Made by a program: the position numbers and the translations under genes. The notes under the pieces are model-generated. The model saw nothing but the letters and a program-made list of their open reading frames with translations, did not search any database and was not told the origin of the DNA. A stretch of DNA of 60,021 nucleotides, taken from a virus (taxonomy: Duplodnaviria; Caudoviricetes). The stretch covers positions 1-60,021 of the IMG/VR virus record IMGVR_UViG_3300033829_000001. The stretch is one strand, 5' to 3'. Positions 1-60,021 of this stretch are shown piece after piece; within the stretch, counting starts at the first letter, position 1, and every line of letters begins with the position of its first letter.

Positions 1-194
1 GCCTGTCCGAACTGCAGCTGGTCACAGTCGATAGTCTTGGCTCCCGGCATCGGCAGCTTGGTGCAGCAGCCGTCTTTGGGAACATGACTCGGAGGAACGC
101 GTACGCCGGGAAGTGCCATGGTTATCGTTCCGGCCGATTCGGGATCTTATCCATCTTGCCTTTCTTCTCGTAGCTACGGGCAAGTGGATACGGT
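1..194. repeat. Terminal direct repeat, copy 1 (identical to 59828-60021 except T128 vs G59955); probably a circular-assembly overlap
   Basis: Direct comparison of the two ends; ORFs 122-514 and 59707-59946 continue across the join. Confidence 0.95.
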
Positions 195-514
195 CTATCA
201 GTAGGCTCGCCAGAACCGCGCTGAGAGACAGTAAGGTCCCCCGTAGTCTCATGTTCTTTGATATCTACGGTGCTTCTGGCAGTCTTGAGCTGTTTTGATT
301 CCGGCGCCGGCTTATCCGCATTCATAGTTGGGATATGCGTGCTGTTCGTAGTGAATACGGGGCCCACGGCTTCGTCGATCACGCCGTTCGCAGGAGTTTT
401 GCCGCTGAATTTACCCTTGTTAGGGAACTTCGCGGGGTCGTTGATCGTATTTACTGGGCCATCCGCATGGGGGACAACGCCCTTGGCTTCGATTTTTCCT
501 TTCCGGTACATCAT
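122..514 (-). CDS. Hypothetical protein of the head module
   Basis: 130-aa ORF with GAGGG RBS, downstream of the portal and co-oriented with it. Confidence 0.75.
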   Translation of the reverse strand: MMYRKGKIEAKGVVPHADGPVNTINDPAKFPNKGKFSGKTPANGVIDEAVGPVFTTNSTHIPTMNADKPAPESKQLKTARSTVDIKEHETTGDLTVSQRGSGEPTDRPYPLARSYEKKGKMDKIPNRPER

Positions 515-559
515 TTCAGCTTCCCTCGTAGGGAGAATGTGACAAGACCATGGTTTAAC

Positions 560-588
560 ATATTACAGGCCCGGGTTGCCGTCTGCAA
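560..588 (-). promoter_or_regulatory. Sigma70-like promoter TTGCAG-N17-TAATAT upstream of the scaffold/capsid genes
   Basis: Near-consensus hexamers with 17-nt spacer in the 515-597 intergenic gap. Confidence 0.55.
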
Positions 589-597
589 GTGAATAGT

Positions 598-3012
598 CTA
601 TGCCTGAACGTTGTTCATAGGGGTGACTTGCGGGGCTACTGGGATACCTTGAACGCCGCCAGCGCCAGCGGGCGCAGCGCCGGAAGGCGCCGGGACATTC
701 GAACCCGACGGATTGAACCCCGCACCCCCGCCTGGGGGCGGCGGAGGCATTCCGAGCAACGCTTGTTCAGCCCCGGGCGGTAGGCCGCCCCGTAACTGGA
801 CCTGAACCTTGGGCGGCGGAGGCGGAGGGGGCGGCGGAGGGGGCGGCGGAGGGGGCGGCGGCCCGAAAACGTTACCGTTAGCGCCCGGAACAACCCCTGG
901 GGGCAATCCGGGAGGTGGCGCAGTCGGGTTATCTCCCGGCTGTTTGACCTTGATCTCGATACCAGTGTTGTCCGCGACCACTTGCAGTAGTCTGGCGGTC
1001 TCGTCTGGCCCAATAAGTGGTTGATAAGACGGGTTATTGACCAACTGAAGGAACTGTAACTGCTTCGTAAGGTCTTGTTCCTGCTTCGCAGCCTGCCGAA
1101 CACCGTCAACGACGATATTTTCATCGCCTCGTAACATACCAGTGCTGTCCGTAAGCATAATAAAGTCGTAAAGCATATGCAGCAGTGGATTGAAAACGTC
1201 TGTATCGATGTTATCCGCCACGTTCTGTAGCGTTTTGTTCGCATTGTTGATCAACATCGATAGCCCGGAGGCCGTACGGCCGGCTCCCGAACCAGCGCCC
1301 CCGCCAGTCAGGTACCTTGGGATAGTCGAAACGTCATCTAGCATGACCGAAAACTTGTCAACGATGCTCATCAGCTCTTGAGCATTACTTTGGGGCTGAA
1401 AAAACGTGACCGGAGTTCGGTTCCCGTTGGTCGGATCTCCTATATACTTCCATCGTTTCCAGGGGTAGAGCATGTCATCCTGGTTCGGGGAGATCAATTC
1501 CTCGTCATAGACTACCTGCGGACCCGAACTGATAGCGATGTTGTTTACCAAAGCGCGCAGAGTCGCATTAATCACTTCTGTAAGATCGTTCGCGAGAGCC
1601 GGGATGCCGTTGCCATAAAGCGTCCCCGGCTGCTTATCAAATGAAGTAACATAGTAAGGTACTCGAAGACGGGGGGACGGGTTAAGCATCACCTTAAAAA
1701 TGCGTTTATCCACCATCCAAGCCGTGATGAAATATGGCTTGTACGGATCCTCAGCTCCCGGGACGCCGTATTCAATGAGATATCTGCCCAAGACGAACCC
1801 GTGGAACTCGATAGCATTGATGTAGGTGTCGTCGAGAACGTTGTTGCGACCCTCCATCTGAGCACGCTCATAGTCAAAGATCTGGATCCACTCTTTGAAC
1901 CCGCGGCCTTCGTACGCCTGAATAATGGCCCTAATATCATCTTCGCGATACCCGGGTAATCCAATCAGATTATAGAGATCAGTCACGCTCAAACGCTGAC
2001 GCTCGAACACTTCGGTGTTCTTGATGCTAGTCGCGCCGGGAGAGAACCAAATATCCCACGGGGATACGCGTTCCCAGAAGAAACTAGCACGCTCCTCGGC
2101 ATGCAGTTTGCGCTTACGATCCCATTTCAGATGCGTGGTTTTGCGCGTCACCGGGCCTTTGAGGACCGCGTATTTATAGACCGGCAAGTCCGATAGGAAC
2201 TCCGACAGCGCATGATAAAAATCGCCCTCTTCTAGAATTTTATCAACCTTCAGTTGCGCCTCTTTTGCTTCGGTCTGTGCTTTACGCCGTTCAGCCAGCT
2301 TCACAGCCTCATATAATTCCTCGATACGGTCTTCGATCTGTTGCTGCGGTATCTTGATTTGCTGTTGGTTCGCATGCAGCACTTCTTGCACCACGATGGT
2401 GGCTATGTGCTGATCAACTTCGTCTGGCGTCATGGGATCAGCGGTCGGTTCCAGGGTCCAGGGGCGGTCGGAATTCATGTATACGTTACGCAGTAGCGCA
2501 GTTGCGCCGCGGCATTTCATTGCCATCAAGCGCGAGTAAACAGCCGACCCGCCAACAGCTTCGATGGCCTGCAGTTCTCCCGGGGAGTACTGGCCGTTGT
2601 AAGCTCGCATGTCGCGGATAAGTTCGTCGTCAACAGCGATGACCCGGCGATGTCGGACTGCTTTCTCAAACCGTTGGCGAATATAATTAGCAAGATCTGT
2701 CGCTACTTCGGATGAGATTCCGGAGAGATCCTCGGAGCGCTTCTGCGCAGCATCAAGCTCATCGTTACCGACCACGCGTAGCAAGCCGCGGCCTTGATGT
2801 TTCATCGGTTCAGTAGTTGTGCGGGCTTTCTTCTTAGAACGGTCAGCCGCAGCACCGTCAAATACGCCGGGCACGGGTGATGCTGCGCGGGCTGAGGTCC
2901 CTAGATTAGCGCCCTGCCCCGCTGGCCCAGCAAACCCTATTGCTGTAGGCTGCGGCTTCTTCGTATTCGTATCCTGAACCGAAGGCGATACAGAAGTCGG
3001 GATCGCGCCCAT
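598..3012 (-). CDS. Portal protein (head-tail connector) with Pro-rich C-terminal tail
   Basis: 804 aa; follows TerL; portal-like motifs (RVSPWDIWFSP, LYGNGIP, RTASGLSML). Confidence 0.85.
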   Translation of the reverse strand: MGAIPTSVSPSVQDTNTKKPQPTAIGFAGPAGQGANLGTSARAASPVPGVFDGAAADRSKKKARTTTEPMKHQGRGLLRVVGNDELDAAQKRSEDLSGISSEVATDLANYIRQRFEKAVRHRRVIAVDDELIRDMRAYNGQYSPGELQAIEAVGGSAVYSRLMAMKCRGATALLRNVYMNSDRPWTLEPTADPMTPDEVDQHIATIVVQEVLHANQQQIKIPQQQIEDRIEELYEAVKLAERRKAQTEAKEAQLKVDKILEEGDFYHALSEFLSDLPVYKYAVLKGPVTRKTTHLKWDRKRKLHAEERASFFWERVSPWDIWFSPGATSIKNTEVFERQRLSVTDLYNLIGLPGYREDDIRAIIQAYEGRGFKEWIQIFDYERAQMEGRNNVLDDTYINAIEFHGFVLGRYLIEYGVPGAEDPYKPYFITAWMVDKRIFKVMLNPSPRLRVPYYVTSFDKQPGTLYGNGIPALANDLTEVINATLRALVNNIAISSGPQVVYDEELISPNQDDMLYPWKRWKYIGDPTNGNRTPVTFFQPQSNAQELMSIVDKFSVMLDDVSTIPRYLTGGGAGSGAGRTASGLSMLINNANKTLQNVADNIDTDVFNPLLHMLYDFIMLTDSTGMLRGDENIVVDGVRQAAKQEQDLTKQLQFLQLVNNPSYQPLIGPDETARLLQVVADNTGIEIKVKQPGDNPTAPPPGLPPGVVPGANGNVFGPPPPPPPPPPPPPPPPPKVQVQLRGGLPPGAEQALLGMPPPPPGGGAGFNPSGSNVPAPSGAAPAGAGGVQGIPVAPQVTPMNNVQA

Positions 3013-3015
3013 GAG

Positions 3016-3240
3016 TTATTTCTTACCCATAATAGAATGGGCCATGCGTGACATATGGCTGCGGGCACCGGCATGATGAAAGTGCTTCGCGTTCTCTGCG
3101 AACTGCGCGCGTTTCGCGAACACACCACCCTTGGCCTTCTCTTTGGCGATGTCAGATTGGGTGATGGGAGCGTCGGGTGCTTTCCCGAGATCGCGATGCA
3201 TCTGTCCCTTTTTTATTGGGCCTATCGGTTTACCCGCCAT
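3016..3240 (-). CDS. Small basic hypothetical protein, possibly virion-associated
   Basis: 74 aa, IKKGQMHRDLG...AKRAQFAEN, located between terL and portal. Confidence 0.7.
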   Translation of the reverse strand: MAGKPIGPIKKGQMHRDLGKAPDAPITQSDIAKEKAKGGVFAKRAQFAENAKHFHHAGARSHMSRMAHSIMGKK

Positions 3241-3294
3241 AAGCGTAGTCCTCTACAGATTATGTTAAGGCGCTATGGTACGGCGTTTATGCAG

Positions 3295-4701
3295 TCAAGT
3301 CCAGGCTTTCCAATTGGGCTTGGGGGCCTTCGTGGGATTGTTTCTTACACGAGTCAACTTAGCGAGAACCGTCCCACTATGCCCTAGGGTTGCATATTGG
3401 TGCGCATCCGCAAGATCGGAGAAAGGATGGTTCTTCTCGGGTACAGGTTTAAGCGTCCCGTCTTTCATTTTGGCGTAACGGTAACGTGACTGAAATCCAC
3501 GAATTAGCTGTGTACACTGAGGACTGATAAGCATCGCTGCCCCACCGTCGCGCTGTTGAAGAAGCCACTTTTCGACAGCTCTGAGACGCGGATCTATAAG
3601 GTTGGTCTGTGCGGGCTGGGCAGAGAAACCAAGCCGCGCGAGAGCTTTGAACACAGATTCCTCACCAATTTGGCCGCGGGCGACTCCTGAAGGGTCCCCA
3701 ACAATGCCAACTGGGAGTCTGGCGTACTTAGCACCCGACAGGAGCGGTCGAAGTAACGTTATACAAAACTGCTCAACCCCCATGCCATCCGCATACAGTT
3801 CATCAAGGATCGCTAACCGTCCCCGGGGGTCCATCTGGGTCACTATCGCCGCGGGGTTGCGACCAAAATCCATACCTACAATCACCATTGTCCCTGGTAT
3901 TGGCATCAGGGTAGACTTGGCTACGTGAAATTCTGTCTTGAAGGAATTCCGGTACACAGCTTCTCCTGACAGAGAAGGCGAGATTCGGTTGTCGATGTAC
4001 TGCTCCACCCACTCGGGCGAGTTGCTTTCTATGAGATCCTCGTAGTAACCGGGAACTAGGTGCTCCCGGTTCTCCGCGCCCGGGTCCCGTGCGCCCGGTT
4101 GGACCCAATAGCCCCAAGTCTTTGGTAGCTCTTTGCCCATCAAGTCCTTTTCTTCGAGGATCTTGTTCCAGGGTGAGTCTTCGGAAAATGAATTGGTTTC
4201 CGCGATGACCCCGTACCAAGACGGCCCGCCGTTCATCATCGATGGAAACCGTCCGCACCGAGATAGCACGTCCAAGAGAATCTGCGGCGGAAGCTCCCGA
4301 AGCTCCGACAACCATCCAGCGGTTAAGTCGAGCGAAAGCAAACGCTGGACGTTCTCGGGAGTGTCGAGCGGGAGCATTATCCATTCCGACTCCACGTCGT
4401 TAATTTTGATCCAGAAGGTCTTATGTTGAGCCTCATAGGTGGCAATACCCCGAAGCAACTCGGCAATAGTCTTTGCGGAAGTAGTCTGAAGTTGCGGTAG
4501 CGTATTGCGGACAATGCAGAACCGGGTACGTCGGATGCCGTCTCTAGGATCCGGAGCTTGCTCCATGGCCCGACGCAATAGCTCCATGACCATGCCAGAC
4601 GACTTGCCCGATCCCACCGGGCCGCGGATGACTCGCACGCGTTGATCGGAACGCATGAACTTTGAGATTGTGGGAGGGGCTTCGTAGACAAGATCTGTCA
4701 T
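3295..4701 (-). CDS. terL: Terminase large subunit
   Basis: Walker A GPVGSGKS, VRNT motif, Walker B-like WLSE, nuclease motifs GMDFG, GDPSG and DLADA. Confidence 0.93.
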   Translation of the reverse strand: MTDLVYEAPPTISKFMRSDQRVRVIRGPVGSGKSSGMVMELLRRAMEQAPDPRDGIRRTRFCIVRNTLPQLQTTSAKTIAELLRGIATYEAQHKTFWIKINDVESEWIMLPLDTPENVQRLLSLDLTAGWLSELRELPPQILLDVLSRCGRFPSMMNGGPSWYGVIAETNSFSEDSPWNKILEEKDLMGKELPKTWGYWVQPGARDPGAENREHLVPGYYEDLIESNSPEWVEQYIDNRISPSLSGEAVYRNSFKTEFHVAKSTLMPIPGTMVIVGMDFGRNPAAIVTQMDPRGRLAILDELYADGMGVEQFCITLLRPLLSGAKYARLPVGIVGDPSGVARGQIGEESVFKALARLGFSAQPAQTNLIDPRLRAVEKWLLQQRDGGAAMLISPQCTQLIRGFQSRYRYAKMKDGTLKPVPEKNHPFSDLADAHQYATLGHSGTVLAKLTRVRNNPTKAPKPNWKAWT

Positions 4702-5219
4702 GCCTTCTTTTTCCGGCGCCCGTGCGCCTTCGTGGGATTCCAGCCGCCGCGAGCAGCTTGAAGCGCCGCAGCACCTGACCCTTCTGCGCTCCCTTGCTGA
4801 CCAAGCGCCGCAATGCGGGCGGCAACTTCGTCAAGTGTGGATTGATTTGCCGCAGAAAGCTCGCCGCTGCGGCCGGCTGCAGGAAGAGGGGAGTTCATCA
4901 CCTCCGCATTTGACACGATCTGTTTTTCGACGTAGTCGATTAGTTCGTCGCTTGCCGCGGTCATCTGCATCGCAGCCAACATGGCCTCCAATTCGCCTTT
5001 CATTTCGGACGCACGTATAACTGAACCTACTGTCTGCAGAACCTGTGCGGCAGCCTGCGGATGTTCGAACTCTTTCAATAGCAACTCAGCAGCGGCGCGA
5101 ACTTCCGGTTTAAGGTTCTCTGAGGCTGCGCGGGCATTAGTCAGACCAATAATCGTGTTCTTGAGATTGCTCTCTAGTTTGGTAATAACGCTATGCAAAG
5201 CATGGACTGTGATGGTCAT
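4698..5219 (-). CDS. Hypothetical protein
   Basis: 173-aa ORF with 4-nt overlaps to both neighbours. Confidence 0.7.
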   Translation of the reverse strand: MTITVHALHSVITKLESNLKNTIIGLTNARAASENLKPEVRAAAELLLKEFEHPQAAAQVLQTVGSVIRASEMKGELEAMLAAMQMTAASDELIDYVEKQIVSNAEVMNSPLPAAGRSGELSAANQSTLDEVAARIAALGQQGSAEGSGAAALQAARGGWNPTKAHGRRKKKA

Positions 5220-5590
5220 GATAGGTCCTTAGTTGGGGGTGAAAGAAAGTCGTTCAAATCCAAATCAGCCAGTTGCCGCTCGACGCCGGCTGCAACTAGT
5301 TTGCGGTGGTTAGTGCGCAGATTATCCAAGCGGTCGGCTAGATCCGCGTTAGCAGCCTGCAGCTCGTCGTTCTGCTTAAGCAGCTCTTTGATACGCCGAT
5401 CCTGGTTCTTGGCGATCTGCCGCAGCGACTCTACGTGCGTGCCGGCGTCAAGCACAGTTTTCTTCGTACTGAACATGATATCGACGCCCGCGAGCGTGAA
5501 AGCATACCATTTGCCATCTATAATCTCCGGCGCGGGCTCAGCGGGCGTCGATGATTGTTCCTGGTCTACCATTGTTCGTCTCCGTTGCAA
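5216..5590 (-). CDS. Hypothetical coiled-coil protein (start may be 5572)
   Basis: Heptad-like C-terminal half; operon coupling. Confidence 0.65.
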   Translation of the reverse strand: MQRRRTMVDQEQSSTPAEPAPEIIDGKWYAFTLAGVDIMFSTKKTVLDAGTHVESLRQIAKNQDRRIKELLKQNDELQAANADLADRLDNLRTNHRKLVAAGVERQLADLDLNDFLSPPTKDLS

Positions 5591-6065
5591 TTACTACGGG
5601 CGCTTTGTCGCCACCAATATTTATTGTAATGGAGTGCTTTTCCCCATTACCAGTCGCGTCGCGCGGCACATTAGCTACGGTCGAGACTTTAGTCAATTGT
5701 TCAAACGCGTTCAGCTTGGCCGCCACGGGCATATTCGGGTTTGCAATTATGCCGTAGATAGGTACCAGCGAGTCTTCCAACAGCAACGCAGCTTTGAGCC
5801 GCACGCGCTGCGCAGTATTCATTTCGGACTTCCATACGCGGTCCATTTCACGATACATATTAGCCCAAGCGGGGCTAGCAGCCTTCGCAGTAAGCTCCGC
5901 CATAGTGATGCCATAATTTGCAAGCACGTCCGCCTTGGGCTTTAAGTTCAGCACAAGATCTGTGATCAAACGTGCATCGTGATCAGTGATGCCGGCTAGG
6001 ATACCGGCTTCGGCCACCGGGGCCAGCACAGGTGGAAAAAACGACGGATCAACCTGCATGTTCAT
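5538..6065 (-). CDS. Putative terminase small subunit or DNA-binding protein
   Basis: 175 aa upstream of terL; HTH-like N-terminal part, helical middle and a beta-strand tail (HSITINIG) typical of TerS. Confidence 0.5.
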   Translation of the reverse strand: MNMQVDPSFFPPVLAPVAEAGILAGITDHDARLITDLVLNLKPKADVLANYGITMAELTAKAASPAWANMYREMDRVWKSEMNTAQRVRLKAALLLEDSLVPIYGIIANPNMPVAAKLNAFEQLTKVSTVANVPRDATGNGEKHSITINIGGDKAPVVIATETNNGRPGTIIDAR

Positions 6066-6334
6066 ATGCCGCCAGCTGCCTTATGAGCAAATTTGACGGT
6101 ATCAAGTGTGCCGTTTTCGACTGCATTTTTTACTAGCGTTACGCACTCCGTATCATCACCACACTCATCAGTGTCAATAATTATATGTTTGCCGTTATTC
6201 GCGATCACGATAAAGCTGATCAGTTCGCCGTCGATTACTATCGCAACAACCGCAGCCGTACCAATCGGTTTAGTAACCGGAACTGTGGCACACCCAACAA
6301 GCGCCAATACAGTGAGCAAAAAAATCTTTTTCAC
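6062..6334 (-). CDS. Putative lipoprotein
   Basis: MKKIFLLTVLALVG-C lipobox. Confidence 0.7.
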   Translation of the reverse strand: MKKIFLLTVLALVGCATVPVTKPIGTAAVVAIVIDGELISFIVIANNGKHIIIDTDECGDDTECVTLVKNAVENGTLDTVKFAHKAAGGI

Positions 6335-6639
6335 GGATTTTCACTTTTCTCCAGAGCGATATCCATCAGCTCTTTGCATGCTGCCTTCCACTGTTCGATT
6401 GATGCCCCATACGGCACCGAACGCTCGTCATTGTACACGTTTCGTAATACGTAACAGTTTTCCCCCAAACGCATGAAATTCATACTATCTGCGACCATTC
6501 GCACCAACTCAGGATCATCTGGCAGCCGTAATACGTCGCCACCGAGAAACCCTGTTGTCTTCACAAGTCCACGCGGCCCTTTGTTCGTGTGGCCGTTCAT
6601 ATCAAACGTTGGGTGACTGCGACCTTCAAGAAGGCGCAT
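6331..6639 (-). CDS. Hypothetical protein
   Basis: ORF overlapping its neighbours in the operon. Confidence 0.6.
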   Translation of the reverse strand: MRLLEGRSHPTFDMNGHTNKGPRGLVKTTGFLGGDVLRLPDDPELVRMVADSMNFMRLGENCYVLRNVYNDERSVPYGASIEQWKAACKELMDIALEKSENP

Positions 6640-6901
6640 GGGTCCGCCGACCGCCGATCTTGATAGTGATCGCTACGGCGTGCCAAAAAGGGTGAGCGCA
6701 GGGCAGTTGAATACATATGCACGGCGTATACCCCAATTTTGGCCGCAGCTCGTGGACTTCTACACATTTGAATATGTCAAAGCACGGAAGACCGGTAATA
6801 GGGTCAGCACTGATACCAGCGCCGCGCAGTACGTGAAATAGCCCGAGAACTCGCTTCATAGGTTCGCCGCTCTCGAAGTGCGTTGCGGAGTAGCCTTTCA
6901 T
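6626..6901 (-). CDS. Hypothetical Cys/His-containing protein
   Basis: ATGA-coupled to the upstream RHH gene. Confidence 0.55.
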   Translation of the reverse strand: MKGYSATHFESGEPMKRVLGLFHVLRGAGISADPITGLPCFDIFKCVEVHELRPKLGYTPCICIQLPCAHPFWHAVAITIKIGGRRTHAPS

Positions 6902-7098
6902 TCTGAGGTCCCCTTGATAGTCTGCGCCTCAACCATAGCTTTCGGTCCTTCCCGCAAAATATACTCGCGACACGCAACCCGTATCAGCTCCGAATATGTC
7001 GTGTTCTTCAAAGCTGCCAACTTCTTAAGGCCGGCCAGCCAATCGGCTGCCATGTACAAATTGATCCTTTCGCGCTGTCCGACGTTAGTTCGTGTCAT
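6898..7098 (-). CDS. Ribbon-helix-helix (CopG/Arc-like) DNA-binding protein
   Basis: RINLYM...LKKLA...TYSELIRVACREYI pattern. Confidence 0.75.
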   Translation of the reverse strand: MTRTNVGQRERINLYMAADWLAGLKKLAALKNTTYSELIRVACREYILREGPKAMVEAQTIKGTSE

Positions 7099-7128
7099 AC
7101 GTATATAATACTCTTCTGCGTTTAGAAA

Positions 7129-7437
7129 TCAACCCGCTCCGAATCTTAGCCCGGCAACCAGATTTATAGCCTTTAACCAGTCATCGACCGAAGCAAACAT
7201 GTGAACGTGCGTGCGCCAGTTAGTTTTGCTGTGTTTCAAAATCCAAAAATTGATGCTGAACTGCGCAGTGCAACCCGCCATTATCAATGCGGCTCGAATG
7301 CCTTCATGCAGCTCCTCCGCTGGCCGGCCGGCGGAGGCAGGAGTGGGAGGCAGCACCTCGCTCACCGTCTGTTGAGTCTCCAAATGGCTCCAATCAATGT
7401 CGCGCGCGTTGAGCGCGATTAGCTTTTCTATACCCAC
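7129..7437 (-). CDS. Hypothetical protein
   Basis: GAGG RBS and GTG start; shares '(I/V)RA(A/T)L(I/M)xxG' with 7491-7751. Confidence 0.6.
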   Translation of the reverse strand: MGIEKLIALNARDIDWSHLETQQTVSEVLPPTPASAGRPAEELHEGIRAALIMAGCTAQFSINFWILKHSKTNWRTHVHMFASVDDWLKAINLVAGLRFGAG

Positions 7438-7490
7438 GGTTGAAAACCTCTATGTGCATTGTAGATCAGCGCCGCCTGTAACATGATCCA

Positions 7491-7751
7491 CTAAGCGTGG
7501 GGGGCGGTCGTCAGCTTAGATCGCTTCATCAGTTCGTCCGCAATCTTGGCGAGTGTGGTTTCCCATCGAGCGTACTGTGTGTGTTCCCAGACCGGACACG
7601 CATGCAGCAGCATAGCTTTGGGCCAGATATAATATACGTTGTTCGTAGAGTCCCAGACATATTCCAGCCCAAGCAGCATCAATGTGGCCCTGACATCCTC
7701 TGAGATCTCAAGCGGGCGGAGGCGTAGCGGGCTGGGCGAACATAGGGTCAT
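7491..7751 (-). CDS. Hypothetical protein
   Basis: ATGA-coupled ORF. Confidence 0.6.
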   Translation of the reverse strand: MTLCSPSPLRLRPLEISEDVRATLMLLGLEYVWDSTNNVYYIWPKAMLLHACPVWEHTQYARWETTLAKIADELMKRSKLTTAPHA

Positions 7752-8269
7752 GGGTCCTCTACCTCGATCGGCAGTGATGCGAGGTGTGTCGTCTGGGCCG
7801 GCGCATCGACCCTGTTGGCTATAAAAGCGTCTAGAAGTGCCGCGGTCTCTTTGCGACTTAAAGGCTTGATCTCGGGCATCTGCGCCAGTAACTTCGCTCT
7901 AAAGTCGGCAATGAACGTAAGTATTTCGGTCCATTTCGCTTCGTCGGCATTTCCTGGCACCGCGAAGCAGTCAGTCATCTTGGTGTGGGTATTCGTAGCC
8001 CACAACAAGAATCTGTCCGCACGAGTCTGATACTGATGCTTTACACCCATTATATCCATTTTCATGGTGGCTGATGGCGGCACGGGCGGAGCGGGCTTAG
8101 ACGGGTCTTTAGGATATGGTACTAACCCAGCATATGGGGTGAATTCCATTCGCACTAAATCCGGATCTAGAACGACCATCATCAGTTCCTTGCTGTGCGT
8201 AACTACACACTGCGTTGAGTATAATGTACGTACACGCAGTGTCAAGTACAAAATACGCCGGCCATGCAT
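7748..8269 (-). CDS. Hypothetical protein
   Basis: AGGAG RBS upstream; 173 aa. Confidence 0.6.
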   Translation of the reverse strand: MHGRRILYLTLRVRTLYSTQCVVTHSKELMMVVLDPDLVRMEFTPYAGLVPYPKDPSKPAPPVPPSATMKMDIMGVKHQYQTRADRFLLWATNTHTKMTDCFAVPGNADEAKWTEILTFIADFRAKLLAQMPEIKPLSRKETAALLDAFIANRVDAPAQTTHLASLPIEVEDP

Positions 8270-8278
8270 TAATCTCCT

Positions 8279-8578
8279 CTATTGTTGTCTCGCCGCTTTC
8301 TCCGCATCAGCTGAACTATCGCCGTCATCGGCGGACCGCAAATGGACGTAGTACACCACGAGCCCGACGAGGGGGACCACCACGAGAGAAGTCATCGTGA
8401 TAACGAACGCGTTGAGCTTGTCCATGTGCTCGAACACCATATGGATCACATACTGCGTCTGCATCGCAGCCCATATTACCAAGCCGCGGCGGATGCCTTT
8501 GTGTTCATCCATCAGCGACAATAGAAATCCGAACGGCGATTTGAAAAATCCGGCTATCCAACTAAGAAATATATGCAT
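8279..8578 (-). CDS. Small membrane protein (holin-like, about 2 TM segments)
   Basis: Hydrophobic segments followed by a charged C-terminus. Confidence 0.6.
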   Translation of the reverse strand: MHIFLSWIAGFFKSPFGFLLSLMDEHKGIRRGLVIWAAMQTQYVIHMVFEHMDKLNAFVITMTSLVVVPLVGLVVYYVHLRSADDGDSSADAEKAARQQ

Positions 8579-8581
8579 AGC

Positions 8582-8860
8582 TCACCCCACAGGAATAGTC
8601 GCAGTTGTATTCGCCGCATTGTACGCGTTGATAGTCGCAGTATTGCTAGCCAGACCGGCCTGTATCGTCGCCAACGCACTCTGCTGGGCCGCCAATGTCG
8701 CCTGCGCCGTAGCTAGCGAAGAAGCAACATCCAGCGCTTGTATGCTGGCAATATTCGCCTGCGTCGCCGCGATCTGTGTATTGAGCTGGTTAATCTCGTT
8801 GTTACATAGATCTACAATATACGAAGCCGCTTGGGCCTGTGCTAAAGTTGGGGCTGACAT
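8582..8860 (-). CDS. Ala/Gln-rich coiled-coil protein immediately downstream of the fibre gene
   Basis: 92 aa with heptad repeats and no Lys/Arg. Confidence 0.7.
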   Translation of the reverse strand: MSAPTLAQAQAASYIVDLCNNEINQLNTQIAATQANIASIQALDVASSLATAQATLAAQQSALATIQAGLASNTATINAYNAANTTATIPVG

Positions 8861-8861
8861 A

Positions 8862-10691
8862 TTACTTTCTCCGAATTATGACGTAACCAGTGAGGAAAAA
8901 AGACCACAAGGCAAGAGCCGCGATTTCGTGTTGTTGATCCTGTATAGCTTTAGTCAATACGGCCGTCATTTGCATGTATCGCACGGTATGGACTTGACCG
9001 TCTTCTTCGAGAGTGACCAGTCGCGGATCTACGGCCTGGACTTCTTCCGCAACAAAACCAACCTGTTCGCCAGCATTGGTCAAATCCACGTTGCCATCTT
9101 CGTTCATGAAGTAACTAACCGGGTTCAGCGCCATGACTTCATCCAGCCCCGACTTAAACGCCAAGGGCTTGATGTCGTGCTTGAATCGGCGGGCTGAGAC
9201 CAAGCAGGTGCTCGACGGATCGTAGGTCAACGTGGACGAAGACCAGCATACGCTACCAGTCTGCGCAGCGGTGCTGGATGTCAGTGACGCCATGGCAATT
9301 GTGGTAGCGTTAGGAACGGTAAAAGTCGTCCCGTTGAACGTATCGACAGTGGAGCTAACGCTGAACGCATCTGTGTTGTTACTAAGGCACCAAGCAATGG
9401 TGCCGGTAGCCGTTAAATGAAAGCGAGCAGCAGTGGAACCACCGCAACTAGAGGTTCCCGATATACTAAGAGATGCATTAGAAGAAATTTGCCCAGTACT
9501 AGTAAGGGTACCCCCGAAAGTTGCTCCTCCGGATCCTAAAAACGTATATGTCGGATTGTTCGTGGTGTTGCCAAACGAGAGATTGGTGATGTTCGTGGTC
9601 GTGCCACGCGTTACGGTCATGGCGTTAAGGCCGGCCCCAAGAGCGTCAGTATATGTAGCCAAGCTCCATACACCGGAGTTAACGCATGTGCCCCACCAGC
9701 CTAGATTCGTGCCGGCGCCGGACTGATCCAAATAATCGCACGGTGCGGTCGCTACGACTTCATTGTAATTAGTGGCTTCTATAACCGTCCCAGTTACAGC
9801 GGCAGGCGTGGTGCCGCCGATCGCGGGCGGAGTCGCATAGTTCTGCGTCGCGAAAGTCCCCAGTCCAGTGACCTGCGTGCTAGGGATAGAGGCATTGGCA
9901 TCGAAATATGTCAGCAGCGCAGCAGGAGTCGTCTTCACATTAGCGCCGCTCTGCGTCATCGGTATGGACTCTGATCCTGTGATAGCCGATCCAGCCGACA
10001 ATGAACTGAACAACTCGAACGACGTCGCGCACGAGCCAGCAGAAGTCGTCACGGCGCCCGTCAGCGCAGGCAACTGAGAGCAGCTGAAGTTGGTCGCGGC
10101 AATAGTTGAGTTCACGAACGCATCGGTAGCCAGCTTAGTAGTATTGTCGGCAGTGGTCTGTGTAGTGGCCGTTGTGCCATTAGGCAACGCGGGGGTCCCG
10201 CTCAGGTTAGCCGCCGTGCCAGTAGTGTTCTGGTTCCACGTCGGAACTGTCCCGCCAAGCTGCGAGTACTGCACTTGCGCGCTGTTACAAGCTCCGCTCG
10301 CGGTTATACCCGTCGCATACTGCCCGGAAGTACACTGCGTGGGCGTCGCAGCCAGAGCAGTTGCCGTCGCAGCGTTGCCAGTGGTGTTCTGGTTAAGGGT
10401 CGGAAACGTCGCGTTCGCAAGGTTGATCGTAGGGCTACCGCTAATGGCGCCTGTGGATATACCTACAGTGAACGTCTGCAGAGCCGTCCATGAGTTAGCG
10501 CCGCCGAGCAACTGCGAACTGATATAAGACAGGATCTGCGCCGCGGTTAGTTTAACCGTCGTGCCTGACTGGTCGAATGGGGCGACCTCGGTCCCGGTCG
10601 GAGTGGAGCCCGCAGGCAGCGCTGTTATCGTAGTCTGTGCGAACGCCGTCACTGGGATCGCAGCTAGAAGGCCAAGCAGTATCTTTTTCAC
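8862..10691 (-). CDS. Fibre-like protein with signal peptide, C-terminal Peptidase_S74 intramolecular chaperone and TM anchor
   Basis: N-terminus MKKILLGLLAAIPVTAFA; fibre motifs (ITALPAG..GTEVAPFDQSGTTVK and a second copy; DNTTKLATDAFV); S74 motifs SARRFKHDI, GFVAEEV, VRY...LTKAIQ; C-terminus IAALALWSFFLTGYVII-RRK. Confidence 0.85.
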   Translation of the reverse strand: MKKILLGLLAAIPVTAFAQTTITALPAGSTPTGTEVAPFDQSGTTVKLTAAQILSYISSQLLGGANSWTALQTFTVGISTGAISGSPTINLANATFPTLNQNTTGNAATATALAATPTQCTSGQYATGITASGACNSAQVQYSQLGGTVPTWNQNTTGTAANLSGTPALPNGTTATTQTTADNTTKLATDAFVNSTIAATNFSCSQLPALTGAVTTSAGSCATSFELFSSLSAGSAITGSESIPMTQSGANVKTTPAALLTYFDANASIPSTQVTGLGTFATQNYATPPAIGGTTPAAVTGTVIEATNYNEVVATAPCDYLDQSGAGTNLGWWGTCVNSGVWSLATYTDALGAGLNAMTVTRGTTTNITNLSFGNTTNNPTYTFLGSGGATFGGTLTSTGQISSNASLSISGTSSCGGSTAARFHLTATGTIAWCLSNNTDAFSVSSTVDTFNGTTFTVPNATTIAMASLTSSTAAQTGSVCWSSSTLTYDPSSTCLVSARRFKHDIKPLAFKSGLDEVMALNPVSYFMNEDGNVDLTNAGEQVGFVAEEVQAVDPRLVTLEEDGQVHTVRYMQMTAVLTKAIQDQQHEIAALALWSFFLTGYVIIRRK

Positions 10692-10951
10692 TGGATAGTC
10701 CTCAAAGGCATACCACTAAGAGTAGTGATATTGATGCCCGTCAGGGTAGTTATATCATGCGAGCCGCCACTGGACGAACTGGAAGAGCTGCTGCCGAACG
10801 GCAGGGCGGTCGGGTTCATGAGTTTACCAACGCCGGCAATAGGACCGGCGACCGACGCCGTCAGAACCGGCGGGGCTTGTCCCGCAACTACGAACTTGCC
10901 CAACCCGATAAGCACTGTCACCGGGACAGTCAGCCGCAATAAGTTACGCAT
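10688..10951 (-). CDS. Small exported protein; the C-terminal ITTLTG-x2-ITTLSG repeat resembles fibre-adaptor tails
   Basis: Hydrophobic N-terminus, Ser linker, ATGA-coupled to the fibre gene. Confidence 0.65.
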   Translation of the reverse strand: MRNLLRLTVPVTVLIGLGKFVVAGQAPPVLTASVAGPIAGVGKLMNPTALPFGSSSSSSSSGGSHDITTLTGINITTLSGMPLRTIQ

Positions 10952-10955
10952 GGTG

Positions 10956-11315
10956 CTAACTATTGGAAATCACAGCGAGTTTATCGCCCGAGTTGACCGT
11001 GAAGTACTCCGGTACACCCGCATAGAACAGCGCACTGGTAGTCGTCGCAGTCGGATTCGTAGTGCCTATCTCAATCGACGCCGTAGCATCGCATACCACC
11101 CGTATAATATATGTGGCTGAATTGAACGCATTTGACTGAGTGCTGGTACCGGTTATAGCCACCGTCTGTTTAGCCACGGCGGGGACGGCCAGCGCGGTCT
11201 GGTATGTAACGTTCTTGTTGTACTGGTACTCTGTCACCCAGCAACTGGACGCGTGCGCTCCCGCCGAGCCCGCCAAGGCCGCAGCGGCGGCTAGAATTCG
11301 CATATAATTTTTCAT
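10956..11315 (-). CDS. Secreted beta-rich protein
   Basis: Signal peptide ending AHA; 2 Cys. Confidence 0.75.
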   Translation of the reverse strand: MKNYMRILAAAAALAGSAGAHASSCWVTEYQYNKNVTYQTALAVPAVAKQTVAITGTSTQSNAFNSATYIIRVVCDATASIEIGTTNPTATTTSALFYAGVPEYFTVNSGDKLAVISNS

Positions 11316-11318
11316 GGG

Positions 11319-11822
11319 TTAGTACCCGCTGCAGCTGAATTGGACAACGTCGCTCGTAGTCGCGATCGTGATTTTCAGCGTCGCAGCCGTGGTGCTCACC
11401 GGGGCTACGGTCTCACCGACCACGCCTGAAGTAATATCCACCACGAAGCACGCCCAGCCATGCGGGGCCGCAGGCAGTGTCAGGACGGCAGTGCTGGCAC
11501 CCGCGGTGCCCGTGCACAGGAAGCTGCCCGTGCGCGCGCCGCCAGTGAGGGTGCTGGTGGTAGCGCAAGCGCCGGTACCAGAGGCCACCACGAACGTCGC
11601 ACCAGTGTCCAACGCGCTGGCTGAGATCACGCCCGCGGCACTTACCGCCAGTCCGCTACCCAGGGGGCAGTCGAAACCGTAGGCAACGCCGCTCTGCGGG
11701 TTACACAGGACGCTGGTTGCATTCATCGGACCTACTTGCTGAGGACCAACCTGCCCGTCAGCCAGTACGGCACCAGAGAATAGAGTCGCGGCTACAAGAC
11801 AAGATTTCAAAAAATTTTTCAT
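11319..11822 (-). CDS. Secreted beta-rich protein, paralog of 48676-49092 and 47593-48651
   Basis: Signal peptide ending VLA; shared GG..G.F...GT / G(W/F).C...D(I/L)T / D....(F/Y).C..(Y/F) pattern. Confidence 0.8.
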   Translation of the reverse strand: MKNFLKSCLVAATLFSGAVLADGQVGPQQVGPMNATSVLCNPQSGVAYGFDCPLGSGLAVSAAGVISASALDTGATFVVASGTGACATTSTLTGGARTGSFLCTGTAGASTAVLTLPAAPHGWACFVVDITSGVVGETVAPVSTTAATLKITIATTSDVVQFSCSGY

Positions 11823-11849
11823 GGCGGCCTCGCAAAAATTAGTTGCGTG

Positions 11850-11878
11850 ATTCTAAAACGACGGGGGGATGTTGTCTA
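11850..11878 (-). promoter_or_regulatory. Sigma70-like promoter TAGACA-N17-TAGAAT for the secreted-protein/fibre cluster
   Basis: Near-consensus hexamers with 17-nt spacer just upstream of 11822. Confidence 0.6.
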
Positions 11879-11913
11879 TAGTAGAGCAGTCTGCGGGGAT
11901 TATATATGTATGT

Positions 11914-12501
11914 TTACTTTCTTCTGGAGAAAGTTCTGATGCGGTGGCAGTTCGCGCACACGAGATCGCACTTGCGCATCTCTGTAATGATCTTCTCTAA
12001 GCTGCTATTTAACATCCTAGAGATATCCCGATGCTTAGGACCGCGCTCTGGAACATGGTCAAATTCCATGGCATCAGGATGAAATTTACTGTGGCAGTCT
12101 TTGCATGGAGTGATCGCTTTATACCCACTGATAGCAGCTTTATTTCTGGCTACCTTAGCGGCCTGTTCGGCTCTCCTAGCTGCAATCCTTTCTTCTTGAG
12201 TGTATCGCAACACTTTCCTACGAGGTGGCTCGGTCAATGCCGTAGCTAGGTCCATCCCCCGCTGAAGCCTTTTTGTAATCGACGCTTCACTTATGCCTAT
12301 TCTCTTTGCATGCTCAGCGCGAGTCCCCGTGACGCCACCAGCAGTCAGTATCTCAACTGTATGCACGGGCGTCGTTGCTGCGCGGGCTCGGTCCCACTTT
12401 GCATTGAATACCCTGTTCTGCCAGCACGTATAAGTAATACCATGCGCTGCAGCAAGAGCTTTCCAACTCTTAAAAATTTTTCCATCGTACTCGATTTTCA
12501 T
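11914..12501 (-). CDS. HNH endonuclease with N-terminal repeated DNA-binding modules
   Basis: CKDC...EFDHV...CDLVCANCHRIRT. Confidence 0.85.
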   Translation of the reverse strand: MKIEYDGKIFKSWKALAAAHGITYTCWQNRVFNAKWDRARAATTPVHTVEILTAGGVTGTRAEHAKRIGISEASITKRLQRGMDLATALTEPPRRKVLRYTQEERIAARRAEQAAKVARNKAAISGYKAITPCKDCHSKFHPDAMEFDHVPERGPKHRDISRMLNSSLEKIITEMRKCDLVCANCHRIRTFSRRK

Positions 12502-12599
12502 ATGCGCCGGCCTTCAAAATTTATTATAGGCATACTGACATAGAAAATCATGTAAGTCAAGCGTGAGACAGATGAAGCCGATCGCCGCCCCCTACCCGT

Positions 12600-13050
12600 T
12601 GTCCAGCCCGCCATGCCCGCCCGGTGATAATACACACTAGTTAACATAATCATTCAGCAATCCCTATCAATGAGAGACATTGCAGCACTGTACCAAGTCT
12701 CTTAGGGTTCACGCTAGTTCACGCACAGTCGCGGGCTGGATGAGTTTGGCGCAACGCAGCGGGCTTCGAGCCTGTCGCGGGCTACGGGGGCAAGCCCCCC
12801 GTAACGCAAACGGACAACGATGTCCGAGCAAGCGTCTAGATAACCGCGTCATATTATGCGTAGACGGTAGCACCGAAATGGGTTCGCGGTTACTCCGCGA
12901 GTTATTGTCCCAGTTAGCTAGGCCCCTATTGACATTGTCAATAAAACGTGCTGTCACAGCCCGCGCAGTTAAAATTACCTGCGAGGATAGTGTGACTACC
13001 GGACCGTCTATCAACGGCGAAACCGAATCACTACCCGATAGGGCCTAGTC
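12600..13050. other. Hairpin-dense non-coding region (candidate ncRNA or cis-acting element)
   Basis: Stems include TACGGGGG/CCCCCGTA, CGGACA/TGTCCG, TAACCGCG/CGCGGTTA and CTAGGCCC/GGGCCTAG. Confidence 0.5.
12927..12943. promoter_or_regulatory. Perfect palindrome TATTGACA-T-TGTCAATA (candidate operator)
   Basis: 8-1-8 inverted repeat with TTGACA on both strands. Confidence 0.5.
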
Positions 13051-13063
13051 TCAAGTTTATAGA

Positions 13064-13238
13064 TATGTAGTAGTCACGTATGTACGTATGTATGCTGTAT
13101 GTATATAAGCACGTATGTATGTTGTACATTTTTGTCTAGGTACTTTTCCGGTTTTCTCTCTTCTGAGTATGTTGTACGTATGTTATATGTAGTACGTATG
13201 TACGTATGTACGTTGTATGTACGTATGTATGTCTACGT
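13064..13238. repeat. Degenerate TATG/TACG (GTATGTAC) short tandem repeat tract
   Basis: Directly visible; two blocks separated by a pyrimidine-rich spacer. Confidence 0.85.
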
Positions 13239-13292
13239 GAGGTAGCCAGAGGGGGAATGCGGAGCGGGCTAAGAGCTTGATTCTACTAATAC

Positions 13293-13409
13293 TGTCTATC
13301 TGTCTGTCTGTCTAGGTAAAATAGTGATTTATTAAATAGAGTATATGCTATATAAATCAGCTTCGCCCCAGCCGATTTTAAAATGACCTAGACAGCAGAC
13401 AGGTAGACA
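13293..13409. repeat. ~25-bp inverted repeat (13293-13317 / 13386-13409) around an AT-rich spacer; candidate origin or packaging site
   Basis: TGTCTATCTGTCTGTCTGTCTAGGT versus reverse complement TGTCTACCTGTCTGCTGTCTAGGT. Confidence 0.8.
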
Positions 13410-13452
13410 AACAGCCCGCGCTTGTGCATTAAACAGCCCGCGCAGCCCGCGC

Positions 13453-13481
13453 TTGTGTATTAAAATTGAGTACATTATACT
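13453..13481 (+). promoter_or_regulatory. Sigma70-like early promoter TTGTGT-N17-TATACT, overlapped by palindrome TGAGTA-N5-TACTCA
   Basis: Spacing and position upstream of the first + strand gene (GAGG RBS, ATG at 13513). Confidence 0.55.
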
Positions 13482-13512
13482 CACGAGTATACCTGTGGTT
13501 GAGGGTTATAAA

Positions 13513-13749
13513 ATGCTCTTACCGGACGCTAGCGCCGATCCGGCACTAGTACGCATGAAAAGATTGAGCCAGCGCATGGGCGCCTACAAAGCACAGTTGA
13601 GCCGGCTGACCAAAAAGCCTGATTTCGATCGTGCAACGGCGCAATTTCTCGTTGACCAATATAAGACTGCGCGGGCCGAGCTTGCCACGATTGATGCACA
13701 GCTACGCGCAATCGTTGAAATGGCAAGGTGGTCGCGAGAAAACAAATAG
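13513..13749 (+). CDS. Early hypothetical protein (coiled coil)
   Basis: GAGGG RBS; ATG at 13513 within ORF 13453-13749. Confidence 0.65.
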   Translation: MLLPDASADPALVRMKRLSQRMGAYKAQLSRLTKKPDFDRATAQFLVDQYKTARAELATIDAQLRAIVEMARWSRENK

Positions 13750-13805
13750 AGCAGCATCTGTAGCCTTGAGTCTAGGTCCTATCAACACTCAGGGAGTCTT
13801 ATGAC

Positions 13806-14009
13806 ATGCCTCGCACTATCGTCATTCATGGTCGTGTCTGCATTCTTGTCGGTCGTCGCTATTTCGCTGTACCGAAAACTGGCGAACTTACAGCGGACAA
13901 ACTGGCCAGTACATCTGCCTCGGGTATCGTTGGCAATCCGTACGAACGTATCCTCGCCCAAGGTGGCACGGCGCGCGTAATATCCAACGTCAAATGGAGG
14001 GGGGCCTAA
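13806..14009 (+). CDS. Early hypothetical protein
   Basis: GGGAG RBS. Confidence 0.6.
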   Translation: MPRTIVIHGRVCILVGRRYFAVPKTGELTADKLASTSASGIVGNPYERILAQGGTARVISNVKWRGA

Positions 14010-14151
14010 CTGTGTTTTATTTATTCGCTCTGGTCATTCTCGTGGCCGCATACATAGAAGACTAGCTATTCCATCACTGGCAGTCTGTTAACACGGGCTG
14101 CCATTGATGCAATTGCGCATCTATTCTATCCACCTATCGGGAGATTCGACC

Positions 14152-14382
14152 ATGTCTACCTCTATGGTAATTACTCGCGCTGCTCTGATCGATCGTAAGA
14201 ACGTCATTGAGCGCATTACGATCCTCGGAGCCTCTGGCATGAATGGACGCGCGTTAGGTCTTTCCCGCGCGCAAATGAGCAAACCTATCCGAACGGTGAC
14301 GCGTCATGAACTCTATAACCGCATGGCGCGCGTCACAGACCGCGCAGCAATTGCACGCAACAAACTGAGGGACATCCTATGA
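14152..14382 (+). CDS. Early basic hypothetical protein
   Basis: GGGAG RBS before ATG 14152; ATGA-coupled to the next gene. Confidence 0.65.
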   Translation: MSTSMVITRAALIDRKNVIERITILGASGMNGRALGLSRAQMSKPIRTVTRHELYNRMARVTDRAAIARNKLRDIL

Positions 14383-15401
14383 AAACCGTATTCAATTCCG
14401 ACATGGTCGCGCACACTTGGGCGCAGTTATCGCAGCCACACGGGCGCAATTCGAGTAACAGCATGCATTTCGACGGTCCGTTGGCGTACAGCTACCGGAC
14501 GCCAGTCGCGCACATTGTGAAAGGTACTGACGGCACGTCGGTTGCGCTGTTCACGTCGCGCACGTACAGCATTACAACCAGCAGCAGGCACATGCCCGCG
14601 TACCATCGGGCCGCGCGGCATTTGCCATACTTCAAAGTGCCGGACGTATTGAGCTACGCGAGTTCGCAGACAACACCAGCGGATCACGCTGACAATCTTG
14701 CGTACTTCCGCGCCGAGTTCGACAAAGAATCAGCGGCATTGCTGCGCGTGCCAGCGGATAGCTGGCGCGTTAAAGAGAATCACGCGCACGATACCCTCGC
14801 AAGCATGTCCACGATTGCGGACAGTTACTGCAAAGCGTTTGGCTTACCATCGCTCGCACTCGACTGGAACGCGGCAGCGGACGCGGCCATCGCAAGGCGC
14901 GACAAACTATTGAGCGATCCAAAACGCGCGGCCAAAATAGCAGCGGCAGCCGAAGCACGCGCGCGTGCTGAAGCGAATAAGCTAGAGCTACAGCGGTTAG
15001 CGCGTATCGAGCAAGCGCAAAAGCAGCTTGCGTATATACCGGAATGGCGCGCGCATGTTTTCGATGCTAAATATCGCCGTGTCTCGGATGAGCACGGCGG
15101 CGCACTGATTCGCCTGTCGCTTGACGGTCAGAGCTTTGAGACATCATGGGGCGTCAGCGATGTAGACCGACTGACAGGCGAAGGCATGATCCGCGCCTAC
15201 TTCAGAGGCATTAACCTAGTAGGCCAGCAAATCGGGCCTTTCACAGTGCGCAGTCAGGATGCAAACGGATTCGCGTTGCAGATAGGTTGCCATGACTTCA
15301 GCCGCGCCGAGCTAGAGCGCATGCGCGATAGCCTTGCGACCTTTGCAAGGCGCTGGGATTCCCTGGTGGCAGAGGAACGGCGGATATGGCTCGAAGGGTA
15401 A
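14379..15401 (+). CDS. Early hypothetical protein
   Basis: 340 aa; GAGG RBS; VAHTWAQ...YSY and IGCH motifs. Confidence 0.8.
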   Translation: MKTVFNSDMVAHTWAQLSQPHGRNSSNSMHFDGPLAYSYRTPVAHIVKGTDGTSVALFTSRTYSITTSSRHMPAYHRAARHLPYFKVPDVLSYASSQTTPADHADNLAYFRAEFDKESAALLRVPADSWRVKENHAHDTLASMSTIADSYCKAFGLPSLALDWNAAADAAIARRDKLLSDPKRAAKIAAAAEARARAEANKLELQRLARIEQAQKQLAYIPEWRAHVFDAKYRRVSDEHGGALIRLSLDGQSFETSWGVSDVDRLTGEGMIRAYFRGINLVGQQIGPFTVRSQDANGFALQIGCHDFSRAELERMRDSLATFARRWDSLVAEERRIWLEG

Positions 15402-15460
15402 AGGCTGCTGGAATTCCGCTGATCGAAATATCATCCGCCTTCCCACGTAGTAGATAGGTA

Positions 15461-15667
15461 ATGGACACCAAAGACATCCCGACACACGGCCCCTCTGATT
15501 GGCGGCGCGAGCCAAGCGAACGTCGCAACGCGTTTTTGGGAAAGCTGGCGCATAAACTGGCGCAAAGCCGATTACATGGCAGGAAATTTCAAAAGACCTT
15601 GCGCGCTCTTGCCCCCGAGGTATACCATTTCGAGGCCCGGTACAAACCAAGGCTCGTGATCAAATAG
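15461..15667 (+). CDS. Hypothetical protein
   Basis: AGGT RBS; 68 aa. Confidence 0.55.
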   Translation: MDTKDIPTHGPSDWRREPSERRNAFLGKLAHKLAQSRLHGRKFQKTLRALAPEVYHFEARYKPRLVIK

Positions 15668-15676
15668 AGGTATCTC

Positions 15677-16051
15677 ATGGCAACGGTCAGCAGCACGTCA
15701 ATTTCCACTGTTACTATAGCCGATGCTGAGAAGGCATTGAGCGCACTCGAAACGGCGTTCGAGGCCGAAAAAGCTAAAATTGTTGCTGTAGTGCAGCAGC
15801 ATATCGCTGTGCATCAGGCGCAAGCACAGGCCCATAGCGCCGAGGTTAGCGCAGCGCAGGCGATCCTAGCCAAAGCACTCCCAGCGGCTCAGGCGACGCC
15901 CACCGCTACGCAGGCTGCGGCTCTGGTCCTGACTGCTCCTAAGACAGTGCAAAAAGTTGTGGGATTCGTCGCGGCTCAGTGGCGTTGGTTCGTTCTGGGC
16001 GGCGCACTCACCATTTTGGGACTGGCGCACCACGCTGGTTTGCTGCGATGA
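15677..16051 (+). CDS. Coiled-coil protein with C-terminal TM anchor
   Basis: WRWFVLGGALTILGLA tail; GAGGT RBS. Confidence 0.7.
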   Translation: MATVSSTSISTVTIADAEKALSALETAFEAEKAKIVAVVQQHIAVHQAQAQAHSAEVSAAQAILAKALPAAQATPTATQAAALVLTAPKTVQKVVGFVAAQWRWFVLGGALTILGLAHHAGLLR

Positions 16052-16452
16052 AGCGCTTAGTTGGGCTAGCTGTAATGTTAGCTGTCGGGAGCGCCGAGGC
16101 ACAGACGGCGCCGACAGTGACCTTGACTGCTCCTGGCACGGCTGTATTCACATGGACCGCGCCCGCGTCAAATGGCGCAGTCATATCCGGATACAATTTA
16201 TATCAAGCTCCCACAAGCGCGGCGCTAGCTGCCATGTCATATGTAAACGGCTCGACGCCTACCGCATCGACCGCAGCTGGTACGCTGACTTATACGCTTA
16301 CCGGACTGGCCGCTGGGACGTATTACTACGCTGTGACAGCTTATGCATGTCCGAGCACGCCGTGTCAGGAGTCACCGCAGTCGGCGTCGGTCAGTGTACT
16401 GGTTGTGCCGGCAGCGCCGCTGGCGCCGTCTGGCTTGAAAGTTGCTCCGTAA
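16048..16452 (+). CDS. Secreted fibronectin type III (Ig-like) protein
   Basis: Signal MKRLVGLAVMLAVGSAEA; FN3 motifs FTWTAP, ISGYNLY, LTGLAAGTYYYAVTAY, ESPQS. Confidence 0.85.
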   Translation: MKRLVGLAVMLAVGSAEAQTAPTVTLTAPGTAVFTWTAPASNGAVISGYNLYQAPTSAALAAMSYVNGSTPTASTAAGTLTYTLTGLAAGTYYYAVTAYACPSTPCQESPQSASVSVLVVPAAPLAPSGLKVAP

Positions 16453-16498
16453 ATACTAGGCCCATGTAAAACGTAAGCACTATGGGCTAAGAATTGCA

Positions 16499-17743
16499 GT
16501 GTTACATACACGAAGAAGAAACATGGATGTTTCGACCCACCAGAGAATTGCGCAGTGGAACGGAGCAAGAGCGCCAGTGAAAGTTGATAACACGAATGCC
16601 GTCTCGTTCACGCGCACGCTTCGCCTGAAGGTCAAGCGTGAGGCATACGGCTGGCTCAATGCCGCAGCGATCGAAGTCAATCAGGTTTTCAACTGGTGCA
16701 ATGAGACGAGTCTCAATGCTGCGACGCGCACCGACACGAAGCGCAAGTGGATGACCGGTTTTGACCTGTGCTACCTGTCAGCTGGAGCGACCGATCTCTT
16801 TGAGCGCATCGGTGCGGATACGATCCAATCGATTTGCACGCACTACGCTGACAAGCGCCGAGCTGCGAAGCGCCTGAAACTGCGCTGGCGCATATCCAGA
16901 GGTGTGCGGCGTAGCCTGGGATGGGTTCCGTTCAAAGCAGCGAGCCTCAAGCGCAAAGGCACGTCGCTGCGCTTCGCCGGTAAGACTTTCCGCGTATTCG
17001 AAGCATCGGCACTCGAAAGCGTGAAGTGGCAGGCTGGTTGCTTCGCGCAGGATGCGGTCGGTGACTGGTGGCTATGCCTGCCGGTGACAGACACTAGCGC
17101 GCAATCGGTCGCACCGCTTGAATCTGTTGGTATCGACCTCGGATTGAAAGATATAGCCGTCACCAGCGATGCCGAGCGCCTCGAATCTGGCCGTTGGACC
17201 CATCGACACGCTGGCAGGCTAGCGACGGCGCAGCGTCGAGGCCACAAGCGCCAAGCCAAACGCATTCACCGCAAGGCCGCGCGCTGTCGAGCAGATGCCC
17301 TGCACAAGTTTTCTCGGTCCATCGTGGCCCGCTACCAAACGATAGTCGTAGGCGATGTGAGCAGTTCCAAACTGGCGAAAACCAAGATGGCCAAGAGCGT
17401 CTTGGATTCAGGCTGGGGGATGCTCAAAGCGCAGTTGCATTACAAAGGCCAGCAGGCCGGCAGAAGCGTTCAAGTCGTTAACGAAAGAAACACAACGAAA
17501 GCTTGCAGCAGCTGCGGAGCCTTAACTGGTCCCGCAGGCCTGGACAAGCTTTTTGTAAGAGAGTGGTCCTGCAGTGAGTGTGGTGACACCCACGATCGCG
17601 ACGTCAACGCCGCCAGGAACATTCTCGCGCTCAGGTGTCGAGCGTCCGTGCGCGGGAACGAGTCTTTGCAGAAACTTCGACCGCCGCGCCGAGCATCTCG
17701 CTCGCGCAAGGCAGGGACAGGAGAAGTTTATGCAACGGCATGA
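16499..17743 (+). CDS. tnpB: TnpB RNA-guided endonuclease (IS200/IS605/IS607 superfamily) with no adjacent tnpA; true start may be 16523 or 16577
   Basis: RTLRLKV N-terminus, RuvC-I VGIDLG, zinc ribbon CSSC...CSEC, RuvC-III HDRDVNAARNI. Confidence 0.92.
   Translation: MLHTRRRNMDVSTHQRIAQWNGARAPVKVDNTNAVSFTRTLRLKVKREAYGWLNAAAIEVNQVFNWCNETSLNAATRTDTKRKWMTGFDLCYLSAGATDLFERIGADTIQSICTHYADKRRAAKRLKLRWRISRGVRRSLGWVPFKAASLKRKGTSLRFAGKTFRVFEASALESVKWQAGCFAQDAVGDWWLCLPVTDTSAQSVAPLESVGIDLGLKDIAVTSDAERLESGRWTHRHAGRLATAQRRGHKRQAKRIHRKAARCRADALHKFSRSIVARYQTIVVGDVSSSKLAKTKMAKSVLDSGWGMLKAQLHYKGQQAGRSVQVVNERNTTKACSSCGALTGPAGLDKLFVREWSCSECGDTHDRDVNAARNILALRCRASVRGNESLQKLRPPRRASRSRKAGTGEVYATA
17620..17720 (+). 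ncRNA. Candidate omegaRNA scaffold overlapping the tnpB 3' end
   Basis: Stems TTCTCGCGC/GCGCGGGAA, CGCTC/GAGCG and CGAGC/GCTCG; TnpB guide RNAs typically overlap the CDS 3' end; boundaries uncertain. Confidence 0.4.
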
Positions 17744-17816
17744 GCACCGGAGTGGTATGGTGCTTCTTCGCTTTGTGGCACGTGGCTATCTTAATTAAGC
17801 AACTCGTAGGTATCCC

Positions 17817-18275
17817 ATGAGTGAAAATAAACCGCACATAATTCTGCATCCGCAGTATGGCCTCAATCCAACCATCCGCGTTTGTTTCTGGTGCAGCGAA
17901 GAAACCAACGAAATTGTGATACTAGGGAATAAGTGCAAGGATCAGGCGCCGCGTAGCGCTGTCGTGGGCTACAAACCATGCGAGAAGTGTCTAGCCGAGA
18001 TGGCCAAGGGTATCTTAATCGCTGAAATCATGGACAAACCTTACAACGAGACGCAGCCTAAATTCAGCGGCCATTATCCGTCTGGCTCCTGGATGGTGGT
18101 ATTGCCAGACTTCATTCGCAACAATCTCGCTGATGAAACGATTCGTGAGCGTGTCCTAGCGAATGGCAGGCTACTAATGTCCGCAGGCGATTTTCAGAGC
18201 TTATTGCAGGCATTCAAAAATTATGAAAAACACGTCGTTAATTTGCGCAACATGGAGCCGCAGGGTCATGCGTAA
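17817..18275 (+). CDS. Hypothetical zinc-binding protein
   Basis: CFWC...CEKC. Confidence 0.75.
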   Translation: MSENKPHIILHPQYGLNPTIRVCFWCSEETNEIVILGNKCKDQAPRSAVVGYKPCEKCLAEMAKGILIAEIMDKPYNETQPKFSGHYPSGSWMVVLPDFIRNNLADETIRERVLANGRLLMSAGDFQSLLQAFKNYEKHVVNLRNMEPQGHA

Positions 18276-18330
18276 GTCAATCCAGATCATGCCTATTCCC
18301 AGGGTCATGGGTATACAGGAGACTTAGATA

Positions 18331-19422
18331 ATGCGAATTTTGGATATTCAGCGGATCTCCCCCGATCTTTATGAGAGCGGTTCTACGATCCACTTGATAG
18401 GCCCTCCCGGCTGTGGCAAGTCTGACGTGATCAAGAACGAGATCACGGCGGTACTCAGCGCCAAGTACGGTGAGGAATTTGGCTTTTGTGATTCATTAGC
18501 GCCGACTTTGGACGCGCCGGATTACAAAGGCTTTCTCATTCCATCCAAGGACACTGATGGCACGGCTACCAGTTTTTTCACGCGAAGTCCGGAACTTCCA
18601 TCTAAAGAATACCTTCGTAAACATCCGCGAGGAATATTTCTTGTTGACGAGCTGTCATCGGCAGAAATGCTTACCCAAAAAGCACTTGCTCCCGTCCTTT
18701 TGTCGAAGCGTTTCGGCAACGAAGTCCTACCAGTGGGTTGGCAGGTCTGGGCGGCAAGCAATAGAATGTCAGACCGAGCTGGTGTTATCCGCCAACCTAG
18801 TCACATCCGTAACCGCGTTACTGAGATCGAACTTGAAAATGACGCGCTGAGCTGGGCTGTATGGGCTGAGAAGCATGGCATACATCCGCTGATTATTGCA
18901 TGGGCAAAGCAGCATCCGACCACGGCGTTTTGTAATGAAGTGCCTGCTACTGATAGACCTTTCAGCACAGCCCGCTCAGTGGCGCGGGCCGCTAAGCTTT
19001 TGCAGGTCGGCATGGCTCGGGACGAAGATGGTAAGCTAATCGATTTGGAAATTCCTATGGACAGTCTGCGACAGCAGGCAGTCATGGGAGATATTGGCGA
19101 AGGCGCAGCGAGTGATTTATTTGGGTTCTTAAAGATCTGGGACCAGCTACCATCGCTAGACGAGATCATTGCGGACCCCAAGAAAGCGAAATGTCCTTCG
19201 GACTTAAGCGCCGGTTGGGCTGCTGGGCAGATGGCGATCCACTATGCAAAGCCGGGAAATATAGATAAGCTATGGACCTATACAGAACGCTTGCCAAGGG
19301 AAGTCCAAGTATCTATGGCTAAGAGCTTACTTGAGCGCAGCGGATCAGCGTTGCTGAATTCGCCAGCGCTTATTGCATGGATACACAAGAACAAAGCCTT
19401 GATTACTTCCAGTAACGGATAG
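18331..19422 (+). CDS. AAA+ ATPase (MoxR-like)
   Basis: Walker A GPPGCGKS, Walker B FLVDE, AASN sensor, RNR arginine finger. Confidence 0.88.
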   Translation: MRILDIQRISPDLYESGSTIHLIGPPGCGKSDVIKNEITAVLSAKYGEEFGFCDSLAPTLDAPDYKGFLIPSKDTDGTATSFFTRSPELPSKEYLRKHPRGIFLVDELSSAEMLTQKALAPVLLSKRFGNEVLPVGWQVWAASNRMSDRAGVIRQPSHIRNRVTEIELENDALSWAVWAEKHGIHPLIIAWAKQHPTTAFCNEVPATDRPFSTARSVARAAKLLQVGMARDEDGKLIDLEIPMDSLRQQAVMGDIGEGAASDLFGFLKIWDQLPSLDEIIADPKKAKCPSDLSAGWAAGQMAIHYAKPGNIDKLWTYTERLPREVQVSMAKSLLERSGSALLNSPALIAWIHKNKALITSSNG

Positions 19423-19461
19423 TATAACTGCGCTTCCTGAAGCAAGTAAAGGTATCCGATT

Positions 19462-19584
19462 ATGAGCGCATGCTTACCCGGTATAAGCAATCCTATGTTT
19501 AAGCACGGGGATTGTAAATCAAAGACCTACAAGAAAACTTTCTCAGGATTGGAGGAAATGAAATGGCTGACGCTGGGCAATTGA
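19462..19584 (+). pseudogene. Short relic resembling the N-terminus of phage HNH/AP2-type homing endonucleases
   Basis: Translates MSACLPGISNPMFKHGDCKSKTYKKTFSGLEEMKWLTLGN*; NP.xKHG...Y...MK pattern. Confidence 0.4.
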
Positions 19585-20483
19585 ATGATGCTCTAGCTGC
19601 CAACTACATGTTGGTAGTCTTAGAGATCCGATCCTGGAGCGGGAAGCGTACCGATAAAGATGCTTCCCGCGAAGTGATCGCAAATAAGGGCGCGACCAAA
19701 GATAGCGGGCGATTCGTCAAGAATCTGCTTGCGTCTGCCGACGCAGAACTGGTGCGAGTGCACGCAGTAGCGCAGTCGATTCGCGCGTTCGTATATTCAC
19801 AGACGCTCCCCTGGAGCGGCAGCTCGGAAGGGGCAAAACGTGGCGACAGACTCTTGGCTGCTACGCGATCGTTCGAATTTCTTAAGGAACTCAATGCGAT
19901 TAAGCGCGAATACGACCTATCTGTCCAAGCACTCGTTTCAGCATGGCCTACGCGGGTCGCCGAGGCCTTGGGTAATCTCGGCGCACTCGCGTCCCAAGAT
20001 GATTATCCGGACGCTAACGCTGTCAGACAGATGTTCGGGGTTACTGTGGATCTTAGGCCCGTACCGACAATGGCCGATTTTTCTCGGATCAATGTTCCCT
20101 CCGAACTTGCCGATGCGTTGGGCCAGAGGAATGTCCAGCAGGAACAGACCAAATTCCTGAACGCCATGGATGAGCTTAAAGAGCGGCTGCTCAAGGAACT
20201 CCAGCGCATGGCACTACAGCTAGGGAAAGCGGGAGCCGGCGAAAAGACTAGGCTATATGACTCCCTTGTCACAAATGTTCAAACGCTTGTGGGGTTACTC
20301 CGCAGTATGAACGTCAGCAACAACGCGCAGTTGTCAGAGTTAGCGGACAAGATCGAGCGGCAGCTCCTATCGCATCCGGTAGAAGTGTTCCGTAATTCTC
20401 AAGCGAAGGCCGCAGAAGTAGCGGCGCAGGCGCAGCAACTGGCGGTTGATGCCGCACTGGAAAGCTTATGGAAGATCGAATGA
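19563..20483 (+). CDS. Helical protein of the AAA/vWA module (DUF3150-like)
   Basis: WSG.RTD, TLPW and DDYP motifs; lies between the AAA and vWA genes. Confidence 0.7.
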   Translation: MADAGQLNDALAANYMLVVLEIRSWSGKRTDKDASREVIANKGATKDSGRFVKNLLASADAELVRVHAVAQSIRAFVYSQTLPWSGSSEGAKRGDRLLAATRSFEFLKELNAIKREYDLSVQALVSAWPTRVAEALGNLGALASQDDYPDANAVRQMFGVTVDLRPVPTMADFSRINVPSELADALGQRNVQQEQTKFLNAMDELKERLLKELQRMALQLGKAGAGEKTRLYDSLVTNVQTLVGLLRSMNVSNNAQLSELADKIERQLLSHPVEVFRNSQAKAAEVAAQAQQLAVDAALESLWKIE

Positions 20484-20734
20484 CCGTGCCCGTATCGCAG
20501 ATCGACGGCGATGTTACTGCGATAATCGCGGTATGGGGGCCGCTAGGCAAAGACTTGGCATACAAGTTCTTTGTCCGCGGAGTCGAGATACAGCGCATGG
20601 ACATCACTAAGCACAACGATCGCGGGCAGATGTTCCGGCTGTGTCGGTTTCCGGATGGCCGAGATATGTGGGTGAACGAGGGTAATATAGCCTCGAAGCG
20701 TATTGCCAGATTCGCAGGTCAGATAGGAGTATAA
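20468..20734 (+). CDS. Hypothetical protein (start likely 20480)
   Basis: ATGA coupling. Confidence 0.6.
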   Translation: MEDRMTVPVSQIDGDVTAIIAVWGPLGKDLAYKFFVRGVEIQRMDITKHNDRGQMFRLCRFPDGRDMWVNEGNIASKRIARFAGQIGV

Positions 20735-21925
20735 ATGTCACATCAAGCTACTAAGCGCAGCCCGCAGGTTTCTACTGCCATATCTGCGCTTCTCGTACAG
20801 CAGCCGTTCTTCGCATCACTGCTGCTGGATCTCATGGACGTAGTAGAAACTGATACCATCCCAGCCACGGGCGAGAATCTAAAAACGATCGCTACTAACG
20901 GCAAAACTCTCTGGATTAATCCAGTGGGGTTCGCCAAGTTCTCAGTGCCTGAGCAGATAGGCTTGCTGGCGCACGAAGTCATGCACGTGATTCTGCAGCA
21001 TGCTAAGCGTCAGCACCAATATGAACTATTAGGACTGGGACCGGATCTCAAAGAATTCAGTAAGAAGAAGTTTAACCATGCTACCGACTACATTATCAAC
21101 GCATATCTTACGAAACAGGGTTTTAAACTACCCCTTGGCTCTTTGCAGAACTCGCAAGTTGGAGCAGACGATATTGTTGACGAGGTCTACCTCAAGCTCC
21201 CTGATGATGAAGCTGTCAAGGACGACGGCCCTGACCAGCATGAGTCATCAGACCCGAACACGGAGTATCACAAGAGTTCAGTACAGGCTGCTGTCAAAAA
21301 AGCACATGAAGTAGCCAAGATGCAGGGTAAAGGAACTGCTGGGCTAGAGCGGTTAATCGATGACATTTGCGAACCACAGGTGCCATGGCATGAGCATTTA
21401 CGGAAAGCTATCACGACAACTGTCCGCGGCCGGGACGTATACACATGGTCGCGACCTAATAGGCGCAAACTGGCAATTGCCCCACATGTTTATTGGCCTG
21501 GAAAATCGGGCCTTAAAGGTCCGAACATCGCTATTGAGATCGATACTAGTGGTTCAATCGGCGAGAGCGAACTTAAAACCTTTCTCGGGGAAACAAGCGG
21601 AATTCTTGCGGACATACAGCCAGAAATGGTCTACGTCGCCTATGTTGACGATAAGCTGTGCGGAGATATCATTCAGATCGACGATGTCAACGACCTTCAA
21701 GCTCTTGGCAGAAAGGCTGCGGGCGGGGGCGGCACGGACATGACGCAAATCTTCGATATTATCGAACAGCAGCAGATTCCCGCCGAGGCTGTGATCATCT
21801 TCACGGACGGATACACCGGGTTTGGAACGCCGTCCGATATCCCGACTATATGGTGTATAACTAATGAGAACATCACGGCGCCGTGGGGAGTTACTGTTCA
21901 CGTCAAGATTCCAACGGGGAGCTGA
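20735..21925 (+). CDS. Metallopeptidase-vWA protein (DUF2201-like)
   Basis: AHEVMH zincin motif; MIDAS DTSGS, GGGGTD and FTDG. Confidence 0.88.
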   Translation: MSHQATKRSPQVSTAISALLVQQPFFASLLLDLMDVVETDTIPATGENLKTIATNGKTLWINPVGFAKFSVPEQIGLLAHEVMHVILQHAKRQHQYELLGLGPDLKEFSKKKFNHATDYIINAYLTKQGFKLPLGSLQNSQVGADDIVDEVYLKLPDDEAVKDDGPDQHESSDPNTEYHKSSVQAAVKKAHEVAKMQGKGTAGLERLIDDICEPQVPWHEHLRKAITTTVRGRDVYTWSRPNRRKLAIAPHVYWPGKSGLKGPNIAIEIDTSGSIGESELKTFLGETSGILADIQPEMVYVAYVDDKLCGDIIQIDDVNDLQALGRKAAGGGGTDMTQIFDIIEQQQIPAEAVIIFTDGYTGFGTPSDIPTIWCITNENITAPWGVTVHVKIPTGS

Positions 21926-21928
21926 TAT

Positions 21929-22129
21929 ATGGGCACGGTAAAATCCATCGATGAAGCGCTACAGCGCAAGCGCGCAATGGAACAGCACCGGGCGATTCTA
22001 CAAAAGTGGGGCGCGTTGGGGCCTATGACCAAAGCGCGTTTCATCCGCATACACGGCAGCGAATATTTCGCTGCCATGGCAATTTTTGAACCAAAACAGG
22101 TAACACAATGGACACAGCAGCAGTTATAA
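21929..22129 (+). CDS. Hypothetical protein
   Basis: GGGGAG RBS. Confidence 0.55.
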   Translation: MGTVKSIDEALQRKRAMEQHRAILQKWGALGPMTKARFIRIHGSEYFAAMAIFEPKQVTQWTQQQL

Positions 22130-22380
22130 TGTGCGGCACCGGGACCGGTCTAGGTATGGCCATAGGGTATATCCAAGGGCGCGGGCGAGGGCGCAAGACC
22201 ATCGAGCAACTTATTGCAGCGTTCAATGCAGGTGCGGAAGGGCTCATGAAGTGCGCAGTCACAGTTCTAATGAAGGAACTAAATCTGACTAAAGACCAAG
22301 CTATGAAGCGCTTGCTGGACGAATCGTTAGCGTTCGTTATCAAACGAGTGGGAGATGCCTATGTCAACAAGACTGAGTAA
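22108..22380 (+). CDS. Hypothetical protein with N-terminal hydrophobic segment
   Basis: ORF in the operon. Confidence 0.55.
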   Translation: MDTAAVIMCGTGTGLGMAIGYIQGRGRGRKTIEQLIAAFNAGAEGLMKCAVTVLMKELNLTKDQAMKRLLDESLAFVIKRVGDAYVNKTE

Positions 22381-23146
22381 AGAGGATCTTGCAAATGCAC
22401 AGGCCAAGCTTTTATCCGTGTTGGATTACGGGATCAAATTTCTTGAATGCCCTATATCAGACGAAGATAAAGGTATCTTTTGGCATAAAGGTTTTCCGGA
22501 CGATCTCCTAGACGCATACACGACTCTTAATGAACATGGCGTCGGGGTTGAATATAGCGCTACGACACGAGCTATTGGTTTCGTAGTACCGAAGGATACC
22601 ACTACCGCCTATGCTATACGGCTTTGCATGGTCGAATCTCAGCGCGGTTTCTTTACCATTACTCACAAGATGATGGAGCAGTGGCCAAAGACCAAGCTGA
22701 AAGACGACCAGTATACCGAATGGCCCGTGCTCACACGCGAAACAATTACTGAACGTCTGGGGGAACCGACGGCGGCAGCGCTACTCGAATGGGTTGAAGC
22801 TTGTGCCATCATGGACGATGAGATATTCAATGCTCAGTACGTGATCGAGGAGATATTCGCGATGATTAAGACCGCGGGGCAGCTCAAGCGGATGATTCCA
22901 GATCTGTTGCAGTATCTGCCAGAGGACGCGCGCAATGCTCTTGACGAACAGAAGCGTACAAGTCAGGTACCGTTCGAATGGGCGGCATATGATCGCGGTA
23001 AAGTCGAACGGATGCTGGATACCTTCCATAAGTGTTCATTACTTAAAGGGCTTGAAAAACCAAGTATGGCTAAAGCTTCTCGTGAAGATGATGCATTTTC
23101 CTGGAGTTGTACGCGCGAGATGCTAGCGGATGACACAGCCGAATGA
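22355..23146 (+). CDS. Hypothetical protein
   Basis: 263-aa acidic ORF in the operon. Confidence 0.75.
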   Translation: MPMSTRLSKEDLANAQAKLLSVLDYGIKFLECPISDEDKGIFWHKGFPDDLLDAYTTLNEHGVGVEYSATTRAIGFVVPKDTTTAYAIRLCMVESQRGFFTITHKMMEQWPKTKLKDDQYTEWPVLTRETITERLGEPTAAALLEWVEACAIMDDEIFNAQYVIEEIFAMIKTAGQLKRMIPDLLQYLPEDARNALDEQKRTSQVPFEWAAYDRGKVERMLDTFHKCSLLKGLEKPSMAKASREDDAFSWSCTREMLADDTAE

Positions 23147-25073
23147 TTTGATTGATCTGGGCATCGATGCAGAGACGTATTACGATGGTGAGTATAGTCT
23201 CCATAAGATGCAGACCGCGCAGTACGTTATGGACCCGCGCTTTGAGATCATTGGGCTCAGTTATAAATTAGGCGACGACCCAGTCAAGTGGATCACGGGA
23301 ACGCTAGAAGAAATTCATGCGGCGCTCGTTGACCTGCCCTGGGAGCGCATTCGCGTCGTGGCTCACAATGCCCGGTTCGAGGGGGCGATACTCGAATGGC
23401 GGCTCGGCTTTAAGCCGGCTGCCTACCTATGTACACTTGTTGGATCGCGGCCTCACTTCGTTCCGTTCGCTGGAGGTGCGTCGCTGGACGCTATTACGAA
23501 ATACCTTGGAGTAGGAGTCAAAGGAACCTATGTTCAGAATGCCAGAGGCATGCGTCGTAATGACTTCACGATCGCTCAGCTTGCGGAGTATAGTGCTTAT
23601 TGTTGTAACGACACAGAACTCGGGCTTAGCGTTGCGGATGCGATTCGAGGGGTTTTGCCCCCGGCAGAATTGGAGCTTATCGATGCTACGATCCGGAAAT
23701 ATGTCAGACCTAGGCTTTGTCTCGACAAAGCGGCATTGGTCGGTCGGCTACAGGAGATAGAAAATGAAAAAGCTGCAAGGCTGGTCGAGCTTCGTAGCAA
23801 ATACGGGGTTGGGATCGAGGAGATTAGATCACGCAAGAGGTTCGCTCTCGTGCTCGGTCCAATCCTCGCTAAGTCCGGAAGTTCGCTCCCTTCCAAAATC
23901 TCCAGAACGACGGGGGCTCTTACCCATGCTTTCGCCAAGGACGATGTTGGATTCAAGGTGCTCCTGGGTCACGAATCAGAAGCTGTCAGAGATCTGGTTA
24001 GCGCTAAACTCTTCTTTGCTTCCTCTCTCGAAGAATCACGCATTAGGCGACTCATCGAGATGCACGATATCTTGGGTGGCCGGTTGGCAGTACCACTTGT
24101 ATATTATGGGGCCCATACAGGGCGGTTTAGTGGTGACGAATCCATCAACCTCCAGAACTTACCTCGCGTTGAGTATGCCGACAAAGCAAAACGGGTACTC
24201 AAGAAAGGCCACTTGCGCTTTGCTATTACGGCCCCGGCTGGATACAGCATCGTTACAGCAGATCTATCGAATATCGAAGCCCGCATCGTTGCTACGCTCT
24301 CCGGGCAAACAGATCTGGTGGAAGGGTTTCGACGCGGAGAAGATATCTATGCTCGCTTTGCAGCCCAGATATATGGCACTCCTGTCCATAAAGATACCCA
24401 CCCAGGGGAGAGGTTCATCGGGAAGACGTGTATCCTCGGACTCGGCTTTGGGATGGGATGGAAGAAGTTTCATCTGAAGATGATCCAAGAAGGTATAATC
24501 ATGTCGCCCGAAGAGGCTAAGCGTATCGTGTATTTGTACCGCAATACCTACGCTAAGATCCCTGGGTTATGGCGTGACTTTGATTACGCCGCGCGTAAAT
24601 TTATGACAGATCGGCAAGCTATGTATCCGTGGCGTGGTTTGATCTTCGCTCACGAGCGCATCATTCTGCCTAACGGCATGCCGATTCTGTATCCGGGCAT
24701 ACGGTTCACCAACTCGGGCGGCATAGGATTCAGGAGCCGCTTTGCTAAAGAGTCCATGGCAGACACGGCGGCGGATGGTATCTCCGCGCCCGCGGCGCAT
24801 CTTAACAACGTCTGGGGCGGAGCGTTTACGGAGAACGTAGCCCAAGCGCTGGCGCGTATCATACTCACTAGAGCCGAGCTAAAGCTAGCCAAGATGGGGA
24901 TTGTTTCGGTGCTGAACGTTCACGACGAGCTAGTTTGGATTATCCCGACTATTTTGGTTAGCCGAGTGAAGAAAGTCATTGCGGAAGTGATGACAGAACA
25001 AGTAGACTTCCTCCCCGACTTACCGGTCGCAGTTGAAATTCACGACGGCTTTACATACGGGAGCGCCAAATAG
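23130..25073 (+). CDS. polA: Family A DNA polymerase with 3'-5' exonuclease domain
   Basis: Exo motifs IDAET, HNARFE, YCCND; TGRFS..NLQN; motif A DLSNIEAR; motif B RFIGKTCILGLGFG; motif C VHDE. Confidence 0.93.
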   Translation: MTQPNDLIDLGIDAETYYDGEYSLHKMQTAQYVMDPRFEIIGLSYKLGDDPVKWITGTLEEIHAALVDLPWERIRVVAHNARFEGAILEWRLGFKPAAYLCTLVGSRPHFVPFAGGASLDAITKYLGVGVKGTYVQNARGMRRNDFTIAQLAEYSAYCCNDTELGLSVADAIRGVLPPAELELIDATIRKYVRPRLCLDKAALVGRLQEIENEKAARLVELRSKYGVGIEEIRSRKRFALVLGPILAKSGSSLPSKISRTTGALTHAFAKDDVGFKVLLGHESEAVRDLVSAKLFFASSLEESRIRRLIEMHDILGGRLAVPLVYYGAHTGRFSGDESINLQNLPRVEYADKAKRVLKKGHLRFAITAPAGYSIVTADLSNIEARIVATLSGQTDLVEGFRRGEDIYARFAAQIYGTPVHKDTHPGERFIGKTCILGLGFGMGWKKFHLKMIQEGIIMSPEEAKRIVYLYRNTYAKIPGLWRDFDYAARKFMTDRQAMYPWRGLIFAHERIILPNGMPILYPGIRFTNSGGIGFRSRFAKESMADTAADGISAPAAHLNNVWGGAFTENVAQALARIILTRAELKLAKMGIVSVLNVHDELVWIIPTILVSRVKKVIAEVMTEQVDFLPDLPVAVEIHDGFTYGSAK

Positions 25074-25448
25074 TTGCGAGCAGATTTGTCCAATTACGAC
25101 GCTTATAGCCAGCTGTGGATGGCCGTGCTGCAGAAGGCAGTAGCCGACGCCACTTCGCCCGCTACGCCCGCTGAGGCTAGCGAGATTAGCGAATGGCTGC
25201 GCTCGTATAATGCGTCGCCCGGCTCGTTGATATGGATCTGTGACATCTTGGGCATAGACGCCGAGGCAGTGCGCGAAGAAGTGTTTAACCGTAAAATATG
25301 TGTCCCCCTGAGCGAGCCACGGCGCGTCCCGCATATGGTATTGAAGAACATGACGAGAAACCCCAATGGAACCAATCAACACACACAAACACATCTGGCT
25401 ACAGCCGGATCTGGCTGCGACGACTTGCAGGATCTGTCTGATACCTAG
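25074..25448 (+). CDS. Hypothetical protein (possible regulator)
   Basis: LWMAVLQKAVAD...WICDILGID pattern. Confidence 0.6.
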   Translation: MRADLSNYDAYSQLWMAVLQKAVADATSPATPAEASEISEWLRSYNASPGSLIWICDILGIDAEAVREEVFNRKICVPLSEPRRVPHMVLKNMTRNPNGTNQHTQTHLATAGSGCDDLQDLSDT

Positions 25449-25471
25449 GCAGATTCAGATGGAGCTGATCT

Positions 25472-26140
25472 ATGAGCAAACTAGTTGCGTGGAGTTATTC
25501 CCGTCTCAACGCTCTGGAGACTTGCCCACGGAAATATTACGGGGAAATGGTGTCCAAGCAGTTCAAGCAGCAGCCGAATCAGGCGGCGATTGACGGTGAT
25601 GAAACCCATCAAGCTTTCGCCCGTCGCGTTAAATCGGGAACGCCTCTGCCTTTGTACCTTCGAGGATACGAAGATGTTCTCAAGAAATTCGCTGATGCTC
25701 CGGGCGAGAAAGTCGCCGAGCAGAAATTATGCTTTAATGCTAGATTCGAACTTGTCGATTGGTACGCACAGGATGCTTATCTGCGAGTTATTTCGGATCT
25801 AACTATCCTGAACGGCAATTATGGAGTGACCATTGACTATAAGACCGGTAAGCCCTATTCGGATTTCACGCAACTTGAACTCACGGCGGCAAGTATTATG
25901 GTCGCTGCACCCGAGATTGATCAAATCAATATGGGTTATCTGTGGACAAAGACGAAGAAGCTTGACACTAAATTGCTGCCTCGCTCAAAGACACCGGACG
26001 TTTGGGCGAGCTTAATGCCACGAGTGCAAGCGTATCAGAACGCTCATGCAGCAAACGATTTCCCGCCAAAACCGAATTTTTTGTGCGAGAAGTATTGTCC
26101 TGTAACTACTTGCCAATTTTGGCATACGAGGCAGCGATGA
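25472..26140 (+). CDS. PD-(D/E)XK (Cas4/RecB-like) exonuclease
   Basis: WSYSRL..CPRKY, G...H, D...IDYKTG, QL, C-terminal C..YCP...C. Confidence 0.88.
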   Translation: MSKLVAWSYSRLNALETCPRKYYGEMVSKQFKQQPNQAAIDGDETHQAFARRVKSGTPLPLYLRGYEDVLKKFADAPGEKVAEQKLCFNARFELVDWYAQDAYLRVISDLTILNGNYGVTIDYKTGKPYSDFTQLELTAASIMVAAPEIDQINMGYLWTKTKKLDTKLLPRSKTPDVWASLMPRVQAYQNAHAANDFPPKPNFLCEKYCPVTTCQFWHTRQR

Positions 26141-26193
26141 GATATCGAAAAACCGTATGCGAGAGCAGTACGCAGTCTGGCAAAACTTAAGCC

Positions 26194-26679
26194 GTGAAAT
26201 ATACCATCCGAAAATCGGAGGACATAGATGAAACGCGCGAGATGCACCAGCTGGCATTTCCCGACGACGTTTGGGTCGGAGACGACCATGAATATTGGTT
26301 TGCCTACGATGAGGACGGCGCCACGTGCGGCTTTGCTTCAGCAATCTGCTACGCCGAGTCGAATACAGTGTACCTATCAAGGTGTGCTGTATCAATGGCC
26401 GCGAACGGGAAGGGCCTTCAGCGTAGGTTTATCGCGGTACGCCTTAGATGGGCCCGTTCAATCTCGGCTGACGTCGCGTTTACGTACACAAAGCTCAAGA
26501 ACTATCCATCCATGATCAATTTGATCCGGGCTGGGTTCAAATTATTCGACACGAATGATAAACTGACGGGATGGCGCGAGTACCACTGCTTTGTGAAAGA
26601 CCTGCGTAAGCGATCGACCGCGGAAATGTTCCGCAAACTCAGCGAGAAACTTGCAGAGGAATTCAATGATAAACCGTAG
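26194..26679 (+). CDS. GNAT-family acetyltransferase
   Basis: NGKGLQRR acetyl-CoA motif; N..S..NL..AGF. Confidence 0.8.
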   Translation: MKYTIRKSEDIDETREMHQLAFPDDVWVGDDHEYWFAYDEDGATCGFASAICYAESNTVYLSRCAVSMAANGKGLQRRFIAVRLRWARSISADVAFTYTKLKNYPSMINLIRAGFKLFDTNDKLTGWREYHCFVKDLRKRSTAEMFRKLSEKLAEEFNDKP

Positions 26680-27820
26680 ACTCAGTGAAGAACTTTGCCA
26701 GCAAGCAGTGGACGCTGTGCAGGCACACGGCAGTACATCCGCCGCAGCCCGCATATTAGGCTTACCACGCAATACGCTGCGATGCCGCCTGGAAGCAGCG
26801 CGCATCGCTAACATCACTCCAAAAGTACAGCGCCTTATGGCAGGCGCAGAGGCCGCGGCACCCGAAGGTTACAAACTCAAGGGTACCTCAACACTGTACG
26901 ATGGTGACGGCGTACCCAAACTGCAATGGGTAAAGACCAACGCTGACCTTGAGAAGCTGGAGGAAATGCAACGCGCAGCGCTTGCTGTTATGTGTGAAGA
27001 GATCAAGCCAATAGCACGGATCAAGGGACCGAAACACACCGAAGCCGATCTCGCGACATTGTATACTCTCACAGATTGTCATGTGGGCATGCTCTCATGG
27101 GACAAAGAGACCGGGGAAGATTGGGATCTAAGCATCGCTGAGAAGTGCTTGGTCGAGACGTTCATACGTATGATAGATGCTGCACCAGCTAGCGCAGTCG
27201 GTATAGTCAATCAGCTCGGGGACTTCTTACACTTCGATAGTCTCCAGCCGATGACCCCTACTAACCATCATATATTAGATGCCGATTCCAGGTACCAGAA
27301 AATGGTAGAGATAGCGGTAAGAATTCTACGACGAGTGATAGAGCATGCACTTACGAAGCATGAAATCCTTATAGTCCAAATGAAAGAGGGTAACCATGAT
27401 CCGACTGGTTCAGTTTGGTTACGTGTCATGTTAGCTCAGCTATATGAAAAGAACCCACGTATTAAGATCGACATGTCACCGAACCCGTACACGATTTATC
27501 AGCACGGTAAGACTTTAATAGGGTTCCACCATGGGCATTTGATTAAGAAGCCTATGCTGCCGCTGCTATTCGCGGCTAAATTTTCTAAAGAATGGGGTGA
27601 GACTAATTACAGATACGTGCATGTTGGACACTTGCATCATGTCGAGGAAAAAGAACATCCCGGTATCAAAGTCATCCAACATCCAACTCTTGCTGCGCCT
27701 GATGCTTATGCGGCGCGTGGCGGCTGGTTGTCAAAGCGTCAAGCTACGTCAATGACGTACCATAGAGAATACGGCGAAGTGGCCCGAGGTATTTTCATTC
27801 CACAGGAAGCTAAAAAATGA
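26666..27820 (+). CDS. N-terminal HTH plus calcineurin-like metallophosphoesterase
   Basis: GSTSAAARILGLPRNTL; DCHVG, GDFLH, GNHD, HHGH and GHLHH. Confidence 0.88.
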   Translation: MINRRLSEELCQQAVDAVQAHGSTSAAARILGLPRNTLRCRLEAARIANITPKVQRLMAGAEAAAPEGYKLKGTSTLYDGDGVPKLQWVKTNADLEKLEEMQRAALAVMCEEIKPIARIKGPKHTEADLATLYTLTDCHVGMLSWDKETGEDWDLSIAEKCLVETFIRMIDAAPASAVGIVNQLGDFLHFDSLQPMTPTNHHILDADSRYQKMVEIAVRILRRVIEHALTKHEILIVQMKEGNHDPTGSVWLRVMLAQLYEKNPRIKIDMSPNPYTIYQHGKTLIGFHHGHLIKKPMLPLLFAAKFSKEWGETNYRYVHVGHLHHVEEKEHPGIKVIQHPTLAAPDAYAARGGWLSKRQATSMTYHREYGEVARGIFIPQEAKK

Positions 27821-28056
27821 GAGATCCAGAAACTACAGTTGTATCAGACACTCTTAATGAACTCTCCAATGCGTGCAAGCACTGGCCGGCGTTCAACTCA
27901 GCCCACGAGGGCTATGCAGTTCTGCTCGAAGAAGTAGACGAATTATGGGAACATGTCAAGACAAACCAAAAGCGCCGTGATATAAGCGCCATGCGCAAAG
28001 AAGCTATTCAAGTAGCTGCCATGGCGCTGCGGTTTGCGCTCGATGTCTGCAACTAA
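27817..28056 (+). CDS. MazG-like NTP pyrophosphohydrolase
   Basis: LLEEVDEL...KEAIQVAAMA. Confidence 0.7.
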   Translation: MRDPETTVVSDTLNELSNACKHWPAFNSAHEGYAVLLEEVDELWEHVKTNQKRRDISAMRKEAIQVAAMALRFALDVCN

Positions 28057-28064
28057 TCAACCAT

Positions 28065-28400
28065 ATGAGGTACCCAGTGGAACTAGATGCCCGAGCCCGC
28101 GCAGAGCTTGAAATGCAGCGCAACGCAACAGCTGAAGCAGCAGCCGCTTCAGCATCCCTCCCGAAGAACCCGTTAGCTGTGAATCTGCGTGCTCCGCAGC
28201 CCGTGAAGACAACTGAGCCGGTTATACAGGCCGCTGCGAAAGAGCGCCTCACGCCGGCTGCATTCGGCACAGTGATCAAGCCGACGGCGCAGGCTTCTAC
28301 CGCCGCGGCGCCGCTGACATTGCAGCAGCTGTTCGACGAATACGAAACGCAGCAGGCCGCTGCGTGGACTGCCTTTAAGCAGAAGTCAGGGATCAAATGA
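28065..28400 (+). CDS. Hypothetical Ala-rich protein
   Basis: ATGA-coupled ORF. Confidence 0.65.
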   Translation: MRYPVELDARARAELEMQRNATAEAAAASASLPKNPLAVNLRAPQPVKTTEPVIQAAAKERLTPAAFGTVIKPTAQASTAAAPLTLQQLFDEYETQQAAAWTAFKQKSGIK

Positions 28401-28807
28401 GTGAAAAAACGTTTTACTTGGCAGGACCCATGAGCGGCCTCCCTCAATTCAACTTTCCGCTGTTCCGCGAAGTCGCGCGAGATCTACGTATGCGAGGCTT
28501 TAAGGTTATCTCTCCAGCAGAGTTGGACGAGGCAGAATCCGTTGCGGCGGCCATGGCTTCTAAGAACGGCGATCCGATCGCAGCTCATCGCAGTTGGGGC
28601 CATTACCTTTCACGGGACATTAAGATTGTTGCAGATCAAGTTCAGGGTATTATATTCCTGCCCGGTTGGGAGAAGTCCCGGGGGGCGCGCCTAGAAGCTA
28701 TGTGTGCGGCTTTATGCAACCACGAGTTCTTGGAATATCGCGACGGAGATTTGACCCCGATCGATAAGCACGACGTGCTTGCTATCATCGCGGAGCAAAT
28801 CAAATGA
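28397..28807 (+). CDS. DUF4406 / nucleoside 2-deoxyribosyltransferase-like protein
   Basis: YLAGPMSG..FNFP.F, SPAE and LPGWEKSRGARLE. Confidence 0.85.
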   Translation: MSEKTFYLAGPMSGLPQFNFPLFREVARDLRMRGFKVISPAELDEAESVAAAMASKNGDPIAAHRSWGHYLSRDIKIVADQVQGIIFLPGWEKSRGARLEAMCAALCNHEFLEYRDGDLTPIDKHDVLAIIAEQIK

Positions 28808-29349
28808 CAATCGGCGATATTAATAGCCACGAGCGTGGCACGGGCGCGCGTTTCAACGCGGGCAAAGTGGAGTACCATCAATTCCCCTTGGAATCGCTTG
28901 AGGGCGTCTTACGTGTGCTGATGTATGGCGCCAAGAAGTATGCACCTGGAAATTACCTAAAAGGACAGCCGTGGACCGTGCCGTTCAATTGTATGATGCG
29001 CCACATTGCGGCTTGGCAGCGCGGCGAAGAACTGGATCCTGAATCAGGTCTGCCGCACTTGGATCATGCCATGTGCAATCTGATGTTCCTATCTATATAC
29101 CGAGACGTCTACCCGGAGGGTGACGACCGCTGGCCGCAAATGCGCCGCGGGGGAGTACCAAAAAATGACAGCGACACCGGAAGTGTTAGTGAAGCAAGCT
29201 ATCGACGCAATGCTGAAGCAGCACAAAGCATACAAGCACAAGCCGATCGGGGCGGGTCTGGGCGAGCCCGCCCTCGACTACCACGTGTGCCATCAAGGAA
29301 TATATGCGGGCATCGAAGCAAAAAGGCCGGGCGGAAAACCGACCGCTAG
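28804..29349 (+). CDS. dATP/dGTP diphosphohydrolase-like protein (DUF5664)
   Basis: GAKKY...N, RH..AW..GEELDPESGLPHLDHA.CNL.FL. Confidence 0.85.
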   Translation: MTIGDINSHERGTGARFNAGKVEYHQFPLESLEGVLRVLMYGAKKYAPGNYLKGQPWTVPFNCMMRHIAAWQRGEELDPESGLPHLDHAMCNLMFLSIYRDVYPEGDDRWPQMRRGGVPKNDSDTGSVSEASYRRNAEAAQSIQAQADRGGSGRARPRLPRVPSRNICGHRSKKAGRKTDR

Positions 29350-29545
29350 GCAGATCTTGACCATGAGTAAGGTCGCTAAGGCCGGCGGTGCCGTGTTCCT
29401 GATCGATGATCGTAACGGCGATGATATTGCGCAGCTCCAGGGCTGGCTACTCGCCCCCGTGCCCGGCTTTGTTAGCAAGTCTGCGCAGAAGTATATCAAC
29501 ATAGCAAATATTTCACAGCAGATAGATGAAGCGCTCCAAACGTAG
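29165..29545 (+). CDS. VRR-NUC endonuclease
   Basis: TPE..VK, LD, IEAKRPGGKPTARQ; GGAG RBS before ATG 29165. Confidence 0.85.
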   Translation: MTATPEVLVKQAIDAMLKQHKAYKHKPIGAGLGEPALDYHVCHQGIYAGIEAKRPGGKPTARQILTMSKVAKAGGAVFLIDDRNGDDIAQLQGWLLAPVPGFVSKSAQKYINIANISQQIDEALQT

Positions 29546-29595
29546 TTGGCCGCTCTAAATGTCAGAATTTTATATAACCCAGGAGTGTTGAAACT

Positions 29596-30216
29596 ATGGT
29601 GTCTTGTATGCTGGATTTAGAAACGCTGAGTCTTCGGCCGGATGCGGCTGTTATCGCCATCGGCGCTGCTATTTTCGATGAACAAAAAGTGCTCCATAGT
29701 GAAGGATGGTCACTAGACTTAGCTACTGTCAACGGGCATGTGGATATGGAAACATTGGCTTGGTGGTTACGTCAAAGTGACGAAGCCCGCGAAGCAGCTT
29801 TCGGCGGTATGCTTACGCCATTCAACGCGGCGTTCGGTCTTAAGACTTTCCTGGCGCAACATAATCCACAAGAGTACTGGGCTAATGATCCCGAATTCGA
29901 CTTCGTCATTCTAAAACAGTGGTGGGCGCGCCAGAATAGTCTAGCTCTCGCGGATAGCCGGCAGCTCCATATCGGAGATTACCCGCTAGGCGGTAAGACT
30001 TACCTGATGTCGCGATCGTACCGAACTATTATTGCAGAAGCAGAGCGACTTGGTTACGACACGCAATTTTTTCGCGGCATGTATGTCGCGCACAATCCAG
30101 TCGATGATGCCGTCTCGCAAGCACGAGCTGTGATCGAAGCTCGTAGATGTATAGGGCAAGCGCACGATGCCGGAGCGATCAAAGTTCCGACCATTGGGCA
30201 AAGGTTCCAATCGTGA
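29596..30216 (+). CDS. DEDDh 3'-5' exonuclease (exoribonuclease Rv2179c-like)
   Basis: MLDLETL, WAN..EFD and HNPVDDA..QA. Confidence 0.85.
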   Translation: MVSCMLDLETLSLRPDAAVIAIGAAIFDEQKVLHSEGWSLDLATVNGHVDMETLAWWLRQSDEAREAAFGGMLTPFNAAFGLKTFLAQHNPQEYWANDPEFDFVILKQWWARQNSLALADSRQLHIGDYPLGGKTYLMSRSYRTIIAEAERLGYDTQFFRGMYVAHNPVDDAVSQARAVIEARRCIGQAHDAGAIKVPTIGQRFQS

Positions 30217-30413
30217 GAGTGACACTATACTCAGAGCACAACGGGATCGAAGAGCTTGAGTGCGTGGTTGTGGCAGAAGTGCATTGGCAACCCGATGAAT
30301 TAGCTACTGCGCTAAAGCGCGGCAGCGTATCAGTGCAGCAAGTTACCGAGACTCTAGCTCGTGGCGTAAGCGCTATCAGCAAGATTCTCACTGAGTTTGA
30401 GAACAGTAGATGA
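30213..30413 (+). CDS. Hypothetical protein
   Basis: GTGA/ATGA coupling on both sides. Confidence 0.55.
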   Translation: MRVTLYSEHNGIEELECVVVAEVHWQPDELATALKRGSVSVQQVTETLARGVSAISKILTEFENSR

Positions 30414-31969
30414 CTGTCTACCCTGAACACAAGAAGGTCGTCGTACCATATAGAGCAGACATCGAGCATATGCTCGGAACAAGCACGCAAAGGTTCGAGC
30501 ACGGCGGCGCGTACTATCTAGCGATAAACCACGACGTGGCATCCGTGAGATTACTACGCAATCTCGGGCTGAGCGTACCGTCCCCAGTTTTGTATTATTA
30601 CAATTGGGTCGGAGGGACGCCATTCGAATCCCAAGAGTTGACAACCGATCTGTGTACCATCGCGCGCAGGGCTTATATCCTGAGCGAAATGGGTGTAGGT
30701 AAGACCCGGGGAGTGCTGTGGGCTTATGACTATCTGCGCCGGGAAGCGTTGGTGCATAGCCTCCTCGTGGTCGCGCCGCTGTCTACTCTCAGCGCGGTCT
30801 GGGAGAATGAGATATTTGAGAACTTTCATCATCTAAAGACGGTTGTTTTGTACGGCGATAAAAAGAAACGGCTTAAGCTCTTGGCACAGCCGGCTGACGT
30901 CTACATTATAAACCACGAGGGTGTTGAGGTTATACATTCTGAGCTGTTCGCGAAGGCTAGTATTGACGCAGTCGCAATTGACGAGCTTGCGGCTTACCGC
31001 AACTCGCGCACAGCCCGCTGGAAAAACCTTCAGCCAATTGTAGCGCGTTCTGAATACGCATGGGGTCTCACTGGAAGTCCTACGCCTAACTCGCCTACAG
31101 ATGCGTATGGACAGAGCAAGCTGCTTACTCCGCAACTTGCGGGGTATAGTTTCAAAAAATTCAAAGACTCTACCATGCGACAAATCAGTACGTTCAAGTG
31201 GGTCGAACGGCCGCAAGCCAATAGCATAGTCCAAAGCATCATGCAACCTGCGGTGAGATTCACCAGAGAACAATGCTTCGATCTTCCACCGACAACCTAC
31301 TCAACGCGAACTGTCCCTCTCAGCACGGACGCCGCTAAACATTATAAAAAGATGTACGATGACCTCGCGACGCAAATTCGGAACAAACAGATAACCGCGG
31401 CCAACGCAGGCGTGAAGCTGTCGAAGCTGTTGCAGATCAGTGCGGGCTTCGCATATGATGCCGACGGCATGGGAGTCTACTGCGGTGGCACGGAACGCTT
31501 CAAGGAAATATTTGAAGTAATTGAGCAGGCATCCGGAAAGGTAATCGTGTTCAGTCCATTTAGATACTTCGTAGAATTGCTCGGTGGTATAGCATCAAAA
31601 CTTAGTATCGGTAATCCAAGATTTTCATGCGCTGTCGTTCATGGTGATGTTAGTCAGCCTGAGCGTACAAAAATATTCGCTGATTTCCAGCGCAGCGCTA
31701 CACCTAGAATTTTAATCGCGCATCCTGCCGTAGCTAGTCACGGCTTGACGCTGACGGCAGCTAATACCATCATATGGGCATCGCCTACCGCTAGCTTGGA
31801 ACAGTACGAACAAGCGAATGCGCGCATTACCCGCGCTGGCCAGAACCAGAACACGCATATCGTCCACATCGCTGCTTCGAAAGCTGAGCAGCACGTGTAC
31901 GCCCGACTGAGAAAGAAAGGCCAAATGCAGAGTGCGCTTTTGGATCTATTTGAAGAATCAACTTCATAG
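30410..31969 (+). CDS. SNF2-like SF2 helicase
   Basis: EMGVGKT, IDE, LTGSP, HGLTLT and QANARITRAGQ. Confidence 0.92.
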   Translation: MTVYPEHKKVVVPYRADIEHMLGTSTQRFEHGGAYYLAINHDVASVRLLRNLGLSVPSPVLYYYNWVGGTPFESQELTTDLCTIARRAYILSEMGVGKTRGVLWAYDYLRREALVHSLLVVAPLSTLSAVWENEIFENFHHLKTVVLYGDKKKRLKLLAQPADVYIINHEGVEVIHSELFAKASIDAVAIDELAAYRNSRTARWKNLQPIVARSEYAWGLTGSPTPNSPTDAYGQSKLLTPQLAGYSFKKFKDSTMRQISTFKWVERPQANSIVQSIMQPAVRFTREQCFDLPPTTYSTRTVPLSTDAAKHYKKMYDDLATQIRNKQITAANAGVKLSKLLQISAGFAYDADGMGVYCGGTERFKEIFEVIEQASGKVIVFSPFRYFVELLGGIASKLSIGNPRFSCAVVHGDVSQPERTKIFADFQRSATPRILIAHPAVASHGLTLTAANTIIWASPTASLEQYEQANARITRAGQNQNTHIVHIAASKAEQHVYARLRKKGQMQSALLDLFEESTS

Positions 31970-31977
31970 GAACTAAC

Positions 31978-32358
31978 ATGGCAACATTAGATCAGGTCAT
32001 TGGCGCGTATCGTGCGCTCAAAGAGCGCAAGGAAGCCCTTGCAAAAGAACAGAAAGAGGCGATGGCCCCTATACTGGAGCAGATGCGCCAGTGTCAACTA
32101 TGGGTGCATCAGCAGCTACTCGCGCAGGGCGCTCAAAACTGTCGAACAGAATTAGGAAGTGCTTTTCTTCAAGAGGATTTTAGTGCTACAGTATCGGACT
32201 GGCCCGCATTGCTAGAGTGGATCAAGGCAAATAACCTATGGGAATTCTTAGAGCAGCGCGTGTCGAAAACCGTAGTCACGGAGTACGCGGAACATACCAA
32301 GACACTACCGCCGGGCGTCAACCTAAAGTCCGAAATTTCCTGTCATATTCGCAAATAG
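31978..32358 (+). CDS. Hypothetical replication-module protein
   Basis: Coiled coil followed by V.DW...WI...FLEQRVSK...LPPGV. Confidence 0.75.
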   Translation: MATLDQVIGAYRALKERKEALAKEQKEAMAPILEQMRQCQLWVHQQLLAQGAQNCRTELGSAFLQEDFSATVSDWPALLEWIKANNLWEFLEQRVSKTVVTEYAEHTKTLPPGVNLKSEISCHIRK

Positions 32359-32380
32359 TTTTTTAATTACAGAGGCAATC

Positions 32381-33574
32381 ATGGCTAATCAAGTATCGCT
32401 ATTCCAGCAGGAAAATGCGCTATCAGTTCTGTCAAACAAGTTCCAGCCGCTAGTGCAGGCCGGCTTGGGTGACGATCTAGGCGAAGGCATAAAAGGCGGC
32501 TATGCAATCGTAGGCATCAAGGGTGGCCGTTTCCATCTGCGCTACAAAGGCAATGACACTGTACTTACAGCGCAACAGCAGCCCGGCCAGCCCGCCGGGC
32601 CCGTGTCGTTCATCGATATCGTTATCATCAAGGCAAACCCGTTTCTCAACAAGCAGTGGTACAAAGGCAAGTATGCTGAAGGCTCGAAAGAGCAGCCGGA
32701 TTGCTTTAGCTTGGATGGGAAAGCTCCAAGCGCGCAGAGCCGGGAGCCGCAGCATACGAGCTGCGCGCTGTGCCCACAGAACAAGTTCGGGTCTATGATC
32801 GGCGATAATGGCAAGCCGCAGAAGGCATGCCGCGATACCAAGAAGCTTGCGATCGTTCCGTTGGCCGACATTCGTAATATCTCGCTCGGCGGTACAATGC
32901 TGTTTCGCGTACCGCCTAGCTCGCTGTCTGAGCTGAGCGCCATGGCTGATGCCCTTAAGGGTAGAGGCTTCCCATATAATTCAGTCGCTGTGCGCATCAC
33001 GTTTGATACCACGGTCTCGCACCCGAAGCCGCTGTTTCAGGCTCTGCGTCCGTTGAGCGATGCCGAGGCTGACGCAGTGATTGAGATGTTCGAGGCTGAT
33101 AGCACTCAGCGGGTACTAGCCGACAACGATATCTCGACCGAAGTAGCCGAGCCCGCAAGCGCTCAGTTCATACAGCCAACCCCAGTAGCAAGCCCGATCG
33201 CTGCAGCGCAGCAACAGCAACCTGCGCCAGTGCCCGCAAGCGCGCCGCAGGCTGTGATGCCGGGCATGGTTGCGATACAGCCGTTCAAGCCCGGCGTCGA
33301 GCCGCAGCCCCCCCGTGCGTTCCATCAGCCAACCGCGGTGCCTGTTGGCAACGTGTTCGCTCAGACCCCGGTGCCCGCAGGAGCGCAGGAGACGGTCGTA
33401 GAGCCGCCCAAGAAGCGCAGGGCACCCGTGACGCCTGTCGCATCGCCCGCTACGCTTCAGCTGGCTCCTGAGCAGCCGGCCGCAGCTCAGGACCAGATGC
33501 TGGCGGAGCCGCAAGGATCGCTTGAAGCAGACATAGGGAACATTCTGGCCGGACTAAGCGCCTTCCAGAAGTAG
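32381..33574 (+). CDS. Putative ssDNA-binding/annealing protein with Pro/Ala-rich tail
   Basis: PDCFS.DG..P, CALCP.N.FGS, KACR; lies between helicase and primase. Confidence 0.6.
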   Translation: MANQVSLFQQENALSVLSNKFQPLVQAGLGDDLGEGIKGGYAIVGIKGGRFHLRYKGNDTVLTAQQQPGQPAGPVSFIDIVIIKANPFLNKQWYKGKYAEGSKEQPDCFSLDGKAPSAQSREPQHTSCALCPQNKFGSMIGDNGKPQKACRDTKKLAIVPLADIRNISLGGTMLFRVPPSSLSELSAMADALKGRGFPYNSVAVRITFDTTVSHPKPLFQALRPLSDAEADAVIEMFEADSTQRVLADNDISTEVAEPASAQFIQPTPVASPIAAAQQQQPAPVPASAPQAVMPGMVAIQPFKPGVEPQPPRAFHQPTAVPVGNVFAQTPVPAGAQETVVEPPKKRRAPVTPVASPATLQLAPEQPAAAQDQMLAEPQGSLEADIGNILAGLSAFQK

Positions 33575-33578
33575 AATG

Positions 33579-33719
33579 ATGGATATCATCACCCGCAGTT
33601 CGGCACGGGCTGCGGGATTTATCCATTACTTCACTGGTAAACCTTGCGTCAAAGGACTTATTGCGCGGCGACTTTCTAGAATCATAAAAATTGCCGACTA
33701 CCTATGGAGGCATTCATGA
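33579..33719 (+). pseudogene. 46-codon relic of an HNH endonuclease N-terminal module; also forms a long hairpin
   Basis: MDIITRSSARAAGFIHYFTGKPCVKGLIARR...; stop overlaps the primase ATG at 33716. Confidence 0.5.
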
Positions 33720-36133
33720 GTTTTTTCGAAAGAGTGCTTCCTACCGAAGGTAATTATTGTTTGATAAGCGGGGTCACTCGACCAGACGGAAAGCTCAGTG
33801 AAGTCCGACATTGGAATGGGTTCAAATCTACTGCCGATTTAGATAGAAAAGTACGACAACTTTCCCAGCAACCTTTGAACATCTTTTACGCCGTTGGATC
33901 ATACAACAGTGCTAACCGACAAGACCCAAGAGCAAAGCGATGTTTGTGGTTAGACTTAGACAGCAAAGATTTTGGAAGTATAGAAGAGTCGCTTAGGCAG
34001 CTTAGCGTTTTTATAAGATCTGTTGGGCTACCTGCGCCTAGTATGTATGTAGGAAGCGGGCATGGATTACATGTTTATTGGTGCCTAGACCGTGACGTGA
34101 CGTTAATCGAATGGCAGCCAGTGGCGGACGCGCTTAAAGCAAAATGTATCGAACTGAACTTTCCAGCTGATAAATCAGCCACTGCTGATCCCGCTAGAAT
34201 CCTTCGAGTCCCTGGAACTTTGAATAGGAAATATCCCCAACCAGCGCCGGTACGCTTACTAGCAGATAATGGATCATCGATTCAGCTCAATCAGCTTGCG
34301 AGCCAATTAGCAGTCATAACCGCCGGTGCTTCTTCAAAGCTTGCAGCCTTAGTAAAAAATGACGATCTAGTCACCAAGAAGGAATACCGTGAATACACTG
34401 CTGAGCAAGTCATTGCAATGCTCGAATGCATTGCCATCCCTGAGAACAACGGGCGTGAGGATTGGATCACTGTCCTATGCGCAGTGCAGGATTGGTCTCA
34501 TAAGTCCCTCGCCGCCTTCGAAATATTCCACGACTGGAGTGCGTCTCAACCGAAGTACATTAGCCGCGAAGATTGCTGGCGCACATGGTCGAGCTTTGAA
34601 CCGGGCGGGGGAATCAGCATCGGAACTTTGGTTAAATTGGCTAAGGACGCTGGATGGACCGAAAACAGCTCAGTGACGGCTGTACCGGACGCCATCAGCT
34701 TTTCTGAACAAATTGCCGCGGGAGTATCCAACAACGTCCCTATACCTGCGCCAACCGCACAGGTTATGCAACAAATCATAACATCGCCCCTTATGATCGC
34801 AGCGGCCCACGCAGTACGCGCAACGAATAGAGTTCGCTTCGATCCGAACGACGCAGTACAGTGGCTGAGCAACGAGATGGTAATGATCACAGACCAAGAC
34901 GGGCTATATTATTCAATGACCAACCGGCTACCTATGTCACGTACAGTGATTGACGATCTGCTTACGCGCTACATGCCGTTCAATGCGAGCGGCGTACCGA
35001 TCAACGCTAGCGCGCTACTGCGCCGCTATGGCACCGTCAACTCGGTAAACACGATTGGCTTCTATCCCGGAGCCGGCCCTATATATACCGAAGAAGGACG
35101 TACATACGTCAATCATTATATGAACCCGCCTGACATGCTGCCCGGTACGGCGAACGAAATTGCTTTGATCGAAAGCTTCTGGGACTACTGCTTTCCTCGC
35201 GAGGAGGATAAGGAATTCGGCGAGTACCTGAAACAATTCTACGGCCATGTCGTCCAGCATCCATCAGTAAAGATCGCTAGCGCGCCGCTCATGGTTTCCA
35301 AAGAGTTCGGGACCGGTAAGACCACGATGATGTTCGATATACCGCGTGCTATTGTAGGCACCCATAGTACAAAGCTCGTGTCTAACAAAGTCCTACGTTC
35401 AGCGTTCAGCGATTATTTGGCTGGCGCGCACTTCCTTCACTTCGATGAAGTGCATATAAACGGCAAATGGGACTCGGATGATACAGCCAACTCGATGAAG
35501 AACCTGATCACAGGCAAGACTGTCGAGATCCATCCCAAGGGTATGAAGCCTTATAATATTCCCAACCGCGTGTTCATCACTGCAACGAGTAATTATGAAG
35601 ATGCGATCACATTACCTACCGATGATGAAAGACGCTGGGGAGTTTATTACTTGCGACCTACCCTTATGTTGTCTACAAGTGCGAAAGAGTCATTCTTTGG
35701 CGTACTCCATAAATTTATCAACTCGCCGCGGGGTGCTTCGGTTCTACGGTGGTACTTTAGCAAAGTCGATCTCGCCGGTTTCGACCCACAGCGCGCTCCG
35801 CCAACTACGTCCGCTAAACGAGATATGATTGGCAAGTCACAATCATTGGACGTTCAAGTGATTCGAGACGCCCTGCAAGAAAGGTGTGGTCCGTTTGCGA
35901 AGGACGTGGGTACTCTTGATGCAGTTAAGATGTTCCTACATGCCGAAACTGGACGCGAATATCCTTCGGTTGCAACGCGCTATCTAATCCAGAAAGCAGT
36001 TCCGGGAGCAATAGCATTCGGTCAACAGCGCACTGCCGGTAGCACGCGGGTATCTATGTGGGCGTGGCGCAATCTTGATAAATGGTCGCAAGCTACTCCA
36101 CATGAAATAGCTAATGAAATCAAAAATCAGTAG
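33716..36133 (+). CDS. Primase-helicase (RepB-like AEP primase, PriCT-2, SF3/DUF5906-like ATPase)
   Basis: WLDLD, SGHGLHVYW, ILRVPGTLN; REDWITV..WS..KY..W.SF; GTGKTT, FDEV; GGAGG RBS. Confidence 0.9.
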   Translation: MSFFERVLPTEGNYCLISGVTRPDGKLSEVRHWNGFKSTADLDRKVRQLSQQPLNIFYAVGSYNSANRQDPRAKRCLWLDLDSKDFGSIEESLRQLSVFIRSVGLPAPSMYVGSGHGLHVYWCLDRDVTLIEWQPVADALKAKCIELNFPADKSATADPARILRVPGTLNRKYPQPAPVRLLADNGSSIQLNQLASQLAVITAGASSKLAALVKNDDLVTKKEYREYTAEQVIAMLECIAIPENNGREDWITVLCAVQDWSHKSLAAFEIFHDWSASQPKYISREDCWRTWSSFEPGGGISIGTLVKLAKDAGWTENSSVTAVPDAISFSEQIAAGVSNNVPIPAPTAQVMQQIITSPLMIAAAHAVRATNRVRFDPNDAVQWLSNEMVMITDQDGLYYSMTNRLPMSRTVIDDLLTRYMPFNASGVPINASALLRRYGTVNSVNTIGFYPGAGPIYTEEGRTYVNHYMNPPDMLPGTANEIALIESFWDYCFPREEDKEFGEYLKQFYGHVVQHPSVKIASAPLMVSKEFGTGKTTMMFDIPRAIVGTHSTKLVSNKVLRSAFSDYLAGAHFLHFDEVHINGKWDSDDTANSMKNLITGKTVEIHPKGMKPYNIPNRVFITATSNYEDAITLPTDDERRWGVYYLRPTLMLSTSAKESFFGVLHKFINSPRGASVLRWYFSKVDLAGFDPQRAPPTTSAKRDMIGKSQSLDVQVIRDALQERCGPFAKDVGTLDAVKMFLHAETGREYPSVATRYLIQKAVPGAIAFGQQRTAGSTRVSMWAWRNLDKWSQATPHEIANEIKNQ

Positions 36134-39100
36134 CCCGCGCAGTATCTGCGTCATTGGTTGCGCCCTGTTCGTCGAGCTGTTTGTCCCGAGTCATAGCTTG
36201 TATCTCCGAGGCTATTCCTGCCGAGCGTGCGGGGAAGCGTTGTATATAGGAATTCAACCGCTCCTCGGCCCGTACTCGCGAAGCCGCGTCGGGTGCTGAT
36301 ACATACGCTCTGATGATAGCTGTGCGGGCTGCTTTCTGGGCGGCTGCGTTTTCTACACGCACTTGGATCTTCTCCTGAGCCTCCGCTACTGAAGCCGGTT
36401 TAAAGCCTAGCGCCTGCGTTATCGCGTCTCCTGTTGACGGTGCAGTTTGCTGAGCGCCCAATGAATCAACTTTTCCCGCCGTCATCAAGCCAAACGCTTT
36501 CACTGCATCCTGATACATCTTCACAGGAATCACCGAGCTGATAGCTTGGAAGGGTTCGCCCTTTTGCATGTGACCTACGAAGCTCGATACATTGTTCGCT
36601 AGCATTTGTGGCATAGGGCCAGATGCTTCGAATATGGCGTTCTTCCACATGTCCTTGTCGGCTGAGAGTAAGTCGGGCGGATTGTGGAAGAAGAGATCCG
36701 CTAGACCCATCCGTGAGGAAACGTCGGCGCCAATCAAATGTGGCAAGCCATAAGCGGCGGTGTTCCCTGCCGTCTTGCCAAGGTGGTCTACCAACCACAT
36801 GTGAACGGCGTTCTTGAAATCCCATACCTCACCTTCTTGGTCGGCTATCTTATGGTAGGCATACATCGCCAGTTGCAGCGGCGCTAGCGCGGCGCCTCCG
36901 TACACACCCGCGAATAGCGCATTCCCCATCACTACTCCTGCAAGGGTCTTCGCGGCAACTGCTTTGTTCTCTCCTCTGAAAGATGCCACCAAGTTGCTAT
37001 ACACTAAGTGCGTCATTTCCTGTGCGTAAGTAGTGAACATCGTCAATGAGTTCATGCCCGGTATACGATTAACTTTCTTGAAGGCTAATGGCTTATTTTG
37101 CTGCGAGTAATCCGCATGAACCTCTTGCACAAAATCCGCCGTCTTGCGAACATCGCCGTTCGTTAGTTGTAACCCGGCAAGAGCTGTGGAAACACGATTG
37201 AAAGCATCAGCCATAGCAGGTACCAGTCTAGCCCACTCAAACACCCGGTCGGTTGTTGCGTTGTCACCCCGGGCAATCGATCCCAATTCATTCGCATACC
37301 CATGATCAATAACCCCTCTATCTATAAGTTGGCGCAGCGGACTGTTGTCTCCAGACGCCCATTTGCCCAAGGTCGGATGCTTTGCTACATACGCAATGAT
37401 CGCGTTGTGTATGTCCGAGCTGGTACCCCCCTTAGCAAAGACGTTTCGTACAGTTGCGCGCAACGCAGGCCCGATCACGCGCATGCCGCTACCGAACGCA
37501 ACAAGGGACTTGCCGTAACCGTACCGAGCGCCTGCTACTGGTATGCCCGTTGTAAAATTCTGGGTCATCCAGATTGCTGCATGCGACGGGGAAGCGAGAT
37601 ATCCCATGAATCCTAGCTTGGCTAGCATCGAGTTAAGCGGAGCCTTATGGCCGTAGTTCTGAACTTCATCGATCGCATGCTTGTTAAGTGCCTCGACTAC
37701 CTGCCCACGTCGGTACATGGCCCTCTGCGATACGTTATCCCGCGAGTCGCGCGCCATAGCCCGCACCCTCGCCATCGCGCGGGCCTGTTCGAAAACCGTA
37801 CGCATTTGCGCCGCATGCCACATAGTAGATGACGCGTGCTGCGCGAAATTCTGTCGCATGTCCTGCGCCTTCACTCCACCCACGCTCTTACGAGCCAACC
37901 GCGATCCCGCATATGCTGAGCGGGCTGCTGTCATTTGGAGGAAAGCAGATCGCAGACTAGCAACGAGAGCCTCAGTTCCTGCATCAGCTCCATTCTTTTG
38001 AATTTTTCGTTCTGCTTCCGAAACAAGCTCCTTGAGACCGTAGCTGAGAGGAGCCGATTCTCTTCCCATCGTTTTCTGAGTAACAAGTCCGGGCTCGAAG
38101 CCGGCGGCCACGAGACGAGCTTGCTCTGCCTCGGCATCCGCTCGTGTCTCATGCATAGATACGTACTTGACCTTATAGTCAACAACGTGCTTTCCTCCGC
38201 GTTCGCTAACCTCGGCCGTCGAATCAGGCGAAAGCTCTCGCGCGCGCTGGGCCCACTCGTTAGCCTTACCGACATCGTTGAACTCGCGGGTACCCTCTGG
38301 TCTCGCTGCGACAACATACTCACCCTGCCTTCCTAAGTGGAAATAGTCTCCCTCGATCTCTGACATGCCAGCGAAGTCCGATACCGCAGCTTTGAACTTG
38401 GCATTATCCTCGCCTACATCAATCGATTTCCCATCTCCGATGATTGAATCATATACTTCCGGATGTTTAGCACCGTAGAGCAATCCTTTCTGCGCTGGGT
38501 CCAAGTCCAGTCCCAGTGCGTCGATGGCTGTATCAATGCCTGCCTTACGCATTTCACGCATTTGCGCGCGATTGGCATCAGCTGCTCTATTATAAACATC
38601 GCGCGCTTCCGGACTCAACGCGTTATATCTAGCTTTGTACTGGTTATATCGAGTCTCGAATCCATCCCGTCCCTTGGCAATTGCAGGTTGGTCGTCCATA
38701 CCTTTGCGCATGTACATACGATACATCGTGGCATCCACCATCAACTGTGACATCTTGCGTTCATCGTCGCTCTTGAGCTTCGTCCATGCCTCAGCCACGG
38801 GTTTAGAGATCTGTCCCATGCGATTGATCAGCACGTTCTTCTTAATATCAGCTTCTTGTAATTCGCGGAGCGGGTTGCCTTCCTTGTCACCGCCGAAGTC
38901 CGTCATATGGTCACGGAAGATCTGTCCCACGGTTTTAAGGTTCGTAATTACTCGTCGCAGCGCATCGACCGATTTGCCCCCTACGACATGGCTGAATGCG
39001 CGCGCAGCTGCCGCTGGCTCGTCATCATCGGGAAAGATCTGCTTGAAACGAAACTCATCCGTGTCGCTCATTTCAGGCGCCGGATCGCGTAGTGCGCGTA

Positions 39101-42100
39101 GTCCCGGAGCGGCACGAGCCGCTTCTAGCGGTGTGACCGTCGTTGCTTCGCCGAGGGCTGCGCGGGCTACCTCGGGCAACGCGTTATGCACACCGATCGC
39201 ATTGGTACGATCGAAGATCGGATTGTTACGCCGCTGTGACTCCATCGCGTCTTGAACCGCTCCTACAATATGCTGTAATAGGTTCGGGTCTTTCATACCA
39301 AATATGCTACCGATCGCTTTGAAGACTTTGGTTAGCAGACTTTCTTTCACACTGCCTAGATTCTCACCGGGAAGAGCGAACGCTTCTGAGTCAGCGATCT
39401 CCTGTGCGAATTCCGGGTGCGTCAAAACTTCGGCCGCCATCTCGTGTGAATTGGTAATACCATACAGATGCCGCATAAAACCTTCAGGCTTCGGTACGGT
39501 GCCAGTGCGATCCTTGAAATACGCCTGATGCTCTTCGAGCACGTCAGCGCCATACTTGGACTCCAAACGCTTAATCAAAGCGTCATGCAACTGATCCATG
39601 CGCTTGGCAGCAGCACCGCCGGGGTTGGACTCCAGTTCATGCGTGGTGCCCGCGTGGATCATCTCGTGCACCAGCGCCTGTACGGTATAGGTAAAACCTG
39701 TCGGTCCTTTCAGCGTGTTCTCCAGATTGACCTGGATAGTGCGATTGCGGTTGGTGAACAAGCCGCCAGCCTTTTCACCAAAGCCGCGGCCGGTAAACAA
39801 GTTCTTAACCTCACTCATAGAATAGATCGGCGTATCCGGCAAGCGTTGTCGTATGCTGGTAAGAATATCCTGCAAATGCGGCGTCTGAGCATGTTCTATC
39901 ATCTTATTTAGTAACGCATGCGCACTGATGGGCGCGCCCGAATCAGTATGCATTCTCATGTAATTCAGATAGCCCGCACTCTCCATCGATTTGGCCATGC
40001 GGTCCCACTCATAGTTCAGCCGTGTATCCAATGCGCGTTGTTTGATGGCTTCTAGTTTGCCACCAAGAGTCGGACGGTACCCTTTGCTGAAGCCGGTCTC
40101 AGGCTGCTCGAACGTATGCTCTTCTTCCTCAAGAGTATCGGATATGCGCCCTGTGGGCTTCTCGGGCTTATTGCCTGCGCGCTCATCATCGAGAAATTTC
40201 AGTATCTGATCGATCTCACGTTTAGGACGGTTCAGATCATGTAGAGTTTGTTCAAACTGGTCGCGCAGTCGGCTCGCTTTGGCGGGATCTTCTTCGTTCA
40301 CGAACCGCGTCTTGAGTCCAAGCATGCGCGTTTGCTGTTGCTCAGTTAGATCCTTGGGCTTGATTTGATCTGCGTACTTCTCGTTGACTGGGACTTCAAT
40401 CAAGGGTCCGGCTTTCGTCTTCTCGGTCTTCGCAGCGATTTCTTGATATCTCGTTCGCTTGGCCGCGATCTTTTCCTTCAGCTCAGCGGCCTTCGCCCCC
40501 ACAGTGATTTCATCGCCGCGTCGGGCCACTCCGAGTATTCCGCGTGCAGCCTTGTGCATCTCAGCCACGAGAGCAGTGACCTTAGCGTGTCCAGTGCCCC
40601 TTCCTTTTGCAGTGTCCTCAGCCGACTTGTACGTGAGCCGTTCAGCGGCTGCCGCAGCCTTGGTTGCACGAGCGACGATGGCATCGTCCACAGTTCCATG
40701 TGCTGCCTGCGCGGCAGTTTTAAGGACCGACGCAAACGCTGAGGCGTTGTCTTGCCGCTCTCCAAGACTGGCCGCACGTGTCTGTCCATCGGGGATCTTC
40801 TCCTGGGCTTCGTGAGCCGCAAGCGCTTCTGCTAGTGCACCAGTTGCACCGGCTGCCTTTGGGGCTTTGCCCCGTTCGCCGCGTTTGCCCTCGGCTTTGC
40901 GCTGTGCCTTATCGGCCTGTAGCGCCTTCTCGGCTTCAGTTGTATCCTTGCCCAAGCCGCGGGAGAACTCAATGCCCTTGGCAGTTAGCCGTTCGCGGGC
41001 TCGCGCCAGCTGTGTGGCGACCTTAGCTTTATCGGTGCCCTGAACTTTGAACTCATCACCACTGATATGATAAGCATTACCACCGGTTTCTTCATGCAGT
41101 ATCTGAGCAGCGGTTCGGATCGCCTCATCGCCTGCCTCATGGCCCTTTGTATCGTTCAGATACTTAAAGTTGTCCAGATCGACATGCGCCTGCACCGGTA
41201 ACTTGTCGGACTCTTCGTAAGCACGACGGTTTTGAATGCCGGATACCTCGTTGGTCAGCAGCGTCTTACGCATCTGCTCGGGCGACATCTCGCTGATTTT
41301 TTGACGCTGAGCAGTATTGACGCGGCGCTCTTGCGTAGCCTCCGTAGATTCAGGTTCAGGTTTAGCGGGCTCGGGTGGATACTCTGTGCCAGTGCGCACT
41401 CTATCTTCGGGCACATCAATAGTATGGTCTGCAGCCTCGCCACTAGCGTCGATCGGACGCACGCGCACTTTGCCAGTGGGCGCACCTTCTTCAATATGCA
41501 CTGGCAGCTCTTTGCCAGAATCGCTCTTGAAAATGCCCATCGTAGGCTCGGGAGCAGCGGGCGGCGCGGGGGCCGGCTCGCTCTTCGCTAGCGGCTCTGG
41601 TGCTGGTTCCGCTCCTGCTCCCGGCTGCTGTTCTTTCGCTATCTCAGATTCGCGCCGCGCGAGCGCAGCCTCTGGCGTGGTTACCACTGGGGTCTTGCCC
41701 TGGTCTATAGCTTTCTGCGCTGCCTGTGGTACTTCGGAGGGCTTGACCGTAGTTTCAGTTGCAACTGCGCCATCTGGCGTATGTCCCTGTACGACTGCCG
41801 TCTGGTCAGCAGCCTTGCCTGGGCCGGCGCCAGTGACAGATCCAATCACGGCCTGCGGATCTTCGCCAGCGTCTAAGCGCTTCTGTACGGCTTCAGCACC
41901 AGCTTTGGTCTTGAGTACCAAAGTGCCGTTGTCCATGGCGACAGTGCGGCCTTGCTTAGTGGCATTGGATAGTGAGCTAGCAACAGACACGTGGTCAGCT
42001 GTTAGGCCCCCCATTGAGTTGTTGAGATTATCCGTTGATAAGAACACGCCGACGCGCGGTGTCTTAGGATCATTCATATCTCTGAACTGCGCACGAATAT

Positions 42101-43322
42101 CCTTGGCGGGCTCGGCAGTTGGCTGATCGGGGATGCTCGTAGCAGCGGCCGGCGCGGGCTGTACTTTGCTAAGATCAGGAGCCGGCGCTGCGCCGCCAGT
42201 GGGGGGTGCTGCATTCTTAACTGTTTCGGGGGAAGGCCCCGGGGGCGGCGGAGGCGGTTCCGTACCGGGCGCGCCAGGAGGGGGAACATCGAAGCCTTTC
42301 TTTCTAAGAGTCTCGGCGTGTGGGCCGCCTATCGCAGCCATGACAGCGCCTAGGATTTCACCACTAGCGAAACTGGACGGATCCGTCGGATCAATTTTAT
42401 CAGCAGCTGCCTTGTAGCCATCAGACTTTAATACATACTTGGTAGCAGCAGCCTGTGCAGGAGTGATCACAGCGTTACCGCCGAGACCCCATGCCAGCCG
42501 CGTTATCAGCTTCGGGCTGTTTAGTGGCAGAGCCATCCCAGCAGCGTTCGCTACCAGGGCGACACCAGCTAGCTTGTATACAGTCTTAAGATCTTGATTG
42601 TTCAAGATCGCATCCGAACCGCTGTTCATCGTGCTCGATGCGAGCATACCTTCTGGACCCAGCGCCAGCGGGGCTATACCCTCCGCCGTTGCTCCTACCG
42701 CCTGCGCTGTGCTGTTCACACCGTTTGGATTCGCGGGATTCTCCGCAGCTTGGGTACGAGCCGATAGAGCGCGCACTGATGGCTCCCATGCAGCATCGAT
42801 CGCTTTGTACAACGAATCGGCGAAGTCCATCGCCGTGGTGTTACCAGACAAGTATGCGGGCTGGGCTACTACGCCGGCAGCCATACGCTCGACGCCCTCT
42901 ACCCCTTTGTTAACACCGCTCGCAGCTTTCTGCGCGTAGTATTTAGTATTGTTCCAAAGATCGCCCCAGAAGCGTGTTGCGCCATCGTCGTTTTTAACAG
43001 TCGGAATTACAGCGGGCTTTGGGTTCGGTGCGGGCGGCGTGGCTACAGCACCAGCTGGCATCTGGTCAGGAGTGTTGCCAGCTTGCGCTGCGGCGATGGC
43101 GTCATCGGATGGCTCGGGCGGTTCCTCGTAGGGTTGAGTGCCTACACCCGGGGCCATACCCACCGGGATGCCGCTGGCTCGGGGACCAGATTTGATCGGG
43201 ACTTTAGGACTCAGATCAGGATCCGCGCCCATGGCTTTGAGCGCGGCGCTAGCCTGCGCGCGACCTTGCTGAACTAATTGCTGGGCTCCAGTGTTGGTTG
43301 GATCTATGGGAGAGCCGGCCAT
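36120..43322 (-). CDS. Giant internal virion/ejection (polyvalent) protein with GGDEF and HExxH domains
   Basis: 2400 aa, last gene of the virion arm; NRRAY, DLDNFKYLNDTKGHEAGD, SGDEF; HEMIH...HEMAAE. Confidence 0.85.
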   Translation of the reverse strand: MAGSPIDPTNTGAQQLVQQGRAQASAALKAMGADPDLSPKVPIKSGPRASGIPVGMAPGVGTQPYEEPPEPSDDAIAAAQAGNTPDQMPAGAVATPPAPNPKPAVIPTVKNDDGATRFWGDLWNNTKYYAQKAASGVNKGVEGVERMAAGVVAQPAYLSGNTTAMDFADSLYKAIDAAWEPSVRALSARTQAAENPANPNGVNSTAQAVGATAEGIAPLALGPEGMLASSTMNSGSDAILNNQDLKTVYKLAGVALVANAAGMALPLNSPKLITRLAWGLGGNAVITPAQAAATKYVLKSDGYKAAADKIDPTDPSSFASGEILGAVMAAIGGPHAETLRKKGFDVPPPGAPGTEPPPPPPGPSPETVKNAAPPTGGAAPAPDLSKVQPAPAAATSIPDQPTAEPAKDIRAQFRDMNDPKTPRVGVFLSTDNLNNSMGGLTADHVSVASSLSNATKQGRTVAMDNGTLVLKTKAGAEAVQKRLDAGEDPQAVIGSVTGAGPGKAADQTAVVQGHTPDGAVATETTVKPSEVPQAAQKAIDQGKTPVVTTPEAALARRESEIAKEQQPGAGAEPAPEPLAKSEPAPAPPAAPEPTMGIFKSDSGKELPVHIEEGAPTGKVRVRPIDASGEAADHTIDVPEDRVRTGTEYPPEPAKPEPESTEATQERRVNTAQRQKISEMSPEQMRKTLLTNEVSGIQNRRAYEESDKLPVQAHVDLDNFKYLNDTKGHEAGDEAIRTAAQILHEETGGNAYHISGDEFKVQGTDKAKVATQLARARERLTAKGIEFSRGLGKDTTEAEKALQADKAQRKAEGKRGERGKAPKAAGATGALAEALAAHEAQEKIPDGQTRAASLGERQDNASAFASVLKTAAQAAHGTVDDAIVARATKAAAAAERLTYKSAEDTAKGRGTGHAKVTALVAEMHKAARGILGVARRGDEITVGAKAAELKEKIAAKRTRYQEIAAKTEKTKAGPLIEVPVNEKYADQIKPKDLTEQQQTRMLGLKTRFVNEEDPAKASRLRDQFEQTLHDLNRPKREIDQILKFLDDERAGNKPEKPTGRISDTLEEEEHTFEQPETGFSKGYRPTLGGKLEAIKQRALDTRLNYEWDRMAKSMESAGYLNYMRMHTDSGAPISAHALLNKMIEHAQTPHLQDILTSIRQRLPDTPIYSMSEVKNLFTGRGFGEKAGGLFTNRNRTIQVNLENTLKGPTGFTYTVQALVHEMIHAGTTHELESNPGGAAAKRMDQLHDALIKRLESKYGADVLEEHQAYFKDRTGTVPKPEGFMRHLYGITNSHEMAAEVLTHPEFAQEIADSEAFALPGENLGSVKESLLTKVFKAIGSIFGMKDPNLLQHIVGAVQDAMESQRRNNPIFDRTNAIGVHNALPEVARAALGEATTVTPLEAARAAPGLRALRDPAPEMSDTDEFRFKQIFPDDDEPAAAARAFSHVVGGKSVDALRRVITNLKTVGQIFRDHMTDFGGDKEGNPLRELQEADIKKNVLINRMGQISKPVAEAWTKLKSDDERKMSQLMVDATMYRMYMRKGMDDQPAIAKGRDGFETRYNQYKARYNALSPEARDVYNRAADANRAQMREMRKAGIDTAIDALGLDLDPAQKGLLYGAKHPEVYDSIIGDGKSIDVGEDNAKFKAAVSDFAGMSEIEGDYFHLGRQGEYVVAARPEGTREFNDVGKANEWAQRARELSPDSTAEVSERGGKHVVDYKVKYVSMHETRADAEAEQARLVAAGFEPGLVTQKTMGRESAPLSYGLKELVSEAERKIQKNGADAGTEALVASLRSAFLQMTAARSAYAGSRLARKSVGGVKAQDMRQNFAQHASSTMWHAAQMRTVFEQARAMARVRAMARDSRDNVSQRAMYRRGQVVEALNKHAIDEVQNYGHKAPLNSMLAKLGFMGYLASPSHAAIWMTQNFTTGIPVAGARYGYGKSLVAFGSGMRVIGPALRATVRNVFAKGGTSSDIHNAIIAYVAKHPTLGKWASGDNSPLRQLIDRGVIDHGYANELGSIARGDNATTDRVFEWARLVPAMADAFNRVSTALAGLQLTNGDVRKTADFVQEVHADYSQQNKPLAFKKVNRIPGMNSLTMFTTYAQEMTHLVYSNLVASFRGENKAVAAKTLAGVVMGNALFAGVYGGAALAPLQLAMYAYHKIADQEGEVWDFKNAVHMWLVDHLGKTAGNTAAYGLPHLIGADVSSRMGLADLFFHNPPDLLSADKDMWKNAIFEASGPMPQMLANNVSSFVGHMQKGEPFQAISSVIPVKMYQDAVKAFGLMTAGKVDSLGAQQTAPSTGDAITQALGFKPASVAEAQEKIQVRVENAAAQKAARTAIIRAYVSAPDAASRVRAEERLNSYIQRFPARSAGIASEIQAMTRDKQLDEQGATNDADTARATDF

Positions 43323-43333
43323 GTTAGTTCCTT

Positions 43334-45925
43334 TTAGTCGTTGTCCATTGAGCTGGAGTCGCTACCTTTTGCTTCGACGGCTGGAGTGTAGTCTGCGGGA
43401 TTACCCGACACTCCAGCGCTCGCCTCTGATGCACCGCCCATCATAGGCGACGGCTCTGATTGGCTCAAGTTGGGTGACAGATAAAAGTTCTTCCACTGAT
43501 TTCCGACCCATACGTGCACTGTCCCCTGATCGCCGTCCGGCACGACATCCGGAGTAGGCTTCTTGGTCTGTGGATCAATGTGTGTCATGGTTCGTTGGCC
43601 ACCATTGTTGAACCTAATTATTCGCGCTGCGGCGTCCGCTGCCTCAGTCGGGTTCGTAGTCCCAATGTTGGATCCTGCTAGACGCATCGCAAGACCGCGA
43701 GTAGCAGTCTGCTGCTCGGGCGGCATGCCTTGGAAAATCGGATCGGCCTTGGTCGGATCACGCACTGAGCGGCCAGCGCCGGGCGAAGTATTAATCTGCA
43801 TGCGCGGTTTGCCATCCGGGCCCATAACAGGGGCGCCGGTACGCGGATCCGTCATAGGCACCTGCCCTGGGATCGCAGTCATCGGTCCCTGCAACGAGTT
43901 GTCTACAGCAGCACCAGCATCCTGTTGAGCTTTCTGGTAGTTCGCGATGCTAATCTTCGGCCCTTGTTTGCCATCCCCAAGCGATGCAGCCTTAGCGCTG
44001 GCCTCGCCCGCTTGGGCATTGGCGAGATTCGCATGCGCTTGGTTATACTGAATCTGTGACCCGAACACGGCTGCCTTGACTGGCGCTTCTTCGGCTGTAA
44101 CATCGGAGTTCTGCTTGGCAGCCTGCCCCCATAGATAACGTCCCTGACCTGTCAACTGCGCGCCTGCAGCAGTGCGCAGCTTAGCTTCGGTTTCACGCTG
44201 AGCAGTATATGAAGCCAGCATGGACTTTTGCACGTTAGCAGGATCGAGCGCGTTCTGAGCAAGCATAGAGATATGCTGCTGCGTAACAGTCGTATACGGC
44301 GGGTCGTTTTCATGGCCGGTCATGCCGGCGAATGGGCTCCTGTACATAAGCGCGCCGACATGCATGTTAGGATCGTAGCCCGGCTTCGGCTGCCCAGTAA
44401 TAGGATCTTTCGCCAATGCGTCATTCGCTGCCACGTCCGACGCAGTCGCAGTCTTTAAGTTCAGCCCTTGCCCATTCGGGAGATAATAGTTCACGTTCTG
44501 CAGGGCTTGTTTTAGAGACTTGTCGTCTCCAGATGCAAAAGCCGCATTCGCCGCAGCATAATTACGTAGCACTTGTCCTTGAACCGCACCGGTTCTTAGG
44601 GCATCCATAGCAGCGCCTACTTTGATCGGATCTTCTCCTGCAAGCGCAGCTTTACGCATCGCTTGCATCTTCAACTGTTCTGAATGCTCGTACCAATCGG
44701 GCGAGAGCGAATGCGGCTGACCCGACTCGGCAGGCGATTTTTGCGGGATGCCTGCCTTCACGGTTGGATCAGCCGCAACTTGTTTGACGTTTTCAGTTGT
44801 GCTCTGATTCGCTATCGCGGTCCCAGTCTGCTGTGCAGTTGGCGGGGCTGTGGGCTGTGCGGGAGCAGCGGGCGCGGGGGCACCTGGACGTACACCCGCG
44901 GCGGCGGGAGCTGCAGGTTGAGCGGGCGGCGCACCCTGTGCGGGCGCAGCTGAAGCAGGAATACCAGCAGCAGGCGCTGCAGCAATCGGCGAAGGGGGGC
45001 CACTGGGTACAGGATTGGCTCCCGCGGTCGGACTGTACGGACCTGTAACACCCTGATTACTATTGGGGAGACTGTTGTCATCAAGTAACCCCCCATGCAG
45101 ATGATGGAAAAACTGTTCCACTGCGCCCTTGGCTTGATCAAGTACCGACGGTGATTGCTGTTCGGGAATGCCCGTTACAGTCGATTCCATGCCGGTCGAT
45201 GCATCCGCTGCATTCTCGCGCTGTTCGTGTCTATCCCACGCATTGCGGAGGTTCTGTCCCATGACCATACCAGACTGCAAACCCGAGGAGATCCCTGCGA
45301 GCTTGCCAGATACTGCGGGCTGCAAGGTCTGAGCCTGCTGCAGCTGTGGTTGGCTTGTGCTATCGAATCCCGGGACTGAGCCACCCTGGTCCATGGTCAG
45401 CACCTGACCCTCCGTAGAGGCTGGTACGATGCCCTGTTGTGGGCCGGCGGGCAGTGCGCCGCCGCGCTGATGCGGTGCATGTCCTACAGGCATAACACCC
45501 CCACGCGCGAGCATCGGCGTGCCTGGATCTTCTGGCGACTGCATTGCGCCGGGGACTACACCCGAAGCCGGCCCGCGCACGAAGTCCGGTGCCGCGGTAG
45601 TTGACGCAAAATTGTTGCGAATAACCGGCCCGCGGCGCTTAGCTGGTACAACGCCCCCTTTCTCCATACCCATAGCAGCCAAGCCGGCTTGAGCCAGAGC
45701 AGGCGGCGGAGTGGTAGGCGATGGTGCCACGGACGGCACAGGAGACAGTTGAGAACCGATGATGTTGTTGTCCGCGTCGTACTGAATCTGCTGACCGGGC
45801 GCAGCCGTAGGGGTAGAACCGCCTAAATTCTGCGGGTTACTGCCGGCTGTGTTCATAGATTGAATACCCTGTCCAATGTCGTTACCGAACCCTGACTGGG
45901 CGAAGCCACTAGCGAAGCCGCTCAT
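43334..45925 (-). CDS. Internal virion (ejection) protein
   Basis: 863 aa, Ala/Gln/Pro-rich, MSGFASGF start, located before the giant protein. Confidence 0.75.
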   Translation of the reverse strand: MSGFASGFAQSGFGNDIGQGIQSMNTAGSNPQNLGGSTPTAAPGQQIQYDADNNIIGSQLSPVPSVAPSPTTPPPALAQAGLAAMGMEKGGVVPAKRRGPVIRNNFASTTAAPDFVRGPASGVVPGAMQSPEDPGTPMLARGGVMPVGHAPHQRGGALPAGPQQGIVPASTEGQVLTMDQGGSVPGFDSTSQPQLQQAQTLQPAVSGKLAGISSGLQSGMVMGQNLRNAWDRHEQRENAADASTGMESTVTGIPEQQSPSVLDQAKGAVEQFFHHLHGGLLDDNSLPNSNQGVTGPYSPTAGANPVPSGPPSPIAAAPAAGIPASAAPAQGAPPAQPAAPAAAGVRPGAPAPAAPAQPTAPPTAQQTGTAIANQSTTENVKQVAADPTVKAGIPQKSPAESGQPHSLSPDWYEHSEQLKMQAMRKAALAGEDPIKVGAAMDALRTGAVQGQVLRNYAAANAAFASGDDKSLKQALQNVNYYLPNGQGLNLKTATASDVAANDALAKDPITGQPKPGYDPNMHVGALMYRSPFAGMTGHENDPPYTTVTQQHISMLAQNALDPANVQKSMLASYTAQRETEAKLRTAAGAQLTGQGRYLWGQAAKQNSDVTAEEAPVKAAVFGSQIQYNQAHANLANAQAGEASAKAASLGDGKQGPKISIANYQKAQQDAGAAVDNSLQGPMTAIPGQVPMTDPRTGAPVMGPDGKPRMQINTSPGAGRSVRDPTKADPIFQGMPPEQQTATRGLAMRLAGSNIGTTNPTEAADAAARIIRFNNGGQRTMTHIDPQTKKPTPDVVPDGDQGTVHVWVGNQWKNFYLSPNLSQSEPSPMMGGASEASAGVSGNPADYTPAVEAKGSDSSSMDND

Positions 45926-47136
45926 GGGTGAGCACTCACGTGCGGGGGATGAAACACGGGAATTGCACGTCGTTTATTCATCTGATTGCGGATACTATCT
46001 ACTTGTTTATGAAAGAATTCTTGCCCCTTAAAATCTACGACGTCTTTTGGCATCACCCACTCGCCAGGGGTGAGTAACGCTGGCTTGGTATCAGTCGAGC
46101 CCGGAATAGGCGAGCTGGGCAACGCACCGCGCGCAGTAACATTACCACCTTGACTCATAACTTCTCCGCCTGCGCAGTAGGCTGAAGAGATAGGCGGCCC
46201 GTTGCCGCTAGGCGCGGGTATGCCAGCGCGCTGGTGCGTCGCCCGCATACGCTTGCCCATCATAGGTATGCCCGGTAGAGGGCCGGGGACTCCCGCCCCG
46301 CCTGGAACAGGGCCGCCAGACTCCATCATAGCCATGCCGGCAATACCAGCTACTTGGCCAATGATCTGGCCGACACCGGCCTGCTGTTGCTGCTGGTCAG
46401 TGTAGACCTGCTGCTGCTCGCCAAACTGCGTATTGGCCGCCTGCACTGCGCTGTTGTTCGCATTGACGTCCGTGTTGAGATAAGAGTTGGCCGCAGTGAG
46501 GTTGTTCACGTTCGAAGCGTTGGTGCTGTTCACAGTATTCTGACCGGCCTGCGCTGTCTGCGCACCAGCTGCTTCGCCAGCCGTGCCCATCTGACCGACT
46601 TGCACGCCCAGTTGGTTCGCTTGGTTCTCCATACCAAACGCAGTCTGCTGTGTTTGGATCGCGCTCTGTGTACCGGCGTTGGCCGCATTGGCTGCGCCAG
46701 ATACAGCAGCCTGCTGCTGCATAGCAGCACCACCGAGCGACGCAGGATCGACACCCTCGGACGCGAGAGCGGCGCGCGAGTTAGCCAGCGCTGCCTGATC
46801 GGCCGCGTTGGCATTGCCTACCGCCTGTCCCTGCAGCAGCGCGACATTCTGCGAAGAGCCGTATTGCTGCGCGGCCTGCGCTTCGGTGCTCTGCAGCGGA
46901 TTGAAAACAGAACCATACTGCTGCAAATTCTGATTCGCGGTATTCGCAATAGCGCCCGCGGCGTTATTGCTTGCGTTTGTCACACCGGACAGGTTCGCCT
47001 GTGACTGCTGGTTAAGAGCAGTTGCAGTATTCATGGTCTGCGCGGCGTTGCTGGTCGCAGTCCCCGCCGTGTTGTTCGCGTTGGTTACGTTGCCGCTTAG
47101 ATTAGCTGCTTGGGGTGTACTAGCGCCGCCTGACAT
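45922..47136 (-). CDS. Internal virion (ejection) protein
   Basis: Ala/Gln/Asn-rich; C-terminal DTKPALLTPGEWVMP motif. Confidence 0.75.
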   Translation of the reverse strand: MSGGASTPQAANLSGNVTNANNTAGTATSNAAQTMNTATALNQQSQANLSGVTNASNNAAGAIANTANQNLQQYGSVFNPLQSTEAQAAQQYGSSQNVALLQGQAVGNANAADQAALANSRAALASEGVDPASLGGAAMQQQAAVSGAANAANAGTQSAIQTQQTAFGMENQANQLGVQVGQMGTAGEAAGAQTAQAGQNTVNSTNASNVNNLTAANSYLNTDVNANNSAVQAANTQFGEQQQVYTDQQQQQAGVGQIIGQVAGIAGMAMMESGGPVPGGAGVPGPLPGIPMMGKRMRATHQRAGIPAPSGNGPPISSAYCAGGEVMSQGGNVTARGALPSSPIPGSTDTKPALLTPGEWVMPKDVVDFKGQEFFHKQVDSIRNQMNKRRAIPVFHPPHVSAHP

Positions 47137-47552
47137 GCTCGATGCTCCGCTGGTATCCAGCGACAATCTTTTCGATCCAACGCGAAGAAGTGCAACGCAC
47201 CAGACGGGTGAGCGTCTTTGAGCACAGCGAATTCTTCAAATCCTAGGCGCTTAGCGAAGTTCAACGACTTAGCGTTGCCCGCTTGTATTATGCCAATAAG
47301 CTTCTGGTATTGCCACTGTATGAAAGGGACTTCAAACCCAGTCCTCAAAAGAACCCGATTGAACCCGGTCGGGGAGTCTGTGACGGCGTGTAATTGACAG
47401 GACAGGCCCTGAAAACTGTCGTATCCAAACGCCGCGATTATGACTCCGTCTACTTCGCGGGCGATGCCACGAAACTCTTTCTGTATGGGCATGCCTGAGC
47501 GGATATGCATCCACTGCTGGATTCTATCGTCAGTGTTAATCAGCCGGTCCAT
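47097..47552 (-). CDS. GNAT-like acetyltransferase preceding the ejection genes
   Basis: N..SL.F.KRLGF; position typical of podoviruses. Confidence 0.75.
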   Translation of the reverse strand: MDRLINTDDRIQQWMHIRSGMPIQKEFRGIAREVDGVIIAAFGYDSFQGLSCQLHAVTDSPTGFNRVLLRTGFEVPFIQWQYQKLIGIIQAGNAKSLNFAKRLGFEEFAVLKDAHPSGALHFFALDRKDCRWIPAEHRACQAALVHPKQLI

Positions 47553-47586
47553 GAAAGGAAGGGGGTCCTTATAGACAAGAACCCCC
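47553..47586 (-). terminator. Probable intrinsic terminator after the secreted paralog pair
   Basis: GGGGGTTCTT-GTCTAT-AAGGACCCCC followed by TTCCTTTC. Confidence 0.55.
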
Positions 47587-47592
47587 GGATCC

Positions 47593-48651
47593 CTAGAACG
47601 CAGTGCATTTATAGGTGATCAGATCGCCCGAAGTAGGCGTTCCGACAATGGACACCAGAGTCGTAGTATACGCTGATTCTTTGAGAGTGTTGGCGGATGT
47701 CGTTAAATCCTTGAATGTGCACACAAACCCGTTCAACACTGCCACGGGGTAGGTGAACAGAAGCGCGCCAACCGCCGTAGATCCAGTCGCTGTAACCGTG
47801 TTGCCGATCAGCGTTACAGCGCCGTTAAGTGCAAACACGTGACCAGTTACCGAGGCGCCGTTTCCGAGGCTATCTGAGATAGCTGCGATCACGGTGCCGT
47901 TGACGACCGAAGAGGCGTTTATAGTCGCGCTCGAACCGACAAGCCAGTAGACGTTCTGTGCCTGAGCGCCGTTGGTCAGCGATACAGTGCTCGACGTATT
48001 AGCGGTAAACGTGCTGCCGATCTGGAAGATGAAGACCGCATTTGGATTGCCACCGCCGTTCAGAGTGACAGTCCCGCCGACCGAGATATCCGCGCTTGAG
48101 CCGATTTTATACAGGCCCGGGCTAAGCGTTGTCCCAGCTAGCTCGTATGAAGATGCCGATAGAACTGTGGCACCGGGGAGAGCGTTCCCGGTATTGAACG
48201 CCGTTGTCGCGTCCGTTACTGCCTGCGCCGCCGCGCTGTTGGTGATGTTTGAGGTGCCTGTGACAGTCGGCGAGCCGGTAACTGATGTGCCGGGATAGAG
48301 GGCCAGATTGCCTGTTATAGTCGTAGTGCCAGTATTCGTGATCGTCGAAGTCGCGATCACACCATAAGTGACTGCGGTACCTAGGAGGATGCCCGATGAC
48401 GGAGCAGTCCCGCTGACTACAAAAGAGCCGGCGTTAGCGCCTCCAACCTGAGCGGAGATAGTCTGACCAGCGGCGGTAATGACCGGCTTATTCAGACTCA
48501 GGTCATTAAATTGACCCTGTAGCCCGGTCTGGCCTGTGAGCGGGTTGAAGTCATAATACGGGACAAAGGTCGCCGCCATGGCAGCACTAGTCAAAGCAGT
48601 GCCGAGAACCAGCGATGCAATGTTTGTCTTGAAACTCTTGAAAAACTTCAT
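47593..48651 (-). CDS. Secreted protein with an inserted DUF3494 ice-binding-like domain
   Basis: Signal peptide ending AMA; STITNTG.T.ITGN.ALYPG, L.PGLY, TLNGGGNPNAVFIFQI, V.LTNGAQAQNVYWLVG.SAT, GHVFA..GAVTL. Confidence 0.9.
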   Translation of the reverse strand: MKFFKSFKTNIASLVLGTALTSAAMAATFVPYYDFNPLTGQTGLQGQFNDLSLNKPVITAAGQTISAQVGGANAGSFVVSGTAPSSGILLGTAVTYGVIATSTITNTGTTTITGNLALYPGTSVTGSPTVTGTSNITNSAAAQAVTDATTAFNTGNALPGATVLSASSYELAGTTLSPGLYKIGSSADISVGGTVTLNGGGNPNAVFIFQIGSTFTANTSSTVSLTNGAQAQNVYWLVGSSATINASSVVNGTVIAAISDSLGNGASVTGHVFALNGAVTLIGNTVTATGSTAVGALLFTYPVAVLNGFVCTFKDLTTSANTLKESAYTTTLVSIVGTPTSGDLITYKCTAF

Positions 48652-48954
48652 ATTCAGTACCTTATAGGTTAGAGATCAAAACGCAACGCATTCGTATACC
48701 AGAAGATCGCCAGACACAATCGTTCCAGCAAACGTGACAGTAGTAGTCGTGTATGCCACTTCCTTCGAACTGTCGGCTGTAGTCGTAATATCAACTAAAG
48801 AACATGCAAAACCGGTAAGGACCGGCTGCGGATAAGTGAACGTAAAGGCACCAGTGGTCGTGCCTGTAGCAACGAACGCACCAGCAACGGCGCCTCCAAC
48901 CTGAGCGGAGATAGTCTGACCAGCGGCGGTAATGACCGGCTTATTCAGACTCAG
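48437..48954. repeat. 65-bp exact direct repeat (48437-48501 and 48890-48954) shared by the tandem paralogs
   Basis: Encodes LSLNKPVITAAGQTISAQVGGA in both genes. Confidence 0.9.
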
Positions 48955-49092
48955 ATCGACAAACTGCCCTGGTAGGCCATTGATGCCCGTGAGCGGGTTG
49001 AAGCCGATGTAGGGAATATACACAGCAGCAAGCGCGGCGCCAGTTACGAACAGGGCTGCGAGGGCTGCGCCAAACTTGCGAGAAGTCTTCAT
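48676..49092 (-). CDS. Secreted beta-rich protein; paralog of 47593-48651 lacking the insert
   Basis: Signal peptide ending ALA; collinear N- and C-terminal similarity; 2 Cys. Confidence 0.85.
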   Translation of the reverse strand: MKTSRKFGAALAALFVTGAALAAVYIPYIGFNPLTGINGLPGQFVDLSLNKPVITAAGQTISAQVGGAVAGAFVATGTTTGAFTFTYPQPVLTGFACSLVDITTTADSSKEVAYTTTTVTFAGTIVSGDLLVYECVAF

Positions 49093-49136
49093 GGTTTCAG
49101 TACCTTAAGGTGTTGATTGGGTTGCCAGCGAAAACG

Positions 49137-49164
49137 ATTATACCAATGTCAGGCCACCAGTCAA
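49137..49164 (-). promoter_or_regulatory. Sigma70-like promoter TTGACT-N16-TATAAT with extended -10 (TGn)
   Basis: Near-perfect consensus directly upstream of 49092. Confidence 0.7.
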
Positions 49165-49343
49165 CCTCGCCCCCGTGGACGCATAAAGTTAGGCCGGAGC
49201 TGCGGAGCCGCAAAGTGTCGCCCGCGATCTGCATTCACAAATTCCCGGGCTACTGTGGGAGATGGCCCTTTGCCGCTGCGAGGCTTGCCCCCGTGAGCAA
49301 TCAATTCCATAAACCTGTGCTGCTTTCCTGATTTACTTGGCAT
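49161..49343 (-). CDS. Small basic hypothetical protein
   Basis: MPSKSGKQHRFM...VAREFVNAD. Confidence 0.7.
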   Translation of the reverse strand: MPSKSGKQHRFMELIAHGGKPRSGKGPSPTVAREFVNADRGRHFAAPQLRPNFMRPRGRG

Positions 49344-49839
49344 TAGATGTCACCGTACGCTTTTGAAGCTCTGCGAAGTTTCCAGATACTGCTGCAGCAG
49401 CTTGCACGATGGTTCCGAGTTCGGCTCCGATGTCGGAGGGCGAGCTAGCACTTCCGTCAGACACTGGGGGAACAACAGCGGATCGGGCGCCGACAATTGA
49501 AGCTCCGGAGATAATGCTGGGGGACTCGGGCACTCCTGTTGACTGATTGTTCGGGTGGCACACCCAGACATGGCCAAGAGGGTGAGCAGCCATATACGAG
49601 TTAAGGGCATTCTGAGCAGCATCGCGTTCCTCTGCGGCTTGGTTCGCCGCGGCCTGCATCGCAGCTTCTTCAGCCACGATCTTCTTGTGTTCATCTGCGC
49701 GGGCTGCGGCATAGGCCGCTATGATGTCCTGCTTGCCGATAGTCCGTTCATGGTGAACAGCCACAAGACCAAGACATAAAATAGCAAGTAGCCCGGCAGC
49801 CCACAAGTAGTTTTCGAATGGCAAAAGCGCGCTCAACAT
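49333..49839 (-). CDS. i-spanin (Rz-like)
   Basis: N-terminal TM plus coiled coil; follows the endolysin. Confidence 0.8.
   Translation of the reverse strand: MLSALLPFENYLWAAGLLAILCLGLVAVHHERTIGKQDIIAAYAAARADEHKKIVAEEAAMQAAANQAAEERDAAQNALNSYMAAHPLGHVWVCHPNNQSTGVPESPSIISGASIVGARSAVVPPVSDGSASSPSDIGAELGTIVQAAAAVSGNFAELQKRTVTSNAK
49350..49622 (-). CDS. o-spanin (Rz1-like lipoprotein) embedded in the i-spanin gene
   Basis: GAGGA RBS; IWLLTLLAMSG-C lipobox; Pro-rich mature part; alternative frame. Confidence 0.8.
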   Translation of the reverse strand: MLLRMPLTRIWLLTLLAMSGCATRTISQQECPSPPALSPELQLSAPDPLLFPQCLTEVLARPPTSEPNSEPSCKLLQQYLETSQSFKSVR

Positions 49840-50351
49840 GTCAGCGCCTTCGCTAACGTAGCGTTTGCGCGGGCTTCCCAGCCGACTCCATAAACAGGAT
49901 ATTCTTTCATCGAAGTATATGCCAAGAGCCGAGCAGTCGTGAACGCGCGTGCGACGGTGAGTGGATCGTTCGCGCTACAAGCGGATTTAGTATGTGGACC
50001 GAGAACCCCGTCTTGCGTAACGCCGAGCGCGCGCTGCAATACCACGATGGCTTCATGGTCTCCAGCGTTGTAGGCAAAATCAAACAAACAGAGCGCGATA
50101 GGGGCAGGTAAATCATCCCCCGAGATTCGGTCCCAGTAATGCGCCTTGGCGATCGGAAGGGCATCCGCAATTGTAAGGTTCTTGATATCGAGAGTCGGAT
50201 ACGCGGCGGCAGATATACCGTATTTCGTGCCAGCGAGGATGCCAACGCCGACTTGGCCCCCTGTCCAGTTACCCCGATCCTGTGGATCGTCATTGTATCC
50301 CCCCTCGTAGCCTAAAATCCAAGGGAAAGCGACATTTGCGAAGAAATTCAT
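49833..50351 (-). CDS. Endolysin, glycoside hydrolase family 108
   Basis: EGGY.DDP.D.G, GTKYGIS, FDFAYNAG and LQRALGV..DG.LGP.T. Confidence 0.92.
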   Translation of the reverse strand: MNFFANVAFPWILGYEGGYNDDPQDRGNWTGGQVGVGILAGTKYGISAAAYPTLDIKNLTIADALPIAKAHYWDRISGDDLPAPIALCLFDFAYNAGDHEAIVVLQRALGVTQDGVLGPHTKSACSANDPLTVARAFTTARLLAYTSMKEYPVYGVGWEARANATLAKALTC

Positions 50352-50518
50352 TCTCCGAATCTCTTAATCGCCCAAGTAGTGATCGATATCGTACCAGCAA
50401 TTATGGCTATGATACCAGCGCACACTTGGATAATTGGCAAAATTTGTAGGCAAAACGCTGTCACAGCAGATGGTACAGCGACCCAAGCAGCGATGTGAAT
50501 GGTGTTGTGTGAATCCAT
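50348..50518 (-). CDS. Putative holin (56 aa; below the ORF-track cutoff)
   Basis: MDSHNTIHIAAWVAVPSAVTAFCLQILPIIQVCAGIIAIIAGTISITTWAIKRFGE; ATGA overlap with the endolysin. Confidence 0.7.
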   Translation of the reverse strand: MDSHNTIHIAAWVAVPSAVTAFCLQILPIIQVCAGIIAIIAGTISITTWAIKRFGE

Positions 50519-50531
50519 TATGGTTCGTTCA

Positions 50532-52457
50532 TCATACTTGTTTCAATTCAAGTCCCGTTTCAGCTATGGAAAAACTATATACGTTGACATTGCCGATAAA
50601 CTGAAACTGCCATCCATCAGATTTGAATCCTGCAGGCAAGCGAATAGTGCGCTCCGAACTAACAGTGTAGGTAAAGACAGTGTCCCAATTCTGGTCGAGA
50701 TCCCTTGCATAAATCGTAACCTGTACTGCATTCTCAACACTTTCCAATGCGCCTACATCATACAATAGGCTACCATTAATAGCTCCCTGATTCTGCGGTA
50801 CGATAGATGCTTGATCTGTAATGGAAATTTGCCATTGGCCGTTAATAACTTCCCCATTTATGGCGCCTAGTCCGGCTCGCATATGGCTGTTCGCATACGC
50901 GTAAACGTCCTCGTTGAAGAGGATATAGTCCTGTAGCAGGCTTGCTGGAATCTCCTGTGTGCCACCCCCCACGAACTTCAAGCGAAACGCGCCGAAGTTG
51001 ACAGGCTTTGGTAAGTCAAACTCTTTGGATAACCACGTGTACTCGTACGGCGTTGATTCGGGCGGATCCCATAGTCGAGCTTGGTTGCTCTGCACTAAAT
51101 ACACGTCACCCGAATACTGGTCGATCTGGATAGCGAACACACCACTAAAGCGGTCGAGCGTTGTAAGAGGAGCGAGCTGTTCTGCCGGAGAAAATATGAA
51201 CCCAGTGGCAGTGGAATCAAACGCCACATATTGTAGTCCGTAACCGACTGCCTGAACTTCCGTCGGAGAAAAATAGTTCTGCCACTCTTCTCGTGTAAAT
51301 AGCTGCTGTGTCTGAAGAGCTGTATTCCCGGGAGTGGCCAGGACAATGCCCTGTGGCGAAGCATACATCACCCCTTGCAATGTCGTGACCATACTACGCC
51401 GGTTCACACAAGGATCAATAGAGTCTATGCGCTGAAGAATGATGGCCTGTGGCGTCATACCCTCAGCGTAGTAGGGATGCGAAGTAGTCGTCACAACCAC
51501 GACGCCATTGACAACTGCTATACCTACGATCTCAGTCTGGCAGGTTTGCACCTGTTCGATAGGCCACGCATGTGGCTGGTATGGCACTGATGTCCAGAAA
51601 TCGCGCCCGCTGTAGCCCATTAAAAAGCCGCCGGGGTGTGGAGTTATCCCGAGCAGCGTCGCGGGCGGCGGCGTCCATGTCAGGGACTGCAGCGTAAAAT
51701 TCAACGCAACAGTTGTATCAGGAATAGAGTCGTTGTATGTCGTAGTGCCGAAAGCGATGTCAGCTACGAAGTAGTAGATACCTGCAATCGTGCGATATAT
51801 ACGGGTAGTAGCAAGGTTGTAGTAGGTAGGATTTGGTACCGTGCCGTCAATGCCAGACAATGACCAAGTGCCGGAGGAGGCCCCCGTAGCAAGCGTGGGT
51901 GGAGAAGGCGGCCCTTCTTCCCCGTACGCGGAAATAAATGTGTATACGTAAGAGCGCGTCTCTGTAGTGCCACCTGGAGGTGTGACGGTAGGAGCATCAA
52001 TTGGTGTCGGTATGCCGAGTAGGAAGCTATGGCTACCGGCTTGTATGCGGGCTCGGGTATTGTACTGCGGCGCGCCGGCATAGATTGTCGGGAGTGTGTC
52101 CCCGCTCCAGTAATAACGTTCAAAGGAATCTTCCAATACCGGGGTGCGAACAAAGTCAACTGACGCATCTTGAAACCCCACCCAGAAATCGGCCAGTGGC
52201 TGCAATGGAATCGGTGCTCCTACTGTAGCAGGAAGACGGTACGCGCGAGCAACCGGGGTGCCAGCCGCCGTTGTGTTCGAACCTGCGTCTAAGAAAGTAG
52301 GGCCAAAATCATAGAGTAACTGCGTTTCACGTAAGCCTCGCAGTTCCCCGGATAGGAGTTTCGCATTAGCCGCAGTCACCGCGCCGTTTTTAGGCAGCAA
52401 GCGATTCGACCAGCGGGGCGCTATGCCGGCAAAGTTCTCGATTCTAAGTGCAACCAC
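50532..52457 (-). CDS. Tail nozzle/stabilisation (tubular B-like) protein
   Basis: F.GIAPR, YVYT...GEEGPPS, S.PY.PHAWP, YASPQG and W.SKEF. Confidence 0.75.
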   Translation of the reverse strand: MVALRIENFAGIAPRWSNRLLPKNGAVTAANAKLLSGELRGLRETQLLYDFGPTFLDAGSNTTAAGTPVARAYRLPATVGAPIPLQPLADFWVGFQDASVDFVRTPVLEDSFERYYWSGDTLPTIYAGAPQYNTRARIQAGSHSFLLGIPTPIDAPTVTPPGGTTETRSYVYTFISAYGEEGPPSPPTLATGASSGTWSLSGIDGTVPNPTYYNLATTRIYRTIAGIYYFVADIAFGTTTYNDSIPDTTVALNFTLQSLTWTPPPATLLGITPHPGGFLMGYSGRDFWTSVPYQPHAWPIEQVQTCQTEIVGIAVVNGVVVVTTTSHPYYAEGMTPQAIILQRIDSIDPCVNRRSMVTTLQGVMYASPQGIVLATPGNTALQTQQLFTREEWQNYFSPTEVQAVGYGLQYVAFDSTATGFIFSPAEQLAPLTTLDRFSGVFAIQIDQYSGDVYLVQSNQARLWDPPESTPYEYTWLSKEFDLPKPVNFGAFRLKFVGGGTQEIPASLLQDYILFNEDVYAYANSHMRAGLGAINGEVINGQWQISITDQASIVPQNQGAINGSLLYDVGALESVENAVQVTIYARDLDQNWDTVFTYTVSSERTIRLPAGFKSDGWQFQFIGNVNVYSFSIAETGLELKQV

Positions 52458-52490
52458 TTGTTTTCTCTAAGTATATTAAAACATCCGGAC

Positions 52491-52862
52491 TCATCCTGCT
52501 ACCCACCCGCCCGGGCCCGTAAACAGCGCCGGACAAACTATAGCACCGCCTCCTACAAGGGCCCCCAAGAAGGTAGGCGAAGACGCGTCGGTCACGACAG
52601 CGCGTGTACCTACATTAGGCGCCTTCGGCAAAGTGGCAACAGTGCTAATAGGAGCCACGGGCTGTACGGGCTGCAGAGTGTTGTCCCTCATTTGGTAATG
52701 TCCAGACGCTATCAACTCGCCGGCTTGCGCGTAAGAATCATTCGGATTACCACGCTGACGCGATGCGGTCTCTGATGCCTCTTTCAGCTGGCCCAGCACA
52801 ACCTTGTGATTAGCGGGATCAGATGTAGGTTGTCGGATCGCTACTGCGGTAATGCTGCCCAC
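52491..52862 (-). CDS. Tail-associated hypothetical protein
   Basis: STVATLP...GTRAVVTDA...GGG...P motif seen in fibre/spike modules. Confidence 0.6.
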   Translation of the reverse strand: MGSITAVAIRQPTSDPANHKVVLGQLKEASETASRQRGNPNDSYAQAGELIASGHYQMRDNTLQPVQPVAPISTVATLPKAPNVGTRAVVTDASSPTFLGALVGGGAIVCPALFTGPGGWVAG

Positions 52863-52869
52863 TAGTCAC

Positions 52870-53886
52870 CTATAATTTCATGATATAAAAAAGGGCGATG
52901 TAAGGCGGCACTATGGAGTATGCGAACGATCCATTTAACTGGGACAGGCCGTGTACATGGCCCATGCCTCCGCCAGTGGGTTGGATAATAGGATTCGCGC
53001 CTGACTGCCCGTTGCTCGTGATATACGAACCGCCACCGAAGCCGGCGTCAGTACGAGTAGCGCCGGCAGGGCCAGCGTTGCCAGTGAAAAACGCCTGCGC
53101 TTGCCATGTTTCGTGGCCATGGCTAGGCATCTGGGCAGTCGTAAGCACAGTGGAATCAGTCGTGTCGGCAGAGAAATTAACCGCTAGATTGCCAGTGAAG
53201 CTGCCACCCGACGAAGGCTGGCTTCCGCCTGCGCCCAAGACGAACTTGTCTTCAAGATTCGGAGTGCCGTTTGTGCCATCGCATATATGAAAGCCGCTCG
53301 GTACGCTGACACTGGAGCCGCTCCAGAGCAGGATCATACCGGAGGTAATTAGTGATGAGCCCGCGTTAAGTTCGCTGCTGATGTTAGCAGCCGTGAGTAT
53401 AACAGATCCAGAAGCCGTAGCCGGACTGCCAATCGGGACTACGATTTGGTTGCTAGTTACGCCCGGCGCCGATCGTAAGGCACCAGTGAATTCGCCACCT
53501 TGAATACTGCCGCCAGACCCGAGGCTCAATACACCGCTAAGAGTCGTCGTTCCCGACAAAGTGGCGCCACCATTGCCTTGCAAGAAAGCTTGTAAAATAC
53601 CCGCGGTAACGCGTTGCTCAAACCTCGTACCAGAGGCGAAGCCCAGAGGTGTAGTGCCGTCAGCACCGCGCACGATAGTGAATGTGTCCCCTGTGCGGGC
53701 TGTGATAGTCACGATCTCGATATTGCCGCTCACGTCCTGGAACGTGCCATAAGCTATCTGGCCAGCGCCTGGATTGGAGAACAGTGCACCTGTGGTAGCC
53801 GCTACCGTGCATGTAGTCTGCGTACTGGTAATAGCGGAAGCCAGTGTGGAGGTGGCGTTGTCAGCGAAAAGGATGAGATTCGACAT
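52870..53886 (-). CDS. Tail fibre with collar domain (no signal peptide)
   Basis: EIV.ITARTGDTFTIVRGADGT; GMILLWSG...PSGFHICDGTNGTPNL.DKF; PPYIALFYIMK. Confidence 0.85.
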   Translation of the reverse strand: MSNLILFADNATSTLASAITSTQTTCTVAATTGALFSNPGAGQIAYGTFQDVSGNIEIVTITARTGDTFTIVRGADGTTPLGFASGTRFEQRVTAGILQAFLQGNGGATLSGTTTLSGVLSLGSGGSIQGGEFTGALRSAPGVTSNQIVVPIGSPATASGSVILTAANISSELNAGSSLITSGMILLWSGSSVSVPSGFHICDGTNGTPNLEDKFVLGAGGSQPSSGGSFTGNLAVNFSADTTDSTVLTTAQMPSHGHETWQAQAFFTGNAGPAGATRTDAGFGGGSYITSNGQSGANPIIQPTGGGMGHVHGLSQLNGSFAYSIVPPYIALFYIMKL

Positions 53887-53950
53887 AAGTCCTCCGACTA
53901 TAAGCTACGACGATTTCCAGCGCGCCTTTCCTCTAAATTATTATATTCAC

Positions 53951-54274
53951 TCATGTGGTGAAGCTCGTGGTGTTATATTGCACGACATCATTTAGAATCT
54001 GTCCAGTGCTGGTTGTAGCTAAGAACGATACGAAATAAGTGCCGTTAATTACCCCGTTGTTCACAAAATAGATTACCTGCAAGCCGCCGGGACCTATCAA
54101 GACATCGTCCACTACGAGGGTTGGGGAGTTCGCATCCGACTGGTTCTGGATCGTCGTAATGCTCTGAACCGCAAAGGCAGTGATAACTTCCCCAGTTGCA
54201 AGATCCAGAGTATAGTCAAGCACATACCGTTTGTTCTCAAGAACTCCCTGTCGGAAAATTGCTGTAATGTTCAC
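53951..54274 (-). CDS. Putative fibre-tail adaptor
   Basis: E.KRYVLDY..L..GEVI...G..Y.V...ATTSTG; tail context. Confidence 0.6.
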   Translation of the reverse strand: MNITAIFRQGVLENKRYVLDYTLDLATGEVITAFAVQSITTIQNQSDANSPTLVVDDVLIGPGGLQVIYFVNNGVINGTYFVSFLATTSTGQILNDVVQYNTTSFTT

Positions 54275-55104
54275 TGGATCGACCTCATGTATCTATTCCC
54301 GATAGGGCGCCAAACCTTGGGCTCAATGTCCGGTAAGTATACTATTATGACAGCCTCGAAGACAGGCGCAGGCACAAACTTGCCGTAGGCATTGAATGGC
54401 GGAGGCGGACAAGCCAGCCCGAACGGCGCGGTAGGGGGCGTAAAATCTGCCGTGTAGCGGGCGATCCCATTTGTGACACGGATGTCGTACAGCGCGAAAT
54501 AACCTGGATTGAATACGACCGGGGCGGCGCCGAAATACATCGCCGGGCTGCTGGGCAACGCAGGTATAGGCGCTATTATAGTGCCAACGCTCATCACGCC
54601 ATTCAAGAACAGCCGCAAGTTGCTGCCGTCTCGTACTACCGCGATGTGGTTCCAAGCTCCGACTGTGATATTAGCGGCGCTAGACAGGTCGCCCAGTGTC
54701 CAAGGACCACTCACGTAGTGAGTGGTGACGAACACAGGAGAAGGAAGCGATTCGATCCCTACCTGAAACAGCGTCGTAAAATCGCAACTCAAATCAAAGA
54801 GCTCCTCGGATGCAGTGCTAGCAGATGAAATGTACGCCCACATTTCGACTGTCCAATCAGCTTGCGCCGTGACCAAATCGAGAGGGCTGTTAGCTAGATA
54901 GCTGACTCCAATATAAGGATGGATGCCAAGCGTAAGATCGAGGGATGCTGCAGCGCCAAACAGTGTGTTCGTGTTTGACATATAAGCGTTATACGCATTG
55001 ACAGTCCATGCGTTGTTGGATAGGTCGATGAAATCGTTGCTGTCATTGCCAGTGTCACACGGCACCAGCAGCGCGACCTTGCTGAAATTCGGGTCGCATG
55101 CCAT
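54271..55104 (-). CDS. LamG/concanavalin A-like domain protein
   Basis: DWTVEMWAY, WNHIAVVR.G..LRLFLNG and DIRVT.GIARY..FTPPTAPF. Confidence 0.88.
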   Translation of the reverse strand: MACDPNFSKVALLVPCDTGNDSNDFIDLSNNAWTVNAYNAYMSNTNTLFGAAASLDLTLGIHPYIGVSYLANSPLDLVTAQADWTVEMWAYISSASTASEELFDLSCDFTTLFQVGIESLPSPVFVTTHYVSGPWTLGDLSSAANITVGAWNHIAVVRDGSNLRLFLNGVMSVGTIIAPIPALPSSPAMYFGAAPVVFNPGYFALYDIRVTNGIARYTADFTPPTAPFGLACPPPPFNAYGKFVPAPVFEAVIIVYLPDIEPKVWRPIGNRYMRSIQ

Positions 55105-55106
55105 GG

Positions 55107-55520
55107 CTACACCTGAAACCAGCCGCCGTTGAGTGCGTCATATCCAATGTAATAGTTAAGACCCTGCAACAGCATCGGAAAACCTGGACCGCCCGAACTG
55201 TAATAGATCAGGGTCGAAGTAGCAGGATCGCCAGTATCCTCGTACAACAGCATGGCCGCAGCCGGCACGGGATTAGTTAACGAATTGAATATCGGAATTA
55301 CGCCTCTGCATATGCCGTTGACCTGTGTTGTCGAAGTCAGATCCGCCGTTATGATGACAGCTCCCGACGCTATGACAGTACTCAAAAAGACATCCGATAC
55401 GGACGGTATGTACAGAGTATTGAGCAACGCGCAACCAATCGGCGCAGTTTCCCAATCCAATTGGCCCGTGGCGAACAGCGAGCGAGCGTTGTTGTAGACG
55501 AAGTCGGTAGGAGCGCTCAC
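55107..55520 (-). CDS. Tail-associated structural protein
   Basis: Y..A...F..G.LDW, LYEDTG...TS.LI.Y. Confidence 0.7.
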   Translation of the reverse strand: MSAPTDFVYNNARSLFATGQLDWETAPIGCALLNTLYIPSVSDVFLSTVIASGAVIITADLTSTTQVNGICRGVIPIFNSLTNPVPAAAMLLYEDTGDPATSTLIYYSSGGPGFPMLLQGLNYYIGYDALNGGWFQV

Positions 55521-56239
55521 CCGGTCGCCCTCGGCAAGATCTGAGACATACCTATCGGTCCAAACCGCGGAAACTTGAACGATGTATCAGCCGGACCATA
55601 GCCGCGATTGGCGATGTCACGCGCCATCAGGATCTCCATGCGGAACATCTTGCGGTAGCGCTCAGCCGCTTCTTTGTCGCTCCATGGGCGCTTCTTCATT
55701 TCAAACAGACGCGCCATGGTGCCGTACTGCAGGCCGTCCACATGCTGTGTGTATGCGTAATTAGGTAGCATCACACTCGTAGCTGTAGGCACCAGAGACG
55801 CATATACGAACAGAATCTCGCCATAGCTCCTATCCGGTATCGGATACAGCAACAACTGGTCTGGTGCCTGCATATAATAGCCACTGGGGGGCTGTGGCGT
55901 GCCGCCCACTGGCATGCGCGGGTACGGGCGCAGCGGCTGTGCCGAGTCTGAATGCTCATACGGAAACAAGTATGCCTGTAGCACAAACTGTATATAGCTA
56001 TTCTGATCAACGGGATTTAGATAAATCAACGGGTTAGTCGATACATTATAAGGACCAACATAAGAGCGCCAGCCTGTACTGCGGGTATAAAACTCGCGCA
56101 AGACAAGTTGCAGCTGCGCCGAGATCAGTGTATCGGGCGCGCCCGGTACCTGCATCGCGACCAGCTGTTCGACGTATGAAATTACTTGGCCGCCTAGAGC
56201 TGCGCTCGATTGGCCACCATCCAGTGTGACAATTGGCAT
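55517..56239 (-). CDS. Tail adaptor (tubular A-like) protein
   Basis: VPGAPD...LREFY, G..ARL.....PWSD. Confidence 0.7.
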   Translation of the reverse strand: MPIVTLDGGQSSAALGGQVISYVEQLVAMQVPGAPDTLISAQLQLVLREFYTRSTGWRSYVGPYNVSTNPLIYLNPVDQNSYIQFVLQAYLFPYEHSDSAQPLRPYPRMPVGGTPQPPSGYYMQAPDQLLLYPIPDRSYGEILFVYASLVPTATSVMLPNYAYTQHVDGLQYGTMARLFEMKKRPWSDKEAAERYRKMFRMEILMARDIANRGYGPADTSFKFPRFGPIGMSQILPRATG

Positions 56240-56242
56240 AGC

Positions 56243-56632
56243 TTATATTCCCTGTAGCTGAGCCACGAAGCTCTGCATCAATTGCTGAGAGCGGGAAGTC
56301 TCAGTAAATTCATCGTCCGCTAGTTCTACGCGGGCTGCGATATACGCCACCACGGGGTAGTAGAACAGTTTATCGTCGAGTGGGAACGACGTCGGAGGCG
56401 TCTGCCCCAGATCGCTTTCCGCGTACGTATTGATTGTCGTAGTCGAAATGATCCCAGAAGAAAAGTTGCCTATATAAGCATCAGGTCGAATCGCATACAC
56501 TACTCGCAGAGCCGTGTTCAGATACTCCATTAGCGTGCTGATCTGATTGCGGTACGGTTGCACCGCGTCATTTACCATAAACTGCGCTTCCAGAATCGCG
56601 TCATCAACTGTTTTCGTGACTTGAGTTACCAT
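56243..56632 (-). CDS. Head-tail adaptor-like protein
   Basis: ND...R...L.EYLN.AL....IRPDA; first structural gene after the capsid/HNH. Confidence 0.65.
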   Translation of the reverse strand: MVTQVTKTVDDAILEAQFMVNDAVQPYRNQISTLMEYLNTALRVVYAIRPDAYIGNFSSGIISTTTINTYAESDLGQTPPTSFPLDDKLFYYPVVAYIAARVELADDEFTETSRSQQLMQSFVAQLQGI

Positions 56633-57176
56633 GGGGCGCATTCTCTCCGCGGGCTACAAGGGCTGCAGCCAGTTTCCATAATACCTCATCGCCCCAGAAT
56701 CCGCGAGCAGAGTTGTAAGCCCAGATAACGACTTGGATGTTGCCCTTGATATAGCCTTTTGTTGGATCAATCCGGTCGATGGACGGACCATAAGCTTTAC
56801 GGCCATCTCCCATAGTAAGGTCAAACGGCAACCCGGTCTTAGCGCACACGCCCAGTTCCAGCTGCGGCTGAACATCCGAGATATCCAAATCGAATTCCAA
56901 CGAACGCCCATGAGAACTACAGTTAGCCTTAGCATGTTGAACCATCACTAAAGCTCTACCCCTAGGTGTCTCTTCGTTTTTTCGGCGGTATTCAATACGA
57001 GCGGCGGACCTCCCACGGGCTCGTTCCTTTTCTTTAACTTCAGGACGTTGCCTCCAAGCGATGATATAAGCTTTATTGCATTGTTTGCATTCATTGGCAT
57101 GGCCGTCTTTGCGGGCTGCGTGCTTGTGAAACTCTGAAAACGGTTTCTCGATTTTACATGCTGAGCACTTTTTCAC
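56604..57176 (-). CDS. HNH / endonuclease VII-like homing endonuclease
   Basis: CSAC..K..SEF...CKQC N-terminus; PSIDRID..KGY..GN....YN. Confidence 0.85.
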   Translation of the reverse strand: MKKCSACKIEKPFSEFHKHAARKDGHANECKQCNKAYIIAWRQRPEVKEKERARGRSAARIEYRRKNEETPRGRALVMVQHAKANCSSHGRSLEFDLDISDVQPQLELGVCAKTGLPFDLTMGDGRKAYGPSIDRIDPTKGYIKGNIQVVIWAYNSARGFWGDEVLWKLAAALVARGENAPHGNSSHENS

Positions 57177-57185
57177 TGACTACTC

Positions 57186-57226
57186 CAATAAGAAAGGGGC
57201 CTTAGTTTTACCTGAAGGCCCCTTTC
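57186..57226 (-). terminator. Intrinsic terminator after the capsid gene
   Basis: 12-bp stem GAAAGGGGCCTT/AAGGCCCCTTTC followed by TTATT. Confidence 0.75.
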
Positions 57227-57255
57227 ATGTCAACCCCGAAGGTCAACTACTCAGA

Positions 57256-58344
57256 TTAGAGTCCTGAGTTGATTACAACAGCATACCCGACGAGGGTCGG
57301 ATTGATGACCGCAAATCCCCACACTTGGAGCCCTCGCATAAGTGTACCGAAAGTTGTCTCACTCCGCAGAGTCTCAACCTTTGTCATCTGCGATGCGAAG
57401 GTCAGTCCTAAGCTATGGCCGAAGTACACCGCGTACTCGCCCGTTGCTAGGCCGCCGCCGTTCGCAGCAGACGCAAGCTCCGGATACACTGTGCCCGTCG
57501 CACGGACATTCGCAGCATTGCCCACTGGGAGCAGGTTGCTGACGTACACCGTGAAGCGATCGATCATGCCGAGGCGCCCGTTGCGCGCGATCGAAACCGC
57601 GTCACCGGTCAAATACGCCTGCTGGAAAGCCGAACGCTTGACCATCGCTGCAGCCCAAGGCGGCAGAACAATCCAACGGCCAGTTTCCGGAACGCGCTGC
57701 TCGTCGAGCACGCATCCGGTGTCGATGATGAAGTCCAGAATCTTGCGAGCATTAGTGTTTGTAGTGCCCGACCCCGTGCCGGCAGCTACCGAACCCAATG
57801 ACAGAGGAACGCCCGAAGTGGCAGCCGCCACCAAGGTGTTCGCGCTGTAGCCAAGATTGAACGAACCCGAAATGCGGCCGGCCGCTGTTCCTAGGTTGTT
57901 AGCACTGACGAGATTGCCGATCGAGTCGATCGTCAGAACCGCCGTGTCCACATAGACCTTCATCTGCTCGGACGCGTTGTCCGCCCAGTTGCTCAACAGA
58001 TCTACGTCCGCCTGGATCTCCATGACATCATCGAGGACCGTATTGAAGTACGCGCCCTGATTGATCTGGAGCTGAACCAGCGGGCTCGACGGACGCTGCA
58101 CTGTGAGTGCTTGGTTCGCCGAATACGCCTGGATATTGATGGTCGGATGCGTACGGATGTTGATGGTGTCACCGTAGTTGCGGATCTCACCCTCGTAATC
58201 CGTGCTCGCGATAGCGCCCAGTACGGTCGCATCGTAAAACTTTTCCACGAACTTGCCCGACCAGATGATCGGGATAAAAACGCCCGAGTAAGCCGGAGTC
58301 GGATTACTGCCTAAATAGGGCGTACCAGAAATTGGATAACTCAT
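57256..58344 (-). CDS. Major capsid protein (HK97 fold, P22 coat-like)
   Basis: FIP.IWSGK, DYEGEI..YGDTI.I, L....VP..GRW, G.I.RF.VY.SN and RGL.VWG. Confidence 0.9.
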   Translation of the reverse strand: MSYPISGTPYLGSNPTPAYSGVFIPIIWSGKFVEKFYDATVLGAIASTDYEGEIRNYGDTINIRTHPTINIQAYSANQALTVQRPSSPLVQLQINQGAYFNTVLDDVMEIQADVDLLSNWADNASEQMKVYVDTAVLTIDSIGNLVSANNLGTAAGRISGSFNLGYSANTLVAAATSGVPLSLGSVAAGTGSGTTNTNARKILDFIIDTGCVLDEQRVPETGRWIVLPPWAAAMVKRSAFQQAYLTGDAVSIARNGRLGMIDRFTVYVSNLLPVGNAANVRATGTVYPELASAANGGGLATGEYAVYFGHSLGLTFASQMTKVETLRSETTFGTLMRGLQVWGFAVINPTLVGYAVVINSGL

Positions 58345-58379
58345 TCTCTCAACCGTCCCGAAGGGTTACTTCGAAATTT

Positions 58380-59492
58380 CTATCTACCATTAATGTGGTG
58401 GTCGGAGCGATCGGGTCGTACCCGTCCTTCTCTCGATGCCACTGCCAACTCCGCGTCAAACCTTGCGTACTCTTCCGCGGAGACCTGTTTCTTCCGTACG
58501 CGCGCGTAAAAGTCTCTGATCTCTGATTCGGAGATGATCCTTTTACCCGATGCACCCTCGGGAGCCGCTGGACCCTGACCCCCTCGTGGTTGGGGGGCTA
58601 GCAGTGTCTCGGTTGCCACTGGTGGAGCATTCGAGGCTGCTGAGGCCGCTGGGTATTCCCTGACATACGCCTCAAAGATCCCCACGACTCGCGTCGCGTC
58701 AAGGGCTTTGTAGGCTCCAGACAAGGCTACTCGTCTGGTTGTGCCAGCCATTATGTCATATAGATCCAGCCAGTCAAGAAACTCCTGAGACTCGTTGATG
58801 ACACGCCAGTTGGGGAGTGCCGCATCGAGGGACTCTTCCAGTGTTACCTGCCGAGTTTTGACCAATTCGTTGGCTGTCCCTTGGGCTTGGCGGCGCAGTT
58901 GAGCGATCTCGCTCTCCATCTTCGCCAGAGTTGGTTTGAACATATTCTGTGCGAGTCGCGCTACGATCGGCAGCAGCTCACCGTAATCCTCGATGTCCTT
59001 GTCAGTAGCACCAAGCGAACGCATGACTTCCTCGGGTGTCTGCTGCACTACGGGAGTGGGGGCTGGGGCGGGCGCAGTGGCTCGTTCTCGCACCAACGTA
59101 TTCAGAAGATCCGATTGCTCACGCTGAGCAGCACGCAGACCGGCTATTTCGGAGTTGTATTTGCCCTGCAGGCTGGCATAAGCCGCGCGCAATCGGCGAT
59201 TTTCCTCTTCCATAGTATTCGGCGGCGCATCAGCCACAGCAGCTTCAATTGCCGCGGCAGTCGGCGGAGGGGCAGCCTGTCGCGGCGGAGGCGCCGCAGG
59301 AGGGTCCTGTACGCCCGGAGCAGCATTAGATGGGCCCGGTGTCGCTGGGCGCCACTCAGGGCGCGCTGAAGGCTGAGTAGAGGGCGGAGCATTGAGTTCT
59401 GCGATCAAACGATTGGCGTCTTCAACCTGTCTTCGCGCGGCCGGGGGTAAAAGATTCGGCTGCGAAGGGGCATGTGCCGCTGGTGCGTTCAT
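58380..59492 (-). CDS. Capsid scaffolding protein
   Basis: Directly upstream of the capsid gene; LQGKYN coiled coil, F.DWL; ATG 59492 coupled to the upstream stop. Confidence 0.75.
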   Translation of the reverse strand: MNAPAAHAPSQPNLLPPAARRQVEDANRLIAELNAPPSTQPSARPEWRPATPGPSNAAPGVQDPPAAPPPRQAAPPPTAAAIEAAVADAPPNTMEEENRRLRAAYASLQGKYNSEIAGLRAAQREQSDLLNTLVRERATAPAPAPTPVVQQTPEEVMRSLGATDKDIEDYGELLPIVARLAQNMFKPTLAKMESEIAQLRRQAQGTANELVKTRQVTLEESLDAALPNWRVINESQEFLDWLDLYDIMAGTTRRVALSGAYKALDATRVVGIFEAYVREYPAASAASNAPPVATETLLAPQPRGGQGPAAPEGASGKRIISESEIRDFYARVRKKQVSAEEYARFDAELAVASREGRVRPDRSDHHINGR

Positions 59493-59707
59493 AGTGTGGT
59501 ACTTCCAGAGTTGTCTTTGATACGTTTTAGCTGATTTAGGAGGGCGCGGCACTCCCCACGGAGCGCCTCATCCGGGTGATCGCTCAGCAGTAGCGCGGTC
59601 ACCTGTGTGTTGTACTCAATTTCAAGGGTGTGTACGTAATGACGCCAGCCCCCGTGGTCTTTTAGCCGGGAGATATTCTCGGCAAATTCCTTTCTAGAGA
59701 ATGCCAT
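59489..59707 (-). CDS. Small head-module hypothetical protein
   Basis: 72 aa with LRG..RAL..L motif, just before the scaffold gene. Confidence 0.7.
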   Translation of the reverse strand: MAFSRKEFAENISRLKDHGGWRHYVHTLEIEYNTQVTALLLSDHPDEALRGECRALLNQLKRIKDNSGSTTL

Positions 59708-59946
59708 TACAGTCTCAGCGGATTGCCGAGAGCCTCAGTGATTAGATCCTTGTCATCAGGTTCGCGACCAACTTTCTTGTAGTCGCGGGTATAGACGCGG
59801 CTCGTAGGAGCAGGCCCAATGTCAGACGCCTGTCCGAACTGCAGCTGGTCACAGTCGATAGTCTTGGCTCCCGGCATCGGCAGCTTGGTGCAGCAGCCGT
59901 CTTTGGGAACATGACTCGGAGGAACGCGTACGCCGGGAAGTGCCAT
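59707..59946 (-). CDS. Hypothetical protein
   Basis: 79 aa, coupled to its neighbours. Confidence 0.65.
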   Translation of the reverse strand: MALPGVRVPPSHVPKDGCCTKLPMPGAKTIDCDQLQFGQASDIGPAPTSRVYTRDYKKVGREPDDKDLITEALGNPLRL

Positions 59947-60021
59947 GGTTATCGGTCCGGCCGATTCGGGATCTTATCCATCTTGCCTTTCTTCTCGTAG
60001 CTACGGGCAAGTGGATACGGT
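59828..60021. repeat. Terminal direct repeat, copy 2
   Basis: Matches 1-194 with one mismatch. Confidence 0.95.

Follow-up and report, generated by a model that had tools for sequence, protein, structure and literature searches.

A candidate cassette of Sec-exported tail-fibre-type proteins in a podovirus-like tailed phage genome

Fibre assembly and protein export in described phages

The fibres of tailed phages are normally cytoplasmic proteins without leaders, and the C-terminal S74 intramolecular chaperone is also present in K1F endosialidase and T5 pb1. In the branched receptor-binding complexes of G7C, CBA120 and K1-5/SP6, additional spikes attach to an adaptor or to a different spike. 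Filamentous-phage pIII is a receptor-binding virion protein with a Sec leader and a C-terminal inner-membrane anchor, whose disulfides form in the periplasm before it enters the particle. Spackle (Sp) and Imm of T4 and Llp of T5 work in the periplasm, in exclusion.

The gIII leader of filamentous phage is in use (PMC9402515), and among tailed-phage proteins the T4 antiholin RI has a cleavable leader (PMC8385771) and the endolysin Lys44 is secreted (PMC6116005). MYRF, a transcription factor of eukaryotes that is bound to a membrane, is reportedly set free by an ICA domain resembling that of phage tailspikes (PMC3742443, PMC3742440). No described equivalent of leader-bearing, Sec-exported tail-fibre proteins in tailed phages was found in the literature searched, in agreement with the preliminary description of the DNA analysed here, whose author knew of no such system.

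The leader-bearing gene cluster and its relatives

The stretch of DNA analysed, here called the window, is the complete 60,021-bp genome of an uncultivated podovirus-like tailed phage, in which all ORFs of the preliminary description were recovered at the same positions (Table 1). It contains terminase, portal and major capsid protein genes, so that the particles of this phage form in the cytoplasm. A late-gene run of three, for a 167-aa protein, a 119-aa protein and a 609-aa fibre, starts with textbook Sec leaders: MKNFLKSCLVAATLFSGAVLA (11319-11822, predicted cleavage before DGQ), MKNYMRILAAAAALAGSAGAHA (10956-11315, before SS) and MKKILLGLLAAIPVTAFA (8862-10691, before QTT). The fourth cluster gene encodes 87 aa with a weaker hydrophobic N-terminus, atypical in having K within the h-region and borderline for the Sec criterion; thus, among the four consecutive signal-peptide-like N-termini claimed earlier, three are textbook cases and one is not. 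In locus L114, the homolog of the 87-aa protein begins with hydrophobic residues but lacks a charged n-region. As read from sequence, the interpretation of the cluster as a cassette of tail-fibre-type proteins sent through host Sec and matured in the periplasm is well supported, and actual export of the leader-bearing proteins is very likely.

Table 1. Predicted features of the window and the basis of each assignment
Feature	Positions	Strand	Basis or remark
Promoter-like hexamers TAGACA-17-TAGAAT	11850..11878	-	scan; motif only, upstream of cluster
167-aa 'knob' protein, predicted exported	11319..11822	-	leader 1-21 = 11760-11822; GAGG ribosome-binding site
167-aa protein, C-terminal 8-strand beta-sandwich, residues 75-167	11322-11600	-	AF2, pLDDT about 90
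119-aa small beta-sandwich protein, predicted exported	10956..11315	-	leader 1-22 = 11250-11315; AF2 pLDDT 86.6
87-aa protein, hydrophobic N-terminus, Ser-rich linker	10688..10951	-	conserved C-terminus ITTL..INITTLSG.PLRTIQ
609-aa fibre, predicted exported	8862..10691	-	phrog_1980 tail fiber; PF13884
Fibre leader, residues 1-18	10638-10691	-	rule-based prediction
Fibre N-domain, residues 19-75	10467-10637	-	alignment with leader-bearing and leaderless relatives
Predicted released fibre, residues 19-498, five Cys pairs	9198-10637	-	S74 cleavage site
Peptidase_S74 chaperone from Ser499	8916-9197	-	PF13884
C-terminal membrane helix (about 590-606) and RRK	8874-8924, tail to 8865	-	hydrophobicity and basic tail
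92-aa leaderless Ala/Gln-rich protein, probably coiled-coil	8582..8860	-	downstream of fibre
99-aa membrane protein, charged C-terminus, holin-like by eye	8279..8578	-	flanks cluster
134-aa FN3-domain protein	16048..16452	+	fn3 25.3 bits against 25; start codon ambiguous
352-aa protein, predicted exported, leader 1-26, knob-type C-terminus with Cys pair	47593..48651	-	PF11999
Ice_binding-like beta-solenoid, residues 98-287 of 352-aa protein	47791-48360	-	PF11999
138-aa knob protein, predicted exported, leader 1-22	48676..49092	-	paralog of 352-aa gene
338-aa canonical leaderless tail fibre, tail module	52870..53886	-	phrog_8469 tail fiber, E 7.7e-31

Leaders were predicted with our own rule-based script (basic n-region, h-region, AXA cleavage site) in strict and loose versions; the Sec (SPase I) criterion was a basic n-region, a hydrophobic h-region and a small-x-small cleavage site within ~35 residues. 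The strict script flagged 6 of the 75 window ORFs: all four genes of the cluster, 48676-49092, and the FN3 gene when started at ATG 16048 (leader MKRLVGLAVMLAVGSAEA, cleavage predicted before Q). Whole-protein shuffles yielded 1.2 on average and never more than 5. The leaders previously noticed on three genes outside the cluster were all recovered, that of 47593-48651 by the looser version only, and, as described, the 52870-53886 fibre lacks one. The loose script, which is crude, flagged 8/75 window ORFs against 5/89 proteins of the nearest cultured phage as control; hence, the raw number of leaders is not the striking part, which is their quality, adjacency and conservation.

GAGG or GAGGA lies ~7 nt upstream of the starts of 11319-11822 and 8862-10691, and the fibre start overlaps the stop of the preceding 87-aa gene as GTGA. 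The public gene call for 11319-11822 (P0056) begins at Met33 and excludes the leader. The start of the FN3 gene is ambiguous between ATG 16048 and the upstream GTG 15979, a clear ribosome-binding site being found at neither. The hexamers at 11878-11850, which had been taken for a sigma70-like promoter of the cluster, exist but are not above chance in frequency, with 6 such sites in the region versus 7.5 +/- 2.6 in shuffles.

A leader was flagged in 21/24 homologs of the 167-aa protein, and the 119-aa family (n=30) consists of 19 leader-flagged members, P0037, which probably has a leader too, and 10 leaderless ones; that homologs might mostly lack leaders, a prospect raised by the preliminary description, is not what these two families show. 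The n/h/c pattern with AXA is kept across homologs at 45-60% identity. Met1 of leaderless relatives is aligned to the predicted cleavage site of the leader-bearing forms, and leaderless 119-aa members start with MATLYVTEF where the mature leader-bearing forms start. The alignment of the fibre N-domain comprised 10 leader-bearing and 8 leaderless sequences, and an unbiased phmmer search yielded 24 matches (6 leader-bearing, 7 leaderless, 11 other). A pectate-lyase-type tailspike, P0015, and the K1-lyase-type P0016 are among the leaderless relatives. Among related IMG/VR fibres (80 loci, minus 9 5'-truncated ones and 24 duplicates), 11/47 have a leader and 36/47 are leaderless, that is, about one in five relatives of the 609-aa fibre carries one. 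These comparisons support the view of the leaders as real, conserved add-ons to fibre-type domains.

The 609-aa fibre matches PF13884 over residues 499-559 (E 1.4e-12, 48.1 bits against a cutoff of 22). In the phmmer alignment to the distal subunit of the long tail fibre of Salmonella phage S16 (PDB 6f45), SDRRIKKDIK is paired with SARRFKHDIK of the fibre, which places Ser499 and Lys504 on the catalytic Ser and Lys, five residues apart; self-cleavage at this dyad is predicted. The chain differs from the usual S74 chain in the leader (1-18) and in the hydrophobic helix and RRK beyond the chaperone. The combination of leader, S74 and membrane helix with basic tail also occurs in P0002/L114 and L008, and P0020 is leader-bearing without a membrane helix behind S74. 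Such a helix was found in 0/9 leaderless S74 proteins (L005, L053, L077, P0003, L115-L119; ~6 distinct). With S74 followed by a membrane helix and RRK, the topology of the fibre is sensible only after export, and a predicted membrane anchor C-terminal to S74 is consistent with a place in the periplasm. The N-domain is retained while the C-terminal part is swapped between P0001 and P0002.

The mature parts contain 10 Cys in the fibre, 6 in 11319-11822, 2 in 10956-11315, none in 10688-10951, and 2 each in 47593-48651, 48676-49092 and FN3 (16048-16452), precisely the numbers reported earlier for all seven proteins. The ten Cys of the fibre also group as reported into five local pairs (120/135, 204/221, 318/336, 416/435 and 482/496), with spacing of 14-19 within pairs versus gaps of 47-97 between them. 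Leader-bearing fibres are Cys-rich, with a median of 1.73% (11 sequences) versus 0.17% in 36 leaderless ones, a ~ten-fold difference (Mann-Whitney p=2e-4), and a Cys pair inside the N-domain is present in 4 leader-bearing forms versus 0/8 leaderless ones. The mature Cys number is even in 20/21 leader-bearing members of the 167-aa family. Even parity among fibres with more than one Cys (7/8 leader-bearing, 11/16 leaderless) does not separate the groups, and in the 119-aa family the majority of leader-bearing proteins have just one mature Cys, so disulfides are not a general reason for export. The earlier idea of disulfide-stabilised periplasmic appendages thus agrees with the Cys-rich leader-bearing fibres but does not hold as a general rationale for the leaders. 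We infer disulfide formation in the exported proteins, in which the fibre pairs could be oxidised.

The AF2 model of the 167-aa protein has a low-confidence linker between the leader and the C-domain. C86, C103 and C125 are invariant in the family, and the last Cys lies within a conserved FGC.GY-type motif. The C-domain is similar to the C-terminal portions of viral proteins, among them a pectate-lyase-type cluster; viral members make up 81-100% of the nearest Atlas clusters, and the family profile found no relative in 185,579 species genomes. For the 119-aa protein, BFVD contains 12 matches at E<=1e-3, each a small phage protein that lacks a function name. In the window, L084 and L114, the 119-aa gene lies immediately upstream of a fibre gene with a leader, and the family also occurs leaderless and fibre-free (L085/L086). 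L114 encodes, at the equivalent position, a homolog of the 87-aa protein that is 45% identical to it over 78 aa. The 92-aa protein has no family match beyond one sub-threshold Pfam match and no homolog in the compared loci. The 99-aa membrane protein has no Pfam, PHROG or NCBIfam family match and is kept in L083 at 53% identity.

Outside the cluster, residues 60-138 of the 138-aa protein match the C-domain of the 167-aa family (hhalign, probability 89%, E 2.3e-6), with Cys97/Cys135 aligned to C125/C164. The 138-aa and 352-aa proteins share 64% identity over the N-terminal 78 aa and 56% over the C-terminal 52 aa. The 352-aa protein matches PF11999 (DUF3494) with 160.7 bits against a cutoff of 28.7; its assignment to the NCBIfam equivalog IBP_CFB was rejected (63 bits versus 400). 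A leader was found in 0/19 IMG/VR relatives of its Ice_binding-like domain. The FN3 gene adjoins a transposase-like gene. The canonical fibre contains 2 Cys, 176 residues apart.

The cluster is located outside the tail module, beside the holin-like gene, and the second leader-bearing pair is beside the endolysin; such a location would suit an envelope or lysis role too. In L084 and L114, a 119-aa homolog and a leader-bearing fibre lie just upstream of the large terminase, and leader-bearing fibre clusters are found in or beside morphogenesis genes in L055, G001 and G004. G001 and G004 are unrelated phage genomes of 62.7 kb (100% complete) and 40.3 kb (97% complete), respectively. The G004 cluster occupies the fibre position. 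The leaderless 294-aa protein that precedes it aligns with no more than the opening ~130 residues of tail-fibre families, the profiles of which are 648-1084 positions long. The closest relative of the window phage, L083, has kept the 167-aa gene but lacks the fibre, 119-aa and 87-aa genes; the fibre is therefore dispensable. Metagenomic genomes of unrelated podo- and siphoviruses show the leader trait as well.

Proposed maturation pathway and alternative explanations

In the proposed mechanism, each protein would be made with a cleavable leader, the removal of which would yield an N-terminus equivalent to Met1 of the leaderless relatives. The C-terminal helix would anchor the 609-aa fibre in the inner membrane, with RRK in the cytoplasm and the body in the periplasm. 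The membrane-proximal S74 domain would align three tethered chains while the fibre folds and its five Cys pairs can oxidise; the Ser499/Lys504 dyad would then cut, freeing a fibre of ~480 residues (19-498) into the periplasm and leaving the chaperone in the membrane. The 167-, 138- and 352-aa proteins would be exported knobs sharing one Cys-clasped C-terminal beta-sandwich, and the 119-aa protein and 87-aa peptide would be conserved companions of the fibre. The destination we prefer is the virion: matured fibres and knobs would stay in the periplasm until holin and endolysin join the two compartments and would then attach to completed particles, serving alongside the canonical leaderless fibre as accessory receptor-binding parts.

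A virion role is suggested by the domains, every one of virion fibre or spike type, by the N-domain kept with swapped C-terminal parts, by the terminase-adjacent cassette and by the location in morphogenesis operons. Given that virions are assembled in the cytoplasm, docking would be confined to the seconds after lysis. We know of no precedent for docking of exported parts onto tailed virions after lysis, and none was found in the literature searched. Points against virion docking are that a canonical leaderless fibre is already present and that the exported fibre is absent from L083. The whole chain, from export through self-cleavage and disulfides to docking at lysis, is accordingly offered as a tentative reading that falls a little short of probable.

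The proteins might instead be exported but never join virions, acting on the envelope of the infected cell, for example by masking receptors or nascent polysaccharide, which would block superinfection and keep progeny from sticking to debris, or by remodelling or decorating the surface. Known phage periplasmic proteins do serve exclusion or lysis control; here, however, nine proteins gave 0 PADLOC matches and no named exclusion family in PHROG, Pfam or NCBIfam. The cluster adjoins the holin-like gene and the second pair the endolysin, but related genes are found within morphogenesis operons, in G004 at the fibre position. A receptor mask would need receptor-binding modules, although most receptors point outward, not into the periplasm, and a free periplasmic protein would have no obvious need for the N-domain that is kept in common with leaderless tailspikes. 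Considering also that the fibre cassette is accessory, being missing in L083, and that a canonical fibre is already encoded, we regard an envelope role as unlikely but a serious contender.

Two further explanations dispense with periplasmic maturation of virion parts. The hydrophobic N-termini might not be used for export, in which case these would be ordinary cytoplasmic virion fibres, as tailed-phage fibres normally are, with the helix in another role or with starts downstream. The public call from Met33, the ambiguous FN3 start and the false positives of the leader script are compatible with this, but the n/h/c and AXA pattern kept in homologs of 45-60% identity, the ribosome-binding sites ahead of the upstream starts, the cleavage sites lined up with Met1 of leaderless relatives, the ten-fold Cys enrichment, and a C-terminal membrane helix with basic tail that would be senseless in a cytoplasmic fibre make it improbable. 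Host-derived, adhesin-like secreted cargo that benefits the host or has no role in the lytic cycle is more improbable still: bacterial surfaces often carry secreted proteins of the Ice_binding-like, FN3 and fibre-like kinds, there are weak matches to bacterial families, and the FN3 gene has a transposase-like neighbour, yet no integrase-type function was found among the scanned subset of window ORFs, the 167-aa profile lacks relatives in species genomes, its nearest Atlas clusters are predominantly viral, and the terminase-adjacent cassette is kept between different phage genomes.

Under the preferred virion reading, some tailed phages might possess a second, periplasmic arm of virion morphogenesis, with Sec export, oxidation, S74-driven membrane assembly and release, and snap-on at lysis, a generalization we advance with somewhat more reserve than the pathway itself. 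If it is true, the short cytoplasmic fibre stub of G004-like T7-type phages would be a socket for exported fibres.

Comparison with known systems

Export of fibre-type proteins into the host periplasm by a tailed phage has apparently not been described before. As in the distal subunit of the S16 long tail fibre, S74 is C-terminal to a repetitive fibre and the Ser-x4-Lys dyad is aligned, and trimer folding followed by self-cleavage is expected by analogy with S74 fibres. Unlike the known S74 fibres, which are leaderless and cytoplasmic and end with the chaperone, this fibre starts with a Sec leader, has its ten Cys in five local pairs, and continues beyond the chaperone into a membrane helix with RRK.

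The order of cargo, S74/ICA domain and membrane helix resembles MYRF, in which trimerisation-dependent self-cleavage reportedly frees an N-terminal trimer; a similar release is predicted here. In MYRF the cargo, a DNA-binding domain, lies on the ER's cytoplasmic face, whereas here it is a fibre, placed on the periplasmic side by virtue of its leader; no Ndt80-type DNA-binding Pfam domain was found in the fibre. With pIII, the fibre would share the leader, the C-terminal membrane anchor, the receptor-binding type and periplasmic disulfides, which are predicted here. Filamentous phages, however, extrude through the membrane, whereas the window phage forms its particles in the cytoplasm and would release the fibre by self-cleavage, and there is no sequence similarity.

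Like RI, Lys44, Spackle/Imm and Llp, the cluster proteins would be tailed-phage products that use host Sec and act outside the cytoplasm. Those proteins are small regulators, lysins or exclusion factors, none of them known to be built of fibre, tailspike or S74 modules, and no sequence match of the cluster proteins to known periplasmic phage proteins was found in Pfam, PHROG, NCBIfam or PADLOC. The set of several putative receptor-binding proteins, in which a short N-terminal domain is conserved while the C-terminal part is exchanged, is analogous to those of G7C, CBA120 and K1-5/SP6, but the partners in those complexes are all cytoplasmic and assembled before lysis, whereas docking here is hypothetical and would take place at lysis.

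Leader-bearing genes and their genomic setting

The genome is rated complete (CheckV completeness 100; its 60,021 bp make up the entire IMG/VR virus record) and encodes the large terminase, portal, major capsid protein, canonical tail fibre, endolysin, DNA polymerase, helicase and primase, as well as very large Cys-free virion proteins; no tRNA genes were found in the 60,021-bp window. Among cultured phages, the window is closest to Rhizobium phages of the RHph_TM3_14A type, with which the portal shares 43% identity across 76% of its length. A nucleotide search of positions 8000-13000 against cultured phages returned no match, and neither did the window large terminase when used as the query against five related records. 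The only hint of a host comes from a homolog of the 167-aa protein (P0065), named in NCBI from a Terriglobia (Acidobacteriota) MAG. The late genes on the minus strand extend from ~12,500 to 122 and then from the record end to 36,120; the cluster lies near the beginning of this stretch, after the HNH endonuclease gene and before the holin-like membrane protein and the terminase.

All open reading frames of the preliminary description were recovered at their coordinates. Among the four consecutive genes described there as having signal-peptide-like N-termini, three have textbook Sec signal peptides (leaders), whereas the hydrophobic start of the 87-aa protein is weaker. Good ribosome-binding sites are present at the first and third leader genes, and the fibre start overlaps the stop of the preceding gene. 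The promoter-like site proposed for the cluster exists, but is not above chance expectation. The public gene call for one window gene begins at Met33, after the leader.

Leaders were called with a rule-based script in a strict and a looser version. The strict version flagged 6 of the 75 window ORFs, whereas shuffled proteins gave 1.2 on average and 5 at most. The looser one flagged 8 of 75, adding the 352-aa protein and one doubtful ORF. The looser script also flagged 5 of the 89 proteins of a Rhizobium control phage, so the number of leader matches alone is not the point.

Features of the phage genome discussed in the text
Feature	Position	Strand	Remarks
Holin-like 99-aa membrane protein	8279-8578	-	first lysis-like spot; adjoins the cluster; kept in the closest relative, L083
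609-aa fibre	8862-10691	-	leader MKKILLGLLAAIPVTAFA, predicted cut before QTT (mature start QTTITALPAG)
87-aa protein	10688-10951	-	
119-aa protein	10956-11315	-	leader MKNYMRILAAAAALAGSAGAHA, predicted cut before SS
167-aa protein	11319-11822	-	leader MKNFLKSCLVAATLFSGAVLA, predicted cut before DGQ
HNH endonuclease	11914-12501	-	phrog_3106, E 6e-23; just upstream of the cluster
FN3 protein	16048-16452	+	leader-bearing
414-aa transposase-like protein	16499-17743	+	phrog_506, E 1.3e-59; early region, directly 3' of the FN3 gene
Virion-type proteins of 2,400, 863 and 414 aa, in a row	36120-47166	-	Cys 0, 0 and 1
352-aa Ice_binding-like protein	47593-48651	-	leader-bearing
138-aa protein	48676-49092	-	leader-bearing
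56-aa membrane protein, endolysin (phrog_315) and 168-aa protein with N-terminal membrane segment	49333-50518	-	second lysis-like spot, separate from the first; adjoins the second leader-bearing pair
Adaptor/nozzle candidates	50532-52457 and 55517-56239		
Canonical tail fibre, 338 aa	52870-53886		leaderless
Second Cys-rich ORF, 190 aa	56604-57176	-	N-terminus MKKCSACKIEKP; adjoins the major capsid gene

Leaders, modules and cysteines among homologs

Conservation of the leaders among homologs, which the preliminary description proposed as a check, was borne out in the 167-aa family, where 21 of 24 members are flagged; of the exceptions, P0065 is N-terminally partial, P0078 has a leader-like start whose n-region contains an Asp, and P0076 has no leader. 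The C-terminal domain of this family (the knob) was modelled by AF2 as an 8-strand beta-sandwich (pLDDT about 90), and in the Atlas, viral proteins carry it C-terminally, among them a pectate-lyase-type cluster around 933 aa. Because homolog P0079 combines the knob with a leader and the fibre N-domain, we interpret the knob as a fibre tip. By hhalign, the 138-aa protein and, via this protein, its 352-aa paralog also contain the knob, including its aligned Cys pair. In all, the phage encodes three knob proteins and one S74 fibre that are predicted to be exported. The 167-aa model had no match in the PDB at E<=1e-3, the only leads being weak (E 0.05-0.5): lactococcin 972, reovirus and adenovirus fibre heads, and the TP901-1 RBP. 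Genome contigs scanned with the 167-aa family profile contained no relative among species genomes, and viral contigs scanned with the 138-aa protein gave no match. In the family alignment (A2), the predicted cleavage site after A is directly followed by DLGVG in P0061-P0063, P0067, P0070, P0071, P0075 and P0078; at this position, the window protein has DGQVGPQQVGP after A.

[quoted passage not shown] In two loci (L085, 5550-5855; L086, 3927-4232), the gene immediately preceding the large terminase encodes a leaderless 101-aa member, with no fibre nearby; the family therefore has a role independent of export and of an adjacent fibre. A fold search of the PDB with the 119-aa model yielded no match at E<=1e-3. 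A 122-aa protein encoded by Rhizobium phage RHph_TM3_14A was considered as a leaderless homolog and rejected, since neither BLASTP nor hhalign returned a match.

A phmmer search with the mature N-domain of the fibre, in which 1.84 billion representatives were read, produced 24 matches. In six of these, a leader directly precedes the motif T.I..LPAG....GTE..P.DQ.G.TVK.T.AQI; seven are leaderless, with the N-domain motif starting from residues 2-6; and 11 aligned to other parts. In the alignment, Met1 of the leaderless N-domains coincides exactly with the position at which cleavage of the leader-bearing ones is predicted. The leaderless members include the pectate-lyase-type tailspike P0015 and the K1-lyase-type P0016, both ordinary virion receptor-binding proteins. 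Read from the alignment, leaders are add-ons to fibre modules. By contrast, leaders are absent from all 19 viral proteins related to the Ice_binding-like domain. In a protein search against cultured phages, only the S74 end of the 609-aa fibre was matched (13 records), and the N-domain gave one weak match.

The leader pattern recurs in at least three complete or near-complete unrelated phage genomes and in about one-fifth of the related fibres examined. In the closest relative of the window, the fragment L083, the holin-like gene and the one for the leader-bearing 167-aa protein are retained, whereas those for the 119-aa protein, the 87-aa protein and the fibre are missing. The 119-aa homolog recurs together with a small peptide and a leader-bearing S74 fibre in locus L114, and with a leader-bearing fibre in L084, in both cases shortly before the gene for the large terminase and in genomes that otherwise differ. 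In L055, the head and tail genes are interspersed with genes for leader-bearing proteins of 595 and 1,806 aa. The siphovirus-type genome G001 (62.7 kb, 100% complete) encodes five large Cys-rich proteins in a row, at least three of which bear leaders, in the stretch from the head-tail adaptor to the tape-measure gene. In G004 (40.3 kb, 97% complete, T7 gene order), the internal virion proteins are followed by a leaderless 294-aa protein, whose similarity to tail-fibre families is limited to their first ~130 residues (profiles span 648-1084 positions), and then by leader-bearing proteins of 731, 360 and 419 aa. Ten leader-bearing neighbours in G001, G004 and L084 contain no enzyme domain according to Pfam, only LVIVD and Gly_rich_2.

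The mature Cys counts of the preliminary description proved exact, and the ten Cys of the fibre are indeed arranged as five local pairs, spaced 14-19 apart. The mature Cys count is even in 20 of the 21 leader-bearing members of the 167-aa family. Against the accompanying idea of disulfide-stabilised appendages, parity fails to split the fibres (7 of 8 leader-bearing versus 11 of 16 leaderless, among those with more than one Cys), and most leader-bearing 119-aa proteins have a single Cys. What differs is Cys content. Removal of 9 5'-truncated and 24 duplicate entries from 80 fibre-related IMG/VR loci left 47, 11 leader-bearing (with the doubtful or Cys-poor L076 and L071 kept) and 36 leaderless, with median Cys of 1.73% and 0.17%, respectively (Mann-Whitney p=2e-4). 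A Cys pair within the N-domain is present in four leader-bearing forms versus none of the eight leaderless ones. In the window, the portal has one Cys in 804 aa and the major capsid protein one in 362; with Cys near zero in the virion proteins, the parts built in the cytoplasm are thus nearly Cys-free, and those predicted to be exported are Cys-rich.

In the alignment of the 119-aa family (A1), three leader-bearing members, P0026 (the window protein), P0029 and P0047, share a Cys at mature position 3 and another in a CDA motif, and have lost an otherwise near-invariant ICS Cys. This combination looks like a lineage-specific disulfide.

Possible destinations of the cluster proteins

Assembly of tailed phages is, according to the textbook view, wholly cytoplasmic. 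Judging from the sequences, the cluster proteins are nonetheless likely to be exported and to mature in the periplasm. We lean towards docking of the exported proteins onto virions at lysis, because all parts are virion-type modules with the tailspike N-domain retained, the C-terminal parts are swapped in the manner of receptor-binding proteins, and the genes reside in morphogenesis operons. The main competing explanation is that they act on the envelope, for instance, in receptor masking or exclusion, which would fit with the compartment barrier, the accessory nature of the cassette and the holin and endolysin neighbours. A complex prediction for three copies each of the canonical fibre (residues 150-338) and the exported fibre (residues 19-110) scored 0.02, which speaks neither for nor against binding.

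Within the full-text literature covered, with subscription journals largely outside, no Sec-exported tail fibres of tailed phages are described; the only matches are secreted endolysins, T4 RI, lipoprotein exclusion factors and methods mentions. If receptor-binding parts mature in the periplasm, disulfide chemistry would become available to phages for their environment-facing parts, perhaps along with further modifications made in the periplasm; Sec, signal peptidase and Dsb would be host determinants of phage infectivity and host range; and gene callers or annotators that trim or ignore leaders would misread such genes. If the proteins act on the envelope instead, they would represent a new class of phage tools made from receptor-binding modules.

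Predicted topology of the S74 fibre

In the Peptidase_S74 chaperone of the 609-aa fibre, Ser499 and Lys504 match the dyad residues of the solved fibre 6f45 in the alignment, and the S74 domain is followed by a hydrophobic helix and RRK. The leader, together with the C-terminal helix and RRK, points to a membrane protein with a periplasmic body and the basic tail inside; the positive-inside rule expects a basic tail on the inner side. The same design of leader, S74 and helix is found in P0002 (L114) and L008; leader-bearing P0020 is without the helix, and none of the nine leaderless S74 proteins (about six distinct; small numbers) contains it.

In MYRF, a tailspike-type S74 domain lies beside a membrane helix, and self-cleavage frees the N-terminal trimer (PMC3742443, PMC3742440). 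MYRF is the nearest known mechanism to that of the fibre, both combining an S74 domain with a membrane helix, and a membrane-tethered S74 fibre would be a viral counterpart of MYRF release, whether its role is in the virion or at the envelope.

Follow-up and report, generated by a model that had tools for sequence, protein, structure and literature searches.

The particles of tailed phages assemble in the cytoplasm, and Peptidase_S74 (S74, or ICA) chaperone domains belong to the textbook picture of cytoplasmic phage fibres. To our knowledge, every S74 fibre characterised so far is cytoplasmic, the only membrane-linked use of the domain is that of eukaryotic MYRF, and there is no precedent for exported virion fibres in tailed phages. 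In MYRF, according to PMC3742443, the ICA domain is followed by a membrane anchor, and a trimerisation-dependent self-cleavage frees the N-terminal trimer, with the ICA and the anchor staying behind in the membrane. The same source describes MYRF as a type II, leaderless protein whose cargo and ICA are cytoplasmic and which has a lumenal domain after the anchor.

The stretch of DNA analysed here (hereafter the window, 60,021 nucleotides) is the complete 60-kb genome of a tailed phage. Positions 8862..10691 encode, from a GTG start and with the stop codon included, a 609-aa protein; this gene and all the features described around it are on the minus strand. Its sequence features make it probable that the product is a type I inner-membrane pro-fibre, which would trimerise and form disulfides in the periplasm, be cut at Val498|Ser499, and release a 480-aa fibre trimer, leaving a 111-aa stub. 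The public gene call at this locus (P0002) has only 365 aa, from the internal Met245, and would give a leaderless, C-tail-anchored cytoplasmic protein. We attach hardly any credence to this product. The frame is open from 10691, a GAGGA lies 7 nt 5' of the GTG, and this start codon overlaps the stop of an upstream 87-aa ORF as GTGA, whereas the sole motif before Met245 is an AGGA at a distance of 15 nt. Starting at Met245 would also leave the terminal RRK facing the periplasm, against the positive-inside rule. Residues 19-244 are conserved fibre sequence, homologous to other fibres, which favours the 609-aa form. Gene callers can shorten such genes (here to 365 aa instead of 609) and thereby hide the leader. 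Scans for promoters and terminators gave counts at chance level.

All leader and anchor calls were made with our own heuristics, as opposed to trained predictors. Residues 1-18 (10638..10691) form a predicted Sec/SPase I-type signal peptide, cut at AFA|Q19. They consist of MKK, an 11-residue apolar core (ILLGLLAAIPV), and TAFA|Q, i.e. they show the basic n-region, the apolar h-region, and the small residues at -3 and -1 expected of an SPase I substrate, and our heuristic calls the leader positive. Hydrophobicity peaks at residues 4-22, and 19-residue windows with a Kyte-Doolittle mean above 1.4 are found only at residues 3-26 and 588-608. The predicted mature protein starts with a conserved domain (approximately residues 19-62, 10506..10637) which is homologous to the fibre P0005 (57% identity over residues 19-88), to a leader-bearing fibre in locus L056 (44%), and to a leaderless fibre in locus L032 (39%). 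Residue 2 of the latter aligns with residue 18 of our query, the predicted leader cut. P0302 combines this domain with another C-terminal part, and a search with residues 1-95 found only two proteins. Since the fibre, like a small neighbouring protein described below, has leaderless homologues whose start coincides with the predicted cut, the alignments indicate that the leader is an add-on, dispensable for the fold. The n-h-c layout with AFA|Q, the hydrophobic window at residues 3-26, and the starts of the leaderless homologues all bear out the signal peptide proposed in the initial annotation of this DNA.

The simplest alternative is an ordinary tail fibre that stays in the cytoplasm, with an apolar N-terminus that serves as a folding element or lies hidden inside the virion, and an apolar C-terminus that is just the end of the chaperone's coiled coil. 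We consider it improbable. It has in its favour that characterised S74 fibres are cytoplasmic and that the PHROG and PDB matches given below are to tail fibres. However, it accounts neither for the canonical n-h-c layout with an AXA motif nor for homologues that begin at the cut site, and further points against it come from the cysteines and from the C-terminal tail.

The predicted released fibre (residues 19-498, 480 aa, 9198..10637) does have the fibre repeats that had been claimed for it: it contains two NQNTTG repeats, it matches the PHROG tail fibre family phrog_1980 (E 2.2e-11), and its residues 84-200 match many fibres in IMG/VR. It holds ten cysteines in five pairs (120/135, 204/221, 318/336, 416/435, and 482/496), whereas the 2400-aa and 863-aa virion proteins of the same phage have no cysteine. 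The last pair, Cys482...Cys496, frames a loop just before the cleavage site (9204..9248), and both of its cysteines are invariant in 18/18 sequences. We searched for this motif, defined as Cys-x(8-18)-Cys just before the cleavage serine, in a sample of 76 distinct S74 ORFs from IMG/VR. Leader and loop occur together in 18 ORFs and are both absent from 52, with 3 discordant ORFs in each direction (Fisher p 1.2e-11); two of the three leaderless ORFs with a loop are cut at their 5' end. Among the 52 canonical S74 ORFs of the sample, none has a leader, a Cys loop, or an anchor tail. The five cysteine pairs, their absence from the two virion proteins, and the association between leader and loop support folding in an oxidising compartment, and they argue against a fibre that never leaves the cytoplasm.

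The HMM scan for PF13884 that the initial annotation had called for places the Peptidase_S74 core at residues 499-559 (9015..9197), with 48.1 bits against a cutoff of 22 (E 1.4e-12). A genome-level search recovered the same domain at 9015-9197 with 52.9 bits, and PDB chain 6f45_A matches residues 498-592 in sequence (E 8.8e-7). Ser499 (codon 9195-9197) and Lys504 (codon 9180-9182) are invariant in 18/18 aligned relatives and align with SSDRRIKKDIK of 6f45; the arginine at +3 after Ser499 is also present. The cleavage had earlier been drawn as CLVS|ARRFKHDI. The position of the serine codon and the S74 domain stand, but the cut is expected before the serine and not after it: since the self-cleavage fragments of MYRF are 1-577 and S578-end (PMC3742443), the autocleavage site predicted by analogy should be Val498|Ser499.

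One may also consider that the protein is exported and anchored but stays uncut, as a periplasmic membrane fibre in which S74 serves only for trimerisation. The anchor would then not be thrown away with the chaperone, and the cleavage is itself deduced from the sequence. Yet the Ser499 and Lys504 dyad is intact and invariant in the 18 relatives, the arginine at +3 accompanies it, and the same dyad cleaves a membrane-tethered protein in MYRF (PMC3742443), which renders an uncut fibre very improbable.

An AlphaFold2 monomer model of residues 480-609 (pLDDT 79.4 overall) has a single continuous helix at residues 572-608 (block pLDDT 85-93). The amphipathic part of this terminal S74 helix (residues 572-589, 8925..8978) runs into the apolar tail, a continuity that also suits the coiled-coil end of a cytoplasmic fibre. 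Foldseek comparisons of the monomer model with solved ICA domains gave weak matches (7dc3 with E 0.02, 3gud with 0.68, and 3gw6 with 2.2), none of them at E <=0.001.

At its C-terminus the fibre has IAALALWSFFLTGYVII, then RRK, then the stop. The predicted transmembrane anchor comprises the 17 uncharged residues 590-606 (8874..8924), and RRK (residues 607-609, 8865..8873) is the predicted cytoplasmic basic tail. Together they account for the second of the two windows above 1.4 (residues 588-608), and the C-terminal membrane segment first noted by eye from the sequence is thus upheld by the heuristic. In the 28 anchor-bearing proteins compared, 17-23 uncharged residues are followed by a short tail, with a net charge of +3 or more in 27/28. 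The anchor sequence varies across these relatives; the length of 17-23 residues and the basic tail are shared. Such tails fit the positive-inside pattern and, with an N-terminal leader, predict a type I topology. With 17 residues, the anchor of our fibre is among the shortest of this range. In most relatives the sequence stops where the apolar tail of the fibre begins. A coiled-coil end in a cytoplasmic fibre would hardly be expected to conserve length and +3 charge rather than sequence, to be dispensed with by most relatives, and to be missing from all 52 canonical ORFs.

To place the fibre among its relatives, we scored leaders and anchors, by the same heuristics, in the 149 nearest clusters at 50% identity. 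A leader is found in 120 of the 149. The view that S74 proteins normally have no leader, as stated at the outset, therefore fails in the subfamily nearest to the fibre, where the leader is the rule. An uncharged C-terminal segment with a basic tail is present in 27/149 clusters, 23 of which also have a leader, so that signal peptide and membrane segment do co-occur in the survey that had been recommended; two of the four anchor clusters without a leader are fragments. The anchor is optional, since 97 of the 120 leader-bearing relatives lack it. All 10 anchor-bearing proteins tested pass the Pfam S74 model. We had guessed that some anchor-bearing relatives carry a beta-helix enzyme, and dropped the idea because Pfam finds a second domain in 0/10 of them. 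These results point to a large, uncharacterised phage-borne S74 subfamily, carried by many uncultured phages, with at least 120 clusters (50% identity) carrying an export leader and 27 a membrane anchor.

Other searches reached different parts of the S74 diversity. A genome scan with a single peptide pattern gave 39 loci, mostly giant proteins of Patescibacteria with an internal S74 domain. It missed the class of interest, since our heuristic finds an anchor tail in 0/39. A search of 401 genomes from the class of one of these loci gave four matches at E <=1e-8. In cultured phages, blastn of positions 8000-12600 gave zero matches and tblastn of the fibre gave 13 records, all of them restricted to the C-terminal 16-26% of the query at less than 60% identity; the one examined, in Roseobacter phage CRP-212, is a canonical leaderless fibre with neither Cys loop nor anchor. 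A full-text literature search turned up no description of an S74 fibre bearing a leader or an anchor.

From these features we infer export, membrane insertion, trimerisation, disulfide formation, and cleavage, in the following order. The Sec system would export the pro-fibre and signal peptidase would remove residues 1-18. The last 20 residues would tether the chain to the inner membrane, with the anchor (residues 590-606) inserted and RRK in the cytoplasm. Three tethered chains would meet in the plane of the membrane, where the S74 domains and terminal helices, lying directly on it, would nucleate the folding of the trimer from the C-terminus, and the five cysteine pairs would oxidise in the periplasm. 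In the folded trimer the Ser499/Lys504 dyad would cut the Val498-Ser499 bond, freeing a soluble 3 x 480-aa fibre into the periplasm and leaving the trimeric 111-aa chaperone stub in the membrane. The host is expected to have two membranes, and thus a periplasm, since the phage encodes, besides a GH108 endolysin, an embedded Rz/Rz1-like spanin pair. This pair, the link between leader and Cys loop, the positive-inside tails, the leaderless homologues that start at the cut, and the intact dyad are what the type I precursor suggested in the initial annotation predicts at the level of sequence.

The fibre gene has neighbours that may be functionally linked to it. The 87-aa ORF whose stop overlaps the fibre start (10688..10951) has an apolar N-terminus and a homologue at the corresponding place in locus L155 (E 1e-7). 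Next to it lies the gene of a 119-aa predicted exported beta-sandwich protein (10956..11315), the likely partner of the fibre. Its family (A2) comprises leader-bearing members and leaderless members starting at the cut site, and it is 46% identical to the product of the gene adjoining the P0005 fibre in L155. The AlphaFold2 model of this protein (pLDDT 87.7) has matches only to uncharacterised phage proteins in BFVD, no match at E <=0.001 in a Foldseek search of the PDB, and a best Z of 5.5 with VIA-align wide, under the tool's own noise level. A complex prediction of three copies of fibre residues 19-95 with residues 24-119 of the 119-aa protein had a score of 0.00 and a mark of 0.32, and is neutral on binding. 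Directly after the fibre gene is that of a 92-aa coiled-coil-like protein without a leader (8582..8860), which has no Pfam or PHROG family match, and a homologue of which directly follows an S74-anchor ORF in locus L156 (E 1.3e-8). NCBIfam and PADLOC gave no match for the module.

The same three-gene module recurs adjoining the terminase in L155, which belongs to an unrelated phage with a different portal type. In the window and in L155 both the small protein and the fibre have a leader; in L012, L030, L082, and L179 the small homologue and the fibres all lack one. As called from the sequences, leader status matches between the fibre and its small-protein partner. The 119-aa protein belongs to the same module as the fibre, and the 87-aa ORF probably does too. 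The nearest cultured phage is Rhizobium phage RHph_TM3_14A (portal 43% identical), where the corresponding place is taken by a 704-aa protein whose sequence, on reading, shows neither a leader nor an anchor; BLASTP of the two small neighbouring proteins gave zero matches.

Provided that this mechanism is correct, fibre and small protein may be outer add-ons of the virion, kept apart from the particle until the compartments merge at lysis, a role we hold to be quite possible while stopping short of calling it probable. It is supported by the position of a leader-S74-anchor gene between capsid genes and a tail gene in L166, by the N-terminal domain shared with leaderless fibres, and by L012, where leaderless small-protein homologues directly follow the major head gene. 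It is opposed by the cytoplasmic assembly of tailed-phage particles, for which exported virion fibres have no known precedent, by the presence of ordinary fibre-like genes in the tail module (52870-53886 and 54271-55104), by the absence of a fibre homologue from 30 close-relative loci (TerL 41-89% identical), some 7-8 of which reach far enough upstream to tell, and by the optional nature of the anchor.

Some of the facts opposed to a virion role lend themselves to another outcome, in which export, anchoring, and cleavage take place as above, yet the freed fibre never joins the virion and works in the infected cell's envelope. There it might, from inside, bind the receptor or its precursors or mask them, which would give superinfection exclusion and protect the progeny from debris, or it might remodel the envelope. 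A gene without homologues in 30 close-relative loci is accessory, and the phage already has fibre genes in its tail module. The gene also lies upstream of the terminase, where small leader-bearing genes form a hot spot (3 and 7 related loci have the SP167/SP138 family), and at least five proteins of the phage bear a leader, one of them Ice_binding-like. Moreover, export and a gene next to those of fibres are frequent among known phage exclusion proteins such as T5 Llp, Cor, and lambda Lom. Against an action in the envelope, PADLOC gave zero matches for 9 window proteins (the four genes of the module and five other neighbouring or leader-bearing ORFs), the L166 gene lies inside a core structural operon, and the N-terminal domain is common to leaderless virion-type fibres, with modular exchange of the C-terminal part. 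Long-term lysogenic conversion is unlikely, since the phage carries replication genes of its own and our scan of its ORFs turned up no integrase in those covered. We thus regard an envelope function as conceivable but rather unlikely.

Returning to the virion add-on, its generalisation is more doubtful and we put it forward tentatively: some tailed phages might route outer virion add-ons, i.e. a receptor-binding fibre and its small beta-sandwich partner, through the periplasm, where they would be Sec-exported, disulfide-bonded, quality-checked by a membrane-tethered S74 chaperone, self-cleaved, and joined at lysis to the particle built in the cytoplasm. If the add-on reading is true, tailed-phage assembly includes a step outside the cytoplasm, and this locus provides a concrete test case of whether a tailed-phage component is matured there or not. 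A further question is what a fibre-like protein would do in the periplasm during infection. A potential use would be as a self-releasing trimerisation tag for periplasmic expression.

How does the predicted pro-fibre compare with known systems? The LPXTG/sortase and PEP-CTERM/exosortase signals also combine a leader with an extreme C-terminal membrane helix and a basic cluster, and hold the precursor until it is cut. The fibre shares with them the N-terminal leader and the C-terminal membrane helix with basic residues. However, sorting-domain models (NCBIfam, E <=0.01) match 0/6 anchor-bearing S74 proteins, the signature motif is absent, and the S74 domain of the same chain, not another enzyme, would make the predicted cut some 90 residues upstream. 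Trimeric autotransporter adhesins and the g3p of filamentous phages are likewise exported and fibrous, and a C-terminal membrane element holds (in adhesins, registers) their chains before final assembly. Both differ in lacking S74; in addition, the adhesins have an outer-membrane barrel and no release, and filamentous phages assemble at the membrane. With S74/ICA tailspikes (K1F endosialidase, S16 gp37 of PDB 6f45, and the T5 L-shaped fibre) our protein has in common the C-terminal S74 domain, the Ser/Lys pair at i,i+5, and the terminal helix, to which it adds a leader, five cysteine pairs including the loop before the cut, and an anchor with a basic tail.

The remaining comparison is with MYRF/MrfA, where an ICA domain is likewise followed by a membrane anchor, and the MyRF ICA (7dc3) is the top, albeit weak, Foldseek match. 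This arrangement is the part of the proposed MYRF-like release logic that holds. The topology differs, being predicted as type I here and described as type II for MYRF in PMC3742443. In our fibre the ICA would lie across the membrane from the cytoplasm, its helix runs directly on into the anchor, and three residues would be cytoplasmic, whereas the MYRF anchor lies far downstream of the ICA, since truncation at L756 gives a construct that does not reach it (same source). The cargo is a fibre here and a DNA-binding domain in MYRF, and Pfam finds only S74 in our protein, whose leader predicts a type I topology in place of the type II topology with a cytoplasmic N-terminal DNA-binding domain seen in MYRF. 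Hence, the fibre would work like MYRF without being a member of its family, the likeness being an analogy of logic only. If this is true, phages have independently invented the logic of tethering, folding, self-cleaving, and releasing a trimer, and have done so on the opposite face of the membrane.

The ORF at 8862-10691 (minus strand) encodes a protein of 609 residues, hereafter the pro-fibre. A GAGGA motif precedes its GTG start by 7 nt, and the start codon overlaps the stop of the preceding ORF. In the public annotation of this contig, the gene is called from Met245, where an AGGA is poorly placed upstream, and its product has 365 residues. We retained the long form because of the context of the GTG, the weakness of the signal at Met245, and the presence of conserved fibre sequence in residues 19-244. 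The shorter call hides the leader and 244 fibre residues. Surveys drawing on gene calls of this kind will find too few fibres with a leader.

Only at its two ends is the protein strongly apolar. The initial annotation had described a signal peptide, fibre repeats, a Peptidase_S74 chaperone, and a C-terminal membrane anchor, and the layout of the protein agrees with this description. The N-terminus, with MKK, an 11-residue apolar core, and AFA|Q, is a predicted signal peptide. The body contains two NQNTTG repeats and matches a PHROG tail fibre. Residues 499-559 match Peptidase_S74 (PF13884; E 1.4e-12, 48.1 bits for a cutoff of 22), and a PDB sequence search returned 6f45, the long tail fibre of S16 (E 8.8e-7), with VSARRFKHDIK aligned to SSDRRIKKDIK. 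The last 20 residues, 17 uncharged ones followed by RRK, form the predicted anchor. The serine codon singled out earlier (9195-9197) is that of Ser499, which, like Lys504, is invariant in the 18 aligned relatives (18/18). The predicted site is thus kept, but its exact position shifts: the cut had been placed after the serine, whereas in MYRF, a eukaryotic membrane-bound transcription factor with the same type of chaperone, the freed fragment runs up to residue 577 and the one that stays behind begins at Ser578 (PMC3742443). These fragment ends place the predicted cut of the pro-fibre between Val498 and Ser499.

An AlphaFold2 model of residues 480-609 (pLDDT 79.4) shows an S74 core followed by a single unbroken helix (residues 572-608), such that the apolar tail is modelled as a direct extension of the terminal helix of the chaperone. 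The first Foldseek match of this model is the MyRF chaperone (7dc3, E 0.02), followed by the phage intramolecular chaperones 3gud and 3gw6. Since none reaches an E-value of 0.001, the assignment of the pro-fibre to the Peptidase_S74 family rests on its sequence.

To place this architecture among its relatives, we searched the last 130 residues of the pro-fibre against 1.84 billion cluster representatives. This gave 14,667 matches at E 0.001 or better, of which we scored the nearest 149 (P0122-P0268, P0005, and P0010), leaving out the window protein (P0001) and its truncated call (P0002). A protein was scored as having a leader if it began with basic residues, continued with an apolar core free of charges, and had small residues at positions -3 and -1. 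It was scored as anchored if an uncharged 17-residue window with a mean hydropathy of at least 1.6 fell within its final 45 residues and was succeeded by Lys or Arg. With these heuristic rules, whose counts depend on the choice of ORFs and starts and which sample the nearest relatives rather than the whole S74 family, 120 of the 149 clusters have a leader and 27 an anchor. The co-occurrence of signal peptide and membrane segment, to which the initial annotation had drawn attention, was found in 23. The four proteins with an anchor and no leader include two short fragments (203 and 162 aa), one with a signal-anchor-like start, and one unexplained case. In the 28 anchor-bearing proteins, including that of the window, the uncharged run spans 17-23 residues (median 18), the tail beyond it has a median length of 5.5 residues, and the net charge of this tail is +3 or more in 27. 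The anchor sequences themselves are not conserved. All ten anchor-bearing proteins tested with Pfam passed the S74 model, and no other domain was found in any of them. One 29-kb viral contig (L008) has, past its lysis-like genes, a run of several fibre-like ORFs with leaders (814-2925, 6666-8480, 8722-10389, and 10386-10940), one of them a 604-aa leader-S74-anchor protein. In many genomes of Patescibacteria (L083-L110), an S74 domain lies inside very large proteins of up to 3857 aa and is followed by long low-complexity tails rich in Pro, Thr, Ser, and Glu, an architecture unlike that of phage fibres and of the anchor type.

The pro-fibre has ten cysteines in five pairs spaced by 14-19 residues (120/135, 204/221, 318/336, 416/435, and 482/496); the virion proteins of 863 and 2400 aa encoded by this phage are free of cysteine. 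The last pair flanks 13 residues just ahead of the predicted cut and is invariant in 18/18 relatives. We scanned IMG/VR with the alignment and obtained 80 loci, corresponding to 76 distinct ORFs matching the S74 region. This Cys loop is present in 18 and absent from three of the ORFs with a leader, whereas it is present in three and absent from 52 of those lacking one (Fisher p 1.2e-11). Two of the three ORFs with a loop and no leader are cut at their 5' end, and the start of the third is unsure. The cysteine pairs and this association provide an independent sign of a probable extracytoplasmic life of the fibre. The counts delineate a distinct subfamily of S74 fibres, with leader and Cys loop, borne on phage-sized contigs. 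Anchor tails were found in 4 of the 24 IMG/VR ORFs with leader or loop vs none of the 52 canonical ones (p 0.008), and the anchor is thus an optional extra inside this subfamily.

The leader itself appears to be an add-on to an otherwise ordinary fibre. Residue 2 of a leaderless 723-aa fibre (L032) aligns to residue 18 of the pro-fibre, the one preceding the predicted leader cut (39% identity over 46 residues). A leader-bearing 1132-aa fibre (L056) shares leader and N-terminal domain with the pro-fibre. The relative P0005 has an N-terminal domain 57% identical to that of the pro-fibre, shares its S74 end, and has a different anchor of its own, while P0302 combines the leader and N-terminal domain of P0005 with another C-terminal part, devoid of S74 and anchor. 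A constant N-terminus with swappable distal parts is typical of fibres docking onto a fixed partner.

The record (60,021 bases) is rated a complete whole virus genome and is that of a tailed phage, encoding an SU10-type portal (598-3012), a large terminase (3295-4701), the major head protein (57256-58344), and fibre-like proteins of the tail (52870-53886 and 54271-55104). The phage also encodes a DNA polymerase, a helicase, and a primase of its own. No integrase was found among the ORFs scanned. The cysteine-free 2400-aa protein (36120-43322, minus strand) matches only PHROGs of unknown function and is followed by the 863-aa ORF, which has no family match. The early region encodes a TnpB/IS605 OrfB-like protein (16499-17743, plus strand; OrfB_IS605 and Cas12f1-like TNB domains), and HNH endonucleases are encoded at 11914-12501 and 20735-21925. 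The endolysin (GH108, with a hint of PG_binding_3; 49833-50351, minus strand) adjoins an i-spanin-like ORF with an N-terminal membrane segment (49333-49839, minus strand). An ORF embedded in the latter in a different frame encodes a proline-rich body and a lipobox (LLAMSG|C). Together, these two ORFs read as a putative Rz/Rz1-type spanin pair, which implies a two-membrane host with a periplasm. No holin adjoins these lysis genes (49333-50351). Far from them, two genes past the fibre, a 99-aa protein (8279-8578, minus strand), acidic in its tail and apolar in several segments, looks holin-like by eye and has a homologue in a related locus (L123, E 2e-29). The closest cultured phage is Rhizobium phage RHph_TM3_14A (portal 43% identical), and blastn of the fibre region against cultured phages gave no match. 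At the place matching the fibre module, this phage (L002, 9385-11879) has a leaderless 122-aa ORF and then a leaderless 704-aa protein; BLASTP found no link between the former and the 119-aa protein of the window.

This 119-aa protein, with a predicted leader, is encoded upstream of the fibre (10956-11315, minus strand). Some members of its family (30 proteins, 29 aligned) have a leader, and in others the initial Met falls precisely on the predicted cut. Its model is a confident beta-sandwich (pLDDT 87.7), and the proteins that it resembles are all uncharacterised phage proteins, about 100 aa long (12 BFVD matches, E 0.001 or better); PDB searches with it were uninformative on the fold. One of the BFVD entries has 122 aa, like the RHph_TM3_14A ORF, and might be the same protein. 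The gene order of the module, i.e., the 119-aa protein, an 87-aa ORF, and the pro-fibre, is kept directly ahead of the terminase in a 48.9-kb contig (L155) with a portal and a protease from other PHROG families. This contig encodes a leader-bearing small protein (46% identity, E 7e-21), a homologue of the 87-aa ORF (E 1e-7), and the leader-fibre-S74-anchor protein P0005. In L156, the S74-anchor ORF is followed by a homologue (E 1.3e-8) of the 92-aa coiled-coil protein encoded just past the window fibre. Among 190 viral loci, the small-protein profile matched five ORFs, in L155, L012, L030, L082, and L179. The small protein and the fibre both have leaders in the window and L155, and both small protein and fibres are leaderless in L012, L030, L082, and L179, which suggests that they change compartment together. 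Further leader-bearing proteins are encoded at 47593-48651 (352 aa), 48676-49092 (138 aa), and 11319-11822 (167 aa), all on the minus strand. They share a C-terminal segment with two Cys ending in Phe or Tyr, and a segment of this kind also ends P0019, a leader-bearing fibre lacking S74. The first two also share the segment just after the leader, and the 352-aa protein is Ice_binding-like (PF11999, E 5e-47). Leader-bearing homologues are present in loci of related phages, in most cases ahead of the terminase (seven loci for the 138-aa type, three for the 167-aa type).

We think that the pro-fibre is probably exported, anchored, trimerised, disulfide-bonded, and released by self-cleavage. The chain would be exported by Sec and lose its leader, while the C-terminal anchor would hold it in the inner membrane with RRK inside. 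Trimers would nucleate at the tethered S74 domains, disulfides would form in the periplasm, and self-cleavage by Ser499/Lys504 would free a fibre of 3 x 480 aa, leaving a trimeric 111-aa stub in the membrane. To our knowledge, ATP-dependent chaperones are absent from the periplasm. With three C-termini held in two dimensions, their local concentration may rise and their register may be set. The cut could also serve as a folding check ahead of release, as argued for MYRF (PMC3742443).

If this mechanism holds, we tentatively suggest that the fibre is a virion add-on joining the particle at lysis. Its N-terminal domain is common to leaderless fibres, a gene of the leader-S74-anchor type in L166 is flanked by capsid genes on one side and a tail gene (phrog_376) on the other, and leaderless homologues of the small protein are found just after the major head gene in L012. 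Fibre and small protein are of classes able to bind a finished particle from outside. An only slightly less likely reading of the same mechanism gives the released fibre an envelope-directed role. The fibre gene is accessory, being found in none of 30 loci of relatives, of which only about 7-8 reach far enough upstream to be informative, and the tail module already holds ordinary fibre genes. Besides, the fibre locus is a hot spot of small leader-bearing genes conserved in relatives, and the phage encodes at least five leader-bearing proteins. PADLOC gave no match for the module genes or the neighbouring and leader-bearing ORFs (9 window proteins).

A full-text literature search, judged mainly at the level of search results, returned no account of an S74 fibre carrying a leader or an anchor, a variant that is widespread. 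The arrangement is like that of a sortase-type sorting signal, but the cutting enzyme is built in, and no curated NCBIfam sorting-signal model matched the six anchor-bearing S74 proteins searched. The MYRF-like release logic proposed in the initial annotation stands as an analogy of function and not as membership: the pro-fibre lacks the DNA-binding domain and its predicted topology is opposite, yet it would work as MYRF does.

What the first reader, a model, noticed from the sequence alone, without database searches (positions are those of the whole stretch)
47593..48651. DUF3494 ice-binding domain inserted into a phage secreted scaffold protein
Seen: the protein aligns with its neighbour 48676-49092 at both ends. 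About 200 extra residues (nt ~47791-48387) are inserted after GSFVVSGT and carry the DUF3494 motifs with Thr/Ser-rich faces. Established: DUF3494 beta-solenoids are ice-binding/antifreeze proteins of cold-adapted microbes. Inference: the small domain is a display chassis presenting an ice or surface adhesin on the virion or host, implying a cold or freeze-thaw habitat. This domain is unusual in a phage morphogenesis arm.
Basis: partly seen in the sequence, partly recalled or inferred. Interest (0 to 1): 0.8.

Follow-up and report, generated by a model that had tools for sequence, protein, structure and literature searches.

The report
Exported phage knob protein displaying DUF3494
A peat-soil phage carries a small self-contained gene pair for exported, probably three-part "knob" proteins, one of which has a complete ice-binding-type domain spliced into a surface loop, so the phage may hand its host or its progeny an ice- or surface-binding tool.

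Summary
ORF 47593-48651(-) (352 aa) aligns with its 138-aa neighbour at both ends (E 8e-28 and 7e-15). About 216 residues (nt 47770-48417) replace a 5-residue hairpin loop. They are a full-length PF11999/DUF3494 domain (E 5e-47; 44% identity and rmsd 1.3 A to the solved ice binder 6EIO).

New points:
- The "chassis" is an unannotated, virus-restricted ~85-aa domain. It sits at the extreme C-terminus in 150 of 150 carriers examined.
- Many carriers are signal-peptide-bearing, fibre-like proteins in phage tail modules.
- The domain is predicted to form a homotrimer (ipSAE 0.93, best control 0.00), with the insertion loop outside the interface.
- The two genes look like an autonomous cassette: a near-consensus sigma-70 promoter, duplicated ribosome-binding sites, and a terminator-like hairpin.
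- The window holds a third knob gene and an exported fibre.
- DUF3494 recurs in metagenomic phage virion proteins (19 IMG/VR loci) and is already reported on Arctic viral contigs.
- The phage DNA occurs in runs labelled peat and permafrost metagenome, and in metatranscriptome libraries.

Ice binding is plausible (about 0.45) but untested. The protein is more likely exported than virion-borne. The cold-habitat inference fits the run labels but does not follow from the domain alone.

The parts
49137..49164 (-). Sigma-70-type promoter-like site (TTGACT, 16-nt spacer, TG, TATAAT), 45 nt upstream of the 138-aa gene
   Evidence: It matches 11 of 12 positions and has an extended -10. It is one of only two 11/12 sites in the whole window, both strands. 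Promoter-like sites overall are not enriched over shuffles, so only the strength and placement of this one are notable.
48676..49092 (-). 138-aa paralog: signal peptide (aa 1-22, ends ALA) followed by the knob domain, without an insert
   Evidence: ORF. AF2 model has pLDDT 82.9 with a beta-sandwich over aa 44-138. Three copies are predicted to form a trimer: ipSAE 0.93 in each of 3 runs, best control 0.00.
48652..48675 (-). Intergenic spacer carrying the duplicated ribosome-binding region (TAAGGTACTGAA), also found before the 138-aa gene
47593..48651 (-). 352-aa gene: signal peptide, N-half of the knob, DUF3494 insert, C-half of the knob
48574..48651 (-). Signal peptide, aa 1-26: basic n-region, hydrophobic core, AMA followed by A
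   Evidence: Read directly from the translation. No SignalP-type tool was available.
48418..48573 (-). N-terminal half of the knob chassis (aa 27-78)
   Evidence: 64% identity to the neighbour; alignment A1.
47770..48417 (-). Inserted segment (aa 79-294). It contains PF11999 at nt 47791-48360.
   Evidence: In the AF2 model, aa 89-290 have pLDDT 94-98. Foldseek against 6eio gives E 1.1e-16, 44% identity and rmsd 1.3 A over 203 columns. GC is 57.6% against 51.3% in the flanks.
47596..47769 (-). C-terminal half of the knob chassis (aa 295-352), with two conserved Cys (C311, C349)
47561..47586 (-). Terminator-like hairpin: 11-bp stem, 6 G-C pairs, followed by a T-rich tail. It starts 7 nt after the stop codon.
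   Evidence: The RNA fold is -22.1 kcal/mol, z -1.79, and 6 of 200 shuffles fold as well.
11319..11822 (-). Third knob carrier of the window: 167 aa, signal peptide plus knob. A 10/12 promoter-like site lies at 11878-11850.
   Evidence: hmmsearch with the A2 profile over six-frame ORFs gives E 3.9e-13. Translation; promoter scan.
8862..10691 (-). 609-aa exported fibre-like protein: signal peptide, tail-fibre body, Peptidase_S74 chaperone (aa 499-559), C-terminal hydrophobic helix
   Evidence: phrog_1980 tail fiber. PF13884 at E 1.4e-12. Sequence.

Best explanation
The 138-aa and 352-aa genes form an accessory (moron-type) cassette inside the late region of a podovirus-like phage from peat. The cassette has its own host-type promoter and a terminator-like hairpin.

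Both products are Sec-exported. After signal-peptide cleavage they consist of a short linker and a ~95-residue beta-sandwich knob that assembles into a homotrimer. This knob is the same virus-specific domain that ends hundreds of signal-peptide-bearing, fibre-like proteins encoded in phage tail modules.

In the 352-aa paralog, a complete DUF3494 beta-solenoid has been spliced into an exposed hairpin loop of the knob. The solenoid's N- and C-termini lie side by side, which suits a loop insertion. The trimer would therefore display three solenoids outside the cytoplasm.

Most likely role: the knob holds the protein on an envelope or matrix glycan, and the DUF3494 module binds ice. That would give the infected cell, or the lysate that contains the progeny, ice-binding or recrystallisation-inhibiting activity in seasonally frozen peat.

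Shown: the domain architecture, family membership of the insert, the C-terminal position and viral distribution of the knob, and presence in peat and permafrost runs. Predicted only: export, the trimer, the promoter and the terminator. Inferred: glycan anchoring, ice binding and the benefit to the phage.
For: Architecture:
- Flank homology, E 8e-28 and 7e-15.
- PF11999 over the full profile, E 5e-47.
- The insert model has pLDDT 94-98.
- All 31 PDB matches at E<=1e-3 are DUF3494 ice binders. The best is 6eio (44% identity, rmsd 1.3 A); 7bwx has 38% identity.
- In solved DUF3494 proteins the termini are adjacent (PMC7277481, passages; PMC11645318, abstract).

Knob:
- phmmer against 1.84 billion representatives gave 331 hits at E<=1e-3.
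- In 150 of 150 listed carriers the domain ends within 3 residues of the C-terminus. 107 of 150 have a signal-peptide-like start by a crude hydropathy rule.
- In 38 of 40 IMG/VR loci the match ends at the stop codon.
- In 4 of 10 loci scanned, the carriers lie next to tail or baseplate genes.
- The ESM Atlas neighbours are 88-100% viral.
- Trimer prediction: ipSAE 0.93, 0.93, 0.93; best of 3 controls 0.00; contacts agree at 94% or more; pLDDT 90 or more. The calibration was 20 of 30 solved pairs against 1 of 23 single chains. Residues 73-86, around the insertion point, are not in the interface.

Cassette: promoter 11/12 with an extended -10, duplicated RBS, hairpin 7 nt after the stop codon. 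Related phages carry a signal-peptide knob gene at other places: between terminase and portal in L090, and upstream of terminase in L091.

Habitat and expression:
- 15 runs hold at least half of the sampled words.
- Leaving out 4 runs that may be the source, 10 studies remain. Nine are labelled peat and one permafrost.
- Identical pieces lie in two metatranscriptome libraries, one bridging the two genes.

Precedent: PF11999 genes on 3 Arctic viral contigs were read as cryoprotective genes (PMC11515562, passages).
Against: - No ice-binding assay exists, and ice-binding sites of DUF3494 proteins are not conserved in sequence (PMC7277481, passages). Activity therefore cannot be read from the sequence.
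- PF11999 is widespread outside icy habitats and is also described as substrate-binding (PMC12337378, passages).
- 'Peat metagenome' does not by itself mean frozen.
- The nearest DUF3494 relatives (56-62% identity: P0017, P0015, P0016, P0019, P0023, L002) lack signal peptides. Several phage carriers are virion proteins (sheath, Baseplate_J). This suggests a general phage surface-adhesion module rather than a cryoprotectant.
- A Sec signal peptide only brings a protein to the periplasm of a diderm host. How it would reach ice is unknown.
- The promoter and terminator are consensus matches only, and the hairpin is only modestly better than shuffles (z -1.79).
- RNA-library contigs may stem from contaminating DNA (one search says so).
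- No known family or solved fold was matched for the knob: best VIA Z 6.8, no Foldseek hit at E<=1e-3.
- The knob halves of the 352-aa model itself are unmodelled (pLDDT below 55), because MAFFT could not align chassis relatives across the insert.
Confidence: 0.45

Rival explanations
1. The architecture and export are the same, but the DUF3494 solenoid binds a polysaccharide or another ordered surface (host envelope, capsule, EPS or peat matrix) rather than ice. The cassette would then serve receptor masking or superinfection exclusion, adhesion of infected cells, or matrix binding, and the 138-aa paralog would do the same with a plain knob.
For: - DUF3494 is described as substrate-binding or adhesive in many non-icy environments (PMC12337378, passages).
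- The domain sits in phage tail sheath, Baseplate_J and fibre-like proteins, where decoration domains usually bind glycans.
- The knob is also the C-terminus of exported proteins with pectate-lyase-like and GDSL domains, 5 of 42 long carriers. It weakly resembles C-terminal sandwiches of glycoside hydrolases and fibre tips, Z 5-6.8.
- Two paralogs without DUF3494 exist in the same phage.
- From recall, not from a call: accessory exported proteins next to fibre or lysis genes are the classic form of phage exclusion genes, such as T5 Llp and Cor.
Against: - Every DUF3494 protein with a solved structure that matched is an ice binder, with up to 44% identity. This set is biased towards ice research.
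- The phage occurs in peat and permafrost runs.
- No glycan-binding DUF3494 member is known to me by experiment (recall).
Confidence: 0.3
2. The protein is a virion component: a fibre tip or decoration that presents DUF3494 on the particle. The hydrophobic N-terminus would be an assembly or anchoring element rather than a cleaved signal peptide.
For: - The gene lies on the late strand between the lysis genes and the internal virion proteins.
- The knob ends long proteins placed in tail modules. In L024, a relative of this phage, a 1223-aa carrier sits where this phage has its tail fibre.
- DUF3494 is part of sheath and baseplate proteins elsewhere.
- A trimer is predicted, as for fibre tips.
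Against: - The n-h-c layout with small residues at -3 and -1 is found in five proteins of this phage (138, 352, 167, 119 and 609 aa).
- The cassette has its own promoter and terminator.
- The position of the small knob genes varies among relatives.
- There is no shaft or adaptor domain, only about 20 residues of linker.
- The L024 carrier shows no similarity to this phage's tail fibre.
Confidence: 0.1
3. The domain junctions are an assembly chimera or a decaying gene without function.
For: The record comes from a metagenome. The insert has a higher GC content (57.6%) than its flanks (51.3%).
Against: - The frame is open over 352 codons and both halves of the chassis are conserved, including two invariant Cys.
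- Identical contigs from several independent runs cross both junctions, and no alternative joint was seen in 4 runs.
- A near-identical protein is on record from another contig (P0001).
- The same design recurs in P0023.
Confidence: 0.02

Closest known systems
EfcIBP (PDB 6EIO), AnpIBP (7BWX) and other secreted microbial DUF3494 ice-binding proteins
   Same: - PF11999 domain over its full length.
- 44% and 38% identity respectively.
- rmsd 1.1-1.4 A.
- A long helix beside a beta-solenoid.
- The protein carries an export signal.
   Different: - Here the domain is not free-standing or terminal. It is inserted in a loop of another domain.
- The carrier is a phage protein predicted to be a trimer.
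- Ice binding is untested.
Bacterial DUF3494 proteins with appended beta-sandwich (Big) domains, e.g. Shewanella frigidimarina SfIBP_1 (6BG8)
   Same: DUF3494 is combined with beta-sandwich modules thought to help adhesion (PMC11645318, passages). 6bg8 matches the model at E 6e-12.
   Different: Those are tandem fusions in cellular proteins. Here the solenoid interrupts a single sandwich domain of a virus-specific family.
PF11999 'ice-binding-like' genes on Arctic viral contigs (Rahlff et al. 2024, PMC11515562)
   Same: A phage-borne PF11999 gene from a cold-region sample, read as a cryoprotective accessory gene (passages).
   Different: I saw no architecture or sequences in the passages read. 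The supplements were not opened, so I cannot tell whether those genes share the knob chassis.
Trimeric fibre-tip or head domains of phages and reoviruses (R-pyocin fibre 6CXB/6CL6, AP22 gp53 4MTM, sigma-C 2JJL, Dettilon tailspike C-terminus 6F7K)
   Same: - Small beta-sandwich at the very C-terminus of fibre-like proteins.
- Predicted trimer.
- VIA Z 5.2-5.8 over 74-94 residues.
   Different: - The Z values are in the range the tool calls non-specific.
- There is no sequence match to any Pfam or PDB entry.
- The carriers mostly begin with signal peptides, which classical tail fibres do not.
P0023, a 340-aa metagenomic protein: PF24146 K1-lyase_C split by PF11999
   Same: A DUF3494 61% identical to this one is placed inside a small tailspike C-terminal domain. 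PF24146 matches in 2 stretches, the best at aa 48-92 = profile positions 2-45 of 70, followed by PF11999 at aa 98-282.
   Different: - It has no signal peptide.
- The chassis is a different Pfam family. The window's proteins do not hit PF24146 at E<=0.01, and the Atlas feature score of 0.88 is only a lead.
- The position of the second PF24146 stretch was not printed.
Phage morons and exported exclusion proteins (lambda bor/lom, T5 Llp, phi80 Cor). Named from recall, not from a call.
   Same: A small exported product, a promoter-gene-terminator unit embedded in a late operon, and a variable position among relatives.
   Different: - No sequence or fold relation.
- No integrase or repressor was found in this phage.
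- Function is untested.

Membership tests
PF11999 / DUF3494 (IBP-1 fold) | Match to the Pfam model above the gathering score, over the whole domain | tested here: met
   160.7 bits against a cut-off of 28.7, E 5.1e-47, profile positions 1-208 of 208. The genome search gave the same.
PF11999 / DUF3494 (IBP-1 fold) | Beta-solenoid with a long flanking alpha-helix, superimposable on solved members | tested here: met
   The AF2 model has a helix at 139-156 plus solenoid strands, pLDDT 94-98. TM-score by target is 0.87-0.96 and rmsd 1.1-1.4 A to 6eio, 7bwx and 7bwy.
Ice-binding proteins (functional class) | Thermal hysteresis, ice shaping or recrystallisation inhibition | not testable with these tools
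   This needs purified protein. The ice-binding face is not conserved in sequence (PMC7277481).
Ice-binding proteins (functional class) | Flat, uncharged, Thr/Ser/Ala/Gly-rich outward face | tested here: inconclusive
   Composition only: T+S 30.6%, K+R 0.5%, 12 T-x-T triplets. The faces of the model could not be analysed.
Sec (signal peptidase I) exported proteins | Basic n-region, 10-15 residue hydrophobic core, small residues at -3 and -1 | tested here: met
   By inspection of the translations of the 352-, 138-, 167-, 119- and 609-aa proteins. The crude hydropathy rule is positive in 107 of 150 family members. No dedicated predictor was run.
Phage moron (autonomous accessory unit) | Own promoter and terminator flanking the gene(s) inside an operon | tested here: met
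   Consensus scans only: promoter 11/12 with an extended -10; hairpin of -22.1 kcal/mol, z -1.79.
Phage moron (autonomous accessory unit) | Present at different places, or absent, in related phages | tested here: met
   L090 has it between terminase and portal, L091 upstream of terminase, and the window after the lysis genes and upstream of terminase. It is absent from the GenBank phage records: tblastn at E<=1 found no match.
Trimeric fibre-tip (knob) domains | Extreme C-terminal position in fibre-like proteins of tail modules | tested here: met
   150 of 150 carriers and 38 of 40 IMG/VR loci. In 4 of 10 loci scanned, tail or baseplate genes are directly adjacent.
Trimeric fibre-tip (knob) domains | Homotrimer | tested here: met
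   Prediction only: ipSAE 0.93 in each of 3 runs, best control 0.00. The tool notes that its calibration used two copies, not three.
Trimeric fibre-tip (knob) domains | Fold relation to a solved fibre tip | tested here: inconclusive
   Foldseek found no match at E<=1e-3. The best VIA Z is 6.8, and fibre tips score 5.2-5.8, within the tool's non-specific range.
PF24146 K1-lyase_C | Match to the Pfam model | tested here: not met
   No hit for the 352-aa or 138-aa proteins at E<=0.01. The ESM Atlas feature score of 0.88 is only a lead.

The most novel reading that the evidence does not exclude
Tailed phages of peat and related soils encode a so far undescribed class of Sec-exported, trimeric, fibre-like proteins that end in a virus-specific knob domain. 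In this phage, one small member has captured a DUF3494 solenoid and works as a phage-supplied ice adhesin or cryoprotectant. It would coat the infected cell envelope, or the released progeny's surroundings, and so raise survival of the infection through freeze-thaw cycles. This would be a structural 'adherence to ice' counterpart to phage adherence to mucus.
Probability: 0.2. Interest if true: 0.85.

Novelty: new variant of a known kind. Interest (0 to 1): 0.6.

Why it matters
If the insert binds ice, this would be a phage-encoded exported ice-binding protein with a defined, testable architecture, from a habitat that freezes. It would bear on how viruses and infected cells survive winter in peat and permafrost soils.

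Independently of ice, three points stand:
- A large virus-restricted C-terminal domain family has no Pfam entry. Most of its carriers bear signal peptides although they sit in tail-fibre modules, which classical phage assembly does not explain.
- DUF3494 is a recurrent building block of phage sheath, baseplate and fibre-like proteins. I found no paper on this: 'DUF3494' plus 'phage' gave 1 unrelated paper; 'ice-binding' plus 'bacteriophage' plus 'tail' gave 21 papers (15 listed), and nothing in the listing or in the two papers I opened describes this architecture.
- The loop-insertion design, seen twice in different chassis, is a natural template for displaying binding domains on a small trimer.

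Tried and rejected
- Full-length model with both chassis and DUF3494 relatives in one alignment. MAFFT misaligned the short chassis proteins in A4, A5, A6 and A7 (19-24% apparent identity against 64% in A1, except the partly aligned A6). I therefore folded with DUF3494 relatives only (A8). The flanks of model m1c8b4e82485d are unmodelled, and the insertion geometry rests on the 138-aa model plus alignment A1.
Source names and taxa of the carriers are therefore unknown.
- The search for related loci with A2 (viral) and with A3 (genome contigs) failed for lack of conserved stretches.
- The single genome-contig scan with P0170 gave 29 loci. All matched only the N-terminal fibre motif (query residues 23-149), not the knob. 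It says nothing about the knob in cellular genomes.
- The search for homologous proteins with 'longer' lengths found only the 352-aa protein itself. The word index is too coarse for this.
- A profile search of the knob against PDB sequences gave only E 0.39 and 0.96.
- PHROGs found no family for the 352-aa or 138-aa proteins. It also found none for 9 of 10 long knob carriers.
- No similarity between the L024 carrier and this phage's tail fibre.
- The EfcIBP structure paper is not held, so I could not map its mutated ice-binding residues onto the alignment.
- The search of earlier findings returned nothing.
- Contig depth in RNA run X15 is higher over 48188-48919 than beside it. The tool states that contig depth cannot rank genes, so I draw nothing from it.
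- An insert-less form of the gene was looked for as a joint in 4 runs and not seen. Contigs drop rare variants, so this is not proof of absence.
Full report
**What the window is.** The window is a complete IMG/VR virus record of 60021 bp (CheckV 100%). PHROG and Pfam scans show a tailed phage:
- Head and tail genes: portal, large terminase, scaffold-like protein, P22/HK97-type major capsid protein, adaptor and tail-fibre proteins.
- Lysis and virion genes: a GH108 endolysin and three large internal-virion-type proteins.
- A replication module on the other strand.

The nearest GenBank phages are four ~60.9-kb Rhizobium phages, with only 48.6% capsid identity. No integrase or repressor was found among the proteins scanned.

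**The observation.** ORFs 47593-48651(-) (352 aa) and 48676-49092(-) (138 aa) are adjacent on the late strand. They align at both ends:
- aa 1-78 with aa 1-74: 64% identity, E 8e-28.
- aa 301-352 with aa 87-138: 56% identity, E 7e-15.
- At DNA level, 114 nt are 86.8% identical.

With two further small relatives (A1), the extra segment is aa 79-294 (nt 47770-48417) and replaces a five-residue loop. PF11999 covers aa 98-287 over the whole profile (E 5.1e-47). The finding's coordinates and description are therefore essentially right. Contigs from independent runs cross both junctions without differences, so the fusion is real.

**The insert.**
- Folded with 50 DUF3494 relatives (A8), aa 89-290 reach pLDDT 94-98.
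- Foldseek against the PDB gives 31 matches at E<=1e-3, all DUF3494 ice-binding proteins. The best are 6eio (E 1.1e-16, 44% identity, rmsd 1.3 A over 203 columns) and 7bwx/7bwy (37-38% identity). phmmer agrees (6eio E 2.3e-35).
- The segment is 30.6% Thr+Ser and nearly uncharged.
- In solved members the first and last coils lie next to each other (PMC7277481, passages; PMC11645318, abstract). This explains why the domain can be dropped into a loop.
- The same passages state that the ice-binding face lacks a conserved motif, so activity cannot be inferred from sequence.

**The chassis.**
- Neither Pfam nor PHROGs names the 138-aa protein. A near-length word search found only two relatives.
- An exhaustive phmmer search of 1.84 billion representatives found 331 proteins at E<=1e-3.
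- In all 150 listed, the conserved ~85-residue part ends within three residues of the C-terminus, exactly at it in 146. The carriers are 71-1520 aa long.
- By a crude hydropathy rule, 107 of 150 start like Sec signal peptides (75 of 111 long, 32 of 39 short). Several of the rest look truncated.
- Of 42 long carriers, 5 had weak or clear pectate-lyase/beta-helix or GDSL matches in Pfam and 5 had tail, tail-spike or other PHROG hits.

**Where the chassis occurs.**
- An IMG/VR scan with a small alignment (A3) returned 40 loci. In 38 the match runs to the stop codon.
- I listed ORFs for 12 of the 40 loci and scanned 52 ORFs from 10 of them.
- Carriers lie directly beside tail-collar, tail-fibre, baseplate-wedge or sheath genes in L025, L027 and L038.
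- In L024, a relative of this phage with the same scaffold, capsid, phrog_437, phrog_511 and phrog_8003 genes, a 1223-aa carrier occupies the slot where this phage has its tail fibre. It shows no similarity to that fibre.
- ESM Atlas neighbours of the 138-aa protein are unnamed clusters of 124-148 aa, 88-100% viral.
- GenBank phages hold no relative even at E<=1.

**Fold and assembly of the chassis.** With 47 family members (A2), the 138-aa protein folds as a beta-sandwich over aa 44-138 (pLDDT 82.9).
- Foldseek finds nothing at E<=1e-3.
- The wide VIA search peaks at Z 6.8. R-pyocin fibre tips, AP22 gp53, reovirus sigma-C, tailspike C-termini and glycosidase C-terminal sandwiches score Z 5-6, which the tool itself calls unspecific.
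- Three copies of aa 24-138 are predicted to form a trimer: ipSAE 0.93 in each of 3 runs, best of 3 controls 0.00, contacts agree at 94% or more, pLDDT 90 or more. The calibration was 20 of 30 solved pairs against 1 of 23 single chains, with two copies, not three.
- Residues 73-86, which surround the insertion point (loop 78-83 between strands 70-77 and 83-86), are absent from the interface list. Three solenoids could therefore project from the trimer.

**The cassette.**
- A sigma-70-type site (TTGACT, 16 nt, TG, TATAAT; 11 of 12) lies at 49164-49137(-), 45 nt before the 138-aa start. Only one other 11/12 site exists in the whole window.
- Both genes are preceded by the same 12-nt ribosome-binding stretch.
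- Seven nucleotides after the 352-aa stop codon lies an 11-bp G+C-rich hairpin with a T-rich tail: -22.1 kcal/mol, z -1.79, and 6 of 200 shuffles fold as well.
- Related phages carry a signal-peptide knob gene elsewhere: between terminase and portal in L090, and upstream of terminase in L091.

This is the anatomy of a moron-type accessory unit. Promoter and terminator are consensus matches, not measurements.

**More exported proteins in the same phage.**
- A profile of the family finds a third knob carrier at 11319-11822(-): 167 aa, signal peptide, E 3.9e-13. A 10/12 promoter-like site lies just upstream.
- Next to it lie a 119-aa signal-peptide protein and a 609-aa protein. The latter has a signal peptide, a tail-fibre body (phrog_1980), a Peptidase_S74 chaperone domain (E 1.4e-12) and a C-terminal hydrophobic helix.

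The phage thus invests in several Sec-exported fibre-like products. I cannot explain this by classical cytoplasmic virion assembly.

**DUF3494 in other phages.**
- tblastn of the 352-aa protein against 50,697 GenBank phage records found nothing at E<=1e-5.
- The only BFVD matches at E<=1e-3 are three proteins of a giant virus.
- A close-relative scan of IMG/VR gave 19 loci. All 13 carriers tested from them pass the PF11999 cut-off, as do 5 metagenomic relatives (18 of 18).
- None of these carriers has a signal peptide.
- Among 14 loci scanned with PHROGs, the L009 carrier is a 2616-aa Baseplate_J/baseplate-wedge protein and the L020 carrier a tail sheath. Others sit after terminase, portal and capsid genes or beside tail-fibre genes. 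Two (L002, L004) sit among sugar-modifying genes.
- The closest relatives of the insert (56-62% identity) are such signal-less proteins.
- One of them, P0023, has PF24146 K1-lyase_C in two stretches with PF11999 between them. That is the same insertion design in another small tailspike end domain.
- In print, three Arctic viral contigs with PF11999 genes were interpreted as cryoprotective accessory genes (PMC11515562, passages).

**Habitat and expression.**
- A 9.9-kb stretch around the gene is held by 20 public runs, 15 of them with at least half of the sampled words.
- Setting aside four runs that may be the source, 10 studies remain. Nine are labelled peat metagenome and one permafrost metagenome.
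- Laid contigs of the permafrost-labelled run and of two metatranscriptome libraries are identical to the window over parts of the gene. One RNA-library contig (48437-48919) bridges the two paralogs. No joint that skips the insert was seen.
- The tool warns that RNA libraries can contain DNA and that contig depth cannot rank genes.

**Interpretation.**
- The architecture is secure.
- Export, trimerisation and autonomous transcription are predictions that agree with one another.
- Function is open. Ice binding is favoured by close similarity to proven ice binders, by the export signal that such proteins share, and by the habitat labels.
- It is weakened by the broad, non-icy distribution of PF11999 (PMC12337378, passages), by the use of the same module in virion proteins, and by the lack of any assay.

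I put the exported ice-binding reading at about 0.45, a non-ice surface or glycan binder (including receptor masking) at 0.3, and a virion component at 0.1. The claim that the domain is unusual holds for cultured phages only.

Supplements of the cited papers were not opened. They may list viral PF11999 genes that bear on novelty.

Noticed in passing
window 8279-11822 (-): A second cluster of exported proteins lies upstream of the terminase genes. It holds a 167-aa signal-peptide knob protein, a 119-aa signal-peptide protein and a small 87-aa ORF. It also holds a 609-aa fibre with a signal peptide, a Peptidase_S74 chaperone and a C-terminal hydrophobic helix, then a 92-aa coiled-coil-like ORF and a 99-aa membrane-like ORF. 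The layout (export signal, autoprocessing chaperone, membrane anchor) would release a fibre trimer outside the cytoplasm.
   Followed up: partly
window 6062-6334 (-): A 90-aa ORF begins with a lipoprotein-type signal (hydrophobic stretch ending LVGC). It is a possible phage lipoprotein.
   Followed up: no
window 16499-17743 (+): A 414-aa TnpB-like protein (OrfB_IS605 plus the Cas12f1-like TNB domain) sits inside the phage replication module.
   Followed up: no
window 28804-29349 (+): A 181-aa protein carries the dATP/dGTP diphosphohydrolase N-terminal domain (PF18909, E 2.6e-27). This may point to nucleotide-pool editing or a modified base. I did not look for partner genes.
   Followed up: no
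window 36120-43322 (-): A 2400-aa virion-type giant protein has a partial GGDEF match (aa 713-781, E 4e-8) and an LPD39 domain.
   Followed up: no
L020:7347-10121 and L010:11-2842: These two carriers are about 930 aa long and hold a PF11999 domain. The L020 protein has a C-terminal tail-sheath match (phrog_279); L010 was not scanned with PHROGs. An ice-binding-type solenoid would thus act as a tail-surface decoration.
   Followed up: partly
L009:5196-13046: A 2616-aa Baseplate_J/baseplate-wedge protein has two stretches of PF11999.
   Followed up: partly
L032-L055 and L060 (IMG/VR loci, e.g. L032:4899-5258): A family of 119-122-aa proteins without a signal peptide is distantly related to the knob (E about 1e-5). 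It recurs in about two dozen short viral contigs.
   Followed up: no
P0023 (340 aa, metagenomic): K1-lyase_C (PF24146) is split by a DUF3494 that is 61% identical to the window's insert. This is a second natural example of loop insertion of the domain.
   Followed up: partly
window 49249: One DNA contig of run X5 lacks 12 bases here, in the stretch between the spanin-like gene and the promoter of the cassette. This is a strain variant.
   Followed up: no
window 56604-57176 (-): An endonuclease VII/HNH-type gene lies between the capsid gene and the next structural genes. It may be a homing-type insertion.
   Followed up: no
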